This document shows, in pieces, positions 1 through 64,000 of a stretch of DNA of 64,000 bases; the first letter of the stretch is position 1; every line of letters starts with the position of its first letter. Source of the DNA: an uncultured Patescibacteria group bacterium (GTDB lineage: Bacteria; Patescibacteriota; Patescibacteriia; UBA2591; CALHIP01). The translations under genes and the position numbers were made by a program. The stretch is taken from positions 16,404 to 80,403 of the forward strand of contig CALHIP010000026.1 in the NCBI GenBank assembly GCA_938030745.1. Reading direction: 5' to 3'. The notes beneath the pieces were generated by a model. That model worked only from the letters and a program-made list of their open reading frames with translations. It was not told the DNA's origin and did not search any database.

Positions 1-1
1 T

Positions 2-727
2 AAAAAGACAAAAGAAAAAAAAGCAAAAATTTTTGTCATCTGTGGTGGTGGACAATTACATGAATTGGTAAAAAAATATAACTTCCCTTTCTATCAATTT
101 CAAGGTAAAGGTCCTTCAAGAGCAAATTTTGGTTATTTATTCTCCGCTCTTTTAATTTTATTATTAAAATTGAAATTAACAAAAATTAAAGAAAAAGATT
201 TTATTTCATTGATCAAATTGTTGGAGGAATTTAACAAATTGATTGAGCCGGAAACAACTCTTGAGAAAAATGTAGCAAAATATCTTGCTTATCAAATTTT
301 TGACCACATCCCTTTTATTATTGGAGCGGAGCATCTAAAGGCAGTTGCTTTTCGTTGGAAAAAAGAAATAAATGAAAATGCTAAAACTTTTGCCTTTGCA
401 GAAGAAATGCCAGAATTTTTCCATAACAGTATTGTTGGTTTAGATTTTCCATGGCGAATAAGAGATGATATTTTCTTTTTATTTTTAGAAAGTGAACTTT
501 ATGATAAAAAAATTAAAAAATCATTAGAAATTTTTAAAAATATTTTAAAAAAAGAAAATTTATATTTTGAGACTATCCCAGCTCTTGGCAAAGATAGATT
601 AGATCAAACATTAACTACTCTTCTTTTAGGTGATTGGTTAAGTTTTTATTTAGCGATTTTAAATAAAGTTGATCCAACACCAGTTGAAAATATTGAAATA
701 ATTAAAAGAAAACTAAGAGAAAAATGA
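2..727 (+). CDS. 5'-truncated SIS-domain protein, probably bifunctional phosphoglucose/phosphomannose isomerase (PGI/PMI) C-terminal part
   Basis: Frame 2 is open from the window edge (…IFVICGGGQLHELV…) into the listed ORF 65..727. The motif RWKKEINENAKTFAFAEEMPEFFHNSIVG resembles the conserved RWK-x-QLNENAK…PE-x-NHNEIVG block I recall from archaeal-type PGI/PMI. This is memory-based, not a database hit. Confidence 0.5.
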   Translation, partial: KKTKEKKAKIFVICGGGQLHELVKKYNFPFYQFQGKGPSRANFGYLFSALLILLLKLKLTKIKEKDFISLIKLLEEFNKLIEPETTLEKNVAKYLAYQIFDHIPFIIGAEHLKAVAFRWKKEINENAKTFAFAEEMPEFFHNSIVGLDFPWRIRDDIFFLFLESELYDKKIKKSLEIFKNILKKENLYFETIPALGKDRLDQTLTTLLLGDWLSFYLAILNKVDPTPVENIEIIKRKLREK

Positions 728-2367
728 ACTATATTTTTAAAAGTGGTCTTTTTGGATATTTTTCTATTTTTCTGATTTCTTTTCTCTTTTTCTCTTCTCT
801 TCAATTAGCTAATAAAACATTCCTCTGTCCTGATTCTTTTTACCATGCAAAAATTGCTTCATTTTTATCTAATGGCAAATTAATCAGAAATTTTCCTTGG
901 TTACCTTATACAATTTTAGCTGAAAACTATTCTGATCATCATTTTTTATACCACATTTTACTTATCCCATTTGTCAAACTTTTTGGTGATCAAACTGGCA
1001 TAAAAGTTGCAACTTTATTTTTTGCTACTTTTTCAATTTTTATTTTTTATTGGCTTTTAAGAAAATTTAAAATAAAAGCTGCTTTTGTCTGGACATTTCT
1101 CCTTTTAACTAGTTCAGTTTTTTTAACTAGACTAAATTTAGCTAAGGTTCCGCCAGCTGCCTTATCAGTCCTTTTTTTAGGACTTTATGCTTTATTTAAA
1201 AGAAAATATCTTTTGCTTGGAATAATTTCTTTTGTTTATGTTTGGCTTTACAATACCTGGCCAATTTTATTTGTTGCAACAATTCTTTATTGTTTCGCTA
1301 ACGCTTTTAAAAAAATAATTGATAAGTGGCAGATAATATTTCAAAATTTAAAAAGTTTTAAATTTAGGATTTTAATTTTAGGATTTAAAATTTTCTTTAA
1401 AAATTTTTTTGCTAAAGAAAATTTAGGATTAATCATTTCTTGTTTATTTGGTATTGTTTGTGGTTTAGTCATTAATCCTTATTTTCCTTCAAATCTTTAT
1501 TTTAATTGGGTTCATATTGTCAAAATTGGTTTAAAAAATTATCAAAATATTTTGTCAGTTGGTGCTGAATGGTATCCTTTTGAACCAACCAATCTTATTT
1601 TAAATAATCTCTTTATTTTTGCTGTTTGGTTTATTGCTATTGGCTGGTTTTTTGTCAGTTTTAAAAAATCTTCTTTGTTATTTTCTGGCCAGAAAGCAAA
1701 AACACTTTCTCTTTTTATTTTCTCTTCACTTTTTTTAATTTTTACTATTAAATCAAGAAGAAATGTTGAATATTTTGTTCCCTTAGCCATCCTTTTTTCT
1801 TCTTTTTCACTTAATCGTCTTTTTTCAAATTTTCCTTGGAAAGAGTACTTTTCTCAGTTTAAAGTCAAAGAATTTCCTTATAATTTAATGAGCTTCATTC
1901 TTGGTTTTTTTCTTTTAGTGATTTTTGTTTTCTGTAGCTTTTCTTTTTTTGAAAAAGTTTGGGCAGAAAAAATAAAAGAATTTGCTTCTGGAGCAAGTTT
2001 TGACCAGTTTAAAAAAGTTTCAGAATTCTTAAAAGAAAATACCCAAAAAGGTGAGATAATTTTCCATTCTTCTTGGGACGAATTTCCTCCTCTTTTTTAT
2101 CACAATGATAAAAACTATTATATTGCCGGTCTTGATCCAACTTTTATGTATGAAAAAAATAAGGCTCTTTATTGGATCTGGTTTAATATTGTCAGTGGTA
2201 AACAAAAAAATAATTTAAGTAAAACAATTAAAGAAAATTTTAATGCTCGATATGTTTTTGTTCAGGCAAATCGTCAAAAAATGAAAGAAAATCTTGATCA
2301 GGATAAAGATTTTGAGAAAGTTTACGAAGATAAAGAAGGCTATGTTTACAAAATTAAAAATTTTTAA
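724..2367 (+). CDS. Polytopic membrane glycosyltransferase, GT-C fold (PMT/ArnT/AglB-like)
   Basis: 547 aa with more than 10 predicted TM helices. An early loop contains a CPDSFYHAKIA (D-x-x-YH) motif. A soluble C-terminal domain is present. The start overlaps the upstream stop by 4 nt (ATGA). Confidence 0.55.
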   Translation: MNYIFKSGLFGYFSIFLISFLFFSSLQLANKTFLCPDSFYHAKIASFLSNGKLIRNFPWLPYTILAENYSDHHFLYHILLIPFVKLFGDQTGIKVATLFFATFSIFIFYWLLRKFKIKAAFVWTFLLLTSSVFLTRLNLAKVPPAALSVLFLGLYALFKRKYLLLGIISFVYVWLYNTWPILFVATILYCFANAFKKIIDKWQIIFQNLKSFKFRILILGFKIFFKNFFAKENLGLIISCLFGIVCGLVINPYFPSNLYFNWVHIVKIGLKNYQNILSVGAEWYPFEPTNLILNNLFIFAVWFIAIGWFFVSFKKSSLLFSGQKAKTLSLFIFSSLFLIFTIKSRRNVEYFVPLAILFSSFSLNRLFSNFPWKEYFSQFKVKEFPYNLMSFILGFFLLVIFVFCSFSFFEKVWAEKIKEFASGASFDQFKKVSEFLKENTQKGEIIFHSSWDEFPPLFYHNDKNYYIAGLDPTFMYEKNKALYWIWFNIVSGKQKNNLSKTIKENFNARYVFVQANRQKMKENLDQDKDFEKVYEDKEGYVYKIKNF

Positions 2368-4012
2368 TTTTAAAAAAATCAATCTTTTTGTCATTTTGTT
2401 TTTTACTCTCTTGACTATTTTTATTAGTTGGCCATTAGTCCTTAATCTTGATTCAGCTATTTTTGATTTTTTTATTTTTGATTCATTAAATATTATCTGG
2501 ACTATTAATTGGAATATCCATCAAATTTTTAAAGATCCATTTAATCTTTTCCAGGCAAACAATTTTTATCCAGAAAAAAATGCTCTTGCCTATTCTGAAA
2601 ATCTATTAGGGATTAGTTTTTTAGTTTTACCAATCGTTAAAATTTTTAATAATCCTGTTTTGGCTTATAATTTTTCTCTTTTTTTATCCTTTATTCTTTC
2701 TGGTTATGGAATGTTTTTATTAGTTTATCATTTAACAAAAAATTATTCTGCTTCAATTTTGGCAAGTTTAACTTATACTTTTGCTCCTTTTAAAATCTTA
2801 AGAATGCTTATTCATTTAAATATTGTTTCTGGCCAATGGCTACCATTTGTTTTCTTATATCTTGAAAAATTTTTTGAGGAAAAAAACTTAAAAAATATAA
2901 TTTTATTTTCTTTATTTTTTATTCTTCAGAGTTTAACCTCCCTTCATTATTTTGTTTTTTTATTAGTTAGTGTTTTTGTTTTTTTTATAATCAAGATTTT
3001 TTTAAATCGTCAAATTTTAGATAAAGATTTTTTCAAAAAAATATTTATTTCATTTTTTTTAATTTTTATTTTCCTTCTGCCAATTTTTTTGCCATATTTT
3101 CAAATAAAAGAAGGATCGATAGGTAAGGCATGGGAAATTGCTTTTTATACCCCTTCTTTGAAAGATTATTTAAGAGTATGGTATCTTTTAGAAAAAAAAG
3201 AATTAATTAATAATTTAGAAAAATTTGTTTTTATTGGCTTTGTTCCTTTAATTTTATTAATTTTGTCTATTTTTATTTTTAAAAAAATTAAGAAAGAAAA
3301 TCTTATTATTTATGGAGTCATTGGATTAATTGGTTTTTTATTATCTTTAGGACCTTTAATTAAAATAAAGGAAGGTTATATTTTTGGTTTTTATTTACCT
3401 TTTCTATTTATTCCTGGTTTTAACCAGATCAGAGCGGTTAGCCGATTTTCAATTTTATTATTTTTTGGTTTAAGCATTATCTTTGGTTTAGCATTAGCTC
3501 ATCTTTTTAAAAAGGAAATTTTAAAAAAATTTTTATTTTTTTTCTTATCTATTTTATTTCTTTTTGAGATATTTTTTATCTCTTTAAATTTAGTAAAATT
3601 AATTAGGATTCCGGTTGGTAAAGAAATTCCTGAGGTTTATCAGTGGTTGAAAAAAGAAAAGGAAGATTTTGCCATTCTTGAATTACCAATTGCTTTTAAA
3701 GAACAACTTCCATATCTTTACGCTTTAGATATTAACTCTTTTTATCAATATTTTTCCATTTATCATTGGAAAAAATTGGTCAATGGCGATAGTAGTTATT
3801 ATCCTAATTCTTATTTAGAAAGAGTAAAAATCTTTTTAAATTTTCCCGATGAAAAGTCAATCAAATTGATAAAAGAATTAAAAATTAAATATATCATTCT
3901 TCATTATGATTTAATACCTGAAAAAGAAATGATGGAAAATAAAATCCATCAGTGGCCAGAATTATCTTTAAAAAATGTTTTTGGAAATGATTTTCTCTAT
4001 GAAGTTAAATGA
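2342..4012 (+). CDS. Polytopic membrane protein, putative GT-C glycosyltransferase (start uncertain, 2294 or 2342)
   Basis: About 12 hydrophobic helices followed by a roughly 130-aa hydrophilic C-terminus. It overlaps the 3' end of the previous gene. Confidence 0.45.
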   Translation: MFTKLKIFNFKKINLFVILFFTLLTIFISWPLVLNLDSAIFDFFIFDSLNIIWTINWNIHQIFKDPFNLFQANNFYPEKNALAYSENLLGISFLVLPIVKIFNNPVLAYNFSLFLSFILSGYGMFLLVYHLTKNYSASILASLTYTFAPFKILRMLIHLNIVSGQWLPFVFLYLEKFFEEKNLKNIILFSLFFILQSLTSLHYFVFLLVSVFVFFIIKIFLNRQILDKDFFKKIFISFFLIFIFLLPIFLPYFQIKEGSIGKAWEIAFYTPSLKDYLRVWYLLEKKELINNLEKFVFIGFVPLILLILSIFIFKKIKKENLIIYGVIGLIGFLLSLGPLIKIKEGYIFGFYLPFLFIPGFNQIRAVSRFSILLFFGLSIIFGLALAHLFKKEILKKFLFFFLSILFLFEIFFISLNLVKLIRIPVGKEIPEVYQWLKKEKEDFAILELPIAFKEQLPYLYALDINSFYQYFSIYHWKKLVNGDSSYYPNSYLERVKIFLNFPDEKSIKLIKELKIKYIILHYDLIPEKEMMENKIHQWPELSLKNVFGNDFLYEVK

Positions 4013-5636
4013 AATTGAAAAAATTATTCTAATTTTAATTATTATTTTGGCAGGTTTTTTAAGATTAGTTAGTTTAACTAAAGTTCCTTCTTCTTTTCAT
4101 CATGATGAACTTTTAAGTATTTATGAAGCCTATTCAATTTTTAAAACTGGTTCTGATCAATGGGGAAATTTTTTACCTTTAAGATTTAAAGCTTTTGGTG
4201 ACTGGCCACCGCCTTTATATTTTTATTTTAATGTTCCTTTTGTCTTAATTTTTGGTTTAGAAGAAATTACTGTTAGGTTACCATCTGCTTTTTTAGGAAT
4301 TTTAACAGTTTTTTTAACCTACCTTTTAGCTAAAGAAATCTTTAAAAATAAAACTATTGCCATTTTAGCGAGTTTTTTTCTTTCTATCTCTCCTTGGCAT
4401 CTTCAATATTCAAGGCTAGCTTGGCCAGCAATTATGGTTCCATTTTTAATTAGTTTAGGACTTTGGTTATTTTTTTCTGGTCTGAATAATCAAAAGAATT
4501 CCCGCATTTATTTTGCCATCTTTTTTATTTCTCTTTCTGCTTGGGTCTATACACCAGCTCAAGTCTTTGTTCCTCTGTTTCTTTTTGGTCTATTCATTTT
4601 TTATCATAAGAAGGTAGAAAAAAAAGTTATTTTTTATAGTTTTATCATTTCTTTAATTGTTCTTTTTCCTTTATATTTTTTGAGTTTAATTATTCATCCA
4701 GAATGGCAAACAAGATACAATCAGATCTCAATTTTTTCTTTAAATCAAACAGGATCAGTTAAGTTAGCTCTTTTTCTTTATAATTATCTTTCCCATATTA
4801 GCCCTTATTTTCTCTTTATTTATGGTGATAGTAATCTTAGACATAATCCTTTAGGAATTGGCCAGCTTCATTTTTTTGAAATGTTTCTTTTATTTTTTCT
4901 AATTATTTATATAATCACTCCTCAGATTTTTAGAAAACAAAAGTTTTCTCATTTGCCATTTCTTTTTTATTGGTTTTTTATTTTTCCTTTACCTTCTTCT
5001 TTAACAATTGAAAATATTCCTCATGCTACTCGAACAATTGTCGCTTTACCATTGGTCCATCTTTTTTCTTCTTTAGGTCTTTATCTAATTGTTTCCAATT
5101 TAAAAAATTTTAAATTTCTTTACCCTTTTACCTTGATGATTATTGTTATTATTATAGGCTTATCCTTTTCTTTATATTTATTAAATTATTATAAATTCTA
5201 TCCAATCTATTCTGCTTCTTGGTTTGGCTATGGAAATAAGGAGGTAGTAGAATATATTAAAGAAAATCTAAATAATTACGAAAGATTTGTCTTTTCTGGA
5301 ACAAGATACCATCCCTATCTTTATTTTGTTTTCTATTTTAAAATTGATCCGAAAGTTTTCCAAAAGACAGTTAAAACAGATAAAGATTTTGAAGAAAAAT
5401 ATAAAGTGGTGATTGTAAAAAGTTTTAATAATTTTGAATTTAAAGAATCTCTAAAAGAGGAAAAATTTTTACCAAAAACTCTTTATATAGAAAAAAGATA
5501 TCTTGAAACAGAAATAGAAACTGAAAAACAGAATTTGGGGGAAACTTTATTAGAAGAAATTCCTTTAGAAATAAAAAGAATTATTTATTTACCTAATGGG
5601 TTAGAAGCATATCGAATTTATGAATTTAAAAAATGA
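3975..5636 (+). CDS. GT39/GT83-family (ArnT/dolichyl-phosphate-mannose protein mannosyltransferase-like) membrane glycosyltransferase
   Basis: The N-terminal block ILAGFLRLVSLTKVPSSFHHDELLSIYEAYSIFKTGSDQWGNF…GDWPPPLYFY is typical of the PMT_2/ArnT family. It has a polytopic TM region plus a soluble C-terminal domain. Confidence 0.7.
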   Translation: MFLEMIFSMKLNEIEKIILILIIILAGFLRLVSLTKVPSSFHHDELLSIYEAYSIFKTGSDQWGNFLPLRFKAFGDWPPPLYFYFNVPFVLIFGLEEITVRLPSAFLGILTVFLTYLLAKEIFKNKTIAILASFFLSISPWHLQYSRLAWPAIMVPFLISLGLWLFFSGLNNQKNSRIYFAIFFISLSAWVYTPAQVFVPLFLFGLFIFYHKKVEKKVIFYSFIISLIVLFPLYFLSLIIHPEWQTRYNQISIFSLNQTGSVKLALFLYNYLSHISPYFLFIYGDSNLRHNPLGIGQLHFFEMFLLFFLIIYIITPQIFRKQKFSHLPFLFYWFFIFPLPSSLTIENIPHATRTIVALPLVHLFSSLGLYLIVSNLKNFKFLYPFTLMIIVIIIGLSFSLYLLNYYKFYPIYSASWFGYGNKEVVEYIKENLNNYERFVFSGTRYHPYLYFVFYFKIDPKVFQKTVKTDKDFEEKYKVVIVKSFNNFEFKESLKEEKFLPKTLYIEKRYLETEIETEKQNLGETLLEEIPLEIKRIIYLPNGLEAYRIYEFKK

Positions 5637-6316
5637 TCTCCCTTATCATTCCAACTTATAAAGAAAAAGAAAATATTGGTAAATTACTTTTTTTGATTTG
5701 TAAACTTAATCTTAAGGATTTTGAAGTAATTGTTGTTGATGATAATTCACCTGATAACACAGCTGAAGAAGTAGAAAAAAATGCTAAAAAATTGCCTTTG
5801 AAAATAAAATTGATTAAAAGAAAAGGTAAAAGGGATTTATCTCTTTCTGTTTTGGAAGGATTTAAAAAAGCAAAAGGAGAAATTTTAGGAGTAATGGACG
5901 CTGATTTTTCTCATCCACCAGAATTGATTCCAAAAATGATTAAAGAATTGGAAAATGTTGATTTAGTTATTGCCAGTCGAAAAATCTCTGGTGGAGAAAT
6001 CAAAAAATGGCCATTAAAAAGGAAAATTTTTTCAGGATTAGCAACTTTTCTGGCTAAAACCTTAGTTCCAAAAATCTCTGATCCTTTATCTGGTTTTTTC
6101 TTCTTTAAAAGAAAAATTATTAAAGAATTAAAACTTTCACCAATTGGTTATAAAATAGGCTTAGAAATTTTTGTTAAAGGAAAATATAAAAATTTTAAAG
6201 AGATACCATTTGTTTTTAAAGATAGAGAAATTGGAAAAAGTAAGTTAAATTTTAAAGTAATTTTAAAATTTCTTTTCCATATTTTAAAACTCTGGTTTTG
6301 GAAAATAAAAAAATGA
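5633..6316 (+). CDS. GT2 glycosyltransferase, polyprenol-phosphate mannose/glucose synthase (DPM1/GtrB-like)
   Basis: LIIPTYKEKENI…VIVVDDNSPDNT…LGVMDADFSHPPE are GT-A motifs including DxD. A C-terminal amphipathic/TM tail is present. Size 227 aa. Confidence 0.8.
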   Translation: MISLIIPTYKEKENIGKLLFLICKLNLKDFEVIVVDDNSPDNTAEEVEKNAKKLPLKIKLIKRKGKRDLSLSVLEGFKKAKGEILGVMDADFSHPPELIPKMIKELENVDLVIASRKISGGEIKKWPLKRKIFSGLATFLAKTLVPKISDPLSGFFFFKRKIIKELKLSPIGYKIGLEIFVKGKYKNFKEIPFVFKDREIGKSKLNFKVILKFLFHILKLWFWKIKK

Positions 6317-7512
6317 AAGAAATAAAAAAAATTTATTTTTTTCTTTTTCTAGTTATTGTTTTAATCAAATTTTTATTTTTACCTTTTTTTGGTGATTTTT
6401 ATGATTTATTTCTTCATAGTCAATGGGCAAATTTTTTAATTAAAAATCCAATCAATGAGATTTATTCAAAAACAAATTGTAATCTTCCGCCATTTTGGGT
6501 TTATATTTTATGGTTATTTTCTAAAATTCATTTTTTAATCACCAATAAAATAGTTTTTGTTTATTCAGAGGTCTTAAAAATTCCAGCTATTCTTTTTGAT
6601 ATTTTTACTGGCCTTTTGATTTTTTATTTTTTAATTAAAGAAAAAATTGAAGAAAAAAAAGTATTTTTAGCTAGCTTATTTTTCCTTTTAAATCCTTTTG
6701 TTTTTTATCTTTCTTCTTTTTGGGGCCAGCTAGATTCAATCTATGTTTTTTTTATTCTTCTTTCTTTTATTTTTCTTTATTATAAAAAAACAATTTTTGC
6801 CTCAATTTTTCTAGCCCTTTCTTTTTTAACTAAACTCCAAGGGATTATTTTTTTCCCTTTGTTTTTCTTTATTCTTTTTAAAAATTATCCTTTTAAAAAG
6901 ACAATTTTTTCTCTTTTAACTATTCTTCTTGTTATTTTTATTATTCTTTTACCTTTTCTTATTAAAGGATATTCACCAGTTTTTATTTTCCAAAAAACTT
7001 GGATAGCCTCTTGGCGGTTTGCAAATTTTCTTTCTTTAAATGCTTTTAATCTCTGGTGGATTCCTCAGATAATTTTTTCTTTTTTGGAACCTCCTTATAT
7101 TTATGACTACCTTCCTTTGTTTGGCTCAATAAATTTTAAAATGATTTCTTTGATTCTTTTTTCTCTTTTTTATTTGTTAATTATTTTAAATATTAGAAAA
7201 AACATTTTCTTTTTAGCTAGTTTAGTCTCTTTTTTGTTTTTTATGATACCAACAGCTATGCATGAAAGGTATATCTTTCCATTTTTTGCTTTCTTTTCAA
7301 TTTTTTGGCCAATAAAAAGAGGTTATTTAAAATATTATTTTTATCTTTCTTTAACTTCATTTTTAAATCTTTTAGCTGTTTTACCACCAACCTTTCTTTT
7401 CGAAGAAACTCAAAAAATTTTTTCTCTTTTTATTGGTCAATTAAGTATTCCCTTAACACTTATTAATATCTTTATTTTCTTTTATTTTTTCTTTATTCTT
7501 TTTAAAATATGA
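6298..7512 (+). CDS. Polytopic membrane protein, putative GT-C mannosyltransferase (DUF2029/GT87-like)
   Basis: 404 aa, almost entirely TM helices, within the GT cluster. Confidence 0.4.
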   Translation: MENKKMKEIKKIYFFLFLVIVLIKFLFLPFFGDFYDLFLHSQWANFLIKNPINEIYSKTNCNLPPFWVYILWLFSKIHFLITNKIVFVYSEVLKIPAILFDIFTGLLIFYFLIKEKIEEKKVFLASLFFLLNPFVFYLSSFWGQLDSIYVFFILLSFIFLYYKKTIFASIFLALSFLTKLQGIIFFPLFFFILFKNYPFKKTIFSLLTILLVIFIILLPFLIKGYSPVFIFQKTWIASWRFANFLSLNAFNLWWIPQIIFSFLEPPYIYDYLPLFGSINFKMISLILFSLFYLLIILNIRKNIFFLASLVSFLFFMIPTAMHERYIFPFFAFFSIFWPIKRGYLKYYFYLSLTSFLNLLAVLPPTFLFEETQKIFSLFIGQLSIPLTLINIFIFFYFFFILFKI

Positions 7513-7787
7513 GAAAAAATTTTTTAATTACTGGTGGAGCAATCAATAATTTAATCATTTCAATTCTTTTTGGTTTATCTTTAGTTAAAATTTTAGAAAT
7601 TATTAAAGAAATTTCTTTCCGCCCAAATTTATTAGAAATTTTACTTCTTCTTTTTTGTTCTTCTCAATTTTATAGCTATCTTCCTCGATTAGTTCAGAAA
7701 AAAATATATTCATGCATAACTCTTTTATTTATATTTCTAAATAGAAATTATGATAAAAATTCTTATTGTTTTACCAACTTACAATGA
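7509..7787 (+). CDS. Small membrane protein, possibly a truncated GtrA-family flippase-like protein
   Basis: MRKNFLITGGAINNLIISILFGL resembles the GtrA N-terminus. It sits immediately upstream of, and overlapping, a GtrB-like GT2 gene. It is short (92 aa), so it could be spurious. Confidence 0.3.
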   Translation: MRKNFLITGGAINNLIISILFGLSLVKILEIIKEISFRPNLLEILLLLFCSSQFYSYLPRLVQKKIYSCITLLFIFLNRNYDKNSYCFTNLQ

Positions 7788-8472
7788 AGAGAAGGTAGTT
7801 GAAGAAAATACATTAAAAGTTTTTGAATTTTGCCAGAAAAATCTAAAAGATTTTGATTGGCAGATTTTAATAGCTGATAATGGATCAATTGATAAAACAT
7901 TTAAAATTGCTGAAAGACTTTCAAAAAAATATCAAAAAATTTCATTTTTCCATATCCCTGAGAAAGGAAGGGGTTATGCTTTAAAAAAGGCATGGTCAGA
8001 ATATCAGGCTGATATTTATTCTTATATGGATATTGATCTTTCTTCTGATTTAAATTCTTTTCCTTTATTGATTAAGGCAATTACTGAAAATAATTATGAT
8101 TTAGCAATTGGCTCGCGTTTGAAAAAGGGAGCAAAAAAAAGGCGTTCTTTCTTAAGAGAAATTATGAGTCGAGTTTATAATCTTCTTTTAAAAATTTTAT
8201 TTAATCCATCATTTGAAGATGCCCAATGTGGTTTTAAGGCTATCTCAAAAAGAGTCGCCAAAGAAATTCTACCGAAAGTAAAAAATAATCATTGGTTTTT
8301 TGATACTGAACTTTTAATTTTAGCTGAAAAAGCAGGTTTTAAGATTAAAGAAATTCCAATTGAATGGATAGAAAAAAGAACAGTTAAAAGGAAAAGTACA
8401 GTTAAAATTTTTTCAACAATTTGGGAAGATATTAAAGGAATAATAGAATTAAAATTTCGGTTAAAGAAATAA
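7750..8472 (+). CDS. GT2 glycosyltransferase, dolichol/polyprenol-phosphate sugar synthase (GtrB/DPM1-like)
   Basis: ILIVLPTYNEE…LIADNGSIDKT…YMDIDLSSD (DxD)…QCGFKA are GT2 hallmarks. Confidence 0.8.
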   Translation: MIKILIVLPTYNEEKVVEENTLKVFEFCQKNLKDFDWQILIADNGSIDKTFKIAERLSKKYQKISFFHIPEKGRGYALKKAWSEYQADIYSYMDIDLSSDLNSFPLLIKAITENNYDLAIGSRLKKGAKKRRSFLREIMSRVYNLLLKILFNPSFEDAQCGFKAISKRVAKEILPKVKNNHWFFDTELLILAEKAGFKIKEIPIEWIEKRTVKRKSTVKIFSTIWEDIKGIIELKFRLKK

Positions 8473-8476
8473 TTAC

Positions 8477-8505
8477 TTGACAAAAATTTAAAAATTTGCT
8501 AAGAT
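8477..8505 (+). promoter_or_regulatory. Sigma70-type promoter: TTGACA (8477-8482), 17-nt spacer, TAAGAT (8500-8505). GGAGG RBS at 8525-8529.
   Basis: Read directly. The -35 is a perfect consensus at the right spacing. A Shine-Dalgarno lies 5 nt before the ATG at 8535. Confidence 0.6.
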
Positions 8506-8534
8506 AATTACTGAAATTCAAAAAGGAGGAAAAC

Positions 8535-9257
8535 ATGGCAAAAAAACAGAGAAATAACCAAAAAAATAAGGACAACCAAAAAAATAAAAAATTTCCTTGG
8601 TATGGAAGCTTAGCAATTGTTATTACTGCACTTATCGTTTTCCTTATTCTTGGACTAACAATTCTTAGTAAGATCTCAGTTACAAGAAAAGCAAAAGTCA
8701 CTGGTAATGAAGATGAGGTTACAGTAGAGATCCGGAATTTTTCTAATCATGATGAAGTGATGGAATTTCTTTTCAAAAAATTAGACAAGTATAAAGAAAA
8801 CGGGAAAATAAATAAACTTTTTGAAGAAATAAAAAATCTCTCTTATCAGATAGCACAGATAAGAGAACTTCTTAAGGAGAAAAAAGATGAGAATCAGAAA
8901 CTTCAAGCCCAACTGAAAAATCTTGAAAGACAACTTAGTTATAAAACAGATAAATTAATCCAGGAATTAAAAGATAAAAAAGAGCAAAAAGTTAAAGAAG
9001 AAGTTAAAAAAGAAGAACCTCTTAAAGTAATAATTTACAATAAAACTTCAAGAAACGCAGAAATCTCTGGACTTTTCAGATATCCTCGATTGAAAATAAA
9101 CGCCCACGAAAAGATAGTAGTCTATTTATCTCCTGGAGATTACATAATAGAAGTAACGATCGGAAGAAGAAAGGTGCAGACTAAACTTACTGTATCTAAA
9201 AACGAAATTTTTTATCTTGGAGAAGCTTGCTATGGGTATATTGAAATCGACGATTAA
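8535..9257 (+). CDS. Single-pass membrane protein with central coiled coil and C-terminal PEGA-like beta domain
   Basis: Basic N-terminus, one TM helix (LAIVITALIVFLILGLTIL), a heptad-rich segment (QLKNLERQLSYK…) and a C-terminus (SPGDYIIEVTIGRRKVQTKLTV) resembling PEGA domains. Confidence 0.5.
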   Translation: MAKKQRNNQKNKDNQKNKKFPWYGSLAIVITALIVFLILGLTILSKISVTRKAKVTGNEDEVTVEIRNFSNHDEVMEFLFKKLDKYKENGKINKLFEEIKNLSYQIAQIRELLKEKKDENQKLQAQLKNLERQLSYKTDKLIQELKDKKEQKVKEEVKKEEPLKVIIYNKTSRNAEISGLFRYPRLKINAHEKIVVYLSPGDYIIEVTIGRRKVQTKLTVSKNEIFYLGEACYGYIEIDD

Positions 9258-9279
9258 GTTTCATTGATTTTCAAAAAGG

Positions 9280-9315
9280 AAAGAGAGGGGTAAGATACCC
9301 CTCTCTTTAACTTTT
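9280..9315. terminator. Bidirectional rho-independent terminator: 13-bp perfect stem AAAGAGAGGGGTA/TACCCCTCTCTTT with 3-nt loop, T-runs on both strands
   Basis: Stem 9280-9292 / 9296-9308, followed by AACTTTTTATTTTTAT on the plus strand and preceded by CAAAAAGG on the plus strand (a T-run when read on the minus strand). It lies between convergent genes. Confidence 0.8.
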
Positions 9316-9323
9316 TATTTTTA

Positions 9324-9761
9324 TCAACTTGTCTTGACTCTGAAAGGCTTTTCTACTCCTAATCTTTCTAAAATAAATAAATAGATCACTCGGGCTAAAA
9401 TAATGATAACTAAACCAAGAATTGCTTCTTTAATTAAATTTTTTGCTTTTTTAATCTGTTCTTCATTTGCTGAACCAGTTATCCATAAAAAGCCACCATA
9501 AATAATAATAATAATAAAAATAACACCAATAAAAGTTAAAAGATAGTTAATAATTTTAACAATTGTCATTATTGGATCTGTCTCTGTTGGAAGCTCTGGC
9601 ATTTCTTTAGTTACCTCTCCCCAGACTTTTTTTAAAAGATTTAAAGTTCGTTCTTCTACTGGTGTTTGAGCAAAACTTTGGGATAAAGATGAAAAAACAA
9701 AAAGAAGAAAAATCAGCCAAAAAAGAATTATTTTAAATTTTTTAAAGGCAGTAATTTTCAT
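9324..9761 (-). CDS. Pilin-like secreted protein with two-TM core (TrbC/VirB2-like T4SS-pilin family), paralog A
   Basis: Signal peptide MKITAFKKFKIILFWLIFLLFVFSSLSQSFA. Core IINYLLTFIGVIFIIIIIYGGFLWITGSANEEQIKKAKN plus a second TM helix. Confidence 0.55.
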   Translation of the reverse strand: MKITAFKKFKIILFWLIFLLFVFSSLSQSFAQTPVEERTLNLLKKVWGEVTKEMPELPTETDPIMTIVKIINYLLTFIGVIFIIIIIYGGFLWITGSANEEQIKKAKNLIKEAILGLVIIILARVIYLFILERLGVEKPFRVKTS

Positions 9762-9766
9762 ATTTT

Positions 9767-10183
9767 TTATTTAGGCTGGAAAGAAGCAAGGCCGTGTAGT
9801 CGGCTAATTACAAAAGCAGTAATTGTATAGGCAAAAAGAATAACAAGTAAACCAACAAGAGCATAAGTCAAAGTTTTTTTTGCTTTTCCAACTTTTTCTT
9901 CATTACCACCAGCGGTCATCCAAAGGTAACCACTGTAAATAATCATACAAACTGCTATCACTCCTAAAAAAGATAAAAGATATTGAATAATATTAAAAAC
10001 AATTTCAAGAATATCTCCTTTTTCAAGAATTGGTGTTCCTTCAATTAATTCAGATTCATAATCTGATGGTGAGGGAGGTTCTTCTTGAGCTAATAAAATT
10101 TGATTCGGCAAGAAAAAAAATAATAAGAAAATAATAAAACTTTTAAGGAAGATTGATTTCCTCTTATTATTTTTTTTAATCAT
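9767..10183 (-). CDS. Pilin-like protein, paralog B
   Basis: Signal peptide. Core IIQYLLSFLGVIAVCMIIYSGYLWMTAGGNEEKVGKAKK plus a second TM helix. Confidence 0.55.
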   Translation of the reverse strand: MIKKNNKRKSIFLKSFIIFLLFFFLPNQILLAQEEPPSPSDYESELIEGTPILEKGDILEIVFNIIQYLLSFLGVIAVCMIIYSGYLWMTAGGNEEKVGKAKKTLTYALVGLLVILFAYTITAFVISRLHGLASFQPK

Positions 10184-10269
10184 TTTTATATAGAGAAAGA
10201 GTCAGAATTTTCTTTAAAGAAAATCTAAAACTTTTTCCTTGCTTCTTTCTTCAATTTTAAAATCAGAAA

Positions 10270-10632
10270 TTAGGCAAAAGCTCTCAATTGACTGATGACG
10301 AATGAAGCAAGAGCAAAGGCAAGTAAAACAACAATTAAACCAATTAAACCTTGAATTAGGACTTTTTTTGCTTTTCCAACTTTTTCTTCATTACCACCAG
10401 CAGTCATCCACATAAATCCACCAATAATAATCACTACTAAAGCAACTACACCTAAAAAGGCAAGAACATACTGGATAGCAGTAAAGATAATTTTAATTAG
10501 ATCGGCGTTTTTTAAGACTGGCGTCGGTGCAACAAGATTGTTCATCCATTCTTCCCAATTATTAACTTGAGCAAAAACTATAGCTGGTAGAACTAAAAGA
10601 GTTAAGCTTAAAGGTAAAATTAATTTTTTCAT
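10270..10632 (-). CDS. Pilin-like protein, paralog C
   Basis: Signal peptide MKKLILPLSLTLLVLPAIVFA. Core AIQYVLAFLGVVALVVIIIGGFMWMTAGGNEEKVGKAKK. GGAGGG RBS upstream. Confidence 0.55.
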   Translation of the reverse strand: MKKLILPLSLTLLVLPAIVFAQVNNWEEWMNNLVAPTPVLKNADLIKIIFTAIQYVLAFLGVVALVVIIIGGFMWMTAGGNEEKVGKAKKVLIQGLIGLIVVLLAFALASFVISQLRAFA

Positions 10633-10750
10633 ATTTTTTCTTTTTTACTTAACCCTCCAACACACTTAAATATTCATTTACTCGACCTTTTATTATTTTT
10701 ATTATTCATCTTTAAAAATAAAAAGTCAAGAAAGGTTATCCACAAGTTAA

Positions 10751-11104
10751 TTATTTCGGCTGTTCGATAAATTTTTTAATAATGAAAGTCACTAATGAAT
10801 AGGAGAAAAAGACAATGGCTAAACCAAGAGTTGCCCAAACTAATGTATTTTTTCCTTTTTTGACTTGTTCAACGTTGCCACCAGAAGTCATCCAGAGAAT
10901 ACCACCATAAATAAACATAATTAAAGCTAAAACACCAACAATGCCTAAAACAAGTTTAATCGCATTGGCAATGATTTGATACATCTCAAGATTGCCAAGG
11001 GGAGAAGGAAGTTCTTCTTGGGCAAAAATAGGTCTAATAAAATTAAAAAGTAAAAAGTAAAAAGTAAAAATGGTAAGAATAATTATTTTTTTAGAAAGAG
11101 ACAT
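10751..11104 (-). CDS. Pilin-like protein, paralog D (start trimmed to the Met of signal peptide MSLSKKIIILTIFTFYFLLFNFIRPIFA)
   Basis: The listed ORF 10751..11212 overlaps the upstream paralog by about 100 nt. The internal ATG at 11102-11104 gives a canonical signal peptide and a 10-nt intergenic gap. Core YGGILWMTSGGNVEQVKKGKN. Confidence 0.5.
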   Translation of the reverse strand: MSLSKKIIILTIFTFYFLLFNFIRPIFAQEELPSPLGNLEMYQIIANAIKLVLGIVGVLALIMFIYGGILWMTSGGNVEQVKKGKNTLVWATLGLAIVFFSYSLVTFIIKKFIEQPK

Positions 11105-11114
11105 AAATTTAAAA

Positions 11115-11567
11115 CTATTCTGATTTTTTTTCTTCGGTAGTAGGAAAAACATACCATTTTTTAGAGCCGAAAATCTCACAGGACTGAAGAATCTGACCTT
11201 TTGAAAGACCACAAATAATTATATTGACAATATACCAGGAAAGAAAAACAATCATCAAGCCAAATAAAGTACCAATTAAAATTTGTTTTCCTCTTTTCAC
11301 TCTTAAAGGGTTTCCGCCTGAAGTTATCCAGATTATACCACCAACAATGAAAAAGATCAAAGCAAGAACTCCAATTATTCCTAAAAGAAAAAGAGAAACA
11401 CCTCTAGCTAATCTTAAAAAATCAATTAATTGACAATTGCCTTCTTCCCGACACTCCAAACTTACTTCCTTAAGGATATACCATTCAGCAGCGGAAACAG
11501 ATCTAAGAAATAAAAGAGGAAAAATAATCAATAATAAACCAGCGATTAATAAATTCTTTTTTTTCAT
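11115..11567 (-). CDS. Pilin-like protein, paralog E (Cys-containing N-terminal ectodomain)
   Basis: Signal peptide MKKKNLLIAGLLLIIFPLLFLRSVSA. Core LGIIGVLALIFFIVGGIIWITSGGNPLRVKRGKQ plus a second TM helix. Confidence 0.5.
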   Translation of the reverse strand: MKKKNLLIAGLLLIIFPLLFLRSVSAAEWYILKEVSLECREEGNCQLIDFLRLARGVSLFLLGIIGVLALIFFIVGGIIWITSGGNPLRVKRGKQILIGTLFGLMIVFLSWYIVNIIICGLSKGQILQSCEIFGSKKWYVFPTTEEKKSE

Positions 11568-11572
11568 AAAAT

Positions 11573-12958
11573 TTATTTTATTGTTTGATTTATTTTTAAA
11601 ACAGCAAAATTAATTGCCTCTTTATAGGTTTTTTTACCATCAATGACATCATTAATCATTTCCTTCATCGCTTCTTCCATTAAAAGAGCATTTTTACCTT
11701 TATACCAAGAAAAAGCAGTTAAAGATTGACTGGCGAAAACTTCTAAATCAGGATCTTTCATTTGTTCAACAATTAAGCTTCTTAAAGCTGTTGGTTTTTT
11801 AGTTTTAAGAAGATAACCAACAGGATTTAAGGCAGAAAATTTTAAAAATGCCCAAGCTAAATCTTTATTTTCACTTTTTTTTGAAACAACCTGAACTTGA
11901 TAATGAGCGAAATTTATTTCTTTAATTGTTCCTTCTGGTTGAGGCATTTTAGCAATTCCTAAAGGAATGTTTGGTCCTTGGCTTCTAATTAAAGGAAGGT
12001 GATAGGCATAACCGAAGAAAAAAGCTAATTTTCCTTGAGTAAAAAGTTCTAAAGCTCTTGGCATTTCTTTATTCCAAGTATAGATTTCTTTATTTTTATC
12101 TTGAAAATCAGTATAAAATCTTAATGCCTCTTCTGCTGGAAAATAATTTGGATCACCAGCTAATGGCTGGTTAAAAGTAGCAAAACCATCTGGATTACTC
12201 ATTGAAGTTCCAACCTGCATCATTAACAATGATAAAATATCAGTTGGTCTTTCAATATTATTAGTAGTCCCTAAAGCAGCTCCTGCTTGATAAATATTTC
12301 CTTCTTTATCAATTAAAGTTAATTTTTTTACTTGTTGAATAAATTCTTCCCAAGTTTTTGGTGGTAAAGGAATTTTTGCTACATCTAGAAGATCCCGATT
12401 ATAATATAAAACTAAAGTATCAAAACTTAAAGGAAGACCATAAATTTTATTATTAATCACAACATCTTTTTCAACCTGAGCAACAAACAACTTTGATAAA
12501 TCTTCAACTCTTAAAAGTTTTTCTTCTTTTGTTAAAATCTTTCTTTTTTTAAAACAGCCTGGGCCTGTTTCAATTTCTTTTTTTAAAAAAACACTATTTG
12601 GCATTGGTTCAAGCCATTCTTTGGCATATTCTCTTATCCAAGTATTAGGTAAAGAAAAAATATCAGGGCCAACTCCTTTTGCCCAAGCCTCAATTAAAGC
12701 ATCTTTGTATTCTTCATACCGAAGTTTTCTCACGTTAATATTAACATGAGGATAAACAGCTTGAAATTGACTAATCAAAGGAGAAAAATCAGATGGTTCT
12801 TCCCAAATTACCCACCAATTTAAAGTAACTGGCGGTAAAATTGGCTTTTTAGCTGGTGCTCCTGGCATTGGCAACTGAGGAATCTGGCTTTCTACTTTCG
12901 CTCCAAAGATAAGAAAGAAAAAAATTAAAGATAAGAGGAAAATTTTAACTAACCGCAT
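11573..12958 (-). CDS. ABC-transporter family-1 extracellular solute-binding protein (sugar/oligosaccharide type); no cognate permease or ATPase nearby
   Basis: 461 aa with an N-terminal signal/anchor sequence. The overall pattern NWWVIWEEP…GPDIF…W matches the SBP_bac_1 family. Confidence 0.6.
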   Translation of the reverse strand: MRLVKIFLLSLIFFFLIFGAKVESQIPQLPMPGAPAKKPILPPVTLNWWVIWEEPSDFSPLISQFQAVYPHVNINVRKLRYEEYKDALIEAWAKGVGPDIFSLPNTWIREYAKEWLEPMPNSVFLKKEIETGPGCFKKRKILTKEEKLLRVEDLSKLFVAQVEKDVVINNKIYGLPLSFDTLVLYYNRDLLDVAKIPLPPKTWEEFIQQVKKLTLIDKEGNIYQAGAALGTTNNIERPTDILSLLMMQVGTSMSNPDGFATFNQPLAGDPNYFPAEEALRFYTDFQDKNKEIYTWNKEMPRALELFTQGKLAFFFGYAYHLPLIRSQGPNIPLGIAKMPQPEGTIKEINFAHYQVQVVSKKSENKDLAWAFLKFSALNPVGYLLKTKKPTALRSLIVEQMKDPDLEVFASQSLTAFSWYKGKNALLMEEAMKEMINDVIDGKKTYKEAINFAVLKINQTIK

Positions 12959-12967
12959 AAATTTGAT

Positions 12968-13828
12968 TTATAATTTTAAAATTTTTTTAAGATCTTTTTG
13001 AATTTCTGGATGTTTTAATCCTATTTCAATATTTGCTTTTAGCCAACCAATTTTATTTCCGCAGGAAAGCCATTCCCCTTGATATTGATAAGCATAAATT
13101 TCAATTCCTTTTTCTAATAAAATTTTTAAAGCGTCAGTTAAATAAATTTCTTGGCCTGGTTTTATTTTTTTTGATCTTAAATTTTCTAAAGGCTGAAAAA
13201 TTTCCGGAGTTAAAATATAGCGACCGGTAATCGCTAAATTTGATGGTGCTTGGGAAATTTTCGGTTTTTCAATTACATCTAAAACTTTAAAAATTCTTTT
13301 TTCTATTCTTTTTCCTTTTATTATACCATAAGAAGATACTTCTTTTTTTAAAACAGGATGAACAGCTAAAACAATTTTTTTATATTTTTGATAAACCTCT
13401 ATTAATTGTCTAAGACAAGGAATCTTACTTTCGATAACATCATCAGCAAAGAATAAAGCAAATGGTTCATTCTTAACTTTATTTTTTACACATAAGATAG
13501 CATCACCAATTCCTAAAGGTTTTTTTTGATAAAGATAGGTAATCTTTGAGATGTTTGTTTTTTCTATTTCTTTTAAAAGATCGAATTTTTTCCTTTTAAC
13601 TAAAATATATTCTAATTTTTTATTTTTTTTAAAATAATCTTTAATATTTTCTTTTTCTTTTGAAATAACCAAGATAATATTCTTGATTCCTGAATTAAAT
13701 ATCTCTTCAATTAAATATTGAAGAACTGGTTTATCAACTAAAGGAAGCATCTCTTTAGGAAACGCCTTAGTGATAGGTAAAAACCTTGTTCCTAAACCGG
13801 CTGCTAAAATAACAGCTTTTTTGATCAT
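12968..13828 (-). CDS. galU: UTP--glucose-1-phosphate uridylyltransferase
   Basis: KAVILAAGLGTRFLPITKAFPKEMLPLVDKPVLQY is the canonical GalU N-terminus. Confidence 0.85.
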   Translation of the reverse strand: MIKKAVILAAGLGTRFLPITKAFPKEMLPLVDKPVLQYLIEEIFNSGIKNIILVISKEKENIKDYFKKNKKLEYILVKRKKFDLLKEIEKTNISKITYLYQKKPLGIGDAILCVKNKVKNEPFALFFADDVIESKIPCLRQLIEVYQKYKKIVLAVHPVLKKEVSSYGIIKGKRIEKRIFKVLDVIEKPKISQAPSNLAITGRYILTPEIFQPLENLRSKKIKPGQEIYLTDALKILLEKGIEIYAYQYQGEWLSCGNKIGWLKANIEIGLKHPEIQKDLKKILKL

Positions 13829-16485
13829 AATCTTTTTTCAACTCTTATTTTACCTCCTTTTTCTAAAATAACAAGATCCCGCCGAGAGATTTTGCCAGTT
13901 AAAAGATAGTTAGCAATCGCATCATTAACTTTTTCCTGAATAACCCTTTTTAATTCTCTAGCGCCAAAAACAGGATCAAACCCTTCTTGAGCTAGTTCAT
14001 CAATTGCCTCTTCAGTAACTAAAAGATTAATTCCTTTTGTTTCAAGTGTCTTTGCTAATTTACTAAGAAGAAGTCTGGTAATCTCTTTTAACTCGTTTAT
14101 TCCTAAAGATTTAAAAATAATTATTCCATCAAAACGATTTAAAAATTCAGGTTTAAAATATGGTAAGAGTTTTTCCTTAATAAAAACTTCTTTAATTTCA
14201 TCAATTGTTTTGCCTTGGCGAAGTTGTTCTTGAAGCCAATCAGAGGCAGCATTTGAAGTCCCAATTAAAATTAAATTGGTAAAATCAACTGTTCTACCTT
14301 GCCAATCAGTTAGTCGACCATCATCCATCACTTGTAAGAAAAGATTTAAAACATCTGGATGAGCTTTTTCAATTTCATCTAAAAGTAAAAGAGTAAAAGG
14401 GGTTTTTCTGACTGCCTCAGTTAGAACTCCTCTTGGCTCAGTTGAACAACCAATTAGTCGACCAATTGATTCTTTTGTCTGAAATTCACTCATATCCAAT
14501 CTAATCATTTTTTTCTCAGAACCAAAATAAATATCAGCAACTGTTTTTGCTAGTTCTGTTTTACCAACACCGGTAGGACCTAAAAATAAAAGATTGACAA
14601 TTGGTCTTTTTAATTCTCTTAATTCTGTCCTTGCTCTTCTGATAGCTGTTGCTACTGCTTTAACTGCTTCTTCTTGATCAATAATTCGTTGATGAATTTT
14701 TGCTTCTAATTCTAAAAGTATCTCTCTTTCTTCTCGACTAATTTTCTCGGGTGGAATGCCTGTCTTTTTTGCCACCAATTCAGCAACATCATCTTTTAAA
14801 ACAAATGAGTTTTTCCCTTTTTTATTTTTAACATAAATAGCTACTTCTTCAAGTAAAGAAATTGCTTTATCTGGTAAAAACTTCTCAGCTAAATATCTTA
14901 AAGAAAGTTCAACGGCATTAACTAAACTTTGATAAGAAAAGAAAACTTTGTTTTTTGCTTCTAAAAGGGCGACTTTTGCCATACAGATTAAAACTGCTGT
15001 ATTTTTATCCGGCTCGTTAACTGAAACTTTAGCTAATTTTTGACCTAAAGCTGAATCTTCTAAATATCTTTCATAAGAACCAGAAATTGAGCTAGCTAGG
15101 ACCAAACAATATCCTTTCTCAATAGCTTCAGCTAAAATTTCAGAAGCATCTAATTCACCTTCAGTTGTTTTTATTCCAACTAAATTATGAACATCTTTGA
15201 TAAACAAAACAATATTGCCAGCCTTAATAATTTCAAAAATAATTCTTTGAATCCTTTCTTCAATTTCACCTGGCCTTTCCGCACCAGCAACTAAACGACT
15301 GATGCTTAAACTAACTAATCTTTTATCAGATAAAATTGATGGTACCTCTTCAGCAACCATTTTTCTAGCTAAACCTTCAATAATAGTTGTTTTCCCAACG
15401 CCTGGTGGGCCAACTAAAACTATTCCTCTTTTTCCACCTTCTAACAATCTAAAAATTTCTTCAAATTCTTTTTCTCGATCAAGACAAACACCTAGATACC
15501 CTCTTTTTGCTAACTCAGTTAAATCAGAAGAAAAACTATCTAAAAATGGCGTTTGAACAGCAGTCATAGCAATGTTCATTGGTCCTTTTCTTTTTATCGC
15601 TGCTCCAGATAAAACCATTTGCCAATCTTTTCTTATTTCTTCATAAACTTCTTTCCAGACAATAACATTTTTTAAATCTTCAGGTTTTACTTCAAAATCA
15701 TCAAAAATGATTTTTGTTGGTTCATAATCAGAAGAAAGAAAAGGAAAAACTTCAAGAGGAGAGATAAGATCCTTTTTCTTTTTATATGCCTCTATTCCTG
15801 CTTTGATCAATATTTTTTTAGTCTCCAAAGAAAAACTCACTTTTCTTTTTTCTTTATAAAAATTAATTTTTGCTAAGAATTGTGAGATTTTTTCTTTCAT
15901 TTTAAACCAGGGAATTCCTAAACGAGTTAAAATAATCATTCCTTCTTCTTGTTGAAGAAGACCGACAAAAAGATGGATTGGTTCTATTTTGAAATGGTTT
16001 AGTTTTTTCGCTAAAAGAAAACTTTGGGAAATTGCTCGATCTAAAGATTTTGTTAAAAAATCATTAAGATTAATTTTTTCTTTTTTTAAAAAATATTGGC
16101 TAAGCAATTTCTTTTCTTTTTCTTGATCTTTAAGATAAATAAGGAAAAGCCAGGCTAATAAAGAAAGCCAAAAGATAAAGATTAATGAATCTTGATTAAT
16201 ATTTATAAAAATTGAGAAATTAATTTTAGCTTTTGGGATCAAAACTTGAGAAAGACAAATCAATCCGAAAAGGCCAAAAAGAATAAGAAAAATTTTAAAG
16301 AGAATTTTAAAGATTTTTTTTATTTTCTCAATTATAAACAAAAAAGTTGAAATTTCTCGGTCGAAAAAAATGGTTTTATCTAAAAAAGAAAACCAAACAC
16401 CTGTTCCTAAACAAACTGGACAAATTTTTCCTTCTTTTTCTCCTTCGCCCAAACAGACTGAGCAAAGATTTAATTCTTCGTTCAT
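13825..16485 (-). CDS. ClpC/ClpB-family double AAA+ ATPase with N-terminal DnaJ-type zinc ribbon and two TM helices
   Basis: CSVCLGEGEKEGKICPVCLGTG is two CxxCxGxG repeats. Two TM helices and one Clp_N-like repeat follow. Walker A sites are GPPGVGKT and GPTGVGKT, with the sensor region DEIEKAHPDVLNLFLQVMDDGRLTD. Confidence 0.8.
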   Translation of the reverse strand: MNEELNLCSVCLGEGEKEGKICPVCLGTGVWFSFLDKTIFFDREISTFLFIIEKIKKIFKILFKIFLILFGLFGLICLSQVLIPKAKINFSIFININQDSLIFIFWLSLLAWLFLIYLKDQEKEKKLLSQYFLKKEKINLNDFLTKSLDRAISQSFLLAKKLNHFKIEPIHLFVGLLQQEEGMIILTRLGIPWFKMKEKISQFLAKINFYKEKRKVSFSLETKKILIKAGIEAYKKKKDLISPLEVFPFLSSDYEPTKIIFDDFEVKPEDLKNVIVWKEVYEEIRKDWQMVLSGAAIKRKGPMNIAMTAVQTPFLDSFSSDLTELAKRGYLGVCLDREKEFEEIFRLLEGGKRGIVLVGPPGVGKTTIIEGLARKMVAEEVPSILSDKRLVSLSISRLVAGAERPGEIEERIQRIIFEIIKAGNIVLFIKDVHNLVGIKTTEGELDASEILAEAIEKGYCLVLASSISGSYERYLEDSALGQKLAKVSVNEPDKNTAVLICMAKVALLEAKNKVFFSYQSLVNAVELSLRYLAEKFLPDKAISLLEEVAIYVKNKKGKNSFVLKDDVAELVAKKTGIPPEKISREEREILLELEAKIHQRIIDQEEAVKAVATAIRRARTELRELKRPIVNLLFLGPTGVGKTELAKTVADIYFGSEKKMIRLDMSEFQTKESIGRLIGCSTEPRGVLTEAVRKTPFTLLLLDEIEKAHPDVLNLFLQVMDDGRLTDWQGRTVDFTNLILIGTSNAASDWLQEQLRQGKTIDEIKEVFIKEKLLPYFKPEFLNRFDGIIIFKSLGINELKEITRLLLSKLAKTLETKGINLLVTEEAIDELAQEGFDPVFGARELKRVIQEKVNDAIANYLLTGKISRRDLVILEKGGKIRVEKRL

Positions 16486-16868
16486 ATGATTGGATAAATT
16501 AAGAAATAATGGCAGAAATTAAATAAATAGCAAATAATTTTATAAAAAATCAATGGTAAGAGAATAAGATAGAAAATAAAAATAATCAGGCAGATAAAAG
16601 AAGCAAGAATAATTTTGAAAATATAAAAAGAAAGGTGGATGACTCTCATAAAAAAACTAATGATCCGACCTTCTCTTGAATAATCGCCATACATTGGTTT
16701 GAAAAGATTGGCAATTAAAATTTTTAAAACAATTGGATTTGAAATTTCAAGGATTGTTCTTCTCAAGAAATTGAAAAATTTGACTAATCCTTTAGAATAC
16801 CACCATAATGGAAAATAAAGAATGAGGACTAAAGGTTCTAAAATAAAAGTTTTAAAAATAATATCCAT
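16482..16868 (-). CDS. Small polytopic membrane protein, unknown function
   Basis: 128 aa with 3-4 hydrophobic helices. Translationally coupled between yidC and the clp-like gene (ATGA overlap). Confidence 0.4.
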   Translation of the reverse strand: MDIIFKTFILEPLVLILYFPLWWYSKGLVKFFNFLRRTILEISNPIVLKILIANLFKPMYGDYSREGRIISFFMRVIHLSFYIFKIILASFICLIIFIFYLILLPLIFYKIICYLFNFCHYFLIYPII

Positions 16869-16870
16869 AT

Positions 16871-17584
16871 TTACTGTCTTTTAAAGAGAAAAGTTTGTTG
16901 AAAGATGGTTAAAATTAAATTGACTAACCAATAAAGAACTAAACCACTTGGTAAACCTAAGCTAATAACAAATGTAAAAATAGGCATCATTACCTTCATT
17001 TGTTTATTAAGAACTCCCATCACTGACTCATTTTCCTTTCTTTTTTCTTTTGGCATCTTGACTAATGATCTTTTTGTTTCAAACATTTTTATTTGAAAAT
17101 ATTGAAAAAGGCCAGTTAATAAAGCTAAAGAAAAATTTTTTTCAGCTAAATTAAACAATCCAAAAGCAACTAAATTAAGTTGTCCTGGGTTTTTTATAAA
17201 TGGATAAAGAGGTAAAGTTTGACTAAAAAGACCAGTTCTGAAAACTTGATAGACAGCAATAAGAATTGGTAATTGGATGATTAAAAAGAAGAAGGGAGAG
17301 AATGGATTAATTTTATAAGTTTTATAAAGCTGAATTGTTTCCTGAGCAAGTTTTACTTTATCATAAGAAAATTTTTTCTTGATTTCTTCTAATTTCGGTT
17401 GAAGTTCGGCTAAAGATTTTTGAACTCTAATTTGTGAAAGAGATAAAGGATATAAAATTAGTTTAACAAAGATTGTTAAGAAAATAATTGATAAACCTAA
17501 ATCATAAAAACCAATAGTTTGATAGAAAAAGATTAAAAGATTTAAAAGAGGTTGATAAAAAATGAGGTTAAAAATTTTAATCAT
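16871..17584 (-). CDS. yidC: Membrane protein insertase YidC (short, Gram-positive-type)
   Basis: YQTIGFYDLGLSIIFLTIFVKLILYPLS, an amphipathic helix, and C-terminal LPSGLVLYWLVNLILTIFQQ. Confidence 0.8.
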   Translation of the reverse strand: MIKIFNLIFYQPLLNLLIFFYQTIGFYDLGLSIIFLTIFVKLILYPLSLSQIRVQKSLAELQPKLEEIKKKFSYDKVKLAQETIQLYKTYKINPFSPFFFLIIQLPILIAVYQVFRTGLFSQTLPLYPFIKNPGQLNLVAFGLFNLAEKNFSLALLTGLFQYFQIKMFETKRSLVKMPKEKRKENESVMGVLNKQMKVMMPIFTFVISLGLPSGLVLYWLVNLILTIFQQTFLFKRQ

Positions 17585-20496
17585 AATAAAATTACTGAAG
17601 CAACTTTGTCTTTTTTATCTTTAAGTTTAATTAATTTAACGCCCTGAGAAACACGACCTAAAATTGGAATGCTTTTTAAAGAAATTCTTAAAATTTGTCC
17701 TAAAAGAGAAGCAATAATTAAATCACCTTTTAAAAATTCGGAAAAATTTTTTTCATCAACAAAGAATAATTTAACCAATTTTCCTGTTTTTTCTGTCAAA
17801 CGATGGATTTTAATACCAGAGCCACCCCTTTTTTGAGAACGGTAAAAAGAAAGAGGAGAAAGTTTGCCATAACCAAATTCAGTAATTGAAAAAATTTTTG
17901 CCTCAACGGATTTTTTCTTAGGTAAAACTTCTAAAGCTATTAATTCATCATCTTGGCTTAATTTTATTCCCCTTAAACCTTTTGCTTCTCTTGAAAGTTT
18001 TCTAATTTCTTTTTCTGAAAATCTAATACCTTGACCATTTCGACTAACAAGGATTATTTCATCTTCGCCGGTTGAAGGTTTAACTGAAATAAGAGAATCA
18101 TCTTTTTCCAAACCAATAACTACTAAACCACTTTTTCTTATTTTCTTCAAGTTTTCTATCTCTATTCTTTTAACCATTCCCTTTTTTGTTGCAATGATTA
18201 AAAATTTTTGTGATAATTCTGAAGAGAAATAATTTTTTGACGAAACAGCTAAAACCGATGTAATCTTTTCATCTGAATTAAGAGAGAAGAAATTGGCTAT
18301 CGCCTCACCTTTTGAGGTTTTACTTTTCTCAGGAATTTCATAAGTTTTTAATTTAAAAACTTTGCCAGAATTAGTAAAAAATAAAATTTCAGAAAGGGTT
18401 GAGGTAAAAATAAGATGAGATAAAAGATGGTTTTCTTTTGTCTTTAAAATAATTGTTCCTTTTCCTCCTCTTTCTTGAACGCGGAACTGTTCTGGCGAAA
18501 CTCTTTTGAGATAGCTGTCTTGAGTTATAACAACTATTGTTGGTTTATCAGAAATAAAATCTTCTTCTTTAAATTCTTCAACTACTGTTTTAACAATTTT
18601 TGTCCTTCTTTCATCACCATATTTCTTTTTTAACTCTATAAGATCTTCTTTAATTAAATCAAGAATTTTCTTTGGCTGAGCTAAAATCAGACTTAAATTT
18701 TCTTTTTTCTTTTTTAATTCTTCAAGTTCATCCTTAATCTTTTGCCTTTCTAATTTAGAAAGTTGCCAAAGTCTTAATTCTAAAATCGCATTGGTTTGAC
18801 TTTCAGTTAAATTTAGTTTTTCAATTAAACTAATTTTTGCTTTTTCTTTATCTTTTGATTCTTTAATAATCTTTATTACTAAAGAAAGATTAGCTAAAGC
18901 TTTTTTAAAACCTTCTAAAACATGAATTCTTTTAATAACCTTATCAAGTTCCCATTCGGTTCTTCTTTTAATAACATTCTGCCGATGGTTTATATATTCT
19001 TTTAAAATATCTTTAAGGGAAAGTGTCTTTACTTCTAAACCTTCAACGAGAGCTAAAAAATTAAAATAAAAAGATGTCTCAAGTGGAGTAAAATTAAAAA
19101 GATAGTTAAGAACCTTCTCTGGATGAGCCTCTTTTTTTAAATCAATAACAATCCTTATTCCTTCTTTATCAGAAAGATCGCGAATATTTTTAATTTCTAA
19201 GATTTTTTTCTCTTCAATTAGTTGGGCAATTTTTTCAAGAATAGTTCTTTTTTCTACTAAATAAGGAATTTCTTTAATAATAATTTGATTTATTGAATCT
19301 TTTTTGAAAATTTCAGTCTTTGCTCTAATTACTATTTTGCCTCGACCAGAACTATATAAATCTTTAAGAATTTGGCCTCCAAAAACTATTCCACCAGTTG
19401 GGAAATCTGGACCTAAAATGAAATTCATTAATTCCGAAATTTCTGCTTCTGGATGATCAATTAAATAAATCAAAGCATCACAGATCTCAGAAAGATTATG
19501 AGGAGGAATATTTGTTGCTACTCCAACAGCAATACCTGAAACACCATTTAATAAAAGAAGAGGAATTCTTGCTGGTAAAACAACTGGCTCTTTTCTTGTT
19601 CCATCATAATTAGGAATAAAATCAATTGTATTTTTCTCAATATCTTTCAACATTTCTTCACCAATTTCTGAAAGTCTAGCTTCTGTATAACGATAGGCAG
19701 CCGGTTTATCTCCATCAATTGAATTATGAACAAAAACTCCAGCTGATAAAGCAAAATTGTGCCATGGTTCAGTAGTTAAATCATAAACATCTTCTTTTTT
19801 AAAAAGAACTTTTGTTTTCGTTACTTTTTTTGTTGAAAAACCCATTAAAGAATCGCCAGGCTTTAAATCTTTAGCCTGTTTATAACTACCATCTTCAAGC
19901 ATAAAAAGATGATCTAATGTAGATTTAATCTTTTCTTTATTATCTAAAATAATTTCTATTATTCTTTCATTTTTTCGCGTCAATCTTGGATTTTTGATTT
20001 CAGAAATTTCAATTTTTTTAGTTTTATGATTAAAAGTGAATGTCTGATATTTTTTCCCTTTTTTATATTCTTCAATCAATTCTTTAAAACTTAAATCTCT
20101 TCCATCAGAAATTTTTACTTTTGTATCTTTTGTAAAACAACCGAAATTTCCTTGACCTTCAATTAATGGATATCTTAAAGAAAAATCTTGGGCCATTCTA
20201 GCTAAAGCATCATAAACTGCCATATCACCATGTGGATGATAACGAGCTAAAACAGAACCAATAATGGAAGCTGATTTTCTAAATTTAGCATTATGATGAA
20301 GCCCATCTTCAAAAGCAGCATATAAAATCCGACGCTGAACTGGTTTTAAACCATCTCTGACATCAGGCAAAGCTCTTGAAACAATAACACTCATTGCATA
20401 ATCTAAATATGAATCTTGCATCTCTTCACCAATAGCTCTTTCTTCTATTTTTTCTTTAATTCGCGATTTTGTTTCATTATTTTTTTTATTCTTCAT
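17581..20496 (-). CDS. gyrA: DNA gyrase subunit A, interrupted in frame by a mini-intein
   Basis: RALPDVRDGLKPVQRRILY…HPHGD…GQGNFG / intein / SIDGDKPAAYRYTEARL, followed by the standard GyrA body and a beta-pinwheel C-terminal domain. Confidence 0.9.
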   Translation of the reverse strand: MKNKKNNETKSRIKEKIEERAIGEEMQDSYLDYAMSVIVSRALPDVRDGLKPVQRRILYAAFEDGLHHNAKFRKSASIIGSVLARYHPHGDMAVYDALARMAQDFSLRYPLIEGQGNFGCFTKDTKVKISDGRDLSFKELIEEYKKGKKYQTFTFNHKTKKIEISEIKNPRLTRKNERIIEIILDNKEKIKSTLDHLFMLEDGSYKQAKDLKPGDSLMGFSTKKVTKTKVLFKKEDVYDLTTEPWHNFALSAGVFVHNSIDGDKPAAYRYTEARLSEIGEEMLKDIEKNTIDFIPNYDGTRKEPVVLPARIPLLLLNGVSGIAVGVATNIPPHNLSEICDALIYLIDHPEAEISELMNFILGPDFPTGGIVFGGQILKDLYSSGRGKIVIRAKTEIFKKDSINQIIIKEIPYLVEKRTILEKIAQLIEEKKILEIKNIRDLSDKEGIRIVIDLKKEAHPEKVLNYLFNFTPLETSFYFNFLALVEGLEVKTLSLKDILKEYINHRQNVIKRRTEWELDKVIKRIHVLEGFKKALANLSLVIKIIKESKDKEKAKISLIEKLNLTESQTNAILELRLWQLSKLERQKIKDELEELKKKKENLSLILAQPKKILDLIKEDLIELKKKYGDERRTKIVKTVVEEFKEEDFISDKPTIVVITQDSYLKRVSPEQFRVQERGGKGTIILKTKENHLLSHLIFTSTLSEILFFTNSGKVFKLKTYEIPEKSKTSKGEAIANFFSLNSDEKITSVLAVSSKNYFSSELSQKFLIIATKKGMVKRIEIENLKKIRKSGLVVIGLEKDDSLISVKPSTGEDEIILVSRNGQGIRFSEKEIRKLSREAKGLRGIKLSQDDELIALEVLPKKKSVEAKIFSITEFGYGKLSPLSFYRSQKRGGSGIKIHRLTEKTGKLVKLFFVDEKNFSEFLKGDLIIASLLGQILRISLKSIPILGRVSQGVKLIKLKDKKDKVASVILL
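19723..20139 (-). mobile_element. Mini-intein (139 aa, Hint domain only, no homing-endonuclease domain) within gyrA
   Basis: Starts with Cys (CFTKDTKV, block A), has TLDH (block B TxxH), and ends VFVHN immediately followed by Ser+1. Removing it restores the contiguous GyrA sequence GNFG-SIDGD. Confidence 0.8.
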
Positions 20497-20815
20497 AAGA
20501 TTTATTTTCCTGATTAAGATATTCTAAAACTTTTTCTTTTAGTTTTTTAATCTCAGGGGGTACTTTCTCTTCTTTATTTTCAATTAAATTTAAATTAGAA
20601 ATTTTAAAACTTTTTATTTCTTGGAAGATGTTTTTAAACTCTTCTAAAAAACTTGAAGTTTCTTCTTCTAATTTTTTAGGCAGGACTTCTTGATATTTTT
20701 TTGTTTTAAATGTTAAGAATTTCAAATAAACTCGCCAAAGAATAAATAAAATTATAAAGGTAGTAATAACTAAGACCCAGAGGAAAGTTTTTTTTCTAAA
20801 CTCTTTTTCTTTCAT
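20486..20815 (-). CDS. Small N-terminally anchored membrane protein, unknown
   Basis: One TM helix (FLWVLVITTFIILFILW) plus a charged tail. Confidence 0.35.
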   Translation of the reverse strand: MKEKEFRKKTFLWVLVITTFIILFILWRVYLKFLTFKTKKYQEVLPKKLEEETSSFLEEFKNIFQEIKSFKISNLNLIENKEEKVPPEIKKLKEKVLEYLNQENKSYEE

Positions 20816-21412
20816 TTAAAGGTTTGGTTTTAAAATAACTAATTTCTTTTTTTCTTTTAAAATTTCATTCTTTTTAATTTTTAATTTCTCCAATTTTTCA
20901 ATTTTTTTTAAACTAAATTTTTTAAGAAATGGCAGAAGTTCGTTTTCTTCTTTTTTATAAACAGGGATAATAATTGATGGCTGAATTTTGTTAATCATTT
21001 TGATTGTTTGGTCAATTAAATTTTTATCGAAAAGAGGTAGGATAACAATATCAACTTCATAAAGTTTTTCTATTTCTTTATCAGTCAGATTTTTAAAAAC
21101 TTCTCCAAAAAAGCAAATTTTTATATTTTCTAAATTTAAAAGATAAATTGTTTTTAAATTCTTTCCCTCAAAATGGGGAATCCCATAAATAAAAATATTT
21201 TTTATCTCATATTCGCCAGGATTAGACAAAACAAGATGACCGGAAAAATCTTTTTTCTCTTTTATCTCTTCTTCAGAGGAGAAAATAACAATTTCTGAAG
21301 TAATTCTTGGATTTTTAAAACCTAAATCTTTTGGTGAAAACGGATTAGTAATAATTGTCACTCCAGAAGAAATTATTTTAAAACAAGTGTTAGCGTACCA
21401 AATAATCTGCAT
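20816..21412 (-). CDS. MBL-fold-like protein lacking the canonical metal-binding His motif
   Basis: MQIIWYANTCFKIISSGVTIITNPF parallels the MKITWLGHSCF…IDPF pattern of UPF0173-type MBL hydrolases. I see no HxHxDH. Confidence 0.35.
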   Translation of the reverse strand: MQIIWYANTCFKIISSGVTIITNPFSPKDLGFKNPRITSEIVIFSSEEEIKEKKDFSGHLVLSNPGEYEIKNIFIYGIPHFEGKNLKTIYLLNLENIKICFFGEVFKNLTDKEIEKLYEVDIVILPLFDKNLIDQTIKMINKIQPSIIIPVYKKEENELLPFLKKFSLKKIEKLEKLKIKKNEILKEKKKLVILKPNL

Positions 21413-21430
21413 AGCTTATCTTATCAGTTC

Positions 21431-21459
21431 TTTACTGTTTTGTCAAATTTTGATATAAT
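21431..21459 (+). promoter_or_regulatory. Extended -10 promoter (TTTACT, 17 nt, TGaTATAAT) 8 nt upstream of the S1-gene ATG
   Basis: TATAAT at 21454-21459 with TG at 21451-21452. No SD before the ATG at 21468, implying a leaderless or near-leaderless mRNA. Confidence 0.45.
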
Positions 21460-21467
21460 GAATAAAT

Positions 21468-22493
21468 ATGAAAAAAATAATAAAATCTGTGATGAATCAA
21501 TTCAAAGTTGGTAATATCGTCGAAGGAAGGGTTATAAAAATAAAAAAGAATGAAATTTGGGTTGATCTAGATGGAAAGGCAGTTGGAGTTATCAGAGGAC
21601 CTCAGATTGGAAATGAAAAAAAATTAGCTGTTGGAGATAAGATAATGGCAACAATTATTGAAGAAGAAAATGAACTTGGAGTATTAGAACTTTCGACAAA
21701 AGAAATTTCTGGTCTAAAAGTCTGGGAGGAACTCAAGAAAATTAAAGAAAACAAAGAGACAATTAAAGTAAAAGTTATTGAAGCAAATAAAGGAGGGTTA
21801 ATTGTTGAATATAAAAAACTTCAAGGGTTTATTCCTTCCTCTCAACTTGCTTCAGATCATTATCCACAAGTAGAAGATAAAAATAAAGATAAAATCTTAG
21901 ATCTTTTAAAAAGATTAATTGGTAAGGTTTTAGAGGTGAAGGTTCTTAGTCTTAATAAAAAAGATAAAAAAATAATCTTTTCAGAAAAAGAGACAGAACT
22001 TGAGAAAAGAAAAATATCGTTTAAGAAATATAAAGTTGGTGATATTGTTGAAGGAAGGGTTGTTGCTTTTTCTCCGTTTGGTGTCTTTTTTGAATTTAAT
22101 GACGGTCTTAAAGGATTAGTTCATATCTCAGAACTTTCTTGGCAAAAAGTTGAAAAAATAGAAGATGTTGTCAAAATAGGAGAAAAAAGAAAGGCGAAAA
22201 TACTTTCTTTTGATAATTCGAAGATTTCTCTTTCTTTTAAAAGATTAACGCCAGATCCTTGGCAAGAGATAGAGAAAAAATACAAGGTTGGAGAAACAGT
22301 TTTAGGAAAAATTTCAAAAATCACACCTTATGGAGTTTTTGTTGAACTAGATAAAAACATTCAAGGACTAGCTCATATTTCTGAAATACCCGAAGATCAG
22401 AAAAATGAAATAAAAGTTGGTAATTTTTTAAAATTTAAAATAATTTCTTTAGAACCTGAAGATCATCGTTTAGGTCTTTCATTAAAATTATGA
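21468..22493 (+). CDS. S1 RNA-binding domain protein (ribosomal protein S1-like, four S1 repeats)
   Basis: Repeated GxxVxGxV…G(L/V)xHISE motifs occur four times. Confidence 0.75.
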   Translation: MKKIIKSVMNQFKVGNIVEGRVIKIKKNEIWVDLDGKAVGVIRGPQIGNEKKLAVGDKIMATIIEEENELGVLELSTKEISGLKVWEELKKIKENKETIKVKVIEANKGGLIVEYKKLQGFIPSSQLASDHYPQVEDKNKDKILDLLKRLIGKVLEVKVLSLNKKDKKIIFSEKETELEKRKISFKKYKVGDIVEGRVVAFSPFGVFFEFNDGLKGLVHISELSWQKVEKIEDVVKIGEKRKAKILSFDNSKISLSFKRLTPDPWQEIEKKYKVGETVLGKISKITPYGVFVELDKNIQGLAHISEIPEDQKNEIKVGNFLKFKIISLEPEDHRLGLSLKL

Positions 22494-24301
22494 AAAACAT
22501 TATTATAAATTTTTTAGTTCTTCTAATTCTCTTTTTGATCATGGCTGGTTTTTTCAGTCTTTTTAATCTTCCGACAGAAAAAGCAAAGGAAATAGGAATC
22601 ACTGAATTTATTTCTTATTTAAAAAATAAAGAAATAAAAGAAATTTTTGTAGAAGAAAACAAGATAAACCTGATCACTAAAGAAGGAAAAAAGTTCTTCT
22701 TTTTTAAAGAAGAAAAAGAAACTCTCCAAAATCTTTTAAACTATTACAATGTCCCTCCAGAAATTACTGAGGAAGTTTCTATTTTTGTTAAACCGGTAGC
22801 AAAACAAAACATTTTCCTTCAAGTTATTGTCCCAGTTATTCTTCCCCTACTTTTAATAATTGGCTTTATTTATCTTTTTACCAGACAACTTAGGGGTGGA
22901 GCTCAAGAAGCATTTAGATTTGGTGAATCAAAAGCTCGAGAAATTAGGCCAGGAGAAAAACCAAGAGTTACTTTTAAAGATGTTGCTGGAGTTAAAGAAG
23001 CAAAAGAAGAATTAAAAGAAATTGTTGAATTTTTAAAAAATCCAAAAAAATTTACTGCCTTAGGAGCAAAAATTCCAAAAGGAGTCTTACTTTTAGGAAT
23101 GCCAGGAACAGGAAAAACACTTTTAGCTCGAGCAGTAGCTGGTGAAGCAAATGTTCCTTTTTTCCATATTTCAGGTTCAGAGTTTGTTGAAATGTTTGTT
23201 GGTGTTGGCGCAAGTCGTGTTCGTGACCTTTTTCAGAGAGCAAAAAAAAATTTACCATGTATTGTTTTTATTGATGAACTTGATGCAGTCGGTAGAATGC
23301 GGGGAGCTGGTTTGGGTGGTGGCCATGATGAAAGAGAACAGACTTTAAACCAGATTTTAGTTGAAATGGATGGGTTTGAACCAAATATTGGATTAGTAGT
23401 CATGGCTGCTTCGAATCGACCAGATATTTTAGATCCAGCTTTACTTCGACCTGGCCGTTTTGATCGAAGAATTATTTTAGATATGCCTGATGTAAAAGAT
23501 AGAGAAGAGATTTTAAAAATTCATAGCCGGGGAAAACCATTAGCAAAAAATGTTTCTTTGAGAAAAATTGCTGAAAGAACGCCTGGTTTTTCTGGAGCTG
23601 ATTTAGCTAATTTAATGAATGAAGCAGCGATTCTCGCTGCCAGACGAGGAAAAAGCAAAATCTATGAAAAAGAGATTTTAGAATCAATTGAGAAAGTTCT
23701 TTTAGGTCCAGAAAGAAAATCTCATATTCTTTCAGAAAAAGAAAGAAAGGTTATTGCTTATCACGAAGCTGGTCATGCTTTAGTTGCCCATTTCTTACCT
23801 CATTGTGATCCTGTTCAAAAAGTATCTATTATTCCAAGAGGGCTAGCAGCTGGCTATACAATTAAGATGCCGGAAAAAGAAAGATATTTAAAATTTAAGT
23901 CTGAATTTTTAGATAATTTAACTTCAACTTTGGGTGGCTATGCAGCTGAGGAAGAAATCTTTGGTGAAATCACAACTGGTGCAGCTAATGACTTAAAATT
24001 AGCAACAGAGATGGCAAAAAAACTTGTCACTGAATTTGGAATGAGTGAAGTTTTAGGACCAAGAACATTTGGTGAAAGACATGAGTTAATATTTTTAGGT
24101 AGGGAGATTGCTGAACAAAGAGATTATTCAGAAAAGACTGCAGAGTTTATTGACCAGGAGATTTCAAAATTTATTAATTCTTGCTATCAAAAAGCAAAAG
24201 AAATTATTAAAAGCAAAAGAGAATATTTAGAGAAAATTGCTCAAAAACTTTTGGAAAAAGAGACATTAGAAAGAGATGAATTTTTAAAAATTTTCAATTA
24301 A
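22490..24301 (+). CDS. ftsH: ATP-dependent zinc metalloprotease FtsH
   Basis: An N-terminal TM pair, the AAA motif [23 protein letters not shown], the SRH region, and the zinc site HEAGHAL. Confidence 0.95.
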
Positions 24302-24303
24302 TT

Positions 24304-25152
24304 ATGACTAGTAATATTCTTAAGAAATCTTTCCAAATCATTTGGCATCATCCAATTCTTTGGTTTTTTGGTTTCCTTTCAACATTTTTTTTCTTTTCTT
24401 TAAATGAAATCTTTATAATTTTCTCTTCCTCATATTTTTTCTCAGAGTTAGAAAAAACAAAGGTCTTCTTTCTTCCGGAGGGTCAATTTAAAAATCTTGG
24501 CTCTTTTTTATTAATAATTATTTTTTTAGGTATTTTCTTATCTATTTTTTTAGCTATTTTTTCAGAAATTTTTCTAATTTTATCTGTTAAAAAGATAAAA
24601 GAAGAGAAAGATGAAAGTTTAGCTAAAAAATCTTTTAATTTTTTGCCCAAGGTTTTATTTTTAAAGATCATTTTAGTTTTATTTTTCCTTCTTTTTTGGA
24701 TAGGTTTTAATTTCTTTAAATATCTTCCTGATGTTTTTTTGTTTCTTTTTGTTTTTATTTTTTCTTTATTTGGCTTAATTTTGTTTTTTATTATTCGCTA
24801 TTCAATTTTTTATTTATTAATAGAAAAAAATAATTTGTTAAAATCTATAAAAAATGGTTTTCTCTTTTTAGGAAAGAATTTAATGTTGACTTTTAAATTA
24901 TCAATTCTTCTTTTTTTAATCTCTTCTATTTATAGTTTTGTAATGTTATCTTTTTTAGGGGGTGGTGTATTTTCTTATCCTCTTCGAATTTTTAATTTTA
25001 TTTTTAGCAATCTTCTTGGCAAATATGGTTTTTGGTTGGTTGCTCTTTTAACAGTTTTCTTTGTTTTAATTTTACAGATTGTTATTATTGGTTTAATTAA
25101 TTCTTATCAAATTGTTTGTTGGACTTATTTATTTTTGAAAAAACGTGAATAA
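24304..25152 (+). CDS. Polytopic membrane protein, unknown
   Basis: 282 aa with 6-7 hydrophobic helices. Confidence 0.4.
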   Translation: MTSNILKKSFQIIWHHPILWFFGFLSTFFFFSLNEIFIIFSSSYFFSELEKTKVFFLPEGQFKNLGSFLLIIIFLGIFLSIFLAIFSEIFLILSVKKIKEEKDESLAKKSFNFLPKVLFLKIILVLFFLLFWIGFNFFKYLPDVFLFLFVFIFSLFGLILFFIIRYSIFYLLIEKNNLLKSIKNGFLFLGKNLMLTFKLSILLFLISSIYSFVMLSFLGGGVFSYPLRIFNFIFSNLLGKYGFWLVALLTVFFVLILQIVIIGLINSYQIVCWTYLFLKKRE

Positions 25153-25288
25153 CTTATTTTTTTAAAGAACTTTTCCACATCTTTTTCCACTGTTTTTAAA
25201 TTAAAAAAATTGATAAAATAAATAAAGAAAAAGTTTTCAACAAAATTAAAGGAGTTATTATTACTACTTATTTTAAAAGTTATTATCT

Positions 25289-26392
25289 ATGAAAGGAGTT
25301 TTTCTTCAAAAAAATTTACTTGAAGGGTTAGGAAAAGTTTCTCGTTTAGCCAGTAGCGGAAAAACAACATTACCGATTTTAGGGAATATTTTATTAAGAA
25401 TGGAAAAGGGACTTCTTTACCTTACTTCAACAAATTTAGAAATCGCAATCGAAACTTATATTAGAGGAAAAATTGAAAAAACTGGCTCTTTTACCTTACC
25501 TGCTTCTTTATTTTTTAACCATTTAAATTTTCTTCCTAATGAATCTTTAGAATTAGAATTAAAAGGTGATGAACTTTATTTAAAATACAAAAACGGAGAA
25601 ACAAAGATAAAAGGTCTTCCCGCCGAAGATTTTCCTATCATTCCTCGCTTTGAGAAAAAAGAAGGAGTAAAAGTTTCTGGTAAAGATTTTAAAAAATCTC
25701 TTCAATCAGTAATGATAGCAACTTCTTTTTCAGAAGTAAGGCCAGAAATAAGTGGTGTCTTTTTTAATAAAAAAGAAAAAAAACTTTTTCTTGTTGGAAC
25801 AGATAGTTATCGTTTAGCAGAGAAAGTTATTGATCTTAAAGAAGAAAATGAATTAACAAAAAAAGCAATTGTTCCGATTAAGGCTTGTCAAGAACTTTTT
25901 AGAATTCTTAATAGTGAAGAAGAGGTAGAGATTTTTTTCTCTGAAACTCAAATTCTTTTTTCTCAAGGTCCAACAAATTTAATTTCAAGAACTATTCAAG
26001 CAGAATTTCCAAGTTATCAAGAGATTATTCCTTCAAATTTTAAGACAAAAGCTATTCTTAACCGAGAAAATTTTATTAAAATTATTAAGGGAATTGCTCC
26101 TTTCTCTCGAACCGGAATTAATGATATTTCCTTAGTTTTCCATCCAGAAAAAGAAAAATTAATTATTTCCTCCTTAAATCCTCAAATTGGTGAGGCAAAA
26201 GTAGAGATAGAAGCAGAAATCTCCGGCGAAAAAAACTCCCTTTCTTTTAATTATCAATATCTTTTAGATGGACTTTCTAATATTTTAAGTGATGAAATTA
26301 GTTTAGAAGTAATTGATGATTCTTCACCAGCTCTTATTAAACCACAACCCGAGGAAAATTTTCTTTATCTTTTAATGCCAATTAAAAGTTAA
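25289..26392 (+). CDS. dnaN: DNA polymerase III beta sliding clamp
   Basis: 367 aa with three-domain repeat architecture and the LL(R/N)…GL/LYLTSTNLE pattern. Confidence 0.8.
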   Translation: MKGVFLQKNLLEGLGKVSRLASSGKTTLPILGNILLRMEKGLLYLTSTNLEIAIETYIRGKIEKTGSFTLPASLFFNHLNFLPNESLELELKGDELYLKYKNGETKIKGLPAEDFPIIPRFEKKEGVKVSGKDFKKSLQSVMIATSFSEVRPEISGVFFNKKEKKLFLVGTDSYRLAEKVIDLKEENELTKKAIVPIKACQELFRILNSEEEVEIFFSETQILFSQGPTNLISRTIQAEFPSYQEIIPSNFKTKAILNRENFIKIIKGIAPFSRTGINDISLVFHPEKEKLIISSLNPQIGEAKVEIEAEISGEKNSLSFNYQYLLDGLSNILSDEISLEVIDDSSPALIKPQPEENFLYLLMPIKS

Positions 26393-26411
26393 TTTGATAT
26401 AATAAAATAAT

Positions 26412-26987
26412 ATGTATCTTGTCCCAACAGTTATTGAAAAATCTCCTTTTGGTGAAAGGGCTTATGATATTTATTCTCGGCTTTTAAAAGAAAGAATCAT
26501 CTTTTTAGGCGATGTTATTACTGATGCAGTAGCTAATACAGTTATCGCCCAACTTTTATTTTTAGAATCTGAAGATAAAACAAAAGATATTAAACTTTAT
26601 ATTAATACACCGGGAGGTTCAGTAACAGCTGGATTAGCAATCTATGATACAATGCAATATGTTAAACCCGATGTAGTGACAATTTGTGTTGGTTTGGCAG
26701 CAAGTATGGGTGCTGTGTTGTTAGCTGGCGGAGCAAAAGGAAAAAGATTTGCCTTACCAAATTCTGAAATAATGCTTCATCAAGTTATGGGTGGTGCTGA
26801 AGGACCAGCTATTGATATAAAAATTAGAGCTACACATATCTTAAGAGTTAGAGATAGGATCAATAAAATTCTTTCCTACCATACAAATCAACCATTAAAA
26901 AAGATTGAACAGGATACAGATCGTGAATTTTTTATGACTGCTGAAGAAGCAAAAAATTATGGAATTATTGACGAGATCATAAAATAA
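26412..26987 (+). CDS. clpP: ATP-dependent Clp protease proteolytic subunit
   Basis: [19 protein letters not shown]…[14 protein letters not shown] (catalytic Ser)…MLHQ. Confidence 0.95.
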
Positions 26988-27004
26988 AGATATTAAATAT
27001 TTAA

Positions 27005-27048
27005 AAGCCGAGAAACCTTTCCTGAAAGGAAAAACTCGGCTTTATTTA
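27005..27048 (+). terminator. Rho-independent terminator after clpP
   Basis: AAGCCGAG…CTCGGCTT is an 8-bp GC-rich outer stem with an inner CCTTTC/GAAAGG helix, followed by TTATTT. Confidence 0.7.
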
Positions 27049-27056
27049 ATAAATTT

Positions 27057-28589
27057 ATGAAAGAAATTAGCTCTTTTGTTCCAATTGTTGTTTTTATTGG
27101 CATTATTGTTGGTTCTCTTGTTGGTTATTACTTCAGAAAATTCTTAGCAACCCGTTTCTTGGAAAGAACAGAAATGAAGATAAAAGAGATGGAAAATAAA
27201 GCCCATCAAGAAGCAAAAAGAATTATTCTTAAAGCTAAAGAAGATGCCTTTAAAATTATTGAAAAAGCAAGGAATGAGTTAAGAATTAAAAATGAAGAAT
27301 TAAAAGCTAAAGAAGAAAAATTAGAAGAAAGAAGGGCTCTTTTTGATCAGAAACTTCTTGAATTTGAAGAAGCTAAGACTAAGTTGATTGCTAAAGTAAA
27401 AAAAATTGAAGAATTAAAAGAGGAAGTAAATAGACTTCAAAAAGAGGCAAGAGAAAAATTAGAAAAGATTGCTGGATTGTCACCTGAAGAAGCAAAAAAT
27501 CTTTTATTAGAAAAAATTGAAAAAGAAAATAAAGAAGAGATTTTAGCTAGAATAAGAAAATTAGAAAAAGAAGCATCTGAGGAAATAGAAAAAAGAGCAA
27601 AAGAACTTCTTGTTTTAGTAATGGAAAGGTATGCTGGCAAAGTTGCTTCAGAGAAGACAACATCAACAATTGGTTTGCCTACTGATGAAATGAAAGGAAG
27701 AATTATCGGTCGAGAAGGAAGGAATATCAGAACTATAGAACAACTTACAGGTGTAGAAATTATTATTGATGATACACCAGGCGTTATTACCATTTCAAGT
27801 TTTTCTCCTTTAAGAAGAGAACTAGCTAAAAGGTTATTAGAAAAATTAATTGCTGATGGAAGAATCCAGCCAGCAAGGATTGAAAGGTTTTTTGAAGAAG
27901 CAAAAAAAGAATTAGCTACAGAAATAAAAAAAAGAGGTGAAGAAACAGTTTATAATTTAGGAATCGTTGGCTTACCTTCAGAAATTGTCCATCTTTTAGG
28001 CAGGCTTTTTTACCGAACAAGTTATGGTCAAAATGTTTTACAACATTCAATCGAAGTAGCAAATCTTTCTGCTCTTTTAGCTGCTGAATTAAAAGCAGAT
28101 GTTTCAGTAGCAAAAAAAGCTGGACTTCTTCATGATATAGGTAAAGCAGTTGATCAAGAAATGATAGGCACTCATCCAGAAATTGGCAAAGAATTAGCTG
28201 AGAAATATAATTTACCTAAAGAAATAATTATTCCGATTGCTACTCATCATGATGATAAACCACCAACTCTTGAGGCAATTATTGTTAAAGTTGCTGATGC
28301 TATCTCTGGAGCGAGGGAAGGAGCAAGAAATGAGACTTATGAGGAATATATTAAAAGACTTGAAGAATTAGAAAAAATTGCTTTAGGTTTTTCTGGAGTT
28401 GAAAAGGCTTATGCTATTGAGGCGGGTCGAGAGATAAGAGTTTTTGTTAAAGCAGAAGAAATAGATGATTTAGAGGCAGAAAAACTTGCTCGAGAAATTG
28501 CTAAAAAAATTGAAAGTACGCTTCAATATCCAGGAGAAATCAAAGTTAATGTTATTCGTGAGAAAAGAGTTATTGAGTATGCAAGATAA
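27057..28589 (+). CDS. rny: Ribonuclease Y
   Basis: N-terminal TM helix, long coiled coil, KH domain (IGREGRNIRTIEQLTGV), and HD domain (LLHDIGK…HH). Confidence 0.95.
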   Translation: MKEISSFVPIVVFIGIIVGSLVGYYFRKFLATRFLERTEMKIKEMENKAHQEAKRIILKAKEDAFKIIEKARNELRIKNEELKAKEEKLEERRALFDQKLLEFEEAKTKLIAKVKKIEELKEEVNRLQKEAREKLEKIAGLSPEEAKNLLLEKIEKENKEEILARIRKLEKEASEEIEKRAKELLVLVMERYAGKVASEKTTSTIGLPTDEMKGRIIGREGRNIRTIEQLTGVEIIIDDTPGVITISSFSPLRRELAKRLLEKLIADGRIQPARIERFFEEAKKELATEIKKRGEETVYNLGIVGLPSEIVHLLGRLFYRTSYGQNVLQHSIEVANLSALLAAELKADVSVAKKAGLLHDIGKAVDQEMIGTHPEIGKELAEKYNLPKEIIIPIATHHDDKPPTLEAIIVKVADAISGAREGARNETYEEYIKRLEELEKIALGFSGVEKAYAIEAGREIRVFVKAEEIDDLEAEKLAREIAKKIESTLQYPGEIKVNVIREKRVIEYAR

Positions 28590-28598
28590 AATATCAAT

Positions 28599-29405
28599 AT
28601 GAGATTAAAAATATTATTTTTTGGCGATATTGTTGGTAAAATTGGTCGGACTGGTTTAATTAAAGTTTTGCCTCAGTTAAAAAAGAAATTAAAACCTGAT
28701 TTAGTTTTAGCCAATGTTGAAAATTTAGCTCATGGAACTGGAGTAACAAAAAAAACTTTAAAAGAAATAAAAATAGCCGGAGTTGATTTTTTTACTTCTG
28801 GCAATCACATTTGGTCAAAAAAAGAAATTTTTGAGATCTTTAATGATCAAGAATTAAAACAGATTCTTCTTCGACCAGCTAATTATCCTTCTGGTCTTCC
28901 AGGTCAAGGAGAAAAAATTATTAGGGTTGGCAAAAATTCCATTTTAGTGATAAACTTGTTAGGAAGGGTCTTTTTAGATGTAGAAACCGATTGTCCCTTT
29001 CATAAAGTTGATGAGATTCTAAAAAGATCATCTTTCCAAAAGATAAATGCTATAATTGTTGATTTTCATGCTGAAGCAACCTCTGAAAAAAATGCCTTAG
29101 GTTATTATCTTGATGGAAAAGTTAGTGCTGTTTTGGGAACCCATACTCATATCGGAACGATTGATGCTAAAATCCTTCCTTGTGGAACTGGTTATGTTAC
29201 AGATATTGGAATGGTTGGAGCAAAAGATTCAATTATTGGTGTTGATAAAGAAAATGTTATTAAAACATTTTTAACCCAAATCCCTTATAATTTTAAAATT
29301 CCAGAAAAAGGAGAAGTAATTATCAACAGTGTTTATTTAGAAATTGATCCAAAAACAAAAAAAACAATAAAAATAAAAAGGATTGATTTAGAAACAAAAA
29401 TTTGA
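28599..29405 (+). CDS. ymdB: YmdB-family metallophosphoesterase (2',3'-cyclic-nucleotide phosphodiesterase)
   Basis: MRLKILFFGDIVGKIGR…ANVENLAHGTG…GNH. The rny-ymdB linkage is conserved in Firmicutes. Confidence 0.8.
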   Translation: MRLKILFFGDIVGKIGRTGLIKVLPQLKKKLKPDLVLANVENLAHGTGVTKKTLKEIKIAGVDFFTSGNHIWSKKEIFEIFNDQELKQILLRPANYPSGLPGQGEKIIRVGKNSILVINLLGRVFLDVETDCPFHKVDEILKRSSFQKINAIIVDFHAEATSEKNALGYYLDGKVSAVLGTHTHIGTIDAKILPCGTGYVTDIGMVGAKDSIIGVDKENVIKTFLTQIPYNFKIPEKGEVIINSVYLEIDPKTKKTIKIKRIDLETKI

Positions 29406-29417
29406 TAATAAAAAGTT

Positions 29418-30425
29418 ATGCCTAAAGAAGAAAAAGAAGAAAAAATTAAAGCTGCTGAAGAAGCAATTAGACAAATCAGGGAAAGATTTGGTGAAGGTTC
29501 GATCATGAGATTGGGAGAGGCAAAAAGAATGGAAGTTGAAGTTATCTCAACCGGTTGTCTTTCTTTAGATTTAGCTCTTGGAGTGTTAGGTTTACCTCGA
29601 GGAAGAGTAATCGAAATTTTTGGTGAGGAAGCAAGTGGGAAGACAACCGTTTCTTTACATGTTTTAGCTGAAGTTCAAAAACAAAAAGGAGTAGCTGCTT
29701 TTGTTGATGCTGAACATGCTTTAGATCCAGAATATGCTAAAAAGATTGGTGTAAAAGTAGAAGATTTATTGATTTCTCAACCTGATACAGGTGAACAAGC
29801 ATTAGAGATTGTTGAAACATTAACTCGTTCTAATGCAGTTGATGCAATTGTTGTCGATTCAGTAGCAGCTTTAACACCAAAAGCAGAAATCGAAGGTGAA
29901 ATGGGTGACCAATTTGTTGGTCTTCAAGCAAGATTGATGAGTCAGGCATTAAGAAAATTGGCCGCTATTGTTGCAAAAACTAAAACAATTGTTATTTTCC
30001 TTAATCAAACTCGACAGAAAATAGGTGCTGTTTGGGGTTCACCAACAACTACTCCCGGTGGCACTGCTTTAAAATTTTATTCTTCAGTTAGAATTGAATT
30101 AAAAAAAATTGGCCAAATTAAAAAAGGTGAAGAGGTTATTGGCAGTCGAATTAAGGCAAAAATTGTTAAAAACAAAGTTGCTCCACCTTTTAAAGTTTGT
30201 GAGTTTGATATTATTTATAATGAAGGAATTTCAACCGCTAGTGAATTGATTGATTTAGGAATGAACTATGGTCTAATTAAAAAAAGTGGCAACACTTTTT
30301 CTTTCAATGAGACGAAATTAGGCGTTGGTCGGGAATCAGCTAAAGAATTCTTAAAGAAAAATCCAAAAGTTGCCTCTCAGATTCGTCAGGAGATTTTAAA
30401 GAAAGCTAAAGAAGCAATTACTTAA
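29418..30425 (+). CDS. recA: Recombinase RecA
   Basis: [16 protein letters not shown]…[11 protein letters not shown]…VVDSVAAL. Confidence 0.95.
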
Positions 30426-30427
30426 TT

Positions 30428-30778
30428 ATGAAATTAAAAATGGAATTTTTTATTATTCCAATAATTTTCTTTTTAATTATTTTAGGAATTATTTTTTTCG
30501 AAATAATAAAAAATATTAAAGAGCCAAAAATAAAAATAGATTTTAAAAATTTAACTAATCAAGAAAAAGAGGATTTAAAAGAGGCTTATCAGGTTTTATT
30601 CCAGATAAAATTAATGAAAAAAGAATTAAAAAATAAAGAAGTTCCTTTTTTAAAAGAAAAAATAAATCAATTTGAGAAAAAATTGTTAGAAGAAAAAGAT
30701 CTTTCTCAAATAAAAAAAATTTCTCAAGATTTTTGGGATTCGAGTATCTGGCAAGAGATTTATCAATTAGAAAAATAA
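30428..30778 (+). CDS. Small N-anchored protein, unknown
   Basis: One TM helix plus a charged coiled tail. Translationally coupled to recA. Confidence 0.35.
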   Translation: MKLKMEFFIIPIIFFLIILGIIFFEIIKNIKEPKIKIDFKNLTNQEKEDLKEAYQVLFQIKLMKKELKNKEVPFLKEKINQFEKKLLEEKDLSQIKKISQDFWDSSIWQEIYQLEK

Positions 30779-30779
30779 A

Positions 30780-30851
30780 TGCCCCCAGCGTGAGTCGAAC
30801 ACGCATCTTCACCTTAGAAGGGTGCTGCTCTATCCATTGAGCTATGGGGGC
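30780..30851 (-). tRNA. tRNA-Arg (anticodon TCT); CCA not encoded
   Basis: Reverse complement GCCCCCA-TA-GCTC-AATGGATA-GAGC-A-GCACC-CTTCTAA-GGTGA-AGAT-GCGTG-TTCGACT-CACGC-TGGGGGC-A folds as a cloverleaf with T33-TCT-A37. Confidence 0.85.
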
Positions 30852-30889
30852 AATTTTGTTTTAATATTTTAGCAAAAATCAGAAATTTT

Positions 30890-32044
30890 TCAAACCTTTT
30901 CTGAATTTATAAATTTTTGGTATATCTCTAATAACTTTTTTGCCTGACTTTCAGCTGAAAAATTTAAAGCTATTTCTTTACCATTTTTTGAGAACTCCTG
31001 GTAAAGCTTTTCATTATTTAAAATTTCTAAAACTTTTTCAGCAAAAAGACTTGAATTGTAAGGATAAACCGAAAAACCATTTTTACCATCGATTAACATT
31101 CCTGAATAACAATCGTCTTTTAAAGCAACAATTGGTAAGCCAAAATAACTTGCTTCAAGAATGATTAACCCTTGGGTGTCAGTTAAAGAAGCAAAAAGAA
31201 AGATCGAAGAACTTCGATAGATTTTTATAACTTCTTGCCAAGGAATTCGACCAGTAAAAATTATTTTTTTCTCAAGACCAATTTTTTTTGCTTTCTCTTT
31301 TAGTTCATTCATTAGATTACCTTCACCAACTAAGACAAAGGAAAGATCACCCCTTTTTTTCCTTATTTGATAAAAAACATCAAAAAGAAACCTAACATTT
31401 TTCTCTTCTGTTAATCGGCCAACATAAAGCAAAATTTTGTCAGTTAAAGGAATATTAAATTTTCTTCTTATTTCAGAATCTTTTTCTTGTGTCTTTTCTA
31501 ATCTCTCTAAATCTAAACCAGTTGGTAAAATAAAAATTGGTTTTCTCACTCCATATTCTTCGAGCAATTTTTTCATTTTTAAAGAAGGAGCAATTAAAGC
31601 TGAACAATTATTGCCATAAATTTTTAAATAAAATTTCATTAATTTAGGAAGGATTTTGTTATTTTTGATTAACCAATATTTTGCATATTCAGGATAAAGA
31701 GTATGGGAGGTATAAAAAAGAGGAATTTTCAATTTTTGGCTAACAATTTTCGCCAGCCAGCCAGCTGAAAATGGAGTGTGGCTATGGGCAATATCTAATT
31801 TTAAATCAAAAATTTTTTTGATATCTTTATAGGTGAAAAACATTAATCTATTTTCTGGACTTTTAATCAAACAGACTGATGGAAAACGAAAGACATTTTT
31901 TTCTTCTTTCTTTTCGTTATAATTTGGACAAAAAACAAATACCTCATGACCAAGTTTTTCCAAATAAATTTTAAATGTCTGCATTGAAATTTCGGTTCCA
32001 AAAGTAACAGGAAGGTAAGTATCAGAGAAAAAGCCAATTTTCAT
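30890..32044 (-). CDS. GT4-family glycosyltransferase
   Basis: MKIGFFSDTYLPVTFGTEI…, and in the C-terminal half the EX7E-like region GEGNLMNELKEKAKK…FLFASLTDTQGLIILEA. Confidence 0.75.
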   Translation of the reverse strand: MKIGFFSDTYLPVTFGTEISMQTFKIYLEKLGHEVFVFCPNYNEKKEEKNVFRFPSVCLIKSPENRLMFFTYKDIKKIFDLKLDIAHSHTPFSAGWLAKIVSQKLKIPLFYTSHTLYPEYAKYWLIKNNKILPKLMKFYLKIYGNNCSALIAPSLKMKKLLEEYGVRKPIFILPTGLDLERLEKTQEKDSEIRRKFNIPLTDKILLYVGRLTEEKNVRFLFDVFYQIRKKRGDLSFVLVGEGNLMNELKEKAKKIGLEKKIIFTGRIPWQEVIKIYRSSSIFLFASLTDTQGLIILEASYFGLPIVALKDDCYSGMLIDGKNGFSVYPYNSSLFAEKVLEILNNEKLYQEFSKNGKEIALNFSAESQAKKLLEIYQKFINSEKV

Positions 32045-32120
32045 ATCTTTTATTTTAACATATTTTCTTAAATTGGTTAAACTTTACTTATTTTTTTAAT
32101 CTGTTATAATTTTAACTTCT

Positions 32121-32390
32121 ATGGCTTTAAAAAAAGAAATAAAAGAAAAAATAAAAAAAGAATACGGACTCCATGAGAAAGATACTGGTTCAATTGAAAT
32201 TCAGATTGGTCTTTTAACTAAAGAAATTGAAGAATTAGCTAAACATTTAGCAACCCACCGTCATGATTTTTCTTCAAAAAGAGGATTATTAAGAAAAGTA
32301 GCTAAAAGAAGAGCTCTTCTCCGTTATTTAGAAAAGACAGATAAGAAAAGTTATGAAAAAATTATTAAAAAAATAAAAAAGAAAGAATAA
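32121..32390 (+). CDS. rpsO: 30S ribosomal protein S15
   Basis: GSIEIQIGLLTKEIEELAKHLATHRHDFSSKRGLLRKVAKRRALLRYL. Confidence 0.95.
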   Translation: MALKKEIKEKIKKEYGLHEKDTGSIEIQIGLLTKEIEELAKHLATHRHDFSSKRGLLRKVAKRRALLRYLEKTDKKSYEKIIKKIKKKE

Positions 32391-32393
32391 GAT

Positions 32394-32903
32394 ATGTTAA
32401 TTTATAAATCACAACGGGTTGGTGTTTTTATTGATACTCAAAACATTTATCATTCGGCAAAAAATTTATATCAAGCAAGAGTAAATTTTGGTCGACTTCT
32501 AGAAGAAGCAGTGAAAGGTCGTCAATTAATTAGAGCAATTGCTTATGTTATTCGTTCAAAATCATCAGAAGAAGAGACATTTTTTGAGGCTTTAGAGAGA
32601 CAAGGTTTTGAAGTTAAATCGAAAGATTTACAAATATTTTTTGATGGAATGAAAAAAGCTGATTGGGATGTTGGTATCGCGATTGATGCAGTAAAAATGG
32701 CGGATAAATTAGATGTTGTTGTTTTAGTCACCGGCGACGGTGATTTTTTACCTTTAGTTAATTATCTAAAAGAGAATAAAGGTTGTCGAGTTGAAATTAT
32801 AGCTTTTAAAGAGACTGCTTCTTCAAAACTTATTGAATCAGCTGATCAATTTACTGACTTATCTTCTCAAAAAAGGAAATTTTTAATTAGAAAATATGAA
32901 TAA
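32394..32903 (+). CDS. NYN-domain (LabA/limkain-b1-like) protein
   Basis: VGVFIDTQNIY…DVGIAIDAV…VVLVTGDGDFLPLV are the acidic residues of the NYN/PIN-like nuclease fold. Confidence 0.7.
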   Translation: MLIYKSQRVGVFIDTQNIYHSAKNLYQARVNFGRLLEEAVKGRQLIRAIAYVIRSKSSEEETFFEALERQGFEVKSKDLQIFFDGMKKADWDVGIAIDAVKMADKLDVVVLVTGDGDFLPLVNYLKENKGCRVEIIAFKETASSKLIESADQFTDLSSQKRKFLIRKYE

Positions 32904-35040
32904 AATTTTTGAAACAGAAATTGGCGGTCGGAAATTAATTATTAAAACAGGTGAATTAGCTGGTCAGGCTAATGGTTCAGCTGTTGCTCAATATGGCGAG
33001 ACAACAGTTTTAGCAACAGCGGTAATGGGTGAAGAAAAAACTGAACTTGACTATTTTCCTTTAATAGTTGATTATGAAGAGCGATTTTATGCAGCTGGTA
33101 AAATTAAAAGCTCAAGATTTATTAAAAGAGAAACAAGGCCACCAGATGAGGCAATTTTAGCTGGCCGTTTAATTGATCGCGCTTTCAGACCTTTATTTCC
33201 CGAAGAGTTAAAAAGAGAAGTTCAAATTATTACCACTGTTTTATCAGTTGATCAAGAAAATGATCCTGATTTAGTAGCTCTTTATGCTGCTTCAGTTGCT
33301 TTAGCTATTTCTGACATCCCTTGGCATGGACCAATAGGAGGATTAAGGATTGGTTTAGTTGATGAAGAATTAATTTTGAATCCAATCAATTCAATAAGAG
33401 CAAAAAGTAATTTAGATTTAGTTCTCGCCGGAAAAGACTTAAGAGTTGTAATGATTGAAGCATCTGCTAAAGAGGTTTCTGAAGAAACGATTTTAAAAGC
33501 AATTGATTTTGGGACAAAACAATTGCCTTTTATTGTTGATTTTTTTCAAAAAATTCAAAATGAAGTTGGCAAAGAGAAGATCAAATTGCAAAAAAATTCT
33601 GATCAAGATTCAGCAAAGATAAATAAAATTATTCAAGAATTTTTCAAAGATGAAGCAAAAAAATATTTATTTGAAAAACCACTTTTAACTAAAGAGGAAC
33701 GAATCGGCGCAGCTGAGAAAATTCGGAATAAACTTGATGAGATTTTAATAAAAGAAAATATTGGCAAAGAAAGAAGAGAAAAAGTAATTAAAGAAATTAA
33801 TAAATTAATTTATAAAGAGGTATCAAAAGCAATTTTAGAAAAAGAAAAAAGAATTGATGGCAGAAAACTTGATGAGATAAGAAAAATCTCAGCAGCTGTT
33901 GGAGTCTTGCCTCGCGTTCATGGTTCAGCTTTATTTGAAAGAGGAGAAACTCAGGTCCTCTCAACTGTAACTTTAGGAGCGCCAGGAATGGAACTTTATT
34001 TTGAAACAATGGAAGAGGTTGGTCGGAAAAGATTTATGCATCATTATAATTTCCCTCCCTTTTCAGCTGGTGAAGTTTCGCCTTTGAAACCAACGGGTCG
34101 AAGAGAAACTGGTCACTCAATGTTAGTTGAGAAAGGTCTTTTACCTGTTCTTCCTAATTCTGAAAACTTTCCTTATACAATTCGTGTTGTTTCTGAAGTT
34201 TTATCTTCGAATGGTTCAACCTCAATGGCTTCTGCCTGCGCCTCATCCTTGGCTTTAATGGATGCTGGTGTACCAATTAAAAAACCAGTAGCAGGAATTG
34301 CTATTGGGCTTGCTTCAGAAGAAGATGAAAAAGGAATTAAAAGATTTAAAACATTTGTTGATTTACAAGATTTAGAAGATGGCCCAGGTGGAATGGATTT
34401 TAAAATCATTGGTACAAGGGATGGGATTACTGCCATTCAGATGGATACAAAAACTCATGGCCTCTCTTTTGAAATTATTGAAGATACTCTTGAAAAAGGA
34501 AAGAAGGCAAGAATGGAAATTTTAGATTTTATGGACAAAATTTTATCTAAACCAAGAGAAAAGATCTCTCCTTATGCACCAAAGATTGTTTCCTTTAAAA
34601 TTGATCCAAAAAAGATTAGAAATGTTATTGGACCTGGTGGTCAAGTAATTAATGAAATTATTGCTCAAACAGGAGTAACAATTGATATTGAAAAAGATGG
34701 TTTGGTAGTTGTTACTTCTACCTCCGAGAAAGCACTTTCGCAAGCAGTTAATTGGATTAAAGATTTAGTTAAAGAAATAAAAGTTGGTGAAGTCTTCCAA
34801 GGGAAAGTTAAAAAAATTGTTAATTTCGGCGCTTTTATTGAATTGTTCTCTGGTGAATCTGGTCTCCTTCATATTTCTGAAATTGCTCCATTTCGAGTTG
34901 ATGATATCTCTAAAATTTTAGAAGTTGGTGAAATTATTCCAGTAAAAATTATTAAGATTGACGAATTAGGAAGAATTAGTTTTTCTTTAAAAAGGGTTGT
35001 CTCTAAAGATTTTTATCAAAAGAAACTTAATCGAAAATAA
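32896..35040 (+). CDS. pnp: Polynucleotide phosphorylase
   Basis: Two RNase PH domains, KH ([15 protein letters not shown]) and a C-terminal S1 domain. 714 aa. Confidence 0.95.
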
Positions 35041-35041
35041 T

Positions 35042-35179
35042 ATGCCAAAACGAACTTATCAACCAAAAGTAAAAAGAAGAAAAAGAGTCCATGGTTTTTT
35101 AAAAAGAATGAGAACGAAATCTGGAAGAAATGTTCTTTCAAGAAGAAGGAGAAAAAAAAGAAAAAGACTAACAGTCTAA
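35042..35179 (+). CDS. rpmH: 50S ribosomal protein L34
   Basis: [37 protein letters not shown] trimmed the listed ORF to the Met at 35042. Confidence 0.9.
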
Positions 35180-35181
35180 AT

Positions 35182-35520
35182 ATGTTACCAAAAAAATACC
35201 GATTAACTAAAGAAAATGATTTTAAAATTATAGTTAAGCAAGGCAAATCTTTTTTTATTAAGGAATTAGGAATAAAATATTTTAAAAATAATCTGGATTA
35301 TTCTCGATTTGGTTTTATTGTCTCAACAAAAATTGATAAAAGAGCAACAGTTAGGAATAAAATAAAAAGAAGATTAAGAGAAATTGTCTATCAAAATTTA
35401 AGTAAAATAAAACCAGGTTTTGATATTTTAATTTTAACTAAACCAGAAATAAAAAACCTCGACTTCCTTCAATTAAAAGAGAAATTAGAAAAAATTTTTA
35501 AAAAAATTGGATTTTTATAA
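35182..35520 (+). CDS. rnpA: Ribonuclease P protein component
   Basis: KKYRLTKENDF…RFGFIVSTKIDKRATVRNKIKRRLRE. Confidence 0.85.
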   Translation: MLPKKYRLTKENDFKIIVKQGKSFFIKELGIKYFKNNLDYSRFGFIVSTKIDKRATVRNKIKRRLREIVYQNLSKIKPGFDILILTKPEIKNLDFLQLKEKLEKIFKKIGFL

Positions 35521-35539
35521 GACCTGTGGATAACTTTCC

Positions 35540-35568
35540 TTGACCCATTCCTTTTGAGATACTATACT
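35540..35568 (+). promoter_or_regulatory. Sigma70-type promoter: TTGACC (35540-35545), 17 nt, TATACT (35563-35568)
   Basis: Read directly. It precedes the dksA-like/lspA/comM gene train. Confidence 0.5.
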
Positions 35569-35645
35569 TTTTCCTGGAAAAAATAGCCATTGCCTTTTTT
35601 ATTTTTTTAAATATTTTTGGCATGGTTTTTTTATGTTTTCTTTTT

Positions 35646-36002
35646 ATGGATAAATTCTTAAAAGAAATTGAAGAAAAACTAAAAAAGCAAAAAAAAGATC
35701 TTGAGATTCAGTTAGAAAAATTAGGTGAGAAAAGTAAGCGTTTTCGTAATGGTTACCAAGTAAATTTTCCTCATTTTGGCGAAAAAGAAGATGAAAATGC
35801 TGACGAAGTTTCTGCTTTTTCTGATCGACTTTCTATAGGTCTTAACTTAGAGAAAAGTCTTGAAGAAGTAAATTCTGCCTTAGAGAAAATAAAACAGGGA
35901 AAATATGGAATTTGTGAGAAGTGTGGCAAAAAAATTGATAAAGAAAGACTCCTTGCTTTTCCGACAGCTAAATTTTGTTTAGATTGTAAGAATAAAAAAT
36001 GA
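35646..36002 (+). CDS. DksA/TraR-family C4 zinc-finger protein (alternative start 35622)
   Basis: Coiled N-terminus plus CEKCGKKIDKERLLAFPTAKFCLDCKNKK. Confidence 0.65.
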   Translation: MDKFLKEIEEKLKKQKKDLEIQLEKLGEKSKRFRNGYQVNFPHFGEKEDENADEVSAFSDRLSIGLNLEKSLEEVNSALEKIKQGKYGICEKCGKKIDKERLLAFPTAKFCLDCKNKK

Positions 36003-36442
36003 GGGGAAGATTTTTTTCTCTCTTCCTTATTTTTTTTATTTTTGATCGGTTAATAAAAAATATCCTTCTTATCAAAGGAGATTTTTTATTCTTTAAATTT
36101 ATCCCTAATTCATATTTTCTTTTCTTTTTTAAAAGAAATATTTTTTATCTATTAATTTTAATTGTCTTTTTTCTTCTTGTCTTTTTTCTTATTAAAAGTT
36201 TTAAAAATAGAGAATTTTTTATTTTTAATTTTTTATTTTTAATTTTTTTAGGTGGTTTTAGCAATTTTTTAGATCGCTTCCTTTATGGTTTTGTAATTGA
36301 TTATTTTAATTTTTTCTCTCTTTTTAGTTTTAATTTTTCTGATATAATGATTTTTATTGGTACCATATTTTTAATCTTTAAATTATTGTTTGGACAAAAA
36401 CATGTTGGCGAAAGTGATTTCCGGAGCAACAATTGGTCTTGA
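35999..36442 (+). CDS. lspA: Lipoprotein signal peptidase II
   Basis: Four TM helices and the GGFSNFLDRFLYGFVIDYF motif (GGxxSNxxDR). Confidence 0.7.
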   Translation: MRGRFFSLFLIFFIFDRLIKNILLIKGDFLFFKFIPNSYFLFFFKRNIFYLLILIVFFLLVFFLIKSFKNREFFIFNFLFLIFLGGFSNFLDRFLYGFVIDYFNFFSLFSFNFSDIMIFIGTIFLIFKLLFGQKHVGESDFRSNNWS

Positions 36443-37934
36443 TTCTAAAATTGTTGAAGTTGAGGTTGATCTTTCTTTCGGTTTTCCAACTTTTGAAATT
36501 ATTGGTTTACCAGATAAGGCGATTAAAGAATCAAAAGAAAGAATCAAATTAGCTATCAAAAATTCTGGTTTTAAATTTCCAAGTGATAAAAAATTGGTTA
36601 TTAATTTGGCACCAGCTGATTTAAAAAAGGAGGGACCAATCTATGATCTGCCAATTGCCTTAGGTATTCTTTTAGCTTCTCAACAGATTCCTCTTAATTT
36701 ATTTCCAAAAAATTTCCTTTTTTTAGGTGAATTATCTTTAAATGGAGAATTAAAACATTCAAAAGGTGTTTTGCCTTTAGCAATTTTAGCTAAAGAAAAA
36801 TTAGAAGGAATTTTTTTACCTCAAGCAAATCTAAAAGAGGCAAGTTTAGTTGAAGGATTAAAAATTTTTCCTCTTTTTTCTTTAAAAGATTTTTTCAGTT
36901 ATCTTTCTGGAAGAATTCCCTTTCAGCCGATTATTGGTCAAGGAGTAAAAATTGAAGAAGAAAATTTTGAGGTTGATATGGCTTATATTAAAGGTCAGGA
37001 ACAAGTTAAACGAGCCTTAGAAATTGCTGCTGCTGGTAATCATAATGTTTTAATGAGTGGTCCACCAGGAGCTGGGAAAACAATTTTAGCCAAAACTCTG
37101 CCTTCAATCTTACCAAAATTAACAAAAGAGGAGGTTTTAGAAGTAAGTAAAATTTATTCAGTCGCTGGACTTCTTTCTGAAGAAAAACCTTTTATCACAA
37201 CAAGACCATTTAGATCTCCTCACCATACAATTTCTGATATTGCCTTAATTGGCGGTGGACAATCACCAAAACCAGGTGAGATAAGTCTCGCTCATTGTGG
37301 TGTTTTATTTTTGGATGAATTACCAGAATTTTCTCGACATGTTTTAGAAACACTTCGTCAACCATTAGAGGACGGAGTAATTACTATTTCAAGGGCTAAA
37401 GGTTCTTTAACTTTTCCTAGTAAATTTATTTTTATTGCCTCAAAAAATCCTTGTCCTTGTGGCTATTACAATGATCCAAAAAGACCTTGTACTTGTACAG
37501 CTAGTCAGATTATTAAATATAATAAAAAGATTTCCGGTCCATTACTTGATAGAATTGATTTACATTTAGAAGTTCCCCGTTTAGATCCTCAAGAATTGTT
37601 TAAAGAAAAAATTGCTGAGAGTTCAAAAGAAATTAGAAAAAGAGTAGAAAAAGCAAGGGAAATTCAGAGGAAAAGATTTAAAAATTTAAAAATTTCAACA
37701 AATTCGGAAATGAGACCGAAAGAAATAAAGAAATTTTGTCAAATTTCTGAAGAAGGAGAAAATTTACTTAAAGAAGCTATTGATAAATTTTCTTTATCTG
37801 TCAGAGCTTATCATCGAATTTTAAAAGTTGCTAGAACTATTGCTGATTTAGCAGGTGAAGAAAAAATTGCCCCTTCTCATTTAGCTGAGGCAATTCAATA
37901 TCGAGTAAAAATTAATGAATGGGAAGGACTATAA
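36402..37934 (+). CDS. comM: YifB/ComM-family Mg-chelatase-like AAA+ ATPase
   Basis: N-terminal Lon-like domain, Walker A (NVLMSGPPGAGKT), Walker B (GVLFLDELPEF), and the C-terminal Mg_chelatase_C region. Start trimmed to MLAKVISGA. Confidence 0.85.
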   Translation: MLAKVISGATIGLDSKIVEVEVDLSFGFPTFEIIGLPDKAIKESKERIKLAIKNSGFKFPSDKKLVINLAPADLKKEGPIYDLPIALGILLASQQIPLNLFPKNFLFLGELSLNGELKHSKGVLPLAILAKEKLEGIFLPQANLKEASLVEGLKIFPLFSLKDFFSYLSGRIPFQPIIGQGVKIEEENFEVDMAYIKGQEQVKRALEIAAAGNHNVLMSGPPGAGKTILAKTLPSILPKLTKEEVLEVSKIYSVAGLLSEEKPFITTRPFRSPHHTISDIALIGGGQSPKPGEISLAHCGVLFLDELPEFSRHVLETLRQPLEDGVITISRAKGSLTFPSKFIFIASKNPCPCGYYNDPKRPCTCTASQIIKYNKKISGPLLDRIDLHLEVPRLDPQELFKEKIAESSKEIRKRVEKAREIQRKRFKNLKISTNSEMRPKEIKKFCQISEEGENLLKEAIDKFSLSVRAYHRILKVARTIADLAGEEKIAPSHLAEAIQYRVKINEWEGL

Positions 37935-37939
37935 ATATT

Positions 37940-39106
37940 TTAGCGCATATAGATATAACCAATAATTCGCCAGTCATTGATATTTATTTCTCTTCGATTA
38001 ACTTTCCAAGGACCTAAGTAATTCATTTCTGAAATAACAATAGTATTATCTTTTACTTCTTCAACTAAAGCAACATGACCATACCAGGTATTTACACCTC
38101 TCAAAGAGACAATTGCACCAACCTTAGGTTCTTTACCAATTGAATAACCATATTTCTGAGCATTAGCTAACCATGATTTAGCATGACCAGCCCAAGGGAT
38201 ACAATATTTTTGAGCAATATACCAAGTACATTGACCAGGATAAAAATTTCGACAATTTTCACCCTTCCTTTCTGTTTGGCCAAGTTCAGAGAGCCAGATT
38301 TTTTCTTTTTTAACAAAAACTCTTGGAGTTGGCGGTGGTGGTGGAATTTTTCCTTCAGGAATGATAATAATATCTCCAACTTTTAATGGTTCTTCATCTA
38401 AATTATTAAAATTGATAATATCTTCTTTATTAGCCTGATAAAGTTTAGCGATTTTTTCTACTGTATCACCTGGTTTTACCTTATGGGAGACACCTGAAAT
38501 TGGTAAAATTCTTAAGACTTGACCAGGTCTAATAACCGAATAAGGACTTAAATTATTCTCCCATAAAATAGTATTGACAGAAACACCAAACTCTTCAGCA
38601 ATTGAGGAAATTGTATCGCCTTTTTCAACAATATATTTTTCAATCTCTGTCCTCGTTGGAATAAATTTTTGATCTAAAGTAACAAAGGGTTTTAAAACTG
38701 CTTCTTCAGATTTTACTTCTTCAGAAGCAATTTCAAAATTAGAAGAGCCATTTTCTTTTAAAATTGTTTGGCTAAAGAAATCTGTTTGAGCTGAGACTTT
38801 TGTTTCAAAAAAAACAAGGATAAAAATTAAAAAGAAACAAATTAAAATTAGAATCCTTTGATTAAAGAAAGAAAAAATTTTGGTTCGGTAATAAAAGTTT
38901 GATAAATTTTCTTCTAAAATTTTTTTTACTTTTCGATAAAATGGTAGGATAAGTAAAATAATAAATTTGATAAACAAAAAAAGAAATATTTCCAAAAACT
39001 TGCCAATTTTTTTGAAAATCAAAAAAGCAAGAACTTGTGCTTTTTTAAATAAATTGATTAAAATAAGGGTTGCCTTAATTTTAAATTTTAACAACCGATC
39101 TTTCAT
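37940..39106 (-). CDS. Membrane-anchored peptidoglycan hydrolase: two LysM domains plus C-terminal CHAP amidase/peptidase
   Basis: YIVEKGDTISSIAEEFGV and HKVKPGDTVEKIAKLY are LysM repeats. C…GQCTWYIAQ…WYGHVALVEEV is the CHAP Cys/His pair. Confidence 0.75.
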   Translation of the reverse strand: MKDRLLKFKIKATLILINLFKKAQVLAFLIFKKIGKFLEIFLFLFIKFIILLILPFYRKVKKILEENLSNFYYRTKIFSFFNQRILILICFFLIFILVFFETKVSAQTDFFSQTILKENGSSNFEIASEEVKSEEAVLKPFVTLDQKFIPTRTEIEKYIVEKGDTISSIAEEFGVSVNTILWENNLSPYSVIRPGQVLRILPISGVSHKVKPGDTVEKIAKLYQANKEDIINFNNLDEEPLKVGDIIIIPEGKIPPPPPTPRVFVKKEKIWLSELGQTERKGENCRNFYPGQCTWYIAQKYCIPWAGHAKSWLANAQKYGYSIGKEPKVGAIVSLRGVNTWYGHVALVEEVKDNTIVISEMNYLGPWKVNRREININDWRIIGYIYMR

Positions 39107-39177
39107 TTTATTTTAGCGAAAATATTATCTTTTTCTATTTTAGAAGAAATTTCTAAATAAGTCAAGGGTAATTCAAC

Positions 39178-39206
39178 TTGAAAGAATGGAAAAAAATAAT
39201 TAAAAT
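39178..39206 (+). promoter_or_regulatory. Sigma70-type promoter: TTGAAA (39178-39183), 17 nt, TAAAAT (39201-39206), upstream of glgA
   Basis: Read directly. ATG at 39219. Confidence 0.45.
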
Positions 39207-39218
39207 TAATTAACAATT

Positions 39219-40700
39219 ATGGCAAATAAATTAAAGGTAGTTTCTCTCTCAGCAGAATTAGAACCATTTGCTAAAACGGGTGGTTTAGGTGATGTTGCTC
39301 TTTATTTGCCGAAAGAATTAATTCGAAAAAAACAGGAGGTGATTTGTCTTTCTCCTTATTATGGTTTTATTAAAGATAATTTTTCAAAAGTTTTCGAATC
39401 AGAAATAAGAATTGATGACCAGGTATTTAAAACATCTCTTTTTAAAACAGAAATTATTAAAAGATTGCCGAAGCCTTTAAATATTTATTTGATTTGGCAA
39501 GAAAATTTTTTTTCAAAAAGAGAAAAAATTTATGATTATCCCGATGATGGTCCTGCCTTTTATTTTTTTTGCTATAGTTCTTTATATTTCTTAGAAGAAT
39601 ACTTTATTAAAAAATTAAATTTTTTACCCGACATCTTACATTGTCATGATTGGCATACAGGTCTTATTCCATTTTTGATTAAAAATAAATTATTTTTAAA
39701 AGATCAAAAAGTTGCCACTCTCTTTACGATCCATAATATGGCCTATCAAGGTCCCCATGGATTAAGAGCAAAATTTGTTCCTCCAGAAAAAAGAGATAAT
39801 GGTAAAAATCCTTTGCCAAAAATTTATGAAAAAGAGAAATGGAATCTTGTTAATTTTTTAAAAAGAGGAATTCTTTTTGCTGATTCAATCAATACTGTAA
39901 GTGAAAGATATCGAGAGGAAATTTTAACCCCTGAATTTGGTGAGGGTTTAGAAAAATATCTTAAAATCAGAGAAAAAGATCTTTATGGAATTATCAATGG
40001 TATTGATTATTCTGTCCATAATCCAAGTGTTGATAAAAATATCTATTTTAATTATGATTGGCATTCTTTAGATAAAAAAATAAAAAATAAAATTGCCTTT
40101 CAAAAAGAATTCGGTTTAGAAGAAAATCAAAATCTTCCTTTAATTGGTTTAACCCATCGCCTAACTGAACAAAAGGGATTTGATTTAATTATTAAAATTT
40201 TACCAACTCTTTTAAAGATGGATCTTCAAATAGTAATGATTGGCTCTGGTAAGAAAGAATATGAAAAATATTTTGAAAAGATGTCTTTTCGCTATCCAAA
40301 AAAAATTGCTTATTTAAAACCATTTTCAGAAGTTTTAGAGTCAAAAATTTACGCTGCTTCTGATCTTTTTTTATTACCTTCTCGTTTTGAGCCATGTGGG
40401 ATTTCTCAATTAAAGAGTTTAAGATATGGTTCAATTCCAATTGTCAGAAAAGTCGGAGGATTGTCTCAAACAGTCTTTGATTGGAATCCAATTAAAGAAG
40501 AAGGAAATGGTTTCGTTTTCCTAAATTGGGATGAGCATGAATTATTAGTTGCTATAGCCAGAGCAATTGAATCTTTTAAATATAAAGAAAAATGGAACAA
40601 ACTAGTCAAAAAAGCAATGAGACAGGTTTTTTCCTGGGATTTACCAGCCTCAAAATATCTTGAATTATACAAAAAAACTATAAATAAATTAAAAATTTAA
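39219..40700 (+). CDS. glgA: Glycogen/starch synthase (GT5)
   Basis: KVVSLSAELEPFAKTGGLGDVALYLPKEL is the canonical K-x-GGL N-terminus. 493 aa. Confidence 0.85.
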   Translation: MANKLKVVSLSAELEPFAKTGGLGDVALYLPKELIRKKQEVICLSPYYGFIKDNFSKVFESEIRIDDQVFKTSLFKTEIIKRLPKPLNIYLIWQENFFSKREKIYDYPDDGPAFYFFCYSSLYFLEEYFIKKLNFLPDILHCHDWHTGLIPFLIKNKLFLKDQKVATLFTIHNMAYQGPHGLRAKFVPPEKRDNGKNPLPKIYEKEKWNLVNFLKRGILFADSINTVSERYREEILTPEFGEGLEKYLKIREKDLYGIINGIDYSVHNPSVDKNIYFNYDWHSLDKKIKNKIAFQKEFGLEENQNLPLIGLTHRLTEQKGFDLIIKILPTLLKMDLQIVMIGSGKKEYEKYFEKMSFRYPKKIAYLKPFSEVLESKIYAASDLFLLPSRFEPCGISQLKSLRYGSIPIVRKVGGLSQTVFDWNPIKEEGNGFVFLNWDEHELLVAIARAIESFKYKEKWNKLVKKAMRQVFSWDLPASKYLELYKKTINKLKI

Positions 40701-40704
40701 ATTT

Positions 40705-41925
40705 ATGGTTTGGTCTCCATTTTTACATCTTTATCAACCACCCTGGCAAAAAAAAGAAATTTTTGAAAAAATTGTTAAAGAATCTTATCTGCCAATTTTA
40801 GATATTTTAGAAAGAAATAAAAAGGCAAAAATTACTTTAAATATTTGTGGTAGCCTAACCGAACTTTTGGTTAAATATAATTTTGAAAAAATTTTAGAAA
40901 GAATAAAAAAATTGGCAGAAAGCAAAAGAATTGAATTAGTTGGTTCAGCAAAATATCATCCAATTTTACCTCTTTTACCAAAGTCAGAAGTTGTTCGTCA
41001 AATTAAATTAAATGAAGATTTAAATCGAAAATATTTTAAAAAAATTTGGTCTTTAAGACCAAAAGGATTTTTCTTACCGGAGATGGCTTATGATAAAAAA
41101 ACGGCTAAAATTATTGAATCGATTGGTTATCAATACTTAGTTTTAGATGAAATTGCTTATTCAGGAAGAATTGGTAAAGTTAGTTTTGAAAAAAGATATA
41201 AAATTAAGGATTTAAAATTAAAAGTTATTTTTCGGAACCGAGGACTTTCTGATATTTTCTATACTGGTTGGCTCGATTCAGAAGAAAAATTTTGGCAAGC
41301 CTTAAAACATGATAACAGATCTAATAATTTTTTAATTACTGCTTTTGATGGTGAAAACTTAGGTCATCATAAACCAGGTAGCGAAAAAATATTTGAAATT
41401 TTATTAAAAAAAATAAAAACTTTAACTTTCTCTGAATTATTAAAAACTTATCAAAAAGAAGAAATTGTTGAACCTGTTTCATCTTCTTGGGCTTCAAGGA
41501 AAGAAGAAATAAAAGAAAAAATTTTTTTCCCTCTTTGGTTTCATCCGAAAAATAAGATTCATCAACTTCAGTGGCAACTTACCTATTTAGTAATTAAAAA
41601 AATCGAAAAATCAAAAAAAGACAAAAATTATAAAAAAGCAAGAGAAGAACTTGATAAGGCCCTTAACTCTTGTCAATATTGGTGGGCATCAGCTACCCCT
41701 TGGTGGTCAACTGAAATTGTTTCAGCAGGAGCAGAAAAATTAATTTTGGTTTTAAAAAATTTAAAAAAAATAGATAAAAAGATTTTAAAGAAAGGAGAAA
41801 ATTTAAAAAACAAAATAATTTCAACTGCTTTAGAATGGCAAAATTCTGGTCTAGCTGAAAAATTAAAAAATAATTATCTGAAAGGTCAATCAATAAGATA
41901 TTTTGGCGGAAAAATTTTAAAATAA
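40705..41925 (+). CDS. GH57-family alpha-glucan-active enzyme (branching enzyme/4-alpha-glucanotransferase-like), paralog 1
   Basis: The N-terminal FLHLYQPPWQ (HQP motif) and the catalytic region AFDGENLGHHKPG. Confidence 0.6.
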   Translation: MVWSPFLHLYQPPWQKKEIFEKIVKESYLPILDILERNKKAKITLNICGSLTELLVKYNFEKILERIKKLAESKRIELVGSAKYHPILPLLPKSEVVRQIKLNEDLNRKYFKKIWSLRPKGFFLPEMAYDKKTAKIIESIGYQYLVLDEIAYSGRIGKVSFEKRYKIKDLKLKVIFRNRGLSDIFYTGWLDSEEKFWQALKHDNRSNNFLITAFDGENLGHHKPGSEKIFEILLKKIKTLTFSELLKTYQKEEIVEPVSSSWASRKEEIKEKIFFPLWFHPKNKIHQLQWQLTYLVIKKIEKSKKDKNYKKAREELDKALNSCQYWWASATPWWSTEIVSAGAEKLILVLKNLKKIDKKILKKGENLKNKIISTALEWQNSGLAEKLKNNYLKGQSIRYFGGKILK

Positions 41926-41935
41926 TTTTGAAAGT

Positions 41936-43864
41936 ATGCTTTTCTCAATTCTTTTACATTTTTATCAACCACATTTTCAGCAAAAGGATATTTTAGAAAG
42001 GGTAGTTAATGAAAGTTATCGGAAAATTATAAAAATTTTAAAAGAAACTAAAGGGAAAATCACAATTAATATTAATGCTGGTTTACTAGAAATTTTAGAA
42101 AAGAATGGATATTCCGATATTATAAATGATCTTAAATTATTAGCTAAAAATAATCAAATTGAGTTCACCTCAACAGCTGCCTATCATGCTTTCTTGCCAC
42201 TTTTACCAGAACCAGAGATCAAAAGACAAATTTTAATTAATAATCGAATTTTAAAAAAATATTTCGGCAAATTTTATCAACCAAAAGGTTTTTTCTCGCC
42301 TGAATTGGCTTATGATTTTAAAGTAGCAAAAATTGCTAAAAAAATGGGTTTTAAATATATTTTAGCCGAGGAATTAGCTTCACCGATCAAACAAAATTTT
42401 GAAAAAATTTATCAAATTAAAAATCTAAAAGACTTCTATATCATTTTTCGAAATAAAAGAATTTCTGTTTTAATTTTATCAGCTATTTTAAGAAATATTT
42501 ATTCATTAAAAGAAGAATTAAAAGATGATTTAAAAAGAGATTGTTATCTATTAGCAATTATGGATGCTGAGACATTTGGCCATCATCGACCAGGTCTAGA
42601 GAATTTTTTAAGAGAAATTTTAAAAGATAGAACGATTAAGAAGGTTAAAACTTCACAAATTTTAGAAAAATTTAAGAGTAAAGAAAAAATTGAACCAAGG
42701 GCCTGTACTTGGGCTTCTTCAGAACAAGATTTTTGGTTGGCAAAAGAAAAAAAATTTGTTAAGACCAACCCATTTATTTTATGGCAACATCCTAAAAATC
42801 CAATTCATCAATATCAATGGCAATTTACTTATTTTATTATTGACCAGGTAAATAAATACAAGAAATCAAGGAAAGAGCTTGATCGAGCTCTTTGTTCTGA
42901 TCAATATTGGTGGGCTTCGGCTATGCCTTGGTGGTCTTTAGAGATGATTGAACAAGGAATATATAATTTTAAAAAAATCGCTTTCTCTTTACCTGATAAA
43001 AGGGTTCATCAGAAGGCAGAAAAATATTATCAAGAGATTTTAAAGATTGCTTTTAAATGGCAAAGAGAAGGGAAAATTAGAGATATTTATCGAGAATTTC
43101 ATAAAACTGTTAAGAAAATACCTTTTAAAAAAAGAACTTCAAAAGAATGGTATAATTTAATTATTTTAGAATTTGAAGATGAAATGAGAAAAGCAATTGA
43201 AAATTTAGAATTTGAAAAAGCAATTAAATGGCGAGATGCAATTTATAAATTAAAAGAGGAAACCGATATTTACGATGTTTTACATGTTGTTGATGATTTA
43301 AGAATAACAAGACAATTACCATCTTTAAAATCATTTTTCGAGCACTCAATAGATGAATTTTCTAATTTAGCAAGAAGATCATTTAAAGAATTTTCTGTTA
43401 AAAAATTTAAAAAAGAACAGCCAGCTAGACTAAAAGAATCAATTAAAAAAGCATTTTTTGAAAAAAAATTAGGACCATTAGGTTTTTCTTCCGATGAAAA
43501 AGGTAATTTTTATCTTTGTGAGTTTCCTTCAAGAGAAATAAAATTTTATTTAAATGATGGCTGGAATAGTTTTTCTGGTGCCTGTTTTTATAAAGAAGGA
43601 ATTTACGGAAGTAAAGACCAATGTCAATATAAAGTCAAAGATAAAAAAATAAGAATCGAATTAAAAAAAGATAGTTTTCTAAATTGGTTTTTAAATTTTC
43701 TAAAAGGAATTGATAAAGATAAAGGAAAAAATTTAAAATTAGCAATTTTAAGAGAACAAAACAATTGGCGTCCTGAATTTTTTAAAAAAAATAAATTTAT
43801 TGAAATTCCATATTCTCAATATTTTGCTTTTAAATTTAAAATTAACGGCTTTAAATTATGCTGA
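41936..43864 (+). CDS. GH57-family paralog 2 with C-terminal extension containing a UvrB/UvrC-like UVR motif
   Basis: LLHFYQPHFQ…AIMDAETFGHHRPG is the GH57 core. IILEFEDEMRKAIENLEFEKAIKWRDAIYKLKEE matches the UVR helical hairpin (…NLEFEEAARLRDEI…). Confidence 0.6.
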   Translation: MLFSILLHFYQPHFQQKDILERVVNESYRKIIKILKETKGKITININAGLLEILEKNGYSDIINDLKLLAKNNQIEFTSTAAYHAFLPLLPEPEIKRQILINNRILKKYFGKFYQPKGFFSPELAYDFKVAKIAKKMGFKYILAEELASPIKQNFEKIYQIKNLKDFYIIFRNKRISVLILSAILRNIYSLKEELKDDLKRDCYLLAIMDAETFGHHRPGLENFLREILKDRTIKKVKTSQILEKFKSKEKIEPRACTWASSEQDFWLAKEKKFVKTNPFILWQHPKNPIHQYQWQFTYFIIDQVNKYKKSRKELDRALCSDQYWWASAMPWWSLEMIEQGIYNFKKIAFSLPDKRVHQKAEKYYQEILKIAFKWQREGKIRDIYREFHKTVKKIPFKKRTSKEWYNLIILEFEDEMRKAIENLEFEKAIKWRDAIYKLKEETDIYDVLHVVDDLRITRQLPSLKSFFEHSIDEFSNLARRSFKEFSVKKFKKEQPARLKESIKKAFFEKKLGPLGFSSDEKGNFYLCEFPSREIKFYLNDGWNSFSGACFYKEGIYGSKDQCQYKVKDKKIRIELKKDSFLNWFLNFLKGIDKDKGKNLKLAILREQNNWRPEFFKKNKFIEIPYSQYFAFKFKINGFKLC

Positions 43865-44886
43865 TTAATCTTAAAAAGAAAATAAAAAAAATAAAAAAAT
43901 TAATTGATCCAAATTTTGTAAAAAATATTTTTTCTAAAAGAATTAAAAATTATTATCCTGAAGCTAAAAAAATTGAAAAAGTTGAGGTTGAAATTTTAAG
44001 AAATTTTTTAGGTAAATTTAAAAACTTAACCTTAAGATATAAATTATTTTTAGATTCGAAAAAAAGAAAAATTATTTTAGGTAAAGCAAATAAATTGCAT
44101 GATAATCCAAAAAGGTGGTTTAAATCAGCAAAGATATTAGAAAAAAATAATTTTAAAGAAATACCAAAGGTTTTAGATTATCTTCCTTCTTTTAATTTAG
44201 TTTTATATGAAGAAGAAAAAGGAGAAAGTCTTCAGGATTTATTAATTAAAAAAAGAACCAAAGAAATTTTAGAATCTTTACCACAAATTGCTTCTTTTTT
44301 AAAGAAACTTCACTCTTTAAAGATAAAAAAAATTTTACCAATTAAAAATAAAAAAGAGGAAAATAAGGAACATCGCCACTGGCTTTTCTTAATTAAAAAA
44401 TGTAGCCCAAGATTTCTAAAAAGATTTAAAAAAATTTATTATAATTTTAAAAGAATTAAAGAAAAAAATAAAAAGATTTTTCTTAAAGAAAAAGAATATT
44501 CGATTGTTCATGGAGATTTTCATTTTGGTAACATTATTTTTTCTAATAAAAAAATAAAAATTATTGATTTCGGTGATGTTCATTTTTATGATCCTTTAGA
44601 TGACATAGCTAGATTTTTAGTTCAGGCAGAATCAATGCTTGATTATTATCGACCAAAAAATTTCTTAAAGATTAAAAAAAAGATTGAAAACTTATTTTTG
44701 GGAAAATATTTTCAAAAAGAATTAAAGAAAGAAGAAGAAATAAAAATAAGAATTTTTAAAATCAGAAATCTTTTACAAATGGCAGCAATTTTGTCATTTG
44801 TTATTTGGCCAAAAAAAGATAAATTTTTAGCTGTAAAAAAATCTCTTGATTTAGCTGAAAAAGAAATGAATTATTTTCGTAATTAG
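43858..44886 (+). CDS. APH/choline-kinase-family phosphotransferase (candidate sugar/maltose kinase)
   Basis: Brenner motif IVHGDFHFGNIIF and IIDFGDVHFYDPLDD. Confidence 0.6.
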   Translation: MLINLKKKIKKIKKLIDPNFVKNIFSKRIKNYYPEAKKIEKVEVEILRNFLGKFKNLTLRYKLFLDSKKRKIILGKANKLHDNPKRWFKSAKILEKNNFKEIPKVLDYLPSFNLVLYEEEKGESLQDLLIKKRTKEILESLPQIASFLKKLHSLKIKKILPIKNKKEENKEHRHWLFLIKKCSPRFLKRFKKIYYNFKRIKEKNKKIFLKEKEYSIVHGDFHFGNIIFSNKKIKIIDFGDVHFYDPLDDIARFLVQAESMLDYYRPKNFLKIKKKIENLFLGKYFQKELKKEEEIKIRIFKIRNLLQMAAILSFVIWPKKDKFLAVKKSLDLAEKEMNYFRN

Positions 44887-44900
44887 TGTATAATAGTTTT

Positions 44901-45815
44901 ATGAAAAATGAAATTAGAAAACATTATTTTTTAGATAAATATGTAATCATTACTCCTGGCCGAGCTAAAAGACCAAAAGGAACAATTGCTAAAGCGGTAA
45001 TTATTCCTGAAAGAACTTGTCCATTTTGTCCAGATAAAATTGAAAAAGATTTGATAATTAAGGGTTATCCAAGTTTAAAAAATTGGCGCTATTTAGCTTT
45101 ATTAAATAAATATCCAGTTGTAACCCTAGATAACCAGAAAGCCTATGGTCAGCATGAAGTAATTGTTGAGACTCCGAGTCATTTAAAAGAACTTGCCCAA
45201 TTTAAAGTTGAAGAACTAGTTGGTCTTTTAGAGGTTTATAAAGATCGAACAAAAGAATTAGCAAAAATAAAAGATATTGAATATATTCTGATTTTTAAAA
45301 ATGAAGGTGGAAAAGCAGGAGCGACTTTAATTCATGCTCATTCCCAAGTTTTTGCTTCAAAGATTTTACCACCCGATGTTGTTGAAGAACAAACAGCGAT
45401 AAGAAAATATAAAGCAGAAAAAGGTATTTGTCCTTATTGTCATATTTTAAAAAAAGAAGAAAAAGGTCCAAGAAGAATTTTTTCTAATAAAGAAGTAGTT
45501 GCCTTTTGTCCTTATGCTTCTCAGTACCATTATGAAGCCTGGATTTTACCAAGAAGACATGTTGATAATATTGTTGATTTAACAAAAAAAGAGACAATTT
45601 CTTTTGCTCTTGCTCTTAAAAAAATTCTTGTTAAAATTTTTACTTTAAATTTAGAATACAATTTCTTTCTCCACCAAATTGTTCATGATCCCGATCAGCA
45701 TTTTTTTTTAAAAATCCAACCTCGCGAAGCAACTTGGGGTGGTATTGAACTTGGTTCAGGTATTGTTGTTAATTCTTTATCACCTGAGAAAGCAGCTCAA
45801 TTTTATCGAAAATAA
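44901..45815 (+). CDS. GalT-like HIT-family nucleotidyl(hexose-1-phosphate) transferase
   Basis: Zinc knuckle CPFCPDK…, the HxHxQ motif LIHAHSQVF, and a duplicated half-HIT architecture. An alternative GTG start at 44886 exists. Confidence 0.7.
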   Translation: MKNEIRKHYFLDKYVIITPGRAKRPKGTIAKAVIIPERTCPFCPDKIEKDLIIKGYPSLKNWRYLALLNKYPVVTLDNQKAYGQHEVIVETPSHLKELAQFKVEELVGLLEVYKDRTKELAKIKDIEYILIFKNEGGKAGATLIHAHSQVFASKILPPDVVEEQTAIRKYKAEKGICPYCHILKKEEKGPRRIFSNKEVVAFCPYASQYHYEAWILPRRHVDNIVDLTKKETISFALALKKILVKIFTLNLEYNFFLHQIVHDPDQHFFLKIQPREATWGGIELGSGIVVNSLSPEKAAQFYRK

Positions 45816-45820
45816 ACCTT

Positions 45821-47833
45821 TTATATCTCTCCTTTTAATATTTCATATACCTCTAATATATCACCAATCTTTATCTCTTCAGTTCCTTCATATTTAATTC
45901 CGCATTCTTGGCCTTCATTTGCTTCTTTAGCTTCGATTCTATTAATTTGTAATTCAGATAATTTTCCCTCGGCAATAATTTCATTATTTCGCCAAAGATA
46001 GACCTTCGTTTGTGGTTTAATTTTTCCTTCTAAAACCTTACCTCCAATAATAGAATAATTTTTTTCTTTTCTAAAAACCGCAATAATCTTTACTTTACCA
46101 ATTAAAATTTCTTTTATCTTTGATCCAACAATTTTTTTTATTTCTTTTTTTACCTCATCAATTAAGTCATAAATTATTGGCGAAGTAATAATTCTTACAT
46201 TCCTTTCCTGGGCTAATTTTTCTGCTTCAGTTAAAACATCAACATTAAAGCCAAGAATTATTGCTTCACTTTTTTCTGCCTCTAAAACATCAATTTCATT
46301 TATTGATCTTAAACCCGACCTAATAAATTTAATTTTTATTTCTTCCGTCTCTAATTTTTTTATTGCTTCAGTTAACGCTTCTAATCCACCGATAACATCA
46401 GCTTTAATAACTAAATTGATTGACTTTATTTCTTCGTCTTTTGTATGTTTGGTAAAAGATTGTTCTTTAATTAAAACTTCTTCTGGTTTAAAATAAACCT
46501 TTTTTGCTTTCCTTCTTATTTCTTTAATTTCTTTTTCCGTTTTTACTTCTAAAATATCGCCAACAATTGGTAGACTTTTAAAACCAATAATTTGAACTGG
46601 TGTTCCAGGTAAAACTTCTTTAACCTTTTCACCTAACCAATTTTTAAGTAATCTTACTTTTCCATAAGTTTCGCCAACAATAAAAGAATCACCTATTTTT
46701 AATCGACCAGCATGAATAATTACAGTTGCTACTGGTCCTTCACCTTTATCTAAATGAGCTTCAATAATTGTTCCGATTGCTGGTCGATCTTGATTGGCCA
46801 TTAATTTTTCTTTTTCCATTTCTGCAACTAATAAAATTAAATCTAAAAGTTCATTGATTCCTTGACCAGTTTTTGCTGAGACTTCACAACAAATTGTTTT
46901 GCCACCCCACTCCTCAGGTGTTAAATTCAATTCGGTTAATTGTTTCTTTATTCTTTCTGGATCTGCTTCTGGCTTATCGATTTTGTTAATAGCAACAATA
47001 AAGGGAATTTTTTCTTTTTGAATAATTTTTAAAGATTCAATTGTTTGCTCTTTGATTCCATCATCAGCAGCAACAACCAAAATGGCAATATCAGCAACCT
47101 GTCCTCCTCTTGCTCTCATCATTTTAAAAGCTTCATGGCCAGGCGTATCAATAAAAGTAATCTTTTTTTTCTCTATATCTTTTTCTTTTTTATTCCATTC
47201 AACTTGATAGGCACCAATTTTTTGGGTAATTGCTCCTGGTTCTTGGGCTGCAACTTTTGTTTTGCGAATAAAATCAAGTAAAGAAGTTTTACCATGATCA
47301 ACATGGCCCATTACAACAATAATTGGTGGTCTTGGTTTTAATAATTTTTTATCTTCCTCTTTTAATAATTCTTCTAATTTTTCCTTAATTTTAATTATTC
47401 TTTCTTCTTCAATTTTCTCTTCAGTTTCTTTTTCGACATTAAAACCTAATTGTTCAGAAATAATTGCTGCAATTTCAAAATCTAAATTATCATTAATTGT
47501 TGCTAAAACTCCATTTTTAATTAATTGTTGAATTACCTTTGTGACTGGTAAATTCAATTTTTCAGCTAATTGATGGACAGTTACTATTTTCGGCAGAGTA
47601 ATTTTCCTTTCTTTTTTGATTTCTTTTTTAGTTATTCTTTCCTTTAATTTTTCTAAATATTTTCTTCTTTCTTCTTCTCTTTTTCTTGCCCACCATGCCT
47701 CAATGACTTTTTTTGCTTGATCGTCAGGAATCTGAATAGCTTTTGGTCCAATATCAAAGCCGAGCTCTGGCAATTTTTCTTTGAGCTCTTTTGTGGTAAC
47801 TTTTAATTTGCGAGCGAGTTCTGTTATATTCAT
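45821..47833 (-). CDS. infB: Translation initiation factor IF-2
   Basis: [15 protein letters not shown]…DTPGHEAF…NKIDK. Confidence 0.95.
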
Positions 47834-47884
47834 AACTAAAAAAAATCATATTCTTATTTAATGATTTTGTCAAATAAAAAATTT

Positions 47885-49633
47885 TTATCTGGTAATTTCC
47901 TGCCCTTTTCCGATCAACCAAACTTCCGGCCATGGACGATAATGGGATTTCCAAACCTCCTCTTTTTTTTCACCATTAGGATAAATAATAATTCGGCTAA
48001 ATTCTGTATCTGCTCCAGCTACTGGTTTTTCAACTAATTTTTTCTCACCAGGTTTTAATTCCTCTGTCTCAATATACCTTACTGGTCCAGGAGGAACTAA
48101 ATTAAAAATTTTTGGCTGAGAAATTTCTACTTTCCGACCATCTGATGTGCCATATAATTCGAAAATTAATTTTGTTCCTTCAATTTTAGTTTGAAGTAAA
48201 AGCCAACTTGGATAATCATTGATGAATCGAAAATCTGGTGAAGGGTTATAAATTGTTGCATCAACTCCAGCTGGTTCATAATAAATAACCCGAAAAGCAT
48301 GAGGTACTCGTTGAGTAATTGGCAAACCAGCATTAAGGGCGACTCTAAAAGCTGTTGTTCCAATTTGACAAAGTCCTCCACCCAATTCCGGAATAGTTCG
48401 ATCTCCTTTAATAACTAATTCTGGTAGATAACCTTTTGCTTCACTAATTTCGCCAAGTGCTTTAAGCAAAGAAAATTCCTCATTTGGTTTAATTAAAAGA
48501 CCATTTAAAGTTTGTGCTCCAATTTTTATATTATGAATTCTATTTTTTGGACTGCCTTTAAAATCTGATTCTCCTCGACCAACCAGTTCTTTGATTCCTA
48601 ATTGATTAATATCTTCAATAAAAAGAGAAGGTTTTTCTATATTTACTTCCAACCCTATTTCTTTCAAATTTGAAAAAATAAAATTTTTAATTTTTTCTGC
48701 ATTTTTTTCTATCTCTAATTTCCTTCCTTCTTTTGCTAATTGAAATTCAACAACCCGATTATTTTCTATTTTAAATTTTGCTTCTTGAACAGGTTGATCT
48801 ATTTCTTTAGCAACTTCTTTTAAAAAAATAATTATTTTTTCTTTATCTAAATCAAAGCTTATTTTTTTACCTTCTTTTTTAAAGCTTAACCATTCTTTCA
48901 ATTGTTTTTTGGTAATCACCCATTTTTTTTGACCATAAAATAAAGAAATTGGTGCTAAATCAATTATTTTTTCTGCTTCTGATAGAGAAATTTCAATATC
49001 TCTTTGATAAATTTCTGGATACACAGTAACCTTTTCTATTTTTATTGGCTCTAAATTAAGATCAGAAAGATTCTTTTTTAAATCATCTATTGTTTTTTGA
49101 TAATTAAAACTAAATCCCTCTTCTTCTTTAATTATTTTCCATTTTTCCGCTTCATATTTTAAAGAAGCATCTTTTGCTTTTTTCTCTAATTCTTTAAAAT
49201 TTGATTCAAGAATTTTATAGATTTCATTTTCATTTAATTCAAGAATTAATGAGATCTTTTTAACTTCTTTTAAACCGAAAGGAAATTTTTCAGAGAATAA
49301 AAGAAAAATTTTTTCAATTGTTTCTTCTGGTTTAAAATAAATAATTCTTCTAGTTAAATCAGGGTCAGTTAAAGCAATAATAACTGGATAAATAGTAATT
49401 TCTTTTTCGTCAGAAAAAATTTTAATTCCTTCTTTTTCAATTTGATTAATTTTCTCTTCTAAAAAAACTTTTAAATCTTTTTTAGAAAAACCTTTAAGGT
49501 TGTAATTTCCTAAATAAAGATTGCCTAAAATTTTATCAGCACATTTCTTTTGATAATAGATAAGAAAATAAAAAAGTAAGATAATCAAAAATAAAATAAA
49601 AAAAAGATAAATTTTTATCTTGCCATTCTTCAT
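47885..49633 (-). CDS. VanW-family membrane-anchored protein
   Basis: N-terminal TM helix. The C-terminal block LGGGLCQIGTTAFRVALNAGLPITQRVPHAF…YYEPAGVDATIY is VanW-like. Confidence 0.65.
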   Translation of the reverse strand: MKNGKIKIYLFFILFLIILLFYFLIYYQKKCADKILGNLYLGNYNLKGFSKKDLKVFLEEKINQIEKEGIKIFSDEKEITIYPVIIALTDPDLTRRIIYFKPEETIEKIFLLFSEKFPFGLKEVKKISLILELNENEIYKILESNFKELEKKAKDASLKYEAEKWKIIKEEEGFSFNYQKTIDDLKKNLSDLNLEPIKIEKVTVYPEIYQRDIEISLSEAEKIIDLAPISLFYGQKKWVITKKQLKEWLSFKKEGKKISFDLDKEKIIIFLKEVAKEIDQPVQEAKFKIENNRVVEFQLAKEGRKLEIEKNAEKIKNFIFSNLKEIGLEVNIEKPSLFIEDINQLGIKELVGRGESDFKGSPKNRIHNIKIGAQTLNGLLIKPNEEFSLLKALGEISEAKGYLPELVIKGDRTIPELGGGLCQIGTTAFRVALNAGLPITQRVPHAFRVIYYEPAGVDATIYNPSPDFRFINDYPSWLLLQTKIEGTKLIFELYGTSDGRKVEISQPKIFNLVPPGPVRYIETEELKPGEKKLVEKPVAGADTEFSRIIIYPNGEKKEEVWKSHYRPWPEVWLIGKGQEITR

Positions 49634-50094
49634 TTTTTTATTTCTACCTTTCTTGATGTTGTTTTTTCTTCTTTCTTTGGCAAAATAATAGTTAAGATTC
49701 CATTTTTTAAACTTGCTTTAGCTTCTTCAATTTTTATTTCGCTTGGTAAAATAACTGTTCTTGAAAATCGTCCCCAAAAACATTCCTGATAAAAATAATC
49801 TTTTTCTTCTATTTCCTCTTCTTTTCTCCTTATTCCTTTAATTGTTAAAATATCTTTATCAATAATTATTTCTAAATCTTGAGGAGAGACGCCAGCTAAT
49901 GCTGATTTGACAATAATATTATTTTTTTTGTCTTGATAAATATCCAAAGAAAGCTTTCCTTCGGAAGTTTCTGGAAACCAAAATTCTTTTTTCTTTTCTA
50001 TCGGCGTCTCTTCTTTCTTTATTTCTTTACCTGTTTTTTTTAAATCTGCCTCAGATAATCTTGTAATTTTGCTCCAAAAAGATTGTTTTGCCAT
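49630..50094 (-). CDS. Hsp20/alpha-crystallin small heat-shock protein
   Basis: ACD pattern SLDIYQDKKNNIIVKSALAGVSPQDLEI…FWGRFSRTVILP…NGILTIILPK. Confidence 0.8.
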   Translation of the reverse strand: MAKQSFWSKITRLSEADLKKTGKEIKKEETPIEKKKEFWFPETSEGKLSLDIYQDKKNNIIVKSALAGVSPQDLEIIIDKDILTIKGIRRKEEEIEEKDYFYQECFWGRFSRTVILPSEIKIEEAKASLKNGILTIILPKKEEKTTSRKVEIKK

Positions 50095-50100
50095 AATTTT

Positions 50101-50565
50101 CTAAGATTTTGGCGGAGATTTTAATATCTTTTTAAGAGAAGTAATAAAATTTAATAAGTTAGCTAAAAAAATAATAATTAATGATGCTAAAGCAAGAAAA
50201 AGAGCTAAAAGGTAAAATCCAAAACCAATAATTAAGCCAACTAAACAGATAAGTAAAATGATAAAAAGAGAATTAAGCGCCTCTTTTATTTCTTCTTTTT
50301 TGATTATAGTTTGGCCAATAAAAAAAATTCCTAAAATTAAAGTAGCTGGTAAAATAGTCAGATCAATTTTCGAGTAAAGACTAGAAAAGATTTTTAATAA
50401 AAATAAACTAACACCAGTACTAAATAAAGAGACCAAGAAATAGACCTCTGGTTTTAAAATTTTTTCTTTATTTTTTCTAAACCAATAAATAAATAAAGCA
50501 AAAATTAAAGATAAAGTTAAACGAAAAATAATTTGAATGAGTTTAGGCATATTTTTATTTTTCAA
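50101..50565 (-). CDS. Polytopic membrane protein, unknown
   Basis: 154 aa with 4 TM helices. Confidence 0.35.
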   Translation of the reverse strand: MKNKNMPKLIQIIFRLTLSLIFALFIYWFRKNKEKILKPEVYFLVSLFSTGVSLFLLKIFSSLYSKIDLTILPATLILGIFFIGQTIIKKEEIKEALNSLFIILLICLVGLIIGFGFYLLALFLALASLIIIFLANLLNFITSLKKILKSPPKS

Positions 50566-51304
50566 TAATAAGCCCCCTTTTTTCTCCTTCTAAAATATCC
50601 TTTCCTTTACCTGGCCAGTCATGAATAGCTTGATAAATTATTTCTGAAGGATAAGAAAATTTTTCACCCCTTTTTGTTCCTGGATCATTAGTAATAATTT
50701 TATCTTTGCTATAACCACGAATAACTAGCATATGATAATAAGGGCCTGGTCGACGATAATAGGGATTATTAAGTAATCGGCCAGCTACTGGCACAATTAT
50801 CGGATTACCATTTGAAAGTTCTTTTTTGATTTTCTCAATTGTTATTTTATCTAAAATTCTAATTTTTTGCCAATGGTAATATTTTTCTGCTAATTCTTTT
50901 AATTCTTCTAAAGTTAAATCTTTATGTTTACCCCAATTTTTTATTTGCCAAGCAACCAGATCTTGAATTTCTTTTTCAGCAATTTGTTTATTTAATTTTT
51001 TTCCATTTAGAAAATAATTAACCATAATTAAAGCTGCTTCTTCACAAGCATTGTTGTGTAAACTGTCCCAAATTGCATAAGGAGCTTGTGGGGTGAAAGG
51101 AACTGGTAAATCAATTTTTTCTGGTAAATTTTGATTTTCCGATTTTTCAACTTCAGTTTTTGTAATAGCACTCTTTTCTTCTTTTCTAACCGAAAGATTT
51201 AAGAAAAAAAGAGAACTAAAAAGTTGATAACCTACCATTACTAAAAGGGTAAAAATAGTTAATAAAGTAAAAAATTTTTTTATTTTCTCTTCCTTTAATT
51301 TCAT
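50555..51304 (-). CDS. Membrane-anchored C39-like (papain-fold) peptidase-domain protein
   Basis: N-terminal TM helix. The candidate catalytic Cys is in SLHNNACEEAALIMV and the His in YYHMLVIRGY. This resembles the Peptidase_C39_2/BtrH-like family. Confidence 0.45.
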   Translation of the reverse strand: MKLKEEKIKKFFTLLTIFTLLVMVGYQLFSSLFFLNLSVRKEEKSAITKTEVEKSENQNLPEKIDLPVPFTPQAPYAIWDSLHNNACEEAALIMVNYFLNGKKLNKQIAEKEIQDLVAWQIKNWGKHKDLTLEELKELAEKYYHWQKIRILDKITIEKIKKELSNGNPIIVPVAGRLLNNPYYRRPGPYYHMLVIRGYSKDKIITNDPGTKRGEKFSYPSEIIYQAIHDWPGKGKDILEGEKRGLIIEK

Positions 51305-52938
51305 CTTTTAATTGCTATTTTAATAAATTCTTTAAACAAAGGATGAGGAGAAAGTGGTCTTGATTTAAATTCTGGATGAAACTGAGTTGCTAAAAAGAAA
51401 GGATGATTTTTTAATTCAATAATCTCAATTAAGTTTGATTCTGGATTAATTCCAGAAAAAACTAGACCCTTTTTCTCTAAAATTTCTTTAAATTGATTAT
51501 TAACTTCATAACGATGGCGATGTCTTTCAAAGACAATTGGTTCTTTTACTTTTTTATTATTAAAGTAGGCTCGATAAGCCAAAGTTTTTTCTTTTATCAA
51601 ACATGGATAAGCACCCAATCTCATACTTCCACCATAATGAGCCTTTTGAATCTTTTTTAACTGTTCTGGCATTAAATCAACAACTGGATATTTAGTTTTA
51701 GGATTAATTTCTGTAGAGTGAGCACCTTTAAGATTAGCAACATTTCTAGCAAATTCGACTACTGCTAATTGAAGACCAAAACAAAGACCTAAAAATGGAA
51801 TTTTATTTCTTCGTGCATAAGAAATTGCTCTAATTTTTCCTTCTGTTCCTCGCGAACCAAAACCACCTGGAACAATTAAGCCATTAAAATTTTTTAATTC
51901 TTTTAAAGATTTGGGATCTTTTTCATATTTTTCTGATTCGATCCAAGAAATTATTGGTTTTCTTTCGAAAAACCAGGAAGCATGTTTTATCGCTTCAATC
52001 ACCGAAAGATAAGAATCAGTTAAAGTAAATTCACCAGTCATAAAATATTTACCAACAATACCAATTTTTACCTCCTTTTTTACCGTTTTAATTGTTTTGA
52101 CTAATCTTCCCCAATCTTTCAAATTTTTCTTTTTTATTCGTAGGTTAAATTTTTTAAGAATTTTTTTACCAAGGCCCTCCTTTTCAAAATTTAAAGGAAT
52201 CTCATAAATCGAATCAACATCTGGTGCTGAAATTACATCTTCTTCTTTAACATTACAAAAAACAGAAATTTTTCTTTTCCGAATTTGATCTAAAGGAGTT
52301 TTAGCTCGACATAAAATAAAATCTGGTTGAATTCCTACTTCATTTAAAAGCCGAGAGGCTTGTTGGGTTGGTTTAGTTTTCATTTCACCCAATTTTTCAG
52401 GAATTGGTAAATAAGAAACTAAAATAAAAAGGACATTTTTAGGATTTTCCAAGTGCATCATCCTCGCTGCTTCTAAATATAAAACATTTTGATATTCTCC
52501 AACTGTTCCACCAATTTCAACTAAGATAAAATCAGCTTTTGTTTTTTGACTTACCCTTTTTATTCTTCTTATCACTTCTTCAGAAATATGGGGAATTGCT
52601 TCAACACATTTTCCCTTATATTCTAATCTCCTTTCCCTATTAATCACTGCTTGATAAACCCGGCCAGTAGTCATATAGTTATCAGAATAGATATTTTCAT
52701 CAAGAAATCTCTCATAAATACCAATGTCTTGATCAGTTTCATCACCATCTTCGGTAACAAAAACTTCACCATGTTCAGTAGGATTCATTGTCCCAGCATC
52801 GACATTGATATAAGGATCAATCTTAATAGCTGTTGTTTTATAACCATAAGATTTCAAGATTCTGCCGATTGAAGCAGTAGCTGTTCCTTTACCAACGCCA
52901 GATAAAACACCACCGATGATAAAAATATAACGAGTCAT
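51301..52938 (-). CDS. pyrG: CTP synthase
   Basis: YIFIIGGVLSGVGKG… at the N-terminus and a GATase C-terminus (GLCFGLQL…H.E). Confidence 0.95.
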   Translation of the reverse strand: MTRYIFIIGGVLSGVGKGTATASIGRILKSYGYKTTAIKIDPYINVDAGTMNPTEHGEVFVTEDGDETDQDIGIYERFLDENIYSDNYMTTGRVYQAVINRERRLEYKGKCVEAIPHISEEVIRRIKRVSQKTKADFILVEIGGTVGEYQNVLYLEAARMMHLENPKNVLFILVSYLPIPEKLGEMKTKPTQQASRLLNEVGIQPDFILCRAKTPLDQIRKRKISVFCNVKEEDVISAPDVDSIYEIPLNFEKEGLGKKILKKFNLRIKKKNLKDWGRLVKTIKTVKKEVKIGIVGKYFMTGEFTLTDSYLSVIEAIKHASWFFERKPIISWIESEKYEKDPKSLKELKNFNGLIVPGGFGSRGTEGKIRAISYARRNKIPFLGLCFGLQLAVVEFARNVANLKGAHSTEINPKTKYPVVDLMPEQLKKIQKAHYGGSMRLGAYPCLIKEKTLAYRAYFNNKKVKEPIVFERHRHRYEVNNQFKEILEKKGLVFSGINPESNLIEIIELKNHPFFLATQFHPEFKSRPLSPHPLFKEFIKIAIKR

Positions 52939-52943
52939 AAAAT

Positions 52944-53531
52944 TTATTTTTTAGAGACAAAAAGATTTCCTTTAATATAAAATCTCCATTTTTTATTTGC
53001 CCAATATTTACCAGCATAATCAATTCCAATTCTTGGTCGAGCAACAATTTCTGATTTTTTTATTTTTATTCCCCTATCTTCTATCCAAATTCTTTTACTT
53101 TTTGTCAAATCTTCTCCATAAAAAGATTTATCAAGTTTTAAATAACGACATAATTTACCTGGTCCGGAAGTTAATTTTTTATTTTTTGATTTTTGATTTT
53201 CTTCTATTATAACTGGCTCAAGAGCTCGAATCAAGACACAGCGCGGCAACCCCCTTTTTTCTGTTGAGATATTTAATTGCCAATACATCCCATAGACCAA
53301 ATAAATATAAACATGGCCACCAATTAAATATTCAGCCCTATTTCTTTTTGTTCTTTTCATTTTATAACCATGCGAGGCTTTATCTTGTGGTCCAATATAA
53401 GCTTCAGTTTCAACAATTTTACCTGCTAAAATTTTATTTTTATATTTCCTAACCAAAAATTTTCCTAATAAATCTTTGGCTACTTCCAATGTCGGTCTAA
53501 CAAAAAATTTCCTTGTTAATCTTTTTATCAT
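52944..53531 (-). CDS. mpg: DNA-3-methyladenine glycosylase (AAG/Mpg family)
   Basis: FFVRPTLEVAKDLLGKFLVRK…ETEAYIGPQDKASHGYKMKRTKRNRAEYLIGGHVYIYLVYGMYW. Confidence 0.9.
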   Translation of the reverse strand: MIKRLTRKFFVRPTLEVAKDLLGKFLVRKYKNKILAGKIVETEAYIGPQDKASHGYKMKRTKRNRAEYLIGGHVYIYLVYGMYWQLNISTEKRGLPRCVLIRALEPVIIEENQKSKNKKLTSGPGKLCRYLKLDKSFYGEDLTKSKRIWIEDRGIKIKKSEIVARPRIGIDYAGKYWANKKWRFYIKGNLFVSKK

Positions 53532-53575
53532 TTTTAAGATTTTAGATCAATCTTTATTTTTTGGCAAATAAAAAA

Positions 53576-53649
53576 TGGGCTCGGCCCGACTCGAACGGGC
53601 GACCTTTACGATGTCAACGTAACGCTCTAACCAACTGAGCTACGAGCCC
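53576..53649 (-). tRNA. tRNA-Val (anticodon GAC); CCA not encoded
   Basis: Reverse complement GGGCTCG-TA-GCTC-AGTTGGTTA-GAGC-G-TTACG-TTGACAT-CGTAA-AGGTC-GCCCG-TTCGAGT-CGGGC-CGAGCCC-A. Confidence 0.85.
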
Positions 53650-53684
53650 ACTATTTATTATAATTATAACAAATTATTTCAAAT

Positions 53685-53713
53685 TTGACAATCCTTCCTA
53701 AAAAGGTTAAATT
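53685..53713 (+). promoter_or_regulatory. Sigma70-type promoter: TTGACA (53685-53690), 17 nt, TAAATT (53708-53713), upstream of guaB
   Basis: Read directly. ATG at 53737. Confidence 0.4.
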
Positions 53714-53736
53714 ATTCATTAGGTAGATCTTAAAAA

Positions 53737-55230
53737 ATGGCGAAATTACATTCTGATTTAAAAAATAAAGAATTTTGGTATAAAGATATTACTTTAATTC
53801 CTAACCGTTTGCCTGATTTTGAAAGAGATGAAGTTGATTTAACTACCAATTTTACAAAAAAAATTGTTTTGAAAACTCCTCTCGTTTCTTCACCAATGGA
53901 TACAGTGACTGAAGCTGAAATGGCAATTTTAATGGCCTTACATGGCGGAATTGGAGTAATTCATTATAATTTTCCAACAATTGATCAACAGATTAAGGAA
54001 GTTGAAAAAGTTAAAAGATTTCAGGCTGGCTTTGTTTTCAATCCAGTTGTTTTATCTCCAGAAAATAAAATTAAAGATGTTTACGATATTAACGAGAAAT
54101 ATGGTTTCTTTAGTGTTCCAATTACTGAAGATGGAACTTTAAATACAAAATTAATTGGAATTGTTACTCACCGCGATGTTAGATATAGAAAAGATATAGA
54201 GACAAAATTAAGAGAAGTTATGACACCAAAGGAAAGATTAATTGTTGCTAAAAAGTCAGAGACGATTGACAAAAAAGATATTTTAGCAGCAGAAAAAATT
54301 CTAAGAAAACATAATTTAGATACCCTACCAATAATTGATGAAGAGGAAAAAATTATTGCTTTAGTTACTGATTCTGATATTAGAAAAATTGAAAAATATC
54401 CTTTGTCAACAAGAAACGAGAATCATCAATTAAGAGTTTTTATTGCTGTTGAGTCAAGATTAGTTTTGGCTAAAGAAAGGATTAAAAAGGCGATTGAGTT
54501 TGATGTTGATGGAATTGTTATTGATGCTAGTGTTGTCTTTAAAGAACAATTGGAAATTGCTAAATGGGCAAAGAAAAATTTTCCAAAATTGGAAGTAGTA
54601 GTGGGAAATGTTGATTCAGCTCAAATGGTTGAAAAAATTTTAAAAGAAGCAGCAAATTTTGTTGATGCTTTAAGAGTTGGAATTGGGCCTGGCAGTGCTT
54701 GCATTACTCAGCAAAGATTAGGAACTGGTCGAGCTCAAGCTTCAGCAGTTTGGGAATGTGCTCAGACAGTTAAAAAATTGGAATCAAAATATGGTTTTAT
54801 CCCAATTATTGCTGATGGCGGAATAAAAGTTCCTGATTCTGAAGAAATAAATGAGCCAGGAGATATCACTAAAGCTTTAGCTTTAGGAGCTCAGACAGTA
54901 ATGATGGGGTTTCTTTTGGCTGGTTTAGATGAATCTCCTGGTGAAAAGGAATTTGACTATCAAGAAAATAAAATGGTTAAAAAATATCGAGGTATGGGCT
55001 CATTAGAAGCGATGGAACAGAGATCAGCAGTAAGATACGCTGTTGATAAAACAAAAATTAAAATTGCTGAAGGAATAGTTATTAAAGTTCCTTATCGTGG
55101 CTCAGGCTATGATTTTTTGCCAAAATTAATTGCTGGAATAAAACAAAGTTTTCAAAAACAAGGATTTAAAAATATTAAAGAGCTTCAAGAAGAAGCTGAT
55201 ATTAGACCTTTATTTTATGAAAAAAAATAA
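53737..55230 (+). CDS. guaB: IMP dehydrogenase (with CBS pair)
   Basis: VSSPMDTVTE…, CBS region, active-site loop GIGPGSACITQ. Confidence 0.85.
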   Translation: MAKLHSDLKNKEFWYKDITLIPNRLPDFERDEVDLTTNFTKKIVLKTPLVSSPMDTVTEAEMAILMALHGGIGVIHYNFPTIDQQIKEVEKVKRFQAGFVFNPVVLSPENKIKDVYDINEKYGFFSVPITEDGTLNTKLIGIVTHRDVRYRKDIETKLREVMTPKERLIVAKKSETIDKKDILAAEKILRKHNLDTLPIIDEEEKIIALVTDSDIRKIEKYPLSTRNENHQLRVFIAVESRLVLAKERIKKAIEFDVDGIVIDASVVFKEQLEIAKWAKKNFPKLEVVVGNVDSAQMVEKILKEAANFVDALRVGIGPGSACITQQRLGTGRAQASAVWECAQTVKKLESKYGFIPIIADGGIKVPDSEEINEPGDITKALALGAQTVMMGFLLAGLDESPGEKEFDYQENKMVKKYRGMGSLEAMEQRSAVRYAVDKTKIKIAEGIVIKVPYRGSGYDFLPKLIAGIKQSFQKQGFKNIKELQEEADIRPLFYEKK

Positions 55231-56404
55231 AAGAAAAATTTATTTTGATTATGCTGCTACTACTCCTGTTGATCCAAGAGTGGTGAAAGTAATGCTTCCT
55301 TATTTTTCAAAAAAATTTGGTAATACAATGTCTTTACATTCTTTTGGTCAGGAAGTAAAGGAGATTTTAGAAGAAAGTAGAGAAAAAGTGGCAAGTTTGA
55401 TAGGAGCAAAGCCAAACGAAATTATCTTTACTTCTTCAGCAACTGAGAGTAATAATCTGGCTTTAAAGGGAATTGCTTTTGCCAATAAAAATCGAGGGAA
55501 TCACATTATCATTTCTTCGATTGAACATCCTTGCGTTATGGAAAGTGCAAAATGGTTAGAAAGTCAAGGGTTTGAAATCACAAGATTAAAAGTTGATAAA
55601 TATGGTTTAGTTAATCCAGAAGATGTTAAAAAAGCAATCAAAAAAGAGACAATTTTAGTTTCGATAATGCATGCTAATAATGAAATTGGAACAATAGAAC
55701 CTATTGAAGAAATTGGAAAGATAATAAAATCAGAAATCAGAAATCAAAATTCAAAAATTTATTTTCACACTGATGCTGCCCAAACTCTAGGGAAAATTCC
55801 AGTAGATGTAAATAAATTAGGGGTTGATTTACTCACTGGTTCTTCTCATAAAATATATGGTCCAAAAGGAGCAGCTTGTCTTTATATTAGAGAAGGCACG
55901 AAAATTACTCCTTTACTTCATGGCGGAGGCCATGAAATGGGTTTAAGGTCTTCTACTGTTAATGTTCCAGCTATTGTTGGTTTTGCCGAAGCTTTAGAAA
56001 TTGCTAAAAAAGAAATGAAAAAAGAAAATGAAAGACTTTCCAAACTAAGGGAAAAATTAGAAAAAGGGATTTTAAAAAAGATTAAAAATGCTCATTTGGT
56101 TGGTCATCCTCAAAAAAGACTTCCGAATATTGCCAATTTTTGGTTTGAAGGAGTAGAAGGAGAATCAGTTGTGATTGAATTGGATCTTTTAGGAATTGCT
56201 GTTTCAACCGGCTCTGCCTGCTCTTCTGAAAAATTAGAGGCAAGCCATGTCTTATTAGCAACTGGCCTTAAACCTCATCAAGCCCATAGTTCTTTAAGAC
56301 TGAGTTTAGGAAGATGGACAAAAGAAAAAGATATAGATTATGTTTTAAAGGTTTTACCAAAAGTAATTAAAAGATTAAGATTAATTTCACCAACTTTTAA
56401 ATAA
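55217..56404 (+). CDS. iscS: Cysteine desulfurase (class V aminotransferase, IscS/NifS)
   Basis: IYFDYAATTPVDPRV…SSHKIYGPKGAACLYIR…SACSS. Confidence 0.9.
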   Translation: MKKNKRKIYFDYAATTPVDPRVVKVMLPYFSKKFGNTMSLHSFGQEVKEILEESREKVASLIGAKPNEIIFTSSATESNNLALKGIAFANKNRGNHIIISSIEHPCVMESAKWLESQGFEITRLKVDKYGLVNPEDVKKAIKKETILVSIMHANNEIGTIEPIEEIGKIIKSEIRNQNSKIYFHTDAAQTLGKIPVDVNKLGVDLLTGSSHKIYGPKGAACLYIREGTKITPLLHGGGHEMGLRSSTVNVPAIVGFAEALEIAKKEMKKENERLSKLREKLEKGILKKIKNAHLVGHPQKRLPNIANFWFEGVEGESVVIELDLLGIAVSTGSACSSEKLEASHVLLATGLKPHQAHSSLRLSLGRWTKEKDIDYVLKVLPKVIKRLRLISPTFK

Positions 56405-56405
56405 A

Positions 56406-56909
56406 ATGCCAATTTATTCAAAAAAAATTATTCAACATTTTAAAAGGCCGAAAAATGTTGGAAAGATTAAAAATCCGAACGGGACAGGAGAAGCTGGAAA
56501 TTTACTTTGTGGTGATTTAATGAAACTTTATTTAAAAATTGGAAAGAATAAAAAGAATGAAGAATTCATTAAAGATATAAAATTTGAAACTTTGGGTTGT
56601 GCTGTAGCTGTGGCAAATACAAGTTTACTAACGACCTTAGTCAAAGGAAAGACAATAAAAGAAGCGCTAGAAATAAAAAAAGAAGATCTAATAGAAAAAT
56701 TAGGCAAACCCCTCCCTCCTTTTAAAATTCACTGTTCCATTTTAGCTGTCGATGCTTTAAAAGAGGCAATTTATGATTATTATAAAAGAAGTGGTAAAAA
56801 AATCCCTCCTGAATTAGAAATAGAGCATCAAAGGATAACTAGAATAAAAAATCAGGCAGAAGGAAGGTATAAAGAATTTAGAAAACTAGAAGAAGAAGTT
56901 TTAAAATAG
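56406..56909 (+). CDS. iscU: Fe-S cluster scaffold protein (IscU/NifU N-domain)
   Basis: NPNGTGEAGNLLCGDLMKLYL…ETLGCAVAVA…HCS. Confidence 0.85.
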   Translation: MPIYSKKIIQHFKRPKNVGKIKNPNGTGEAGNLLCGDLMKLYLKIGKNKKNEEFIKDIKFETLGCAVAVANTSLLTTLVKGKTIKEALEIKKEDLIEKLGKPLPPFKIHCSILAVDALKEAIYDYYKRSGKKIPPELEIEHQRITRIKNQAEGRYKEFRKLEEEVLK

Positions 56910-56910
56910 T

Positions 56911-57990
56911 ATGGCTAAAAAAGTAATTTGCGCCCTCTCAGGCGGATTGGATTCTTCGGTAGCTGCCAGTCTTTTAAAAAAGGCTGGTTTTGATGTTATT
57001 GGAGTTTTTATGAAGTTTTGGTCAGAGCCTGAGAAAAATGGGTTGGTCGGAGCTTCAAACAGATGTTGTTCTTTAGAGGCAGAAATTAGAGCAAGAAAAA
57101 TAGCAAAAATTTTAAAAATTCCTTTTTATGTTTTCGATTTTTCTAAAGAATTTAAAAAGAAAATCGTTGATTATTTTTTGAAAAACTACCAGAAAGGAAT
57201 TACTCCAAATCCTTGTGTTGTTTGTAACAAAGAAATAAAATTTGGATTGTTATTAAAAAAGGCCTTAGCTTTAGGCGCTGATTTTGTCGCTACCGGTCAT
57301 TATGCTAAGATAAAAATCAAAAATCAAAGATCAAAAATTAAAACTTACCATTTAATAAGGGCAAAGGATAAGAATAAAGATCAATCGTATTTTTTATGGA
57401 TGCTGAATCAAGAAAAGTTAAAAAGAATTTTGTTTCCTATTGGAGATTTTACTCGAAATGAGGTTGAAAATTTAGCGAAAAAATTTAAGTTGCCAGTTTT
57501 AAAATTAAAAAAATCAGTTGAAATCTGTTTTATCCAAACGACAATAAATGATTTTTTAAAAAAATATTTAAAAGAAAAAATAGGAAAGATTGTTAATTCA
57601 GAAGGAGAAATTTTAGGAGAACATCGAGGGCTTTGGTTTTATACTCTTGGTCAAAGAAAAGGAATTCCTCTTTCTGGCGGACCGTATTATGTTTTAGATA
57701 AAAATCTAAAGAGAAATCTTTTGATTGTCACTAAAAAAGAAAAAGATTTATACAAAAAAGAATTAATTGCCAAAAATGTTAATTGGATTTCTGGAAGTCA
57801 ACCAAAATTGCCAATAAAAATAAAAGCGAAAATTCGTTATCGACAAAATTTAGCTTCAGCAACGATTTTCAAATTAAATTTTAAAAGTTATAAATTAAAG
57901 TTTGATAAACCTCAAAGAGCTATTACTCCTGGTCAATCAGTGGTTTTTTATAAAGGTGAAGAAGTTTTAGGAGGAGGAATAATCTCATAA
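56911..57990 (+). CDS. mnmA: tRNA-specific 2-thiouridylase
   Basis: KVICALSGGLDSSVAA (PP-loop), …CN.EIKF…ATGHYA. Confidence 0.9.
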   Translation: MAKKVICALSGGLDSSVAASLLKKAGFDVIGVFMKFWSEPEKNGLVGASNRCCSLEAEIRARKIAKILKIPFYVFDFSKEFKKKIVDYFLKNYQKGITPNPCVVCNKEIKFGLLLKKALALGADFVATGHYAKIKIKNQRSKIKTYHLIRAKDKNKDQSYFLWMLNQEKLKRILFPIGDFTRNEVENLAKKFKLPVLKLKKSVEICFIQTTINDFLKKYLKEKIGKIVNSEGEILGEHRGLWFYTLGQRKGIPLSGGPYYVLDKNLKRNLLIVTKKEKDLYKKELIAKNVNWISGSQPKLPIKIKAKIRYRQNLASATIFKLNFKSYKLKFDKPQRAITPGQSVVFYKGEEVLGGGIIS

Positions 57991-57993
57991 ATT

Positions 57994-58923
57994 TTAAATT
58001 ACAACTTCAATCTCCGGCTCTAGTTCGATTTTAAATTTTTCTTTAACTTTTTTCTTTATTAGATCGATCAGAGCTAAAACGTCTTTTGCTTTTGCTTTTT
58101 TGAAATTAATAATAAAATTAGCATGTTTTTCAGAAATCTTTGCTCCTCCAATTTTTTTTCCTTTTAGATTTACTGCTTCGATCAAAACAGCTGCCGGTAA
58201 AAATCCATTTTTTATTCTTTCTTTGAATTTTTCCTGAACTTTCCTTGGAATTTTTTTTAAAGGTACATTTTTAAAAATAGAACCTGCATTAGGAAATTCT
58301 AAAGGTTGTTTCTCTTTTCTTTCTTTTAAAATTTTTTTTGCCTCTTCTTCTAACTTCTTTTTATCCCCCTTTTTTAACTTCAAAGTAGCTTCCAAAATAA
58401 TCCAATTCTTCTTTCTTTTAAAGATACTATCTCTGTATTTAAATTTACATTTTTTTTTATTTATATTTACAATCTCTAATTTTTTATCCTTAATTTTTAA
58501 TACCTTGACTTTTTCTAAAACATCTTTTATTTCTTTTCCAAAAGCACCAGCATTTCCTCTTATTGCTCCACCTAAAGTTCCTGGAATGCCAATTGCCCAT
58601 TCTAATCCTTTTAATCCTTTTTTAATTGATTCTATAGCTAATTTATTCAATAAACAGCCACTCTCGGCAAAAATTTTTTTATTTTTTATTTTAAATTTAG
58701 AATTTTGAATTTTAATTACCAATCCTTTGAATCCTTCGTCAGAAAACAAAACATTACTTCCATTACCTAAAATAAAGAAAGGAATTTTTTTCTCTTTTGC
58801 TAAAGATATTGCTTCAAAAAGTTCTCTTTTCTTTCTTACCAATAAAAAATAATCTGCCCGTCCACCAATCTTAAAAGTAGAATAATTTTTTAACAAGATA
58901 TTCCTTTTAAGAGTCGATTTCAT
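57994..58923 (-). CDS. murB: UDP-N-acetylenolpyruvoylglucosamine reductase
   Basis: LKNYSTFKIGGRADYF…ILGNGSNVLF…GIPGTLGGAIRGNAGAFG. Confidence 0.9.
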   Translation of the reverse strand: MKSTLKRNILLKNYSTFKIGGRADYFLLVRKKRELFEAISLAKEKKIPFFILGNGSNVLFSDEGFKGLVIKIQNSKFKIKNKKIFAESGCLLNKLAIESIKKGLKGLEWAIGIPGTLGGAIRGNAGAFGKEIKDVLEKVKVLKIKDKKLEIVNINKKKCKFKYRDSIFKRKKNWIILEATLKLKKGDKKKLEEEAKKILKERKEKQPLEFPNAGSIFKNVPLKKIPRKVQEKFKERIKNGFLPAAVLIEAVNLKGKKIGGAKISEKHANFIINFKKAKAKDVLALIDLIKKKVKEKFKIELEPEIEVVI

Positions 58924-58984
58924 AAAACTATTTTAACATAATTTTCAATTCTTGATAAATTTTATAAAATAGAAATAGAAAACA

Positions 58985-59776
58985 ATGCTTAAAGAAGAAG
59001 ACTTAGTTTGTCTTTTAGATAGTAAAAAGAAAAAATATTTAATTTCTCTTAAGAAAGGGAAAGTTTTTGAATTTCATAAAGGAAAAGTTTTTCATGATGA
59101 GATTTTAAAAAGAAATTGGGGAGAAAAAATAATTTCTTCAAAAGGAGAGGAGCTTTTAATTTTAAAACCTACTTTGGCTGAATTTGTTTTGAAAAAATTA
59201 AAGAGAATTTCTCAAATCATTTATCCGAAAGATATAGGTCAAATTTTAGTTTTAGGAGATATTTTCCCGGGAGCAAAAGTTTTAGAATGCGGAACCGGCT
59301 CTGGTGCCCTTACTTGTTATTTAATTAGAGCAGTTGGAGAAAAAGGAAAAATAATTTCAATTGACGAAAGAGAAGAAATGATAGAAACAGCTAGAAAAAA
59401 CATTGAAAATTTTTATCAAAAAAAAATTGGAAAGATTAAAAACCTAAGTTTAATAAAGAAAAATTTAAAAAAAATAGATGAAAAGAACTTCGACAGAATA
59501 ATTTTAGATTTACCCAACCCTTGGGATTATCTTTTTATCTTAAAAAAAATTTTAAAACCAGGAGGAATCTTGGTCTGTTGGTTGCCGACTGTCTTGCAAG
59601 TTTTCAATTTAATCGAGGAAATAGAAAAAAAATTTAGAGAAGATTTTGAATTGGATGGAATTTTTGAAACCTTACAAAGAGAATGGCAAAAAAGAGAAAA
59701 AAGTTTAAAACCAAAAGATCGAATGGTTGCTCATACTGGTTTTTTAATTTTATTTCGTAAAAAATTTTGTGTTTAA
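58985..59776 (+). CDS. trmI: tRNA (adenine-N1)-methyltransferase TrmI/Gcd14 family
   Basis: GAKVLECGTGSGALTCYLIRAVGEKGKIISIDEREE…ILDLPNPWD. Confidence 0.8.
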   Translation: MLKEEDLVCLLDSKKKKYLISLKKGKVFEFHKGKVFHDEILKRNWGEKIISSKGEELLILKPTLAEFVLKKLKRISQIIYPKDIGQILVLGDIFPGAKVLECGTGSGALTCYLIRAVGEKGKIISIDEREEMIETARKNIENFYQKKIGKIKNLSLIKKNLKKIDEKNFDRIILDLPNPWDYLFILKKILKPGGILVCWLPTVLQVFNLIEEIEKKFREDFELDGIFETLQREWQKREKSLKPKDRMVAHTGFLILFRKKFCV

Positions 59777-59779
59777 AAT

Positions 59780-60931
59780 ATGAAAAAAGGGATTTTAATT
59801 GCTTTTGGTGAATTGTTTTTAAAATCGCCTAATGTCCAAAAAATTTTAAAAAGAAAATTAATTTCTAATCTTTCTTCTTATTTTAAAAGAAAAAAACTTG
59901 ATTTTAAAATTTATCTTCAGAGAGAAAGAATCTTTGTTGAAACCTCAAAAATAAAAAAAGCATTAAAAATTGTTAAAAATATCTTTGGCATTTCTTTTTT
60001 TGCTGAAAGTTTATTTTTTGAAAAATTATCTTTAAAAGAAATTTCAGATTTTGTAGCTAAAAATTATAAAAATTGGATAAAAGAAAATGAGACATTTGCT
60101 ATTAGATTAAAAAAGGGAGGCGGAATAAAAGAATCAAGTCAAGAAATTATTGAAGAAATTGCTAGAGGAATAAAAAGAAAGGTTGATTTAAAAAGGCCAA
60201 AAAGAAAAATTTTTATTGAGGCAAGGAAGGAGGGTTGGTTTCTCTATTTTAAAAAGAAAAAAGCTCTTGGTGGATTACCAATAAGTTCTTCAGGAAAAGT
60301 TTTAACTTTAATTTCAGGAGGAATTGATTCTCCTGTTGCTTCTTTTTTAATGGCAAAAAGGGGAAGCGAAAATGTTTGGCTTCATTTTCATTCTTTTCCT
60401 TTAGTTTCAAATAAATCAATTGAGAAAATTAAAGAATTGGCAAAAATTTTTTTAAATTATCAACCCAATCTAAAAATTTATTTATTTCCTTTTTCAAAAA
60501 TTCAAATGGAAATTAAAACAAAAGTTTTACCAAAATACAGAATTTTACTTTATCGAAGAATAATGTTTAAAATTGCTCAAAAAATTGCTAAAAAAGAAAA
60601 TTGTTATGCTTTAGTAACTGGAGAAAGTCTAGGACAAGTAAGTTCTCAAACCCTGCCAAATATTGAAATTATTGAAAAAGTAGTTTCAATTCCAGTATTA
60701 AGACCTTTAATTGGTTTAGACAAAGAAGAAATAATAAAATTAGCAAAAAAAATTAAAACATTTGAAATCTCTATTAAACCACAGGAAGATTGTTGTACCC
60801 TTTTTACTCCAAAACATGCTTCCGCCAAAGGAAATCTAAGAAAAATAGAGGAAATAGAGAAAAAATTGAATTTAAAAAGATTAATTAATGATTCAATGAA
60901 AGAAATCGAGGTTTTACACTTTTTTAATTAA
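59780..60931 (+). CDS. thiI: tRNA 4-thiouridine synthase (THUMP + PP-loop)
   Basis: VLTLISGGIDSPVASFLMAKRG and the upstream THUMP region. Confidence 0.85.
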   Translation: MKKGILIAFGELFLKSPNVQKILKRKLISNLSSYFKRKKLDFKIYLQRERIFVETSKIKKALKIVKNIFGISFFAESLFFEKLSLKEISDFVAKNYKNWIKENETFAIRLKKGGGIKESSQEIIEEIARGIKRKVDLKRPKRKIFIEARKEGWFLYFKKKKALGGLPISSSGKVLTLISGGIDSPVASFLMAKRGSENVWLHFHSFPLVSNKSIEKIKELAKIFLNYQPNLKIYLFPFSKIQMEIKTKVLPKYRILLYRRIMFKIAQKIAKKENCYALVTGESLGQVSSQTLPNIEIIEKVVSIPVLRPLIGLDKEEIIKLAKKIKTFEISIKPQEDCCTLFTPKHASAKGNLRKIEEIEKKLNLKRLINDSMKEIEVLHFFN

Positions 60932-60971
60932 CCTTTTAAAAGTTTTCCACAGTCTAACTATTGATCTTTAT

Positions 60972-61013
60972 CTTATTGATATTAAAATCTAAATAAGAAT
61001 GATTATCAATAAG
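60972..61013 (+). promoter_or_regulatory. 10-bp perfect inverted repeat CTTATTGATA (22 nt) TATCAATAAG spanning the fur-like start codon; candidate Fur/PerR autoregulatory box
   Basis: Read directly. The right arm lies in codons 2-5 of the regulator gene. The AT-rich AATGATTATCAAT core resembles Fur/PerR boxes. Confidence 0.4.
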
Positions 61014-61376
61014 AAAGAGAGAATTACAAATCAAAAAAAGATTATTTTAGATTATTTAAAATCTACTAAGAATCATCCTTCAGCTGAAAAGGTTTATAAA
61101 GAAGTTAAGAAAAAATTGCCAAGAATAAGCCTAGGTACTGTCTATCGAATTTTAAAGAATTTAAAAGAAAAAGGAGAAATTTTAGAAATTTCAATTGAAG
61201 TCTCTCATTTTGATGGAGATATTTCTCCTCATGGTCATTTTATTTGTCAAAAGTGTAAAAAAATTTATGATGTTGAAGAAAAATATCCAGTTTTAAAACA
61301 AAAAAAATTAAAGGTCGGAGAAATTAAAAATTATCAAATTTATTTTTATGGCATCTGTAAAAAATGTAAAAAATAA
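60999..61376 (+). CDS. Fur-family metalloregulator (PerR-like given the peroxide-stress neighbourhood)
   Basis: Winged-helix N-terminus (RISLGTVYRILKNL), the HGHFIC and CQKC…CKKC zinc sites. Confidence 0.8.
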   Translation: MIINKKERITNQKKIILDYLKSTKNHPSAEKVYKEVKKKLPRISLGTVYRILKNLKEKGEILEISIEVSHFDGDISPHGHFICQKCKKIYDVEEKYPVLKQKKLKVGEIKNYQIYFYGICKKCKK

Positions 61377-61650
61377 AAAAAATTTTTGCTGGGATTGTAA
61401 AAAAGAAATTAAAATTAACAATGGAAAAATTGAAAATGGAAAAATGTTGATTTATGAAGAAGGAAATAAAAAAATTATTGTTTTTAAATGCCTAAATTGT
61501 TTTGCTAAAAGTCAAGAATTAAGAAATTATCAACCTTGTGAAGTTTATTCAAGAGTTGTTGGTTATTTAAGACCGGTTGGGCAATGGAATAAAGGAAAAC
61601 AACAAGAATTTAAAGAAAAAAAAGAATTTAAAATAAAGGTCGAAAATTAA
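61348..61650 (+). CDS. Small zinc-ribbon protein with NrdD C-terminal-like glycyl-radical motif (stand-alone)
   Basis: CWDC…CLNC followed by SRVVGYLRPVGQWNKGKQQEFKEKK. The anaerobic ribonucleotide reductase C-terminus has a Zn ribbon followed by the RV(C/V)GY glycine-radical loop, then RP…WN.GK..E. Confidence 0.5.
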   Translation: MASVKNVKNKKNFCWDCKKEIKINNGKIENGKMLIYEEGNKKIIVFKCLNCFAKSQELRNYQPCEVYSRVVGYLRPVGQWNKGKQQEFKEKKEFKIKVEN

Positions 61651-61671
61651 TAAAAAATTAAATTAAAACTT

Positions 61672-62235
61672 ATGAAGGATCCATTAACTGTTTCTGATCC
61701 AAAACCAGTTAAAAAAGGCTCAAAAACTTATGAAAATTTATGGAAAGCTTTTGCTGGAGAAGCTCAGGCAAGGAACAAATACACCTATTTTGCTAAAATT
61801 GCTAAAGAACAGGGATTGCATCATATTGCTGCTATTTTTGAAGAGACGGCTAATCATGAATTAGAACATGCAAAAATGATCTGGAAATTATTAGGCGAAT
61901 GGTCAGAGACTAAAGAGAATTTAAAAAAGGCAATTGAAGGAGAAAATTATGAACACACAAAAATGTATCCTGAATTTAAGAAAACAGCAAAAGAAGAGGG
62001 ATTTGACGATGCAGTAAAATTTTTTACAGAAGTAGCAGAGGTAGAAGAACAACATGAAAAAAGGTATAAAAGATTATTGGAGGAATTAGAAAAAGGGGAG
62101 GTTTTCAGAAAAAAGAAGAATGTAATGTGGGTCTGCCGAAATTGTGGTTATGTCCATTTTGGCAAAAAAGCACCAAAGGAATGTCCAAATTGCCGGCATC
62201 CTCAGAGTTATTTCGAGGTAAGGCTCCAGTACTAA
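61672..62235 (+). CDS. rbr: Rubrerythrin
   Basis: Ferritin-like di-iron ligands E…E..H in duplicate, plus a C-terminal rubredoxin CRNCGY…CPNC. Confidence 0.9.
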
Positions 62236-62236
62236 T

Positions 62237-62617
62237 ATGACTCAACAAAGACAAATCTATAAATGTAATATTTGTGGAAATATTGTTGAGGTCTTACATT
62301 CTGGAGTAGGCCAACTTATCTGTTGCGGTAAGCCGATGGAGCTTTTGGTTGGAAAGAATAAAGATATTGGCCAGGAAAAACATTTGCCAGTAATTGAAAA
62401 GACAGAAAAAGGAATAAAGATTAAAGTAGGTTCAATTCCTCATCCAATGGAAGAAAATCACTATATTGAATGGATTGAGGCAATAGTTGATGAAAAAACT
62501 TATCGTCATTTTTTAAAGCCAGGTGATCTACCAGAAGCTGAGTTTGAGATTAAAGGTGAGAAAATTTTCGCCAGAGAATACTGCAATCTTCACGGTTTGT
62601 GGGAAAATAAGGAATAA
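62237..62617 (+). CDS. dfx: Desulfoferrodoxin (2Fe superoxide reductase)
   Basis: Desulforedoxin-like CNICGN…CCGKPM, then an SOR domain with His/Cys ligands (…[13 protein letters not shown]…C.LHGLWE). Confidence 0.9.
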
Positions 62618-62687
62618 TTTTTGATTCACTCAAAAGATATCCACAGCCTCCTCTTGACCAGGTCTGTGGTTTTGCTAAATTTAAATA

Positions 62688-62704
62688 ACCCCCCTATAGG
62701 GGGT
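62688..62704 (+). promoter_or_regulatory. GC-rich palindrome ACCCCCC-TATA-GGGGGT immediately upstream of the csoR-like gene; candidate CsoR operator
   Basis: Read directly. It is the only G/C homopolymer palindrome in an AT-rich intergenic region. CsoR/RcnR operators are C/G-tract pseudo-palindromes. Confidence 0.5.
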
Positions 62705-62716
62705 AATAAATACAAT

Positions 62717-62986
62717 ATGAAAGAAAACTACAAAAAAGAGATTTTAAATCGAATGAATTACATTTCTGGACATTTGGAAGGAGTTAAAAGGATGATAAAG
62801 AAAGATAAATATTGTATCGATATTATTTTACAAAATGAGGCTATAATTTCAGCTTTAAAAAAGGTTAATGAGATGATTTTGGCAAACCATTTAAATACTT
62901 GCGTGACAACAGCTATCAAAAGCAAAAGCGAAAAGGAAAGAAAAAAGAAAATTAAAGAACTTTTGGAATTATTTAAAAACAAATGA
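62717..62986 (+). CDS. csoR: CsoR/RcnR-family metal-sensing transcriptional repressor
   Basis: ILNRMNYISGHLEGVKRMIKKDKYCIDIILQNEAIISALKKV is the DUF156 signature, with Cys and His at sensor positions. Start trimmed to MKENYKK. Confidence 0.75.
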   Translation: MKENYKKEILNRMNYISGHLEGVKRMIKKDKYCIDIILQNEAIISALKKVNEMILANHLNTCVTTAIKSKSEKERKKKIKELLELFKNK

Positions 62987-63855
62987 AAAAAAATTGTTGT
63001 TTTAAAAACGAAAAAAGTAAAGAAAAAGGATTTTTCATTGGACTTTTTTCTGGTATTTTACCTCATACTTTTTGTATTCTTTTTATTATTCTTTCGATCA
63101 TTGGAGCAACAACAGCAACAACTTTATTAAAACCTTTTCTTTTTAATCGTTATTTTTTCTATATTTTAATAGCAATATCTTTTCTCTTTGCCACCTTTTC
63201 AGCTATCTTTTATCTTAAAAGAAATAAAATTCTCTCATTTTCTGGAATTAAAAGAAAATGGAAATATCTTTCAATTCTTTATGGAACAACAATTTTTGTT
63301 AATTTATTGTTTTTTATGGTGATCTTTCCTTACTTGGCAAACTTAGATCGGACCCGACCTACAAAACTTTTTGAAGATAGTACTTTGTCCTCTCTCACTC
63401 TAAAAGTTCAAATTCCCTGTCCAGGTCACGCTCCATTGATTATCCAGGAACTCAAAAAAATCAATGGGATAGAAGGTGTAGAATTCAAATTTCCAAATTT
63501 ATTTCAAATAAAATTTAATCCCAAAAGAATAGACAAATTAGAGATACTTTCTTTGAAAATTTTTCAAACTTTTAAGGTAGAGATGATCAAAGAGAACGAC
63601 TCTTTAGAAAGAGAGAAAATTTTATTCCAGCTTTATTCAGCAATTGAGAAAGCTAAGAAAGAAGGAAAATATAAATGCTGTATAGAGCCTCCTTGCACAA
63701 TGTGTTATTTAGGTAATTGGATATTTGAAGACGGAGTTTGTGATTGCGAGGAAATGATTAAAAAAGGTGACTTAAGTAAAGTTTGTCCTCAATGCCTTAA
63801 AGGTATAAAAGAAGGAAAATGTAAATCAGGATTGGGCGTTTGCCCGGCTTTATAA
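62983..63855 (+). CDS. Membrane protein with HMA-like domain and Cys-rich C-terminus (putative copper-handling protein)
   Basis: N-terminal CC, 3-4 TM helices, an HMA-like fold segment (LTLKVQIPCPGHAPLIIQELKKINGIEGVEF), and a C-terminal cluster of about 12 Cys (KCCIEPPCTMC…CDCEE…CPQC…CKSGLGVCP). Confidence 0.45.
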   Translation: MKKNCCFKNEKSKEKGFFIGLFSGILPHTFCILFIILSIIGATTATTLLKPFLFNRYFFYILIAISFLFATFSAIFYLKRNKILSFSGIKRKWKYLSILYGTTIFVNLLFFMVIFPYLANLDRTRPTKLFEDSTLSSLTLKVQIPCPGHAPLIIQELKKINGIEGVEFKFPNLFQIKFNPKRIDKLEILSLKIFQTFKVEMIKENDSLEREKILFQLYSAIEKAKKEGKYKCCIEPPCTMCYLGNWIFEDGVCDCEEMIKKGDLSKVCPQCLKGIKEGKCKSGLGVCPAL

Positions 63856-63862
63856 AATAAAT

Positions 63863-64000
63863 ATGACAAAAATAGAACTGAAAATTAAAGGAATGCACTG
63901 TGAAAGTTGTGCTAAAACTATTGAAAAGACCCTTTTGAAAGAAAAAGGAATTTTTTTTACTCAGGTAAGTTTTGCTTTAGAAAAAGCAATTGTTGAATAT
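63863..64000 (+). CDS. copA: Copper-translocating P-type ATPase, N-terminal HMA domain (3'-truncated by window end)
   Basis: MTKIELKIKGMHCESCAKTIEKTL… is the GMxCxxC heavy-metal-associated motif. Confidence 0.75.
   Translation, partial: MTKIELKIKGMHCESCAKTIEKTLLKEKGIFFTQVSFALEKAIVEY

Follow-up and report, generated by a model that had tools for sequence, protein, structure and literature searches.

The locus considered here raises the question of what a Clp/Hsp100-like ATPase does when zinc knuckles and hydrophobic helices precede its body. The window, a 64,000-nucleotide stretch of a contig from an uncultured Patescibacteria group bacterium, encodes such a protein. A sequence-only reading had recognised it as a zinc-knuckled Clp ATPase with hydrophobic helices, and the architecture (DnaJ-type zinc ribbon, predicted transmembrane (TM) hairpin, then Clp body) is confirmed. 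The function proposed for it, as a membrane-tethered unfoldase, fares less well.

A double-ring ATPase without earlier description

13825..16485, minus strand: gene for the predicted membrane-anchored Clp/Hsp100-like ATPase, 886 aa from the ATG (Pfam, NCBIfam, homologues, AlphaFold2)

The gene lies on the minus strand, a correction to the earlier reading. Its product is a two-ring Clp/Hsp100 ATPase of the class-I, double-ring AAA+ superfamily. All four Hsp100 Pfam domains exceed their cut-offs in the 886-aa protein: the Clp N-domain (Clp_N, residues 158-200, 22.6 bits against a cut-off of 20.7), AAA_lid_9 (495-568), AAA_2 (627-786, E 7e-51) and ClpB_D2-small (796-870). The P-loop of the first ring, D1, lies near residue 355. 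The closest PDB sequence match is ClpC (6em9, E 1.2e-137). In Foldseek, the AlphaFold2 model (pLDDT 86.5) matches ClpC chains of S. aureus and B. subtilis with target-normalised TM-scores of 0.85-0.88 and 41-43% identity over about 580 residues, and ClpB with a target-normalised TM-score of 0.86.

About 100-110 full-length homologues were found in Patescibacteria, and the family-wide motif counts given below refer to 109 members. The N-terminus is conserved among these homologues; the closest shares 69% identity over 100% coverage, so that the N-terminus is kept at the protein level. In addition, the ATG overlaps the TGA of the upstream gene as ATGA, and the next methionine is residue 183. These features speak against a true start downstream of the hydrophobic helices, a possibility that had been raised. 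The novelty claimed for the N-terminus also holds, as no characterised homologue sharing the zinc ribbon and TM hairpin was found, nor any published description of a membrane-anchored, zinc-ribbon Clp ATPase. This would be a kind of Clp/Hsp100 ATPase without earlier description that is present in hundreds of Patescibacteria species.

The N-terminal module

16366..16470, minus strand: zinc ribbon, residues 6-40, two CxxCxGxG knuckles and a beta-hairpin of the anti-TRAP/DnaJ-CRD type, beta strands in the model
16237..16305, minus strand: predicted TM helix 1, residues 61-83, Kyte-Doolittle value 2.67 for residues 65-83, helix 47-82 in the model
16189..16236, minus strand: inter-TM loop, residues 84-99, short, poorly conserved and predicted to be extracytoplasmic
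16132..16188, minus strand: predicted TM helix 2, residues 100-118, Kyte-Doolittle value 2.40, family motif FW(L)S(L)LxDxYLxY
15595..16053, minus strand: Clp N-domain, residues 145-297, complete and two-repeat, 8 helices in the model, Pfam Clp_N at 158-200

The two DnaJ-like knuckles that had been noticed at the N-terminus are borne out by invariant residues and profile matches. They occupy residues 8-29 (C-SV-C-L-G-E-G ... C-PV-C-L-G-T-G), and an alignment of 29 N-termini shows no variation at C8, C11, G13, G15, C22 or C25; 94 of the 109 family members have two or more CxxC motifs. Here, a single-sequence Pfam search at E<=10 reported only DnaJ_CXXCXGXG (E 0.068) and Clp_N. A profile of the N-terminus matched anti-TRAP (3lcz, E 2.8e-8; 2bx9, 4.2e-7) and the DnaJ zinc domain (1exk, 5.3e-7) in the PDB, and these matches between sequence profiles are far beyond chance. 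The ribbon, as judged from its residues, is of the DnaJ-CRD/anti-TRAP type, with one predicted Cys4 site and a beta strand after it. Anti-TRAP (RtpA) and the DnaJ cysteine-rich domain share the two knuckles followed by a beta strand. Nevertheless, anti-TRAP is a free 53-aa regulator and DnaJ-CRD is a two-zinc insertion in J-proteins, while the ribbon described here is predicted to hold a single zinc and is part of one chain with a membrane hairpin and an Hsp100 body.

Hydropathy was assessed by the Kyte-Doolittle scale with 19-residue windows and a threshold of 1.6. The ATPase exceeds this threshold only at about residues 55-86 and 98-120 (peaks of 2.67 and 2.40), and AlphaFold2 models the hydrophobic segments as helices 47-82 and 98-123. 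Every one of the 109 members has one or more segments of this kind, compared with none in seven canonical ClpB/ClpC proteins, in agreement with the two TM helices that had been predicted after the knuckles. The second helix is above the threshold in only 68/109 members and weaker in the other 41/109. It shows the highest conservation within the N-terminal module (0.58): F105 and W106 are nearly invariant and Y117 is invariant, and the aspartate of its motif is present in most members and replaced by W in the protein of the window. The inter-TM loop is the least conserved segment (majority-residue frequency 0.23), has a pLDDT of 65-70 and varies in length across the family. The flanks of the hairpin are rich in K+R (3.7 and 4.3 per 15 aa), which is consistent with an N-in/C-in orientation. 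Both sequence and model thus predict an integral membrane protein with a two-TM hairpin.

The Clp N-domain had been read as a single repeat, and this is not borne out. AlphaFold2 yields eight helices spanning residues 146-297, and ClpC residues 7-415 align with residues 145-565 of the query; thus, the N-domain of ClpC is matched from residue 145. The count of one reflects the sensitivity of Pfam.

Two unequal AAA+ rings

14776..15543, minus strand: D1 AAA+ module, residues 315-570, P-loop kept, predicted to be catalytically dead
15388-15411, minus strand: D1 Walker A, GPPGVGKT
15253-15285, minus strand: D1 pore loop, GAERPGEIEER, aromatic residue in 0/109 members
15187-15210, minus strand: D1 Walker B, VLFIKDVH, 'DE' dipeptide in 0/109 members
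15025-15057, minus strand: D1 arginine-finger site, ALGQKLA, not ALERRFQ
14116..14718, minus strand: D2 AAA+ module, residues 590-790, catalytic set complete, pore loop degenerate
14557-14580, minus strand: D2 Walker A, GPTGVGKT
14413-14460, minus strand: D2 pore loop, RLIGCST-----EPRG, GYVG missing
14362-14391, minus strand: D2 Walker B, LLLLDEIEKA
14128-14151, minus strand: D2 arginine finger, PEFLNRFD
13876..14100, minus strand: D2-small (lid) domain with sensor-2 GAR, Pfam ClpB_D2-small, E 1.4e-21

In D1, IDELH is replaced by IKDVH, ERRFQ by GQKLA and KYR by ERP. With neither the Walker B glutamate nor the arginine fingers nor the pore tyrosine, D1 is predicted to be catalytically dead in 109/109 members. 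D2, where every catalytic residue is present, is predicted to be the live ring. Across 91 sequences, its Walker A, Walker B, sensor-1 TSN, arginine finger and sensor-2 do not vary, G841, A842 and R843 included, and it is the most conserved domain of the ATPase (majority-residue frequency 0.78). This conservation and the invariant catalytic residues argue for selection on ATP hydrolysis. The protomer, as seen in sequence and model, thus comprises an anti-TRAP/DnaJ-type ribbon with a single predicted zinc, a two-helix hairpin, a full Clp N-domain, a dead D1 and an equipped D2.

The D2 pore loop is more variable. In the clade of the window, GYVG is deleted and the loop is five residues shorter; G[YFW] is kept in only 35/109 members, as a GY[AES]G type and mostly in more distant ones. 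With about one-third of the family retaining such a loop, substrate threading may persist in ancestral or deep members. Where both pore loops are devoid of tyrosines, as in the clade of the window, the activity is probably short-range remodelling or non-canonical gripping rather than processive threading in the style of ClpB and ClpC.

Absence of the M-domain and the ClpP-docking loop

14788..14850, minus strand: site of the ClpB/ClpC M-domain, a short linker here, ClpC residues 415-461 without counterpart
14200..14253, minus strand: site of the absent ClpP-docking (LGF/IGF) loop, 7-residue gap opposite ClpC 'RFAGFGGS'

The sequence-only reading had left a middle domain and a ClpP-docking loop to be looked for, and neither is present. 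At the site of the former, 103/109 members have 33 aa, where ClpC-type references have 92-93 aa and ClpB-type references 154-156 aa, and no UVR domain was found among the best 25 Pfam families listed. At the site of the latter, the segment is 34 aa long in 109/109 members, compared with 40-42 aa with LGF/MGF in ClpC-type references, and the [LIVM]G[FL] tripeptide is absent from 108/109, occurring by chance in one. The ATPase would therefore be unable to dock ClpP and would act independently of it, in line with the earlier view that a classic ClpCP role is improbable. Without M-domain and docking loop, the protein is not a ClpC, ClpB, ClpA or ClpE.

Comparison with known Clp and AAA+ systems

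The ATPase shares with ClpC of S. aureus and B. subtilis (PDB 6em9, 9gi1, 7abr) the two-repeat N-domain, the D1-D2 protomer fold and the D2 catalytic motifs. In contrast to ClpC, it has no UVR-type M-domain, LGF loop, D1 Walker B glutamate, arginine fingers or pore tyrosine, its D2 GYVG is deleted, and a zinc ribbon, a predicted TM hairpin and a small membrane partner of its own have been added; with no ClpP loop, no UVR M-domain and an apparently incompetent D1, ClpC identity is ruled out. Like ClpB/Hsp104, it is a double ring without a ClpP loop, and ClpB is its top NCBIfam match. Nevertheless, it is predicted to be membrane-anchored, has no long coiled-coil M-domain (about 120 aa in ClpB/Hsp104), and has lost D1 activity (as predicted) and the pore tyrosines; the score (TIGR03346, 586.3 bits against a cut-off of 1232.1) and the 33 aa in place of 154-156 aa rule this identity out.

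In ClpA, D1 is active and a ClpP loop (IGL/IGF) is present. The ATPase resembles ClpA in having no M-domain between D1 and D2, and the ClpA model aligns as a single full-length stretch, but the loop and a competent D1 are missing; ClpA identity is rejected on the absent loop and on 493.4 bits against a cut-off of 993.15 (TIGR02639). The same holds for ClpV/TssH (TIGR03345, 453 bits against 884.95), and no T6SS genes were seen among the neighbours in the loci examined. In effect, the curated NCBIfam models of ClpA, ClpB, ClpK, ClpG and ClpV all remain under cut-off. In ClpE and ClpX, the zinc module is a docking site for substrates or adaptors, and in ClpE a ClpP loop and an M-domain are found as well. 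A Cys4 zinc module N-terminal to a Clp ATPase is thus a shared feature, although the module described here is of the CxxCxGxG anti-TRAP/DnaJ-CRD type and is followed by the predicted hairpin. As it is not a ClpX-type C4 zinc finger and the ClpP loop is missing, ClpE identity is ruled out.

FtsH holds its AAA+ ring at the cytoplasmic membrane face by two N-terminal TM helices per protomer, the number predicted for the ATPase. However, FtsH forms only one ring, of the classical-AAA type, carries an M41 protease in the same chain and has a folded domain in the periplasm, whereas the ATPase is an Hsp100 double ring that lacks a protease and whose outer loop is short and unconserved. The window also codes for a genuine FtsH (22490-24301). 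Pex1/Pex6, eukaryotic type-II AAA+ proteins with an inactive D1 and an active D2, work at a membrane with the small membrane-anchored partner Pex15/Pex26. This is a functional analogy only, as they belong to another AAA+ clade and are themselves soluble; no sequence relationship is claimed.

ClpI of Actinomycetota is a bioinformatically defined Clp class apart from ClpB and ClpC, and its ClpIb subtype lacks the LGF motif, as does the ATPase; ClpI differs in that it retains an M-domain like that of ClpC, as well as the motifs for ATPase activity and translocation, and a TM segment is not mentioned (PMC10149685). Among PADLOC defence models, only partial, D2-level similarity was found (DolB, 121 bits over residues 565-748), and the partner protein had no PADLOC match. 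With no full-length match, and with the gene in housekeeping surroundings in at least 579 species, a known anti-phage defence ATPase is ruled out.

Genomic neighbourhood

16482..16868, minus strand: partner gene, 128-aa orphan membrane protein between yidC and the ATPase gene, its TGA overlapping the ATPase ATG (ATGA)
16871..17584, minus strand: yidC, Pfam 60KD_IMP, E 1.4e-42, context only
12968..13828, minus strand: sugar-nucleotidyl transferase gene, 4-nt overlap with the ATPase stop, Pfam NTP_transferase, E 8.7e-36

The ATPase gene overlaps that of a conserved orphan membrane protein (about 125 aa), and the two form a unit. The partner carries the motifs FPxWWYxxG and PMYGxYxxxGRIISFFxR and a C-terminal hydrophobic stretch of about 40 aa (model pLDDT 82). 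Homologous small ORFs lie directly 5′ of the ATPase in seven diverse loci (including L001, L003, L005, L006, L007 and L009). The family has 2209 relatives, none with a Pfam domain or name, in at least 579 species representatives, and the ATPase is immediately 3′ on the same strand in 72/76 species-representative loci. A partner-ATPase co-variation test gave no coherent signal. This gene just upstream of the ATPase, absent from the earlier reading, is the strongest contextual signal of the locus.

By contrast, the yidC and pilin context is local and not conserved. The adjacency that had been reported exists in the window, with the 128-aa ORF intervening before yidC, but only 7/68 species representatives have YidC 5′ of the pair, and 9/62 have a T4SS-type pilin after it. 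As had been stated, clpP lies about 10 kb away on the other strand (26412-26987, plus strand); it is 3 kb away in L001, and its proximity is outside the conserved neighbourhood.

The commonest further neighbour of the unit is a WecA-like glycosyltransferase (Glycos_transf_4, GT4). In 24/71 loci, which fall into at least 12 clusters at 55% identity, it lies no more than 3 kb downstream, and in 19/71 it directly adjoins the ATPase. This linkage is absent from three large sub-clades. One of them is that of the window, where the nucleotidyl transferase is the only link to envelope genes. The latter has the same arrangement in L004/L005 and fits an envelope-sugar theme; other recurring neighbours are MltG, PMT_2, DUF2142, Ddl/Alr and mraZ-rsmH.

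Proposed mechanism and alternative explanations

The findings are best explained by a ClpP-independent, D2-driven remodelling complex that is bound to the membrane and works with the small partner. Its ATPase would be a membrane-integral offshoot of the Clp/Hsp100 double-ring ATPases, specific to its lineage and spread across the Parcubacteria group of Patescibacteria. Taken as a whole, this explanation has about an even chance of being correct. The ATPase would assemble as a ClpC/ClpB-like hexamer, in which 12 TM helices hold the N-terminal face to the membrane from the cytoplasmic side, in an arrangement like that of FtsH. D1 would be a nucleotide-stabilised assembly ring and D2 the sole motor, while the zinc ribbon and the N-domain may bind the client or the partner. 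The small membrane protein could be a stoichiometric partner, as either an adaptor or a regulated client. Independent of ClpP and of DnaK-type coupling, the complex would carry out ATP-driven remodelling or assembly of membrane or envelope-biogenesis proteins close to the membrane.

A possible though unlikely account is a membrane-protein dislocase or quality-control unfoldase that threads proteins out of the bilayer, as FtsH, Msp1 and Cdc48 do, without a protease of its own. The anchor would, in the model, place the D1 entry face at the membrane, the D2 catalytic residues are invariant, more distant members keep the GY[AES]G-type loop, and yidC, ftsH and pilin genes lie near the ATPase in the window. 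Nevertheless, the clade of the window has no aromatic pore-1 residue in either ring, its D2 loop is shortened, no protease partner would dispose of extracted proteins, and the adjacency to yidC and pilin genes is unconserved. The extraction role first suggested for this protein is thus weakened, since D1 appears dead and tyrosine-less in every member, the D2 GYVG is deleted in this clade, and there are short forms without D2. A very improbable alternative is a ClpB-like disaggregase that is merely tethered to the membrane and works with DnaK/DnaJ. The missing ClpP loop, the top NCBIfam match (586 bits) and a zinc motif recalling the Hsp70 system speak for it, but the DnaK-coupling M-domain is absent, the score with the ClpB model does not reach half the cut-off (586 against 1232), and the pore tyrosines and, as predicted, D1 activity are lost. 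It is extremely improbable that the protein is an ordinary ClpC/ClpE-type partner of the nearby ClpP with an N-terminal extension, even though clpP is close in the window and in L001, ClpC provides the closest solved structures, and JGI auto-annotation labels homologues 'ClpC'. The docking loop is lacking in 108/109 members, there is no UVR/M-domain, all the curated models remain under cut-off, and clpP is not a conserved neighbour.

It is also distinctly unlikely that the ring is mainly a non-motor scaffold or regulatory pseudo-enzyme that organises or regulates envelope-glycan enzymes such as the WecA-like GT4, with D2, if present, serving only as a nucleotide-dependent switch. D1 is degenerate throughout the family, GT4 is directly adjacent in 19/71 loci, and an ATPase-GT4 fusion occurs in one MAG, although it is seen in one contig only and may be an artefact of sequencing. 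Against this, no part of the long form is conserved as strongly as D2, whose catalytic residues are invariant, and the GT4 linkage is missing in the three sub-clades. In favour of a scaffold, however, a related short family of about 600 aa, which ends after the D1 lid, has no D2 and has an even more degenerate AAA module, lies in the same GT4-L21-RecR synteny as the long ATPase; thus, the core function that is conserved may not depend on a motor.

Gene, start and family

The ATPase considered here, a membrane-anchored Clp/Hsp100-like protein, is encoded in a window with a G+C content of ~28% by a gene that follows yidC and a small orphan gene (the small partner):

16871-17584, minus strand: yidC, upstream of the small partner gene
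16482-16868, minus strand: small partner gene, a 128-aa ORF between yidC and the ATPase gene, without a Pfam or NCBIfam match
13825..16485, minus strand: ATPase gene, one ORF with an ATG start, 886 aa

The ATPase start codon ATG and the stop codon TGA of the preceding gene overlap in the sequence ATGA, and the first methionine after the start is residue 183. A wrong start or a chance motif at the N-terminus is ruled out by this overlap, by invariant cysteines and by homologues that cover 100% of the protein. Among the best 113 matches, 109 are full-length (>860 aa), with identities of 39-69% and coverage that is usually 99-100%. All close relatives in the homology search come from Patescibacteria metagenome-assembled genomes (MAGs), under generic public names such as 'AAA family ATPase', 'ClpC' or 'ATP-dependent Clp protease ATP-binding subunit'; the last two amount to a systematic mis-annotation that can now be corrected. 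Scans for promoters and terminators near the operon gave sites no more numerous than in shuffled sequence.

Pfam assigns AAA_lid_9 to residues 495-568, AAA_2 to 627-786 (E 7e-51) and ClpB_D2-small to 796-870, with a further P-loop, that of the first AAA+ ring (D1), near residue 355. The best solved sequence relative is S. aureus ClpC (6em9, E 1.2e-137). The ATPase reaches none of the NCBIfam equivalog cut-offs, scoring 586 vs 1232 for ClpB, 493 vs 993 for ClpA and 453 vs 885 for ClpV, and far below 1900 bits for ClpK and ClpG; it falls outside ClpA, ClpE and ClpV. ClpB and ClpC are usually told apart by the length of the M-domain and by the LGF loop (PMC10149685), and by these features the ATPase is neither. 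No curated model covers the family, and literature searches found no published description of it. An anti-phage defence-system reading of the ATPase and small partner was rejected with PADLOC.

Zinc ribbon and membrane hairpin

Residues 8-29 of the ATPase hold two CxxCxGxG knuckles, in which C8, C11, G13, G15, C22 and C25 are invariant over an N-terminal alignment of 29 sequences; at least two CxxC motifs lie within the first 90 residues in 94 of 109 family members. The sequence-only reading had called this element a DnaJ-like zinc ribbon, and that likeness has statistical support, as a profile of the N-terminal module matches the E. coli DnaJ zinc domain (1exk, E 5.3e-7) along with two anti-TRAP structures (3lcz, E 2.8e-8; 2bx9, E 4.2e-7). 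Thus, by profile comparison, the nearest solved relative is the single-zinc anti-TRAP fold, and a Cys4 site is predicted.

The two transmembrane (TM) helices proposed from sequence near the N-terminus were recovered as well. The only strongly hydrophobic stretches of the whole protein are ~61-83 and 100-118 (Kyte-Doolittle 2.67 and 2.40), with modelled helices at 47-82 and 98-123. At a Kyte-Doolittle threshold of 1.6, the first 200 residues contain at least one TM-like segment in 109/109 members and at least two in 68/109, while the same criterion finds none in seven canonical ClpB/ClpC sequences. The second helix carries the most conserved motif of the N-terminal module, FW-S-L-D-YL-Y, and conservation is lowest in the loop between the helices. 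Because the hairpin has Lys/Arg-rich flanks (3.7 and 4.3 per 15 residues) and ATP must be supplied from the cytosol, an N-in/C-in arrangement is the likely one; zinc ribbon and ATPase body would then both be cytoplasmic.

Residue 112, in the second helix (window ~16150-16152), is a conserved Asp in most members (43 of 79 paired loci), Trp in the window's ATPase and L, N, I or G in others. No compensating change in the small partner was detectable over the 79 paired loci.

Fold and catalytic motifs

An AlphaFold2 model made with 91 homologues (mean pLDDT 86.5) places beta strands in residues 6-40 and eight helices between 146 and 297. The latter correspond to a full two-repeat N-domain, so the single Clp_N repeat of the initial reading does not hold; Pfam detects only one, at 158-200. 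The body formed by D1 and the second AAA+ ring (D2) superposes on ClpC/ClpB protomers with target-normalised TM-scores of 0.85-0.88.

Motif states were read after all 109 members had been aligned to seven canonical sequences of ClpB and ClpC type. D1 keeps its Walker A motif (GxPGVGKT). Its Walker B dipeptide, however, is Asp-Glu in 0/109 members (KD in 42, DN in 16, PN in 13, other variants in the rest), its arginine-finger motif ALERRFQ is replaced, for instance by ALGQKLA, and its pore loop, at the KYRGEFE site, has an aromatic residue in 0/109. D2 is the most conserved domain, with Walker A, Walker B, sensor-1, Arg finger and sensor-2 invariant over 91 sequences. Its pore loop is another matter: GAPPGYVG has become GCST-EPRG in the window's clade, five residues shorter, and a G[YFW] motif is left in only 35/109 members, mostly the more distant ones. 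The pore tyrosine is thus lost from D1 in all members and from D2 in about two-thirds, the window's clade included.

Two interfaces of known Hsp100 proteins are also absent. At the M-domain insertion site, 103/109 members have a 33-aa linker, compared with 92-93 aa in ClpC-type and 154-156 aa in ClpB-type references, so that there is no middle domain. The site of the ClpP-docking LGF loop of ClpC is a constant 34 aa in 109/109 members, and an [LIVM]G[FL] tripeptide occurs in 1/109; with this loop missing, the classic ClpCP role is unlikely, as had been supposed from sequence. Taken on its motifs, the ATPase represents a distinct Hsp100 subfamily in which D1 is predicted to be structural and D2 to be the sole motor.

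The small partner

Six divergent homologues of the ATPase (39-68% identity) each have, directly upstream, an ORF of 117-129 aa without a Pfam match, and these ORFs are homologous to the window's small partner. Members of the small partner family have two motifs in common, FPxWWYxxG and PMYGxYxxxGRIISFFxR, and, at the C-terminus, a hydrophobic stretch of ~40 residues. The family has 2209 relatives at E<=1e-3, those among the matches listed being unnamed Patescibacteria proteins of 106-145 aa, and it is encoded in at least 579 GTDB species representatives. Of 80 loci kept for synteny, 76 had enough downstream sequence to judge, and in 72 of these the ATPase lies immediately downstream on the same strand, usually at a spacing of -7 to +40 nt. 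Two of the four exceptions are Jacksonbacteria; a further Jacksonbacteria locus (L008) likewise lacks the small gene upstream.

The small partner is modelled as long helices (pLDDT 82). It has no PDB match at E<=10 and no NCBIfam or PADLOC match, weak Pfam matches over 35 members point to no consistent family, and fold and sequence searches gave nothing discriminating. In a mutual-information analysis of 79 pairs, the positions co-varying most strongly between small partner and ATPase N-terminal half were scattered, with no coherent interface.

Many loci with this Patescibacteria-specific pair (L015, L020, L024 and others) are in MAG records titled 'uncultured Gammaproteobacteria bacterium' (binchicken and SRP co-assemblies). 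These titles look like placeholder or wrong taxonomic labels.

Related architectures

A profile of the N-terminal module, run against 1.84 billion representative proteins, gave 1060 matches (E<=1e-3), of which 215 reach E<=1e-10; with the 140-aa N-terminus as the sole query, homology search had returned one partial protein only. Apart from full-length and fragmentary proteins, the matches included two other architectures. The first is a short family of ~590-630 aa in which zinc ribbon, TM hairpin and Clp N-domain are followed by just one, still more degenerate AAA domain; it lacks D2 and ends past the D1 lid with VPYTK(I/L)LK:

L090 4808-6619 and L091 358-2169: short-form genes
P0289, P0291, P0292, P0300, P0314, P0318, P0323, P0345, P0358, P0379: short-form proteins

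In L090 and L091, the short form takes the place of the long form in the GT4-L21-RecR synteny, with no small partner gene upstream. The second architecture, from one MAG, is a long-form ATPase fused in frame to Glycos_transf_4 (P0298, 1231 aa; L092 3001-6696). As the fusion comes from a single contig, it may be genuine or due to an assembly error or a frameshift. Short forms and fused variant together show that the half made of zinc ribbon, TM hairpin, N-domain and pseudo-D1 can persist without the motor.

Genomic neighbourhood

The yidC and pilin genes near the pair had been taken as clues to function. YidC lies upstream in only 7/68 species representatives and a T4SS-type pilin downstream in 9/62; both are local to the window's lineage, being found also in loci L004 and L005, and a functional linkage to either as a conserved feature was rejected. 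The commonest further neighbour is a WecA-like Glycos_transf_4 (GT4) gene, directly adjacent in 19/71 loci and within 3 kb in 24/71; these loci fall into at least 12 clusters at 55% identity, none in the window's clade. Other recurring envelope-related neighbours are MltG; PMT_2 and DUF2142; Alr, Ddl and VanW; and mraZ, rsmH and ftsL. In the window, a sugar-nucleotidyl transferase gene overlaps the 3′ end of the ATPase gene. This recurrence suggests that the pair may be linked to envelope biogenesis.

An extended synteny occurs in L003, L007, L092 and others, with the order (mraZ-rsmH-ftsL-like)-tgt-small protein-ATPase-WecA-like GT4-(DUF192)-rplU-recR-ybaB. Therefore, in part of the family, the pair lies at the edge of a division/cell-wall-type cluster.

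Proposed working and alternatives

Domain order, motif states, the absent ClpP and M-domain interfaces, operon conservation and neighbourhood statistics are direct observations; beyond them, the following working may be proposed. The ATPase would form a ClpC-like hexamer held beneath the membrane by twelve TM helices, in a geometry like that of FtsH. D1 would be a nucleotide-stabilised assembly ring and D2 the only motor, a division of labour similar to that in Pex1/Pex6. The zinc ribbon and N-domain could serve as docking sites, as the zinc domains of ClpX, ClpE and DnaJ do, and the small membrane protein may be a subunit, adaptor or client.

For the activity itself, the favoured reading, at about even confidence, is that the ATPase uses ATP to remodel or assemble membrane or envelope proteins; processive threading ranks below it, because both pore loops lack aromatics in the window's clade. 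A threading dislocase would fit the deep members that retain GYxG, but is on the whole unlikely. The short forms and the GT4 linkage would also suit a protein that is in essence no motor but a scaffold for, or a regulator of, envelope-glycan enzymes; the invariance of D2 speaks against this, and it is given rather little weight. For a protein with neither an M-domain nor a ClpP-docking loop, a tethered ClpB-like disaggregase is highly improbable and a conventional ClpCP component barely credible. Within the favoured remodelling or assembly, a more specific version can be offered tentatively: the pair might make up a new two-component Hsp100 machine of Patescibacteria, embedded in the membrane. 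In its hexamer, D1 would be a dead scaffold and D2 a motor that works without tyrosine threading, and the zinc ribbons, N-domains and small subunit would serve to assemble, regulate or recycle polytopic envelope-synthesis enzymes, such as the WecA-like phosphoglycosyl transferase. If true, such a mode of action, neither proteolytic nor based on threading, would have no known parallel among Clp/Hsp100 proteins.

To our knowledge, all characterised Clp/Hsp100 ATPases are soluble, have aromatic pore loops and act with ClpP or Hsp70, and literature searches found no counter-example. As an Hsp100 derivative, the ATPase is not categorically new. Nevertheless, it departs from every such rule by its sequence, being predicted to be membrane-integral, with one ring that would be permanently dead and a dedicated orphan membrane partner. 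No described precedent was found for its membrane integration, anti-TRAP-type zinc head, dead D1 and lost pore tyrosines, nor for its lack of both ClpP and Hsp70 interfaces and its orphan membrane partner. The 'inactive AAA + AAA' dyads associated with PspA/Snf7 are classical-AAA proteins from other phyla (PMC11237479); they were considered and offer an analogy only.

The family, present in at least 579 species-level genomes, belongs to a major uncultivated radiation and serves as a natural experiment in which an Hsp100 ring has to work without threading. It is also an entry point to membrane or envelope proteostasis in Patescibacteria, a group with a hardly known cell biology. Given their small size, both proteins lend themselves to heterologous expression, and biochemistry and cryo-EM could then put the predictions to the test without cultivation of the organism.

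Other features of the window

The region 20486-26987 is an origin-proximal housekeeping region, with genes for a Lactamase_B_3 protein, a protein with four S1 domains and RNase Y, and with:

22490-24301: ftsH
25289-26392: dnaN
26412-26987: clpP

clpX is not adjacent to clpP, and a family HMM found no second Clp-type gene, and hence no other Clp ATPase, in the 64-kb window. On the minus strand, 9324-11567 holds five tandem small membrane ORFs of 120-153 aa, all matching T4SS_pilin/TrbC and, by these matches, identified as type-IV-secretion-type pilins; the array is also present in L004 and L005. Finally, gyrA (17581-20496, minus strand, 971 aa) contains an intein (Pfam Intein_splicing 135-218, PT-HINT 184-259) that splits the DNA_topoisoIV domain, while the L004 orthologue, of 814 aa, is without it.

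Follow-up and report, generated by a model that had tools for sequence, protein, structure and literature searches.

The gyrA gene of the window (the whole 64-kb stretch of DNA analysed here) very probably contains a genuine class 1 mini-intein that excises itself from an essential protein and represents the decayed end stage of a mobile intein. Since the same insert is found at the same site in hundreds of public genomes, we regard it as one ordinary representative of a family that is common.

An insert in the GyrA reading frame

The gyrA ORF is uninterrupted and full-length, and its product scores as GyrA at the equivalog level (NF004043, 995 bits for a cutoff of 902; TIGR01063, 958 bits for a cutoff of 877). 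No further gyrA or parC was found in the 64-kb window. Translation of positions 19672..20175 of the minus strand gives RYPLIEGQGNFG/CFTKDTKV...SAGVFVHN/SIDGDKPAAYRYTEARL (slashes mark splice junctions here and below), and the 139-aa insert that the first-pass annotation had placed between GNFG and SIDGD is thus exact, within the host motif GQGNFG/SIDGD. The catalytic tyrosine does lie 12 residues past the insert, as had been claimed (Table 1).

Alignment to GyrA orthologs, a check suggested in the same annotation, showed the insertion to be clean relative to solved GyrA structures. Chain positions 6-110 of S. aureus GyrA (6fqm) correspond to residues 15-119 of the query and positions 111-248 to residues 259-396, so that no reference residue is missed on either side. 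The insertion point is equivalent to the junction between G110 and S111 of E. coli GyrA, inside the conserved GNFG-SIDGD motif, and removal of the insert restores a contiguous conserved host sequence, as is the case for class 1 inteins. A foreign-composition signal was sought via GC content and not found, the intein falling inside the range of the host gene. Neither the family HMM run on the six-frame ORFs of the window nor Pfam run on nine large ORFs revealed additional inteins.

Table 1. Features of the gyrA precursor gene and its insert (positions in the window; residue numbers are those of the intein unless stated)
Feature	Position	Strand	Remarks
gyrA precursor ORF	17581..20496	minus	971 aa + stop; sole long ORF across the region
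N-extein	20140..20496	minus	GyrA residues 1-119, ends ...RYPLIEGQGNFG; residue -1 is Gly
Probable class 1 mini-intein	19723..20139	minus	139 aa, precursor residues 120-258
Block A nucleophile Cys1	20137..20139	minus	invariant in family alignment
S73, just before block B	19921..19923 (TCT)	minus	Cys in 85/87 other same-site inteins examined
Block B T74-L-D-H77	19909..19920	minus	T74 and H77 invariant in 30-35 homologues
Putative deletion scar GFSTK	19828..19842	minus	intein residues about 100-104; insert position of longer homologues
Block F region V118-Y-D120-L-T-T-E-P-W-H127-N128	19753..19785	minus	D120 nearly invariant, N128 invariant
Block G H138-N139	19723..19728	minus	HN in 87/87 same-site inteins
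C-extein +1 Ser (precursor Ser259)	19720..19722	minus	E. coli S111 equivalent; Ser in 87/87 same-site inteins
C-extein	17581..19722	minus	GyrA residues 259-971 + stop
Catalytic Tyr codon	19687..19689	minus	precursor Y270, C-extein +12, E. coli Y122 equivalent

Splicing residues, predicted fold and proposed mechanism

The match of the insert to intein models is far above chance: Pfam Intein_splicing gave 61 bits (E=1.5e-16, cutoff 35.8), TIGR01445 40.1 bits (cutoff 24.5) and TIGR01443 19.2 bits (cutoff 15.6). The Cys1, TxxH block B, terminal HN and Ser+1 named earlier are all present, and the codons of block B, of H138-N139-S+1 (19720..19728) and of the catalytic tyrosine were confirmed against the sequence. 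Alignments of 30-35 homologous mini-inteins show no variation at C1, T74, H77, N128 or N139 and very little at D120 and H138. An endonuclease domain is absent, as was first proposed; the insert is 139 aa long, only HINT families were matched, the predicted model is a single HINT domain, and its two splicing regions, N- and C-terminal, are separated by neither a homing-endonuclease nor a linker domain. Class 2 and class 3 inteins have no N-terminal Cys or Ser nucleophile, and class 3 is characterized by a WCT motif with a Cys in block F. Both classes can be discarded since Cys1 is present and block F reads VYD, not Cys (for class 3 inteins see PMC5222942).

According to the AlphaFold2 (AF2) model (pLDDT 98.1, pTM 0.90) the insert is predicted to form a complete HINT fold. 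A Foldseek search with this model retrieved the NpuDnaE, NrdJ-1, Ssp DnaB and Mtu RecA mini-inteins with TM scores between 0.82 and 0.88 (NpuDnaE 4kl5, 0.85; NrdJ-1 8ubs, 0.88 with an rmsd of 1.8; Mtu RecA, 0.86). NrdJ-1 was also the best match in a PDB sequence search with the intein (8ubs, E=3.8e-10), which in addition returned DnaE, RadA and DnaB inteins, and it has the C-T-P-D-H type of block B in common with the insert. NrdJ-1 and NpuDnaE resemble the insert in fold and in size (about 140-150 aa); however, they are only 23-27% identical to it, reside in other host proteins and are naturally split and trans-splicing, whereas the window intein is contiguous and predicted to splice in cis.

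The Foldseek matches also include the bacterial intein-like (BIL) domains 6y75 and 2lwy because the HINT fold is common to both kinds of element. That the insert is such a domain, or a lineage-specific GyrA loop without Hint blocks, the outcome that the first-pass annotation had named as refuting it, is hardly credible and was effectively ruled out by the intein models, the 6fqm alignment and the HN/S found in 87/87 same-site inteins. BILs are typically found where non-essential proteins vary in sequence, and many of them do not have a +1 nucleophile. In contrast, the insert interrupts exactly a motif that is universally conserved in an essential enzyme, passes intein-specific models, possesses C1, the terminal HN and Ser+1, and has homologues at the same site that are inteins with homing-endonuclease inserts.

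From these residues we infer that the window intein splices, with the following chemistry. One precursor chain of 971 aa would be translated, from which the 139-aa HINT domain would then excise itself. An N-S acyl shift at the Gly(-1)-Cys1 bond, helped by T74 and H77 of block B, would be followed by a trans-esterification moving the N-extein onto the side chain of Ser+1. Cyclisation of Asn139, with the help of H138 and of D120/H127 in block F, would free the intein, and an O-N shift would produce the native peptide bond ...GQGNFG-SIDGD.... The spliced product should be an 832-aa GyrA with the catalytic tyrosine 12 residues past the junction, and the expected junction peptide is ...GQGNFGSIDGDKPAAYR. 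Gyrase would then work only after self-removal of the intein, so that splicing would constitute an obligatory maturation step of an essential enzyme.

The insert could also be a splicing-dead HINT remnant, the gyrA copy being non-functional with another copy at work, or the insert being tolerated. We judge this very unlikely, although the element is already in a decay phase with its endonuclease gone, S73 replaces a near-universal Cys beside block B, which might entail some loss or change of activity, and an intein-free gyrA could sit outside the window, which covers 64 kb of the genome. All residues that class 1 splicing is known to need are intact, the ORF is full-length with an equivalog GyrA score, and the HINT fold is predicted complete with high confidence. 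Moreover, judging from structures such as 1ab4 and 6fqm, GyrA would hardly accommodate a 16-kDa domain within GNFG-SIDGD, 12 residues before the catalytic tyrosine.

Relatives at the same site and probable loss of the endonuclease module

A scan of species-representative genomes confirmed at least 594 relatives. The best 80 of these are all GyrA genes interrupted at the same junction, with a match spanning both the GyrA flank and the intein, and their hosts include Patescibacteria, Omnitrophota, Elusimicrobiota, DPANN archaea and others. When the intein alone served as query, a word-indexed protein search produced a single match, a 92-aa fragment; this method is too insensitive for this lysine-rich sequence and HMMER was used instead. 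The exhaustive HMMER protein search returned 5161 relatives; in the top 150 proteins, 76 mini domains are full-length, measuring 132-160 aa. The rarity and interest of the insert were overstated: hundreds of public genomes contain a same-site intein, and minis of 139-190 aa turn up repeatedly. The suggested use in protein engineering is plausible but nothing special.

Same-site inteins in metagenome-assembled genomes (MAGs), such as those of L003 (187 aa), L004 (about 525 aa), L059 and L054 (139 aa) and Nealsonbacteria CP179889 (L009), have the identical junction GQGN[FWM]G/CF...HN/S, and their splicing core is 60-75% identical to that of the window intein; the window copy differs by S73 in place of Cys and by GF in place of MP at the scar. 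Among the loci examined, two other same-site inteins are also 139 aa long. For the host exteins of the same-site relatives, identity does not exceed 57% across residues 259-560 of the C-extein, and it reaches about 84% in a 99-aa N-extein segment. The 92-aa match of the word-indexed search, P0001, was set aside: it is encoded by a truncated gene on a 1.9-kb contig, is almost identical to L004 and was taken as an assembly fragment.

Most same-site inteins are about 392 or 525 aa long, the remainder trailing off to 139 aa, and most copies keep an HNH-plus-repeat module of 250-390 aa. In longer homologues an insert of 10-390 aa occupies the position of the scar, between ...DSLMP and NHKV..., the gap in the alignment lying between DSLM and KKV. 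The long-form insert matches a PHROG HNH endonuclease family (PHROG 7545, E about 5e-5) and its motif VRHHIDFNKLNNNPNNI...H aligns with the Pfam HNH_3 segment of the metagenome protein P0050. Pfam run on two long same-site inteins detected no endonuclease family and no HNH domain, and a PDB sequence search with the long-form insert returned nothing meaningful, so the HNH assignment rests on PHROG 7545 and the motif alignment. By splicing core, the nearest relatives of the window intein measure 187, 522, 192, 463, 150 and 524 aa, mini forms thus being interspersed with intermediate and full-length ones. We infer that the window copy is a deletion derivative and that evolution here ran towards losing the endonuclease, not acquiring it. 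Its ancestor would have been a full-length mobile intein at the same site with an HNH-type homing endonuclease and a repeat array; this module would have been lost by internal deletion, and the mini-intein kept only since gyrase function needs precise splicing.

Related elements occur in phage-like proteins from metagenomes (P0050, P0151, P0123, the T4-like portal P0002 and the family A polymerase P0003), which have the signature CFTGDT...GVFVHN/S in common with the family. Their mini-inteins score 120-138 bits to the window intein and some such elements carry Pfam HNH_3 endonucleases; they differ in host protein and insertion site, often with several inteins per protein. Genomes of cultured phages yielded only distant relatives, of at most 38% identity.

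Inteins cluster in replisome proteins, and for others among them conditional splicing has been suggested (PMC4760082). A replication enzyme with a mini-intein next to its active site fits this clustering, and endonuclease-free mini-inteins persist in many lineages. One might imagine a domesticated switch that splices only under certain conditions of redox, temperature or stress and gates gyrase post-translationally; it might be speculated that the Cys beside block B throughout the family, Ser here, relates to redox control. We think this very unlikely: no sequence feature specifically points to regulation, and the difficulty of deleting an intein exactly from an essential site fully explains persistence. 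The G110/S111 intein belongs to a very widespread cross-domain family (CPR bacteria, Omnitrophota, DPANN archaea) driven by the HNH-plus-repeat module. A broader version is likewise unlikely, in which the intein is not just a decayed parasite, this reduced-genome bacterium has kept its endonuclease-free copy as a post-translational gyrase gate, and the unusual change of Cys73 to Ser might mean an altered redox sensitivity.

By itself the window copy adds little: public genomes already contain hundreds of GyrA inteins at this site. The same-site family is more useful. It spans the boundary between bacteria and archaea, and at a single site it presents all stages of the homing cycle, from copies of about 525 aa and of about 392 aa through intermediates to minis of 139 aa. 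It appears to use an endonuclease of the HNH type, not LAGLIDADG. Its many natural mini-inteins of 139-190 aa, predicted to splice in cis between Gly(-1) and Ser(+1), could be screened for use as engineering tools.

Comparison with the mycobacterial GyrA intein

The mycobacterial GyrA intein (Mxe/Mle; NF038098, GyrA_w_intein) has in common with the window intein the host protein, the class 1 Cys1...HN arrangement and the nearness to the catalytic tyrosine; the Mxe GyrA intein is a natural mini-intein of 198 aa. The suggestion that the insertion site here is unlike the classical mycobacterial one was borne out. The mycobacterial insertion is Y/T, directly after the catalytic tyrosine and with Thr at +1, whereas the window intein is inserted at G/S, 12 residues upstream, with Ser at +1. 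The window protein scores 744 bits against NF038098, below the cutoff of 1850 bits, and does not have the ..RY/C...HN/T.. arrangement. No close sequence relationship between the two inteins was seen, and the PDB sequence matches included no Mxe GyrA structure. The allele of the classical M. xenopi GyrA intein is named GyrA-a (PMC5050341). Literature searches for a name of the GyrA site at G110/S111 gave only GyrA-a; the supplementary tables of PMC4760082 may list GyrA sites.

A second intein of the type ...MRY/C[VI]TGD...HN/TE... was found in other GyrA proteins (P0032, P0035, P0045, L039, L049, L054 and L074). The full-length inteins at the GyrA-a site, namely the second inteins of P0032, P0035 and P0045, carry LAGLIDADG-like sequence, in contrast to the HNH-type motif in the family of the window intein.

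The gyrA host gene and the insertion point

The window GyrA is recognized by two curated equivalog models, NF004043 (995 bits, cutoff 902) and TIGR01063 (958 bits, cutoff 877), and Pfam assigns to it DNA_topoisoIV and six GyrA C-terminal blades. No second gyrA and no parC is found within the 64-kb window. Translation over both junctions reads RYPLIEGQGNFG/CFTKDTKV...HNFALSAGVFVHN/SIDGDKPAAYRYTEARL, where a slash, here and below, marks an extein/intein boundary. The insert has exactly the position and length that the first-pass annotation had proposed; the strand, which had been left unstated, is minus. A 109-aa ORF with no family on record and a hydrophobic stretch at its N-terminus overlaps gyrA at the start codon by 11 bases.

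Alignment to GyrA, which had been proposed as a check, was carried out against solved structures and divides the window protein into two collinear pieces. In S. aureus GyrA (6fqm), chain positions 6-110 correspond to query residues 15-119 and chain positions 111-248 to query residues 259-396. The reference loses no residue, so that the insertion is clean and separates the equivalents of E. coli G110 and S111. We obtained the E. coli numbering (G110, S111, Y122) by counting along the known sequence with the quinolone resistance positions S83 and D87 as anchors. The catalytic Tyr is C-extein residue +12, as the first-pass annotation had placed it.

Coordinates of the insert, its host gene and the neighbouring ORF on the window
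Feature	Coordinates	Strand	Remarks
gyrA precursor ORF	17581..20496	minus	single ORF, 971 aa, encloses the whole insert
Intein insert	19723..20139	minus	139 aa, exact by translation
Intein Ser73 codon	19921..19923	minus	TCT
109-aa ORF	20486..20815	minus	

Fold, catalytic residues and predicted splicing

The insert alone is matched by Pfam Intein_splicing (61 bits, cutoff 35.8, E=1.5e-16) and by the models for the N-terminal (TIGR01445, 40.1 bits vs 24.5) and C-terminal (TIGR01443, 19.2 bits vs 15.6) splicing regions. Among solved inteins its best sequence match is NrdJ-1 (E=3.8e-10), followed by the DnaE, RadA and DnaB inteins. An AlphaFold2 model, for which 35 homologous mini-inteins formed the input alignment, is uniformly confident (pLDDT 98.1, pTM 0.90) and superposes on NrdJ-1 (TM 0.88, rmsd 1.8 Å), the Mtu RecA mini-intein (TM 0.86) and NpuDnaE (TM 0.85), and also on the Ssp and Npu DnaB inteins. 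The 139 residues thus amount to one whole HINT domain and no more, in agreement with the earlier claim that an endonuclease domain is absent. The residues defining class 1 are all there, including those listed by the first reading: Cys1, T74-x-x-H77 (block B), H138-N139 (block G) and Ser+1, with D120 and H127/N128 in block F. Alignments of 30-35 homologues show no variation at C1, T74, H77, N128 and N139 and almost none at D120 and H138. The mini-intein is real and its earlier interpretation correct. A bacterial intein-like (BIL) domain, a class 2 intein and a class 3 intein were each ruled out for this insert. Of the other inteins at the same GyrA junction, 85/87 have a Cys before the block B Thr where the window intein has Ser73, whose codon is one base away from TGT; among the 87 examined, only the one at scan locus L068 shares this Ser.

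Canonical class 1 cis-splicing is the best-supported account of the window intein. By the established mechanism, an N-S acyl shift at Gly(-1)-Cys1 would be followed by trans-esterification onto Ser+1, Asn139 cyclisation and an O-N shift, yielding a GyrA of 832 aa in which GNFG-SIDGD has its native sequence. That the intein actually splices is suggested by the intact ORF, the conservation of all catalytic residues and the position of the insert, which interrupts a universally conserved stretch of an essential enzyme 12 residues ahead of its catalytic Tyr. A retained mini-intein could also serve as a conditional gate on gyrase, a role in whose favour we found nothing specific and which we consider very improbable.

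Insertion sites in GyrA and abundance of the family

The classical mycobacterial GyrA intein bears the name GyrA-a (PMC5050341). It directly follows the catalytic Tyr (..RY/C...HN/T..), whereas the window intein lies at a G/S junction, so that the supposition of a different site was right. The window protein also stays below the NCBIfam 'GyrA_w_intein' exception model (744 bits vs cutoff 1850). Two-intein GyrA proteins have the G/S site together with MRY/C[VI]TGD...HN/TE (search relatives P0032, P0035 and P0045; scan loci L039, L049, L054 and L074), and the second inteins at this classical Y/T site contain LAGLIDADG-like sequence. P0114 and P0134 have another intein, upstream, at VVGE/C...HN/CLGxYHPHGD. 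With inteins at G110/S111, Y/T and VVGE/C, GyrA has at least three insertion points in a region of ~50 residues that surrounds the QRDR and the catalytic Tyr. The GyrA inteins counted by Novikova et al. 2016 (PMC4760082) number 50 and come from Actinobacteria, Aquificae, Chloroflexi and Proteobacteria. In the literature searched we found no description of the G110/S111 insertion point. In L007, L009 and P0035 the C-extein immediately past the junction has diverged and has one additional residue (SIDDPSEFAAMRY vs SIDGDxxAAxRY), which shows that the loop from the junction to the catalytic Tyr tolerates variation.

Both the intein family and the insertion allele are very abundant, and the window intein is an ordinary representative of them; the window GyrA sequence itself is already deposited in NCBI, ENA and Logan. 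Searched exhaustively with HMMER, 1.84 billion representative proteins yielded 5161 relatives at E≤1e-3; within the top 150 proteins there are 76 full-length mini-intein domains (132-160 aa), and about two dozen top matches are GyrA interrupted at the same junction. A scan for the junction (GQGNFGCF) and block B, in which a single genome stood for each of 185,579 species, gave at least 594 relatives confirmed by tblastn, a figure that may include non-GyrA hosts because the block B pattern could match inteins of other proteins. In each of the best 80 of these loci the match extends across the N-extein flank of GyrA and on into the intein (80/80). Their titles name Patescibacteria/CPR (Nealson-, Pacei-, Wildermuth-, Davies-, Staskawicz- and Yanofskybacteria, Parcubacteria), Omnitrophota, Elusimicrobiota/Endomicrobiia and a Clostridia MAG, and among archaea DPANN (Woese-, Pace-, Nano- and Micrarchaeota) and Thermoplasmata.

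At L001 (1194..1472; P0001) a called gene of 92 aa on a 1.9-kb contig starts within GyrA (MRYPLIKGQGNFG/CFTK...) and ends just past block B. This gene hardly differs from the full-length L004 and is probably either a broken copy or a chimera of the assembly. The nearest non-GyrA relatives are phage-like multi-intein proteins (P0002, P0003, P0050, P0151, P0123), some with HNH_3 endonucleases. Intein_splicing stretches number four in P0002 (2039 aa), a T4-like portal protein, and six in P0003 (3009 aa), a family A DNA polymerase. P0050, P0151 and P0123 have the junction ...DHPxGG/CFTGDT...HN/SKD in common.

Possible spread between genomes, and the long forms

The GC content of the intein matches that of its host gene. 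Between genomes the intein core is up to 75% identical (compared with L003-L005), whereas the GyrA C-extein (residues 259-560) reaches at most 57%, the best being Nealsonbacteria and Paceibacterota loci (window exteins compared with L005, L015 and L037). This contrast is weak, since a 99-aa N-extein segment is up to ~84% identical; it hints at, and is compatible with, horizontal spread, including between domains, without being proof of it. Bacterial and DPANN archaeal intein copies are 60-70% identical.

Intein length could be delimited automatically in 72 of the best 80 loci, the other 8 being flank sequence variants or contig ends and not other sites. The lengths fall into two clusters (391-394 aa; 522-528 aa) and a tail of shorter forms (139, 139, 150, 150, 156, 166, 170, 181, 187, 216 ... 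348 aa). The nearest relatives by splicing-core identity (75-70%) are 187, 522, 192, 463, 150 and 524 aa long, so that mini and full-length forms are interspersed. Such interspersion is expected under the standard homing cycle if the endonuclease is lost repeatedly and independently.

In the long forms an extra segment separates ...DSLMP from NHKV..., exactly where the window intein has GFSTKKV. This segment contains the motif RHHxDFNKLNNNPxNIxRxxWxxHWxxH. It matches PHROG HNH endonuclease family 7545 (E ~5e-5, 2/2 long forms tested) and aligns to a segment of P0050 that Pfam calls HNH_3; Pfam makes no direct HNH call on the GyrA long forms. The HNH-type motif is followed by a varying number of W-x-x-P-E-Y-R-x-K-like repeats, for which PHROG 22215 (unknown function) is the sole match, with no Pfam family, and which may be a modular DNA-binding array. 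Full-length examples with motif and repeats are L012 (3001 onward, 526-aa intein), L082 (391-aa intein), L004, L007 and L009.

Follow-up and report, generated by a model that had tools for sequence, protein, structure and literature searches.

Glycyl-radical enzymes are cleaved irreversibly by O2 at their radical glycine, as established for NrdD and pyruvate formate-lyase (PFL) of E. coli. For PFL, autonomous glycyl radical cofactors that serve as spare parts have been described, namely GrcA (YfiD) of E. coli and Y06I of phage T4. GrcA is a small, stand-alone protein that is essentially the C-terminal glycyl-radical domain (GRD) of the large enzyme; it has a disordered N-terminus and a link to oxygen stress, and it coexists with a parent enzyme bearing its own GRD. 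According to the proposed logic, the activase would radicalise the free domain, which would then replace the domain lost by O2 cleavage. In a 2026 review, formate-lyases are named as the only enzymes with known spare-part proteins, and the existence of such proteins for other glycyl-radical enzymes is called undetermined, a point that had already been made in 2021. In the literature that we searched, no earlier description of a spare-part protein for NrdD was found.

The GRD of full-length NrdD, for which structures have been solved from phage T4 and Thermotoga maritima (4coi, 4u3e), consists of a zinc ribbon, an RVxGY hairpin and a terminal helix. In PerR regulons of anaerobes, for instance those of clostridia, rubrerythrin and desulfoferrodoxin are controlled by a Fur-family peroxide repressor. 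We know of no description of a ribonucleotide reductase (RNR) radical domain within a PerR-type operon. A separate C-terminal chain has been described for the split class II RNR NrdJa/NrdJb, where the zinc-finger-containing part is a polypeptide of its own (PMC9669993). That enzyme is B12-dependent and its tail serves re-reduction, whereas radical storage is proposed for the protein described here.

This protein of 100 residues, here called the mini-protein, is encoded in a 64-kb stretch of DNA from an uncultured Patescibacteria group bacterium (the window; Table 1). A sequence-only reading of the window had claimed an ORF that starts inside the end of a fur-like gene and carries two CxxC pairs followed by a glycyl-radical loop. 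Both observations hold. The ORF is real, starts with ATG and overlaps the final 29 nt of the Fur-family gene. The cysteine pairs are Cys14/Cys17 and Cys48/Cys51, with a further cysteine at position 64, and residues 68-73 (SRVVGY) count as an RVxGY motif with Gly72 as the predicted radical site.

Table 1. Coordinates of the mini-protein gene, its predicted functional sites, its neighbours and the promoter-like region, given as positions in the window
Feature	Residues	Position	Strand	Basis or remark
Promoter-like region of operon		60943-60988	+	Consensus scan; function inferred
TTTTCCACAG element		60943-60952	+	Consensus match only
-35-like TTGATC		60961-60966	+	Consensus match only
-10-like TAAAAT		60983-60988	+	Consensus match; ~10 nt before perR-like ATG
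Fur-family regulator, most likely PerR-like		60999-61376	+	Pfam FUR E=2.5e-23
Mini-protein gene, NrdD-type GRD		61348-61650	+	ATG start, 100 aa
First zinc-ligand pair CWDC, Cys14/Cys17	14-17	61387-61398	+	Predicted ligands
Second zinc-ligand pair CLNC, Cys48/Cys51	48-51	61489-61500	+	Predicted ligands
Glycyl-radical motif SRVVGYLRPVGQWNKGKQQEF	68-88	61549-61611	+	Predicted radical site Gly72
Gly72 codon		61561-61563	+	Predicted radical site
Rubrerythrin (peroxide reductase)		61672-62235	+	RuberyRbr 226 bits, cutoff 200; Pfam Rubrerythrin and RUBY_RBDX
Desulfoferrodoxin (superoxide reductase), final cluster gene		62237-62617	+	dfx_rbo 205 bits, cutoff 147

The supposed likeness to the C-terminus of NrdD proved to be significant. 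The Pfam model NRDD (PF13597) matched the mini-protein with E=2.2e-11 and 43.6 bits, above the gathering score of 26.2, and residues 17-94 aligned to profile positions 493-562 of 562, which is the C-terminal end only. The NCBIfam NrdD models (TIGR02487) likewise matched over their last ~50 positions only, and the whole-protein score of 37 bits, where the cutoff is 326, indicates that this is not a full NrdD. The ten-stranded alpha/beta barrel with the finger-loop cysteine, which makes up ~550-700 aa of NrdD, is absent, while a four-ligand zinc ribbon of the NrdD type is present, as predicted from the conserved cysteines. A stretch of 34 residues is 88-91% identical to the C-termini of full-length Patescibacteria NrdDs, in which the Cys48/Cys51 pair corresponds to a CPKC before the glycine motif. 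The family profile also aligned the glycine motif to RIVGY of the T. maritima NrdD chains 4coi and 4u3e; this match is weak (E=0.18) because the common stretch comprises only 32 residues. A phmmer search of the PDB with the single mini-protein sequence returned nothing relevant. Judged from its sequence, the ORF is thus an autonomous GRD of the class III RNR type, with zinc ribbon, Gly hairpin and terminal helix, and without the barrel. In contrast to full-length NrdD it is a separate polypeptide, and it differs from the Patescibacteria NrdDs in its first zinc pair, which is C(H/W)DC in the mini-protein family and CP.HG in the NrdDs, and in a ~30-residue beta-hairpin insert between the Cys pairs.

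Like GrcA, the mini-protein is a small, stand-alone GRD with a disordered N-terminus, which in this case is Lys-rich, and with a connection to oxygen stress. However, the two are not homologous at the family level: the Pfam scan gave no match to PF01228 (Gly_radical) at E<=1, the NCBIfam scan gave none to the GrcA model at E<=10, and the mini-protein carries an NrdD-type GRD with a four-Cys zinc ribbon. The analogy would therefore be functional only, and the presumed partners are class III RNR and NrdG instead of PFL and its activase PFL-AE. In the AF2 monomer model, which reached a moderate pLDDT of 72, strands 65-68 and 73-76 flank Gly72, a helix spans residues 77-90, and beta-hairpins lie at the positions of the zinc-ligand cysteines. 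When this model was searched against the PDB with Foldseek, no significant match was obtained (best hits were PARP zinc fingers, E~0.5), which says little for or against the assignment because an isolated GRD has no compact fold.

The mini-protein belongs to a large family of stand-alone proteins of about 80-170 aa. We found 650 stand-alone homologs, and every one of the best 120 has a length of 91-117 aa; among representatives of 50%-identity clusters, the top 150 are without exception short as well (42-159 aa). Most of the family occurs in Patescibacteria, with some members in Desulfobacterota, Syntrophales and one ANME-1 archaeon. In the databases these proteins are labelled "hypothetical protein", "predicted metal-binding protein" or, misleadingly, "anaerobic ribonucleoside-triphosphate reductase". 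The cysteines of both pairs (C14, C17, C48 and C51) and D16 are invariant in 120/120 close homologs and in alignment A1, as are G72, Y73, R75, P76, W80 and K84. The radical glycine, whose conservation had been proposed as a test, is also kept in 147 of the 150 cluster representatives. The first pair reads CHDC in most homologs and most commonly among the representatives, and CWDC in the window.

In the window the gene is placed among genes for defence against reactive oxygen species (ROS), with the rubrerythrin gene following after 21 nt. The cluster had been read as PerR-rubrerythrin-SOR. Rubrerythrin and superoxide reductase are both above the cutoffs of their models, and the latter matches Desulfoferrod_N and Desulfoferrodox in Pfam. 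For the regulator, the Fur family stands but PerR identity stays below the cutoffs: PerR models gave the two best NCBIfam scores (106 and 104 bits; Fur reached 55 bits), and every regulator score fell short of the equivalog cutoffs of 180-200. The cluster agrees with the PerR regulons of anaerobes in its genes and their order. As had been suggested, the small ORF is conserved at this place: 27/35 members of the window's clade adjoin a Fur/PerR-like or ROS-defence gene, the stress neighbours being Rbr, SOR, Fe/Mn-SOD, 1-Cys peroxiredoxin, mini-rubrerythrin and hemerythrin. Two family members from Desulfobacterota/Syntrophales also adjoin rubrerythrin. In nine related loci rubrerythrin is found at +1 of the mini-protein gene, and desulfoferrodoxin is conserved at +2 or +3. 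The stop/start overlap with the Fur-family gene recurs in loci L001, L002, L007, L011-L013, L087 and others. A Fur-GRD fusion by frameshift was considered and rejected, as the mini-protein gene occurs without an adjacent Fur gene in L005 and with an intervening gene in L003.

Upstream of the Fur-family gene, most related loci show the same layout as the window, with TT[A/T]TCCACA followed by TTGAC(A) and TAAAAT. Many related loci have AT-rich palindromes such as TAATAATTATTA in the interval from the -10 element to the ATG, and the short leader of the window itself showed no clear Fur/PerR 7-1-7 inverted repeat. Because the PerR score is below the cutoffs and a clear 7-1-7 box was not seen, induction by stress is deduced from gene order. 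The placement of the TTWTCCACA-like element upstream of the Fur-family gene is itself conserved. We did not adopt a DnaA-box reading of this element. The window contains TTWTCCACA 5 times where 1.95 are expected, a number reached in 5/100 shuffles, and TCCACA-N(3-14)-TTGA only twice, which 42/100 shuffles also reach. The Rfam scan of the window returned only two tRNAs.

No nrdD adjoins the mini-protein gene in the window, and the nrdD body and nrdG are absent throughout its 64 kb, in agreement with the earlier remark that the ORF is preceded by no large NrdD body. The ten largest ORFs do not include an NrdD, and NrdD and NrdG HMMs made for this purpose match nothing else in the window. We therefore looked for full-length nrdD in relatives with the same operon, as the sequence-only reading had advised. 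Two near-complete related genomes contain the mini-protein gene in the stress operon and an intact nrdD elsewhere; in one of them, nrdG was seen next to nrdD. For instance, contig Ga0527077_0027 (695 kb) has the gene order FUR, mini, AhpC, x, Rbr, SOR and, ~580 kb from this locus, the order NrdD, NrdG, SAM synthetase, where NrdD has 705 aa and its own CEVYSRIVGYY tail. Both loci are also present in Ga0527077_0019 (796 kb). Coexistence with a parent enzyme that bears its own GRD, as for GrcA, is thus seen in these relatives. Moreover, among close NrdD homologs 690 aa or longer, 113/113 have retained a Gly motif of their own. The mini-proteins of these relatives are ~68% identical to that of the window, and by extrapolation the window organism would also have an intact nrdD.

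A second genomic context was found in the family, also different from that of GrcA. Of 94 stand-alone members, 26 have nrdD immediately on one side and nrdG on the other, and the gene order is NrdR, NrdD, mini, NrdG or FtsZ, NrdD, mini, NrdG; the activase of these loci is TIGR02495 NrdG2, above cutoff. Here the mini-protein gene is co-transcribed with nrdD, presumably under NrdR, which is as suitable for a constitutive partner as for an emergency spare. In 17 of the inspected loci NrdD keeps its own glycine motif. Seven NrdDs are without it (L027, L039, L046, L051, L055, L057 and L131), each with a mini-protein gene immediately downstream, so that the mini-protein is the only GRD at those loci. 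The six C-termini of Gly-less NrdDs that were inspected all end just after the second CxxC. These natural NrdDs resemble an O2-cleaved NrdD, and their pairing with the mini-protein implies that the latter may function in trans. It speaks against docking that the cleaved enzyme would retain its own zinc ribbon and the mini-protein would bring a second one, although the truncated natural NrdDs retain theirs as well. In the 17 loci the GRD of the mini-protein is 87% identical to the tail of its own NrdD, compared to 76% for the tails of other species, and in 12/17 loci no other NrdD matches it better than its own. At L095 the two are 100% identical in protein and 86% in nucleotides, which points to a shared structural partner. 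The co-variation extends through the C-terminal helix, beyond the activase-facing Gly loop.

We consider it moderately probable that the mini-protein is a GrcA-like spare part for NrdD, and comparative genomics supports this function well. The organism's NrdG would abstract the C-alpha hydrogen of Gly72 on the free mini-protein, and the activated protein would dock into a NrdD barrel whose own C-terminal Gly loop had been removed by O2. Docking would restore thiyl-radical generation and hence dNTP synthesis, without the ~700-aa enzyme having to be made again. Because of the gene's position in a PerR-like/rubrerythrin/superoxide-reductase operon, exposure to oxygen or peroxide would lead to joint production of the spare part and the ROS defences. 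That NrdG installs the radical, that the mini-protein docks to damaged NrdD and that PerR is in control is what we infer from these comparisons, and the mechanism as a whole is applied to the window organism in the same conditional sense.

Other explanations have to be weighed against this. That the mini-protein is a decaying remnant of a degraded nrdD, as the sequence-only reading had offered as its alternative, or a spurious ORF, might be suspected from the missing NrdD body and from the overlap with the upstream gene, but we consider this as good as refuted. The zinc cysteines and the radical glycine are essentially invariant, therefore the mini-protein is no decayed nrdD; its start Met is invariant too, its synteny is conserved, its many homologs are stand-alone and short among the best cluster representatives, and related genomes have an intact nrdD elsewhere. 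The seven truncated NrdDs with their mini-proteins, which parallel the NrdJa/NrdJb split, raise the question whether the mini-protein is an obligate small subunit and the NrdD of the window organism has no Gly loop of its own. Exactly such a split is seen at these GTDB/metagenome loci, and the window's own nrdD is not among the genes of the window. However, every split case has the mini-protein gene directly after nrdD and none is in a PerR operon, while the inspected PerR-type genomes have an intact NrdD tail, as do the 113 NrdDs closest to that lineage. An obligate subunit in the window organism is consequently very unlikely, and a split gene was rejected for this lineage, in which, unlike NrdJa/NrdJb, the parent NrdD of the relatives is unsplit.

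The co-operonic arrangement with nrdD and nrdG at 26 loci would also suit a free GRD that is a routine, constitutive radical carrier or activation adaptor, activated by NrdG off the enzyme and able to dock to any NrdD. Such a protein would not specifically repair damage, and its placement in the PerR operon would merely boost supply. That seven NrdDs have given up their Gly loop is consistent with this, and GrcA is reported to restore inactive full-length PFL in vivo. We nevertheless regard a routine role as unlikely for the window lineage, in which every NrdD seen (113/113) keeps a complete, conserved GRD that would be superfluous if the free domain were normally used, and in which the mini-protein gene has moved from the nrd locus to a stress operon. 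This stress context, together with a small, cheap protein that carries the full activase recognition motif, would equally fit a decoy, regulator or sacrificial radical sink that never docks into NrdD but competes for NrdG or reacts with O2, and thereby shields NrdD, limits SAM use or signals oxygen. Against this, the Gly-less natural NrdDs need a catalytically competent GRD in trans, and co-variation with the own NrdD tail reaches past the Gly loop into the C-terminal helix. A role of this kind is more doubtful still than that of an obligate subunit.

Our preferred explanation, a spare part for NrdD, makes this family a concrete candidate for such a protein in an essential enzyme of anaerobic DNA-precursor synthesis, and it comes with two natural controls: NrdDs that rely on the mini-protein for their radical loop, and a gene relocated to an oxidative-stress operon. 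Much more tentatively, class III RNR in these lineages could be a two-component, modular enzyme whose glycyl-radical cartridge is diffusible and can be exchanged. The cartridge would be charged by NrdG off the enzyme, would fit cleaved, unactivated or tail-less NrdD and would be supplied at a level set by a peroxide-sensing regulator. If this rather doubtful extension were true, a glycyl-radical enzyme other than the formate-lyases would for the first time have a repair and exchange system, and the mini-protein would be a minimal radical-carrying protein useful for studies of activase recognition. Replacing a 100-aa tail is far cheaper than replacing a 700-aa enzyme, and such a system, if true, would help to account for the survival of the ultra-small Patescibacteria, with their poor biosynthetic capacity, through oxic/anoxic fluctuations.

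The ORF of 100 aa, whose first 29 nt overlap the 3′ end of the Fur-family gene, was recognised by the Pfam NRDD model (E = 2.2e-11; 43.6 bits, gathering score 26.2), in an alignment limited to profile positions 493-562 of 562. The NCBIfam NrdD models matched with only their last ~50 positions, and the whole-protein score of 37 bits lies far below the 326-bit cutoff, so that the mini-protein is not an NrdD (class III ribonucleotide reductase) by the whole-protein definition. Within the 64-kb window (GC ~28%) neither an nrdD body nor nrdG, the gene of its activase, was found. In an AF2 model (pLDDT 72) hairpins make up the zinc ribbon, Gly72 sits at the tip of a beta-hairpin (strands 65-68 and 73-76), and a C-terminal helix (77-90) follows; residues 1-9 are disordered. 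The sequence-only reading had described a stand-alone NrdD-type C-terminus amid peroxide and superoxide defence genes, and the ORF coordinates, motifs, NRDD match, neighbours and missing nrdD body show this description to be accurate.

Features of the window around the mini-protein gene, and gyrA
Feature	Coordinates	Strand	Details
GyrA gene	17581-20496	-	intein (PF14890 Intein_splicing and PT-HINT)
ThiI-like tRNA sulfurtransferase gene	59780-60931		directly 5′ of perR-like gene
perR-like promoter	60943-60964		element 8-9 nt 5′ of -35-like TTGA
Fur-family (perR-like) gene	60999-61376		best matches are PerR models (106 and 104 bits; Fur model, 55), all below equivalog cutoffs (NCBIfam)
Mini-protein gene	61348-61650	+	ATG start; CWDC (residues 14-17), CLNC (48-51), Cys64, SRVVGYLRPVGQWNKGKQQEF (68-88)
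Rubrerythrin gene	61672-62235		downstream of mini gene; above NCBIfam cutoff
Desulfoferrodoxin gene	62237-62617		downstream of mini gene; above NCBIfam cutoff
CsoR-like ORF	62621-62986		listed TTG start at 62621
csoR-like promoter	62637-62657		same element and spacing
Region before ATG at 62717	62688-62717		promoter-like TTGACC/TAAATT and palindrome
Membrane protein gene	62983-63855		3′ of CsoR-like gene; 290 aa

The ThiI-like gene keeps its place in several related loci (e.g. L003, L004 and L007). Most related loci (L001, L007, L011, L013, L087, L091, L099, L105 and L111) conserve the promoter element, (T)TATCCACAG or TTTTCCACAG, 5′ of their Fur-family gene; it is similar to a DnaA box (TTATCCACA), but is no more frequent in the window than expected by chance. 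The CsoR-like ORF has a TTG start listed, yet its Pfam domain begins only at residue 38. The true start is probably the ATG at 62717, and the GC-rich palindrome CCCCCTATAGGGGG preceding it is probably a CsoR operator, in which case csoR would form a transcription unit apart from the perR-mini-rbr-dfx cluster. The multi-pass membrane protein encoded 3′ of it, which has a Cys-rich C-terminal domain with several CxxC motifs and no significant Pfam match, may act together with CsoR in the handling of metal (copper).

Homologues of the mini-protein were sought among 5.8 billion proteins, which yielded 650 matches. Among the best 120 every protein is 91-117 aa long and shares 55-80% identity with that of the window; the source names given for them are Patescibacteria, Parcubacteria and Nealsonbacteria. 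Family alignments show little or no variation at Met1, Cys14, Asp16, Cys17, Cys48, Cys51, Cys64, Gly72, Tyr73, Arg75, Pro76, Trp80 and Lys84. The Arg before the radical glycine has a sole exception in the 120 homologues, P0010 (L001, 10001-10297), which reads SKVVGY instead of SRVVGY. When 1.84 billion cluster representatives were searched with a profile, 4049 matches were obtained (513 at E<=1e-10). The top 150 range from 42 to 159 aa, and 147 of them retain the glycine. This large family of short proteins with conserved zinc-ligand cysteines and glycine rules out the other possibility raised from the sequence, a decayed remnant of nrdD.

To compare contexts, 166 loci were fetched, among them loci of GTDB species genomes and JGI metagenomes; ORFs were called and clustered, and clusters were named by Pfam and NCBIfam. 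The 94 stand-alone members fall into three groups: the window's clade (n=35), an nrd-adjacent group (n=26) and others (n=33). In the window's clade a Fur-family gene lies at -1 or -2 in 18/35, mostly with overlapping stop and start as in the window, and at least one ROS-defence gene (rubrerythrin, desulfoferrodoxin, Fe/Mn-SOD, 1-Cys peroxiredoxin, 93-aa mini-rubrerythrin, hemerythrin/DUF438, DUF1858 or glutaredoxin-like membrane protein) lies within three genes in 23/35. Either or both were found for 27 of the 35 members, and the small ORF is thus conserved beside perR/rbr-type genes. Some PerR-type operons (L003/L004, 9750-10004; L089, L008) have the mini gene interspersed with small genes of the DUF1858 and hemerythrin/DUF438 families, which are often associated with iron-centre or redox sensing. 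The third group (107-166 aa; Desulfobacterota and Syntrophales loci L016-L036, L045, L070 and L114-L126, and one Methanophagales MAG, L029) occurs in varied contexts and is marked by CHDC...CxxCF...CEVYSRVVGYLRPV and an additional N-terminal helix (e.g. MTIQRLHELFDENP...); rubrerythrin adjoins the mini gene in two of its loci, L032 and L070.

In the nrd-adjacent group the mini gene lies directly 3′ of nrdD and 5′ of a radical-SAM gene scoring above the cutoff for NrdG2 (TIGR02495). The order is NrdR/NrdD/mini/NrdG in Moranbacteria-like genomes and FtsZ/NrdD/mini/NrdG/x/ComEC in Minisyncoccales and Paceibacterota. Seven Patescibacteria NrdDs (L027, L039, L046, L051, L055, L057 and L131) lack the Gly motif, and in the six with inspected C-termini the chain terminates directly behind the zinc ribbon's second CxxC. 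At these loci the mini gene, 25-140 nt downstream and followed by nrdG, encodes the sole glycyl-radical domain. Such loci represent a naturally split class III reductase, which appears to be undescribed so far and is paralleled by the split class II enzyme NrdJa/NrdJb (PMC9669993). The natural tail-less NrdDs resemble the O2-cleaved enzyme, and their pairing with the mini-protein implies that it acts in trans.

Another 17 nrd-adjacent NrdDs retain their own tail (...CPKC-x6-EVYSRVVGY...). Here the radical domain of the mini-protein shows a mean identity of 0.87 to its own NrdD tail, compared with 0.76 to other species' tails or other mini-proteins; the own tail is the best or co-best match in 12/17 loci, and the variable residue of WN[E/A/K/G]GK is shared in 15/17 pairs. 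In L095 the two domains are 100% identical as protein and 86% as DNA (identical codons 19/31), which points to selection on a shared fit, presumably to one barrel and one activase, rather than recent gene conversion alone. Conversion between mini gene and nrdD tail also occurs, as the L110 pair (98% nucleotide identity) shows.

NrdDs of the window's relatives were searched with the low-GC Patescibacteria NrdD of L142, the matches were paired with mini-protein contigs of equal length, and two mini/NrdD pairs were then verified by look-up. JGI contig Ga0527077_0027 (695,565 bp) carries FUR/mini P0010/AhpC/x/Rbr/SOR at 587.7-608.0 kb and NrdD P0288/NrdG/SAM synthetase at 4.8-18.9 kb; P0288 (705 aa, ATP-cone and NRDD) ends in ...PCEVYSRIVGYYRPVQQWNLGKQQEFKQRKEFKIK. 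Contig Ga0527077_0019 (795,996 bp; L168) carries FUR/mini P0407/AhpC/x/Rbr/SOR at about 161-169 kb and FtsA/FtsZ/NrdD P0271/ComEC at about 562-572 kb, where P0271 contains an intein and keeps a Gly motif of its own. A candidate third pair is formed by a mini gene and an nrdD on contigs of one length, 459,396 bp. Full-length nrdD, which the sequence-only reading had proposed to look for, occurs in the two verified genomes with the same operon. Inteins are also present in the close Patescibacteria NrdDs P0272, P0276, P0277 and L142. All 113 NrdD homologues of at least 690 aa among the matches to the L142 protein retain their own Gly motif. Since the stress-operon mini gene coexists with intact NrdD in these relatives, the mini-protein of the window's lineage would be a second, redundant radical domain, hence "spare". 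The FtsZ/NrdD/.../ComEC frame of L168 is that of the nrd-adjacent group and is common to L014, L015, L095, L102 and L110. In some genomes nrdD and comEC flank the mini gene and nrdG; both are missing from this place where the mini gene is in the PerR-like operon. This shared frame suggests that both genes left the nrd locus and that the mini gene landed in the stress operon.

O2 cuts glycyl-radical enzymes at the radical glycine, and GrcA/YfiD, radicalised by PFL-AE, substitutes for the cleaved domain of pyruvate formate-lyase (PFL); spare parts have been validated for PFL only, and whether other glycyl-radical enzymes have them is left open (2021 JBC paper; 2026 Biochemistry review). In its function the mini-protein would be a counterpart of GrcA, but it falls outside that family: PF01228 does not match it, and its radical domain is the zinc-ribbon kind of NrdD. 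Open-access papers and bioRxiv yielded no account of an NrdD radical domain that stands alone. The mini-protein is almost certainly an autonomous NrdD-type glycyl-radical domain working with NrdD and NrdG, and we lean towards a spare-part mechanism. NrdG would place the radical on Gly72 of the free mini-protein, which would then dock into an NrdD that has lost its loop by cleavage, beside the retained zinc ribbon. Expression from the PerR-like operon, with PerR identity and operator both putative, would tie the supply of the mini-protein to oxidative stress.
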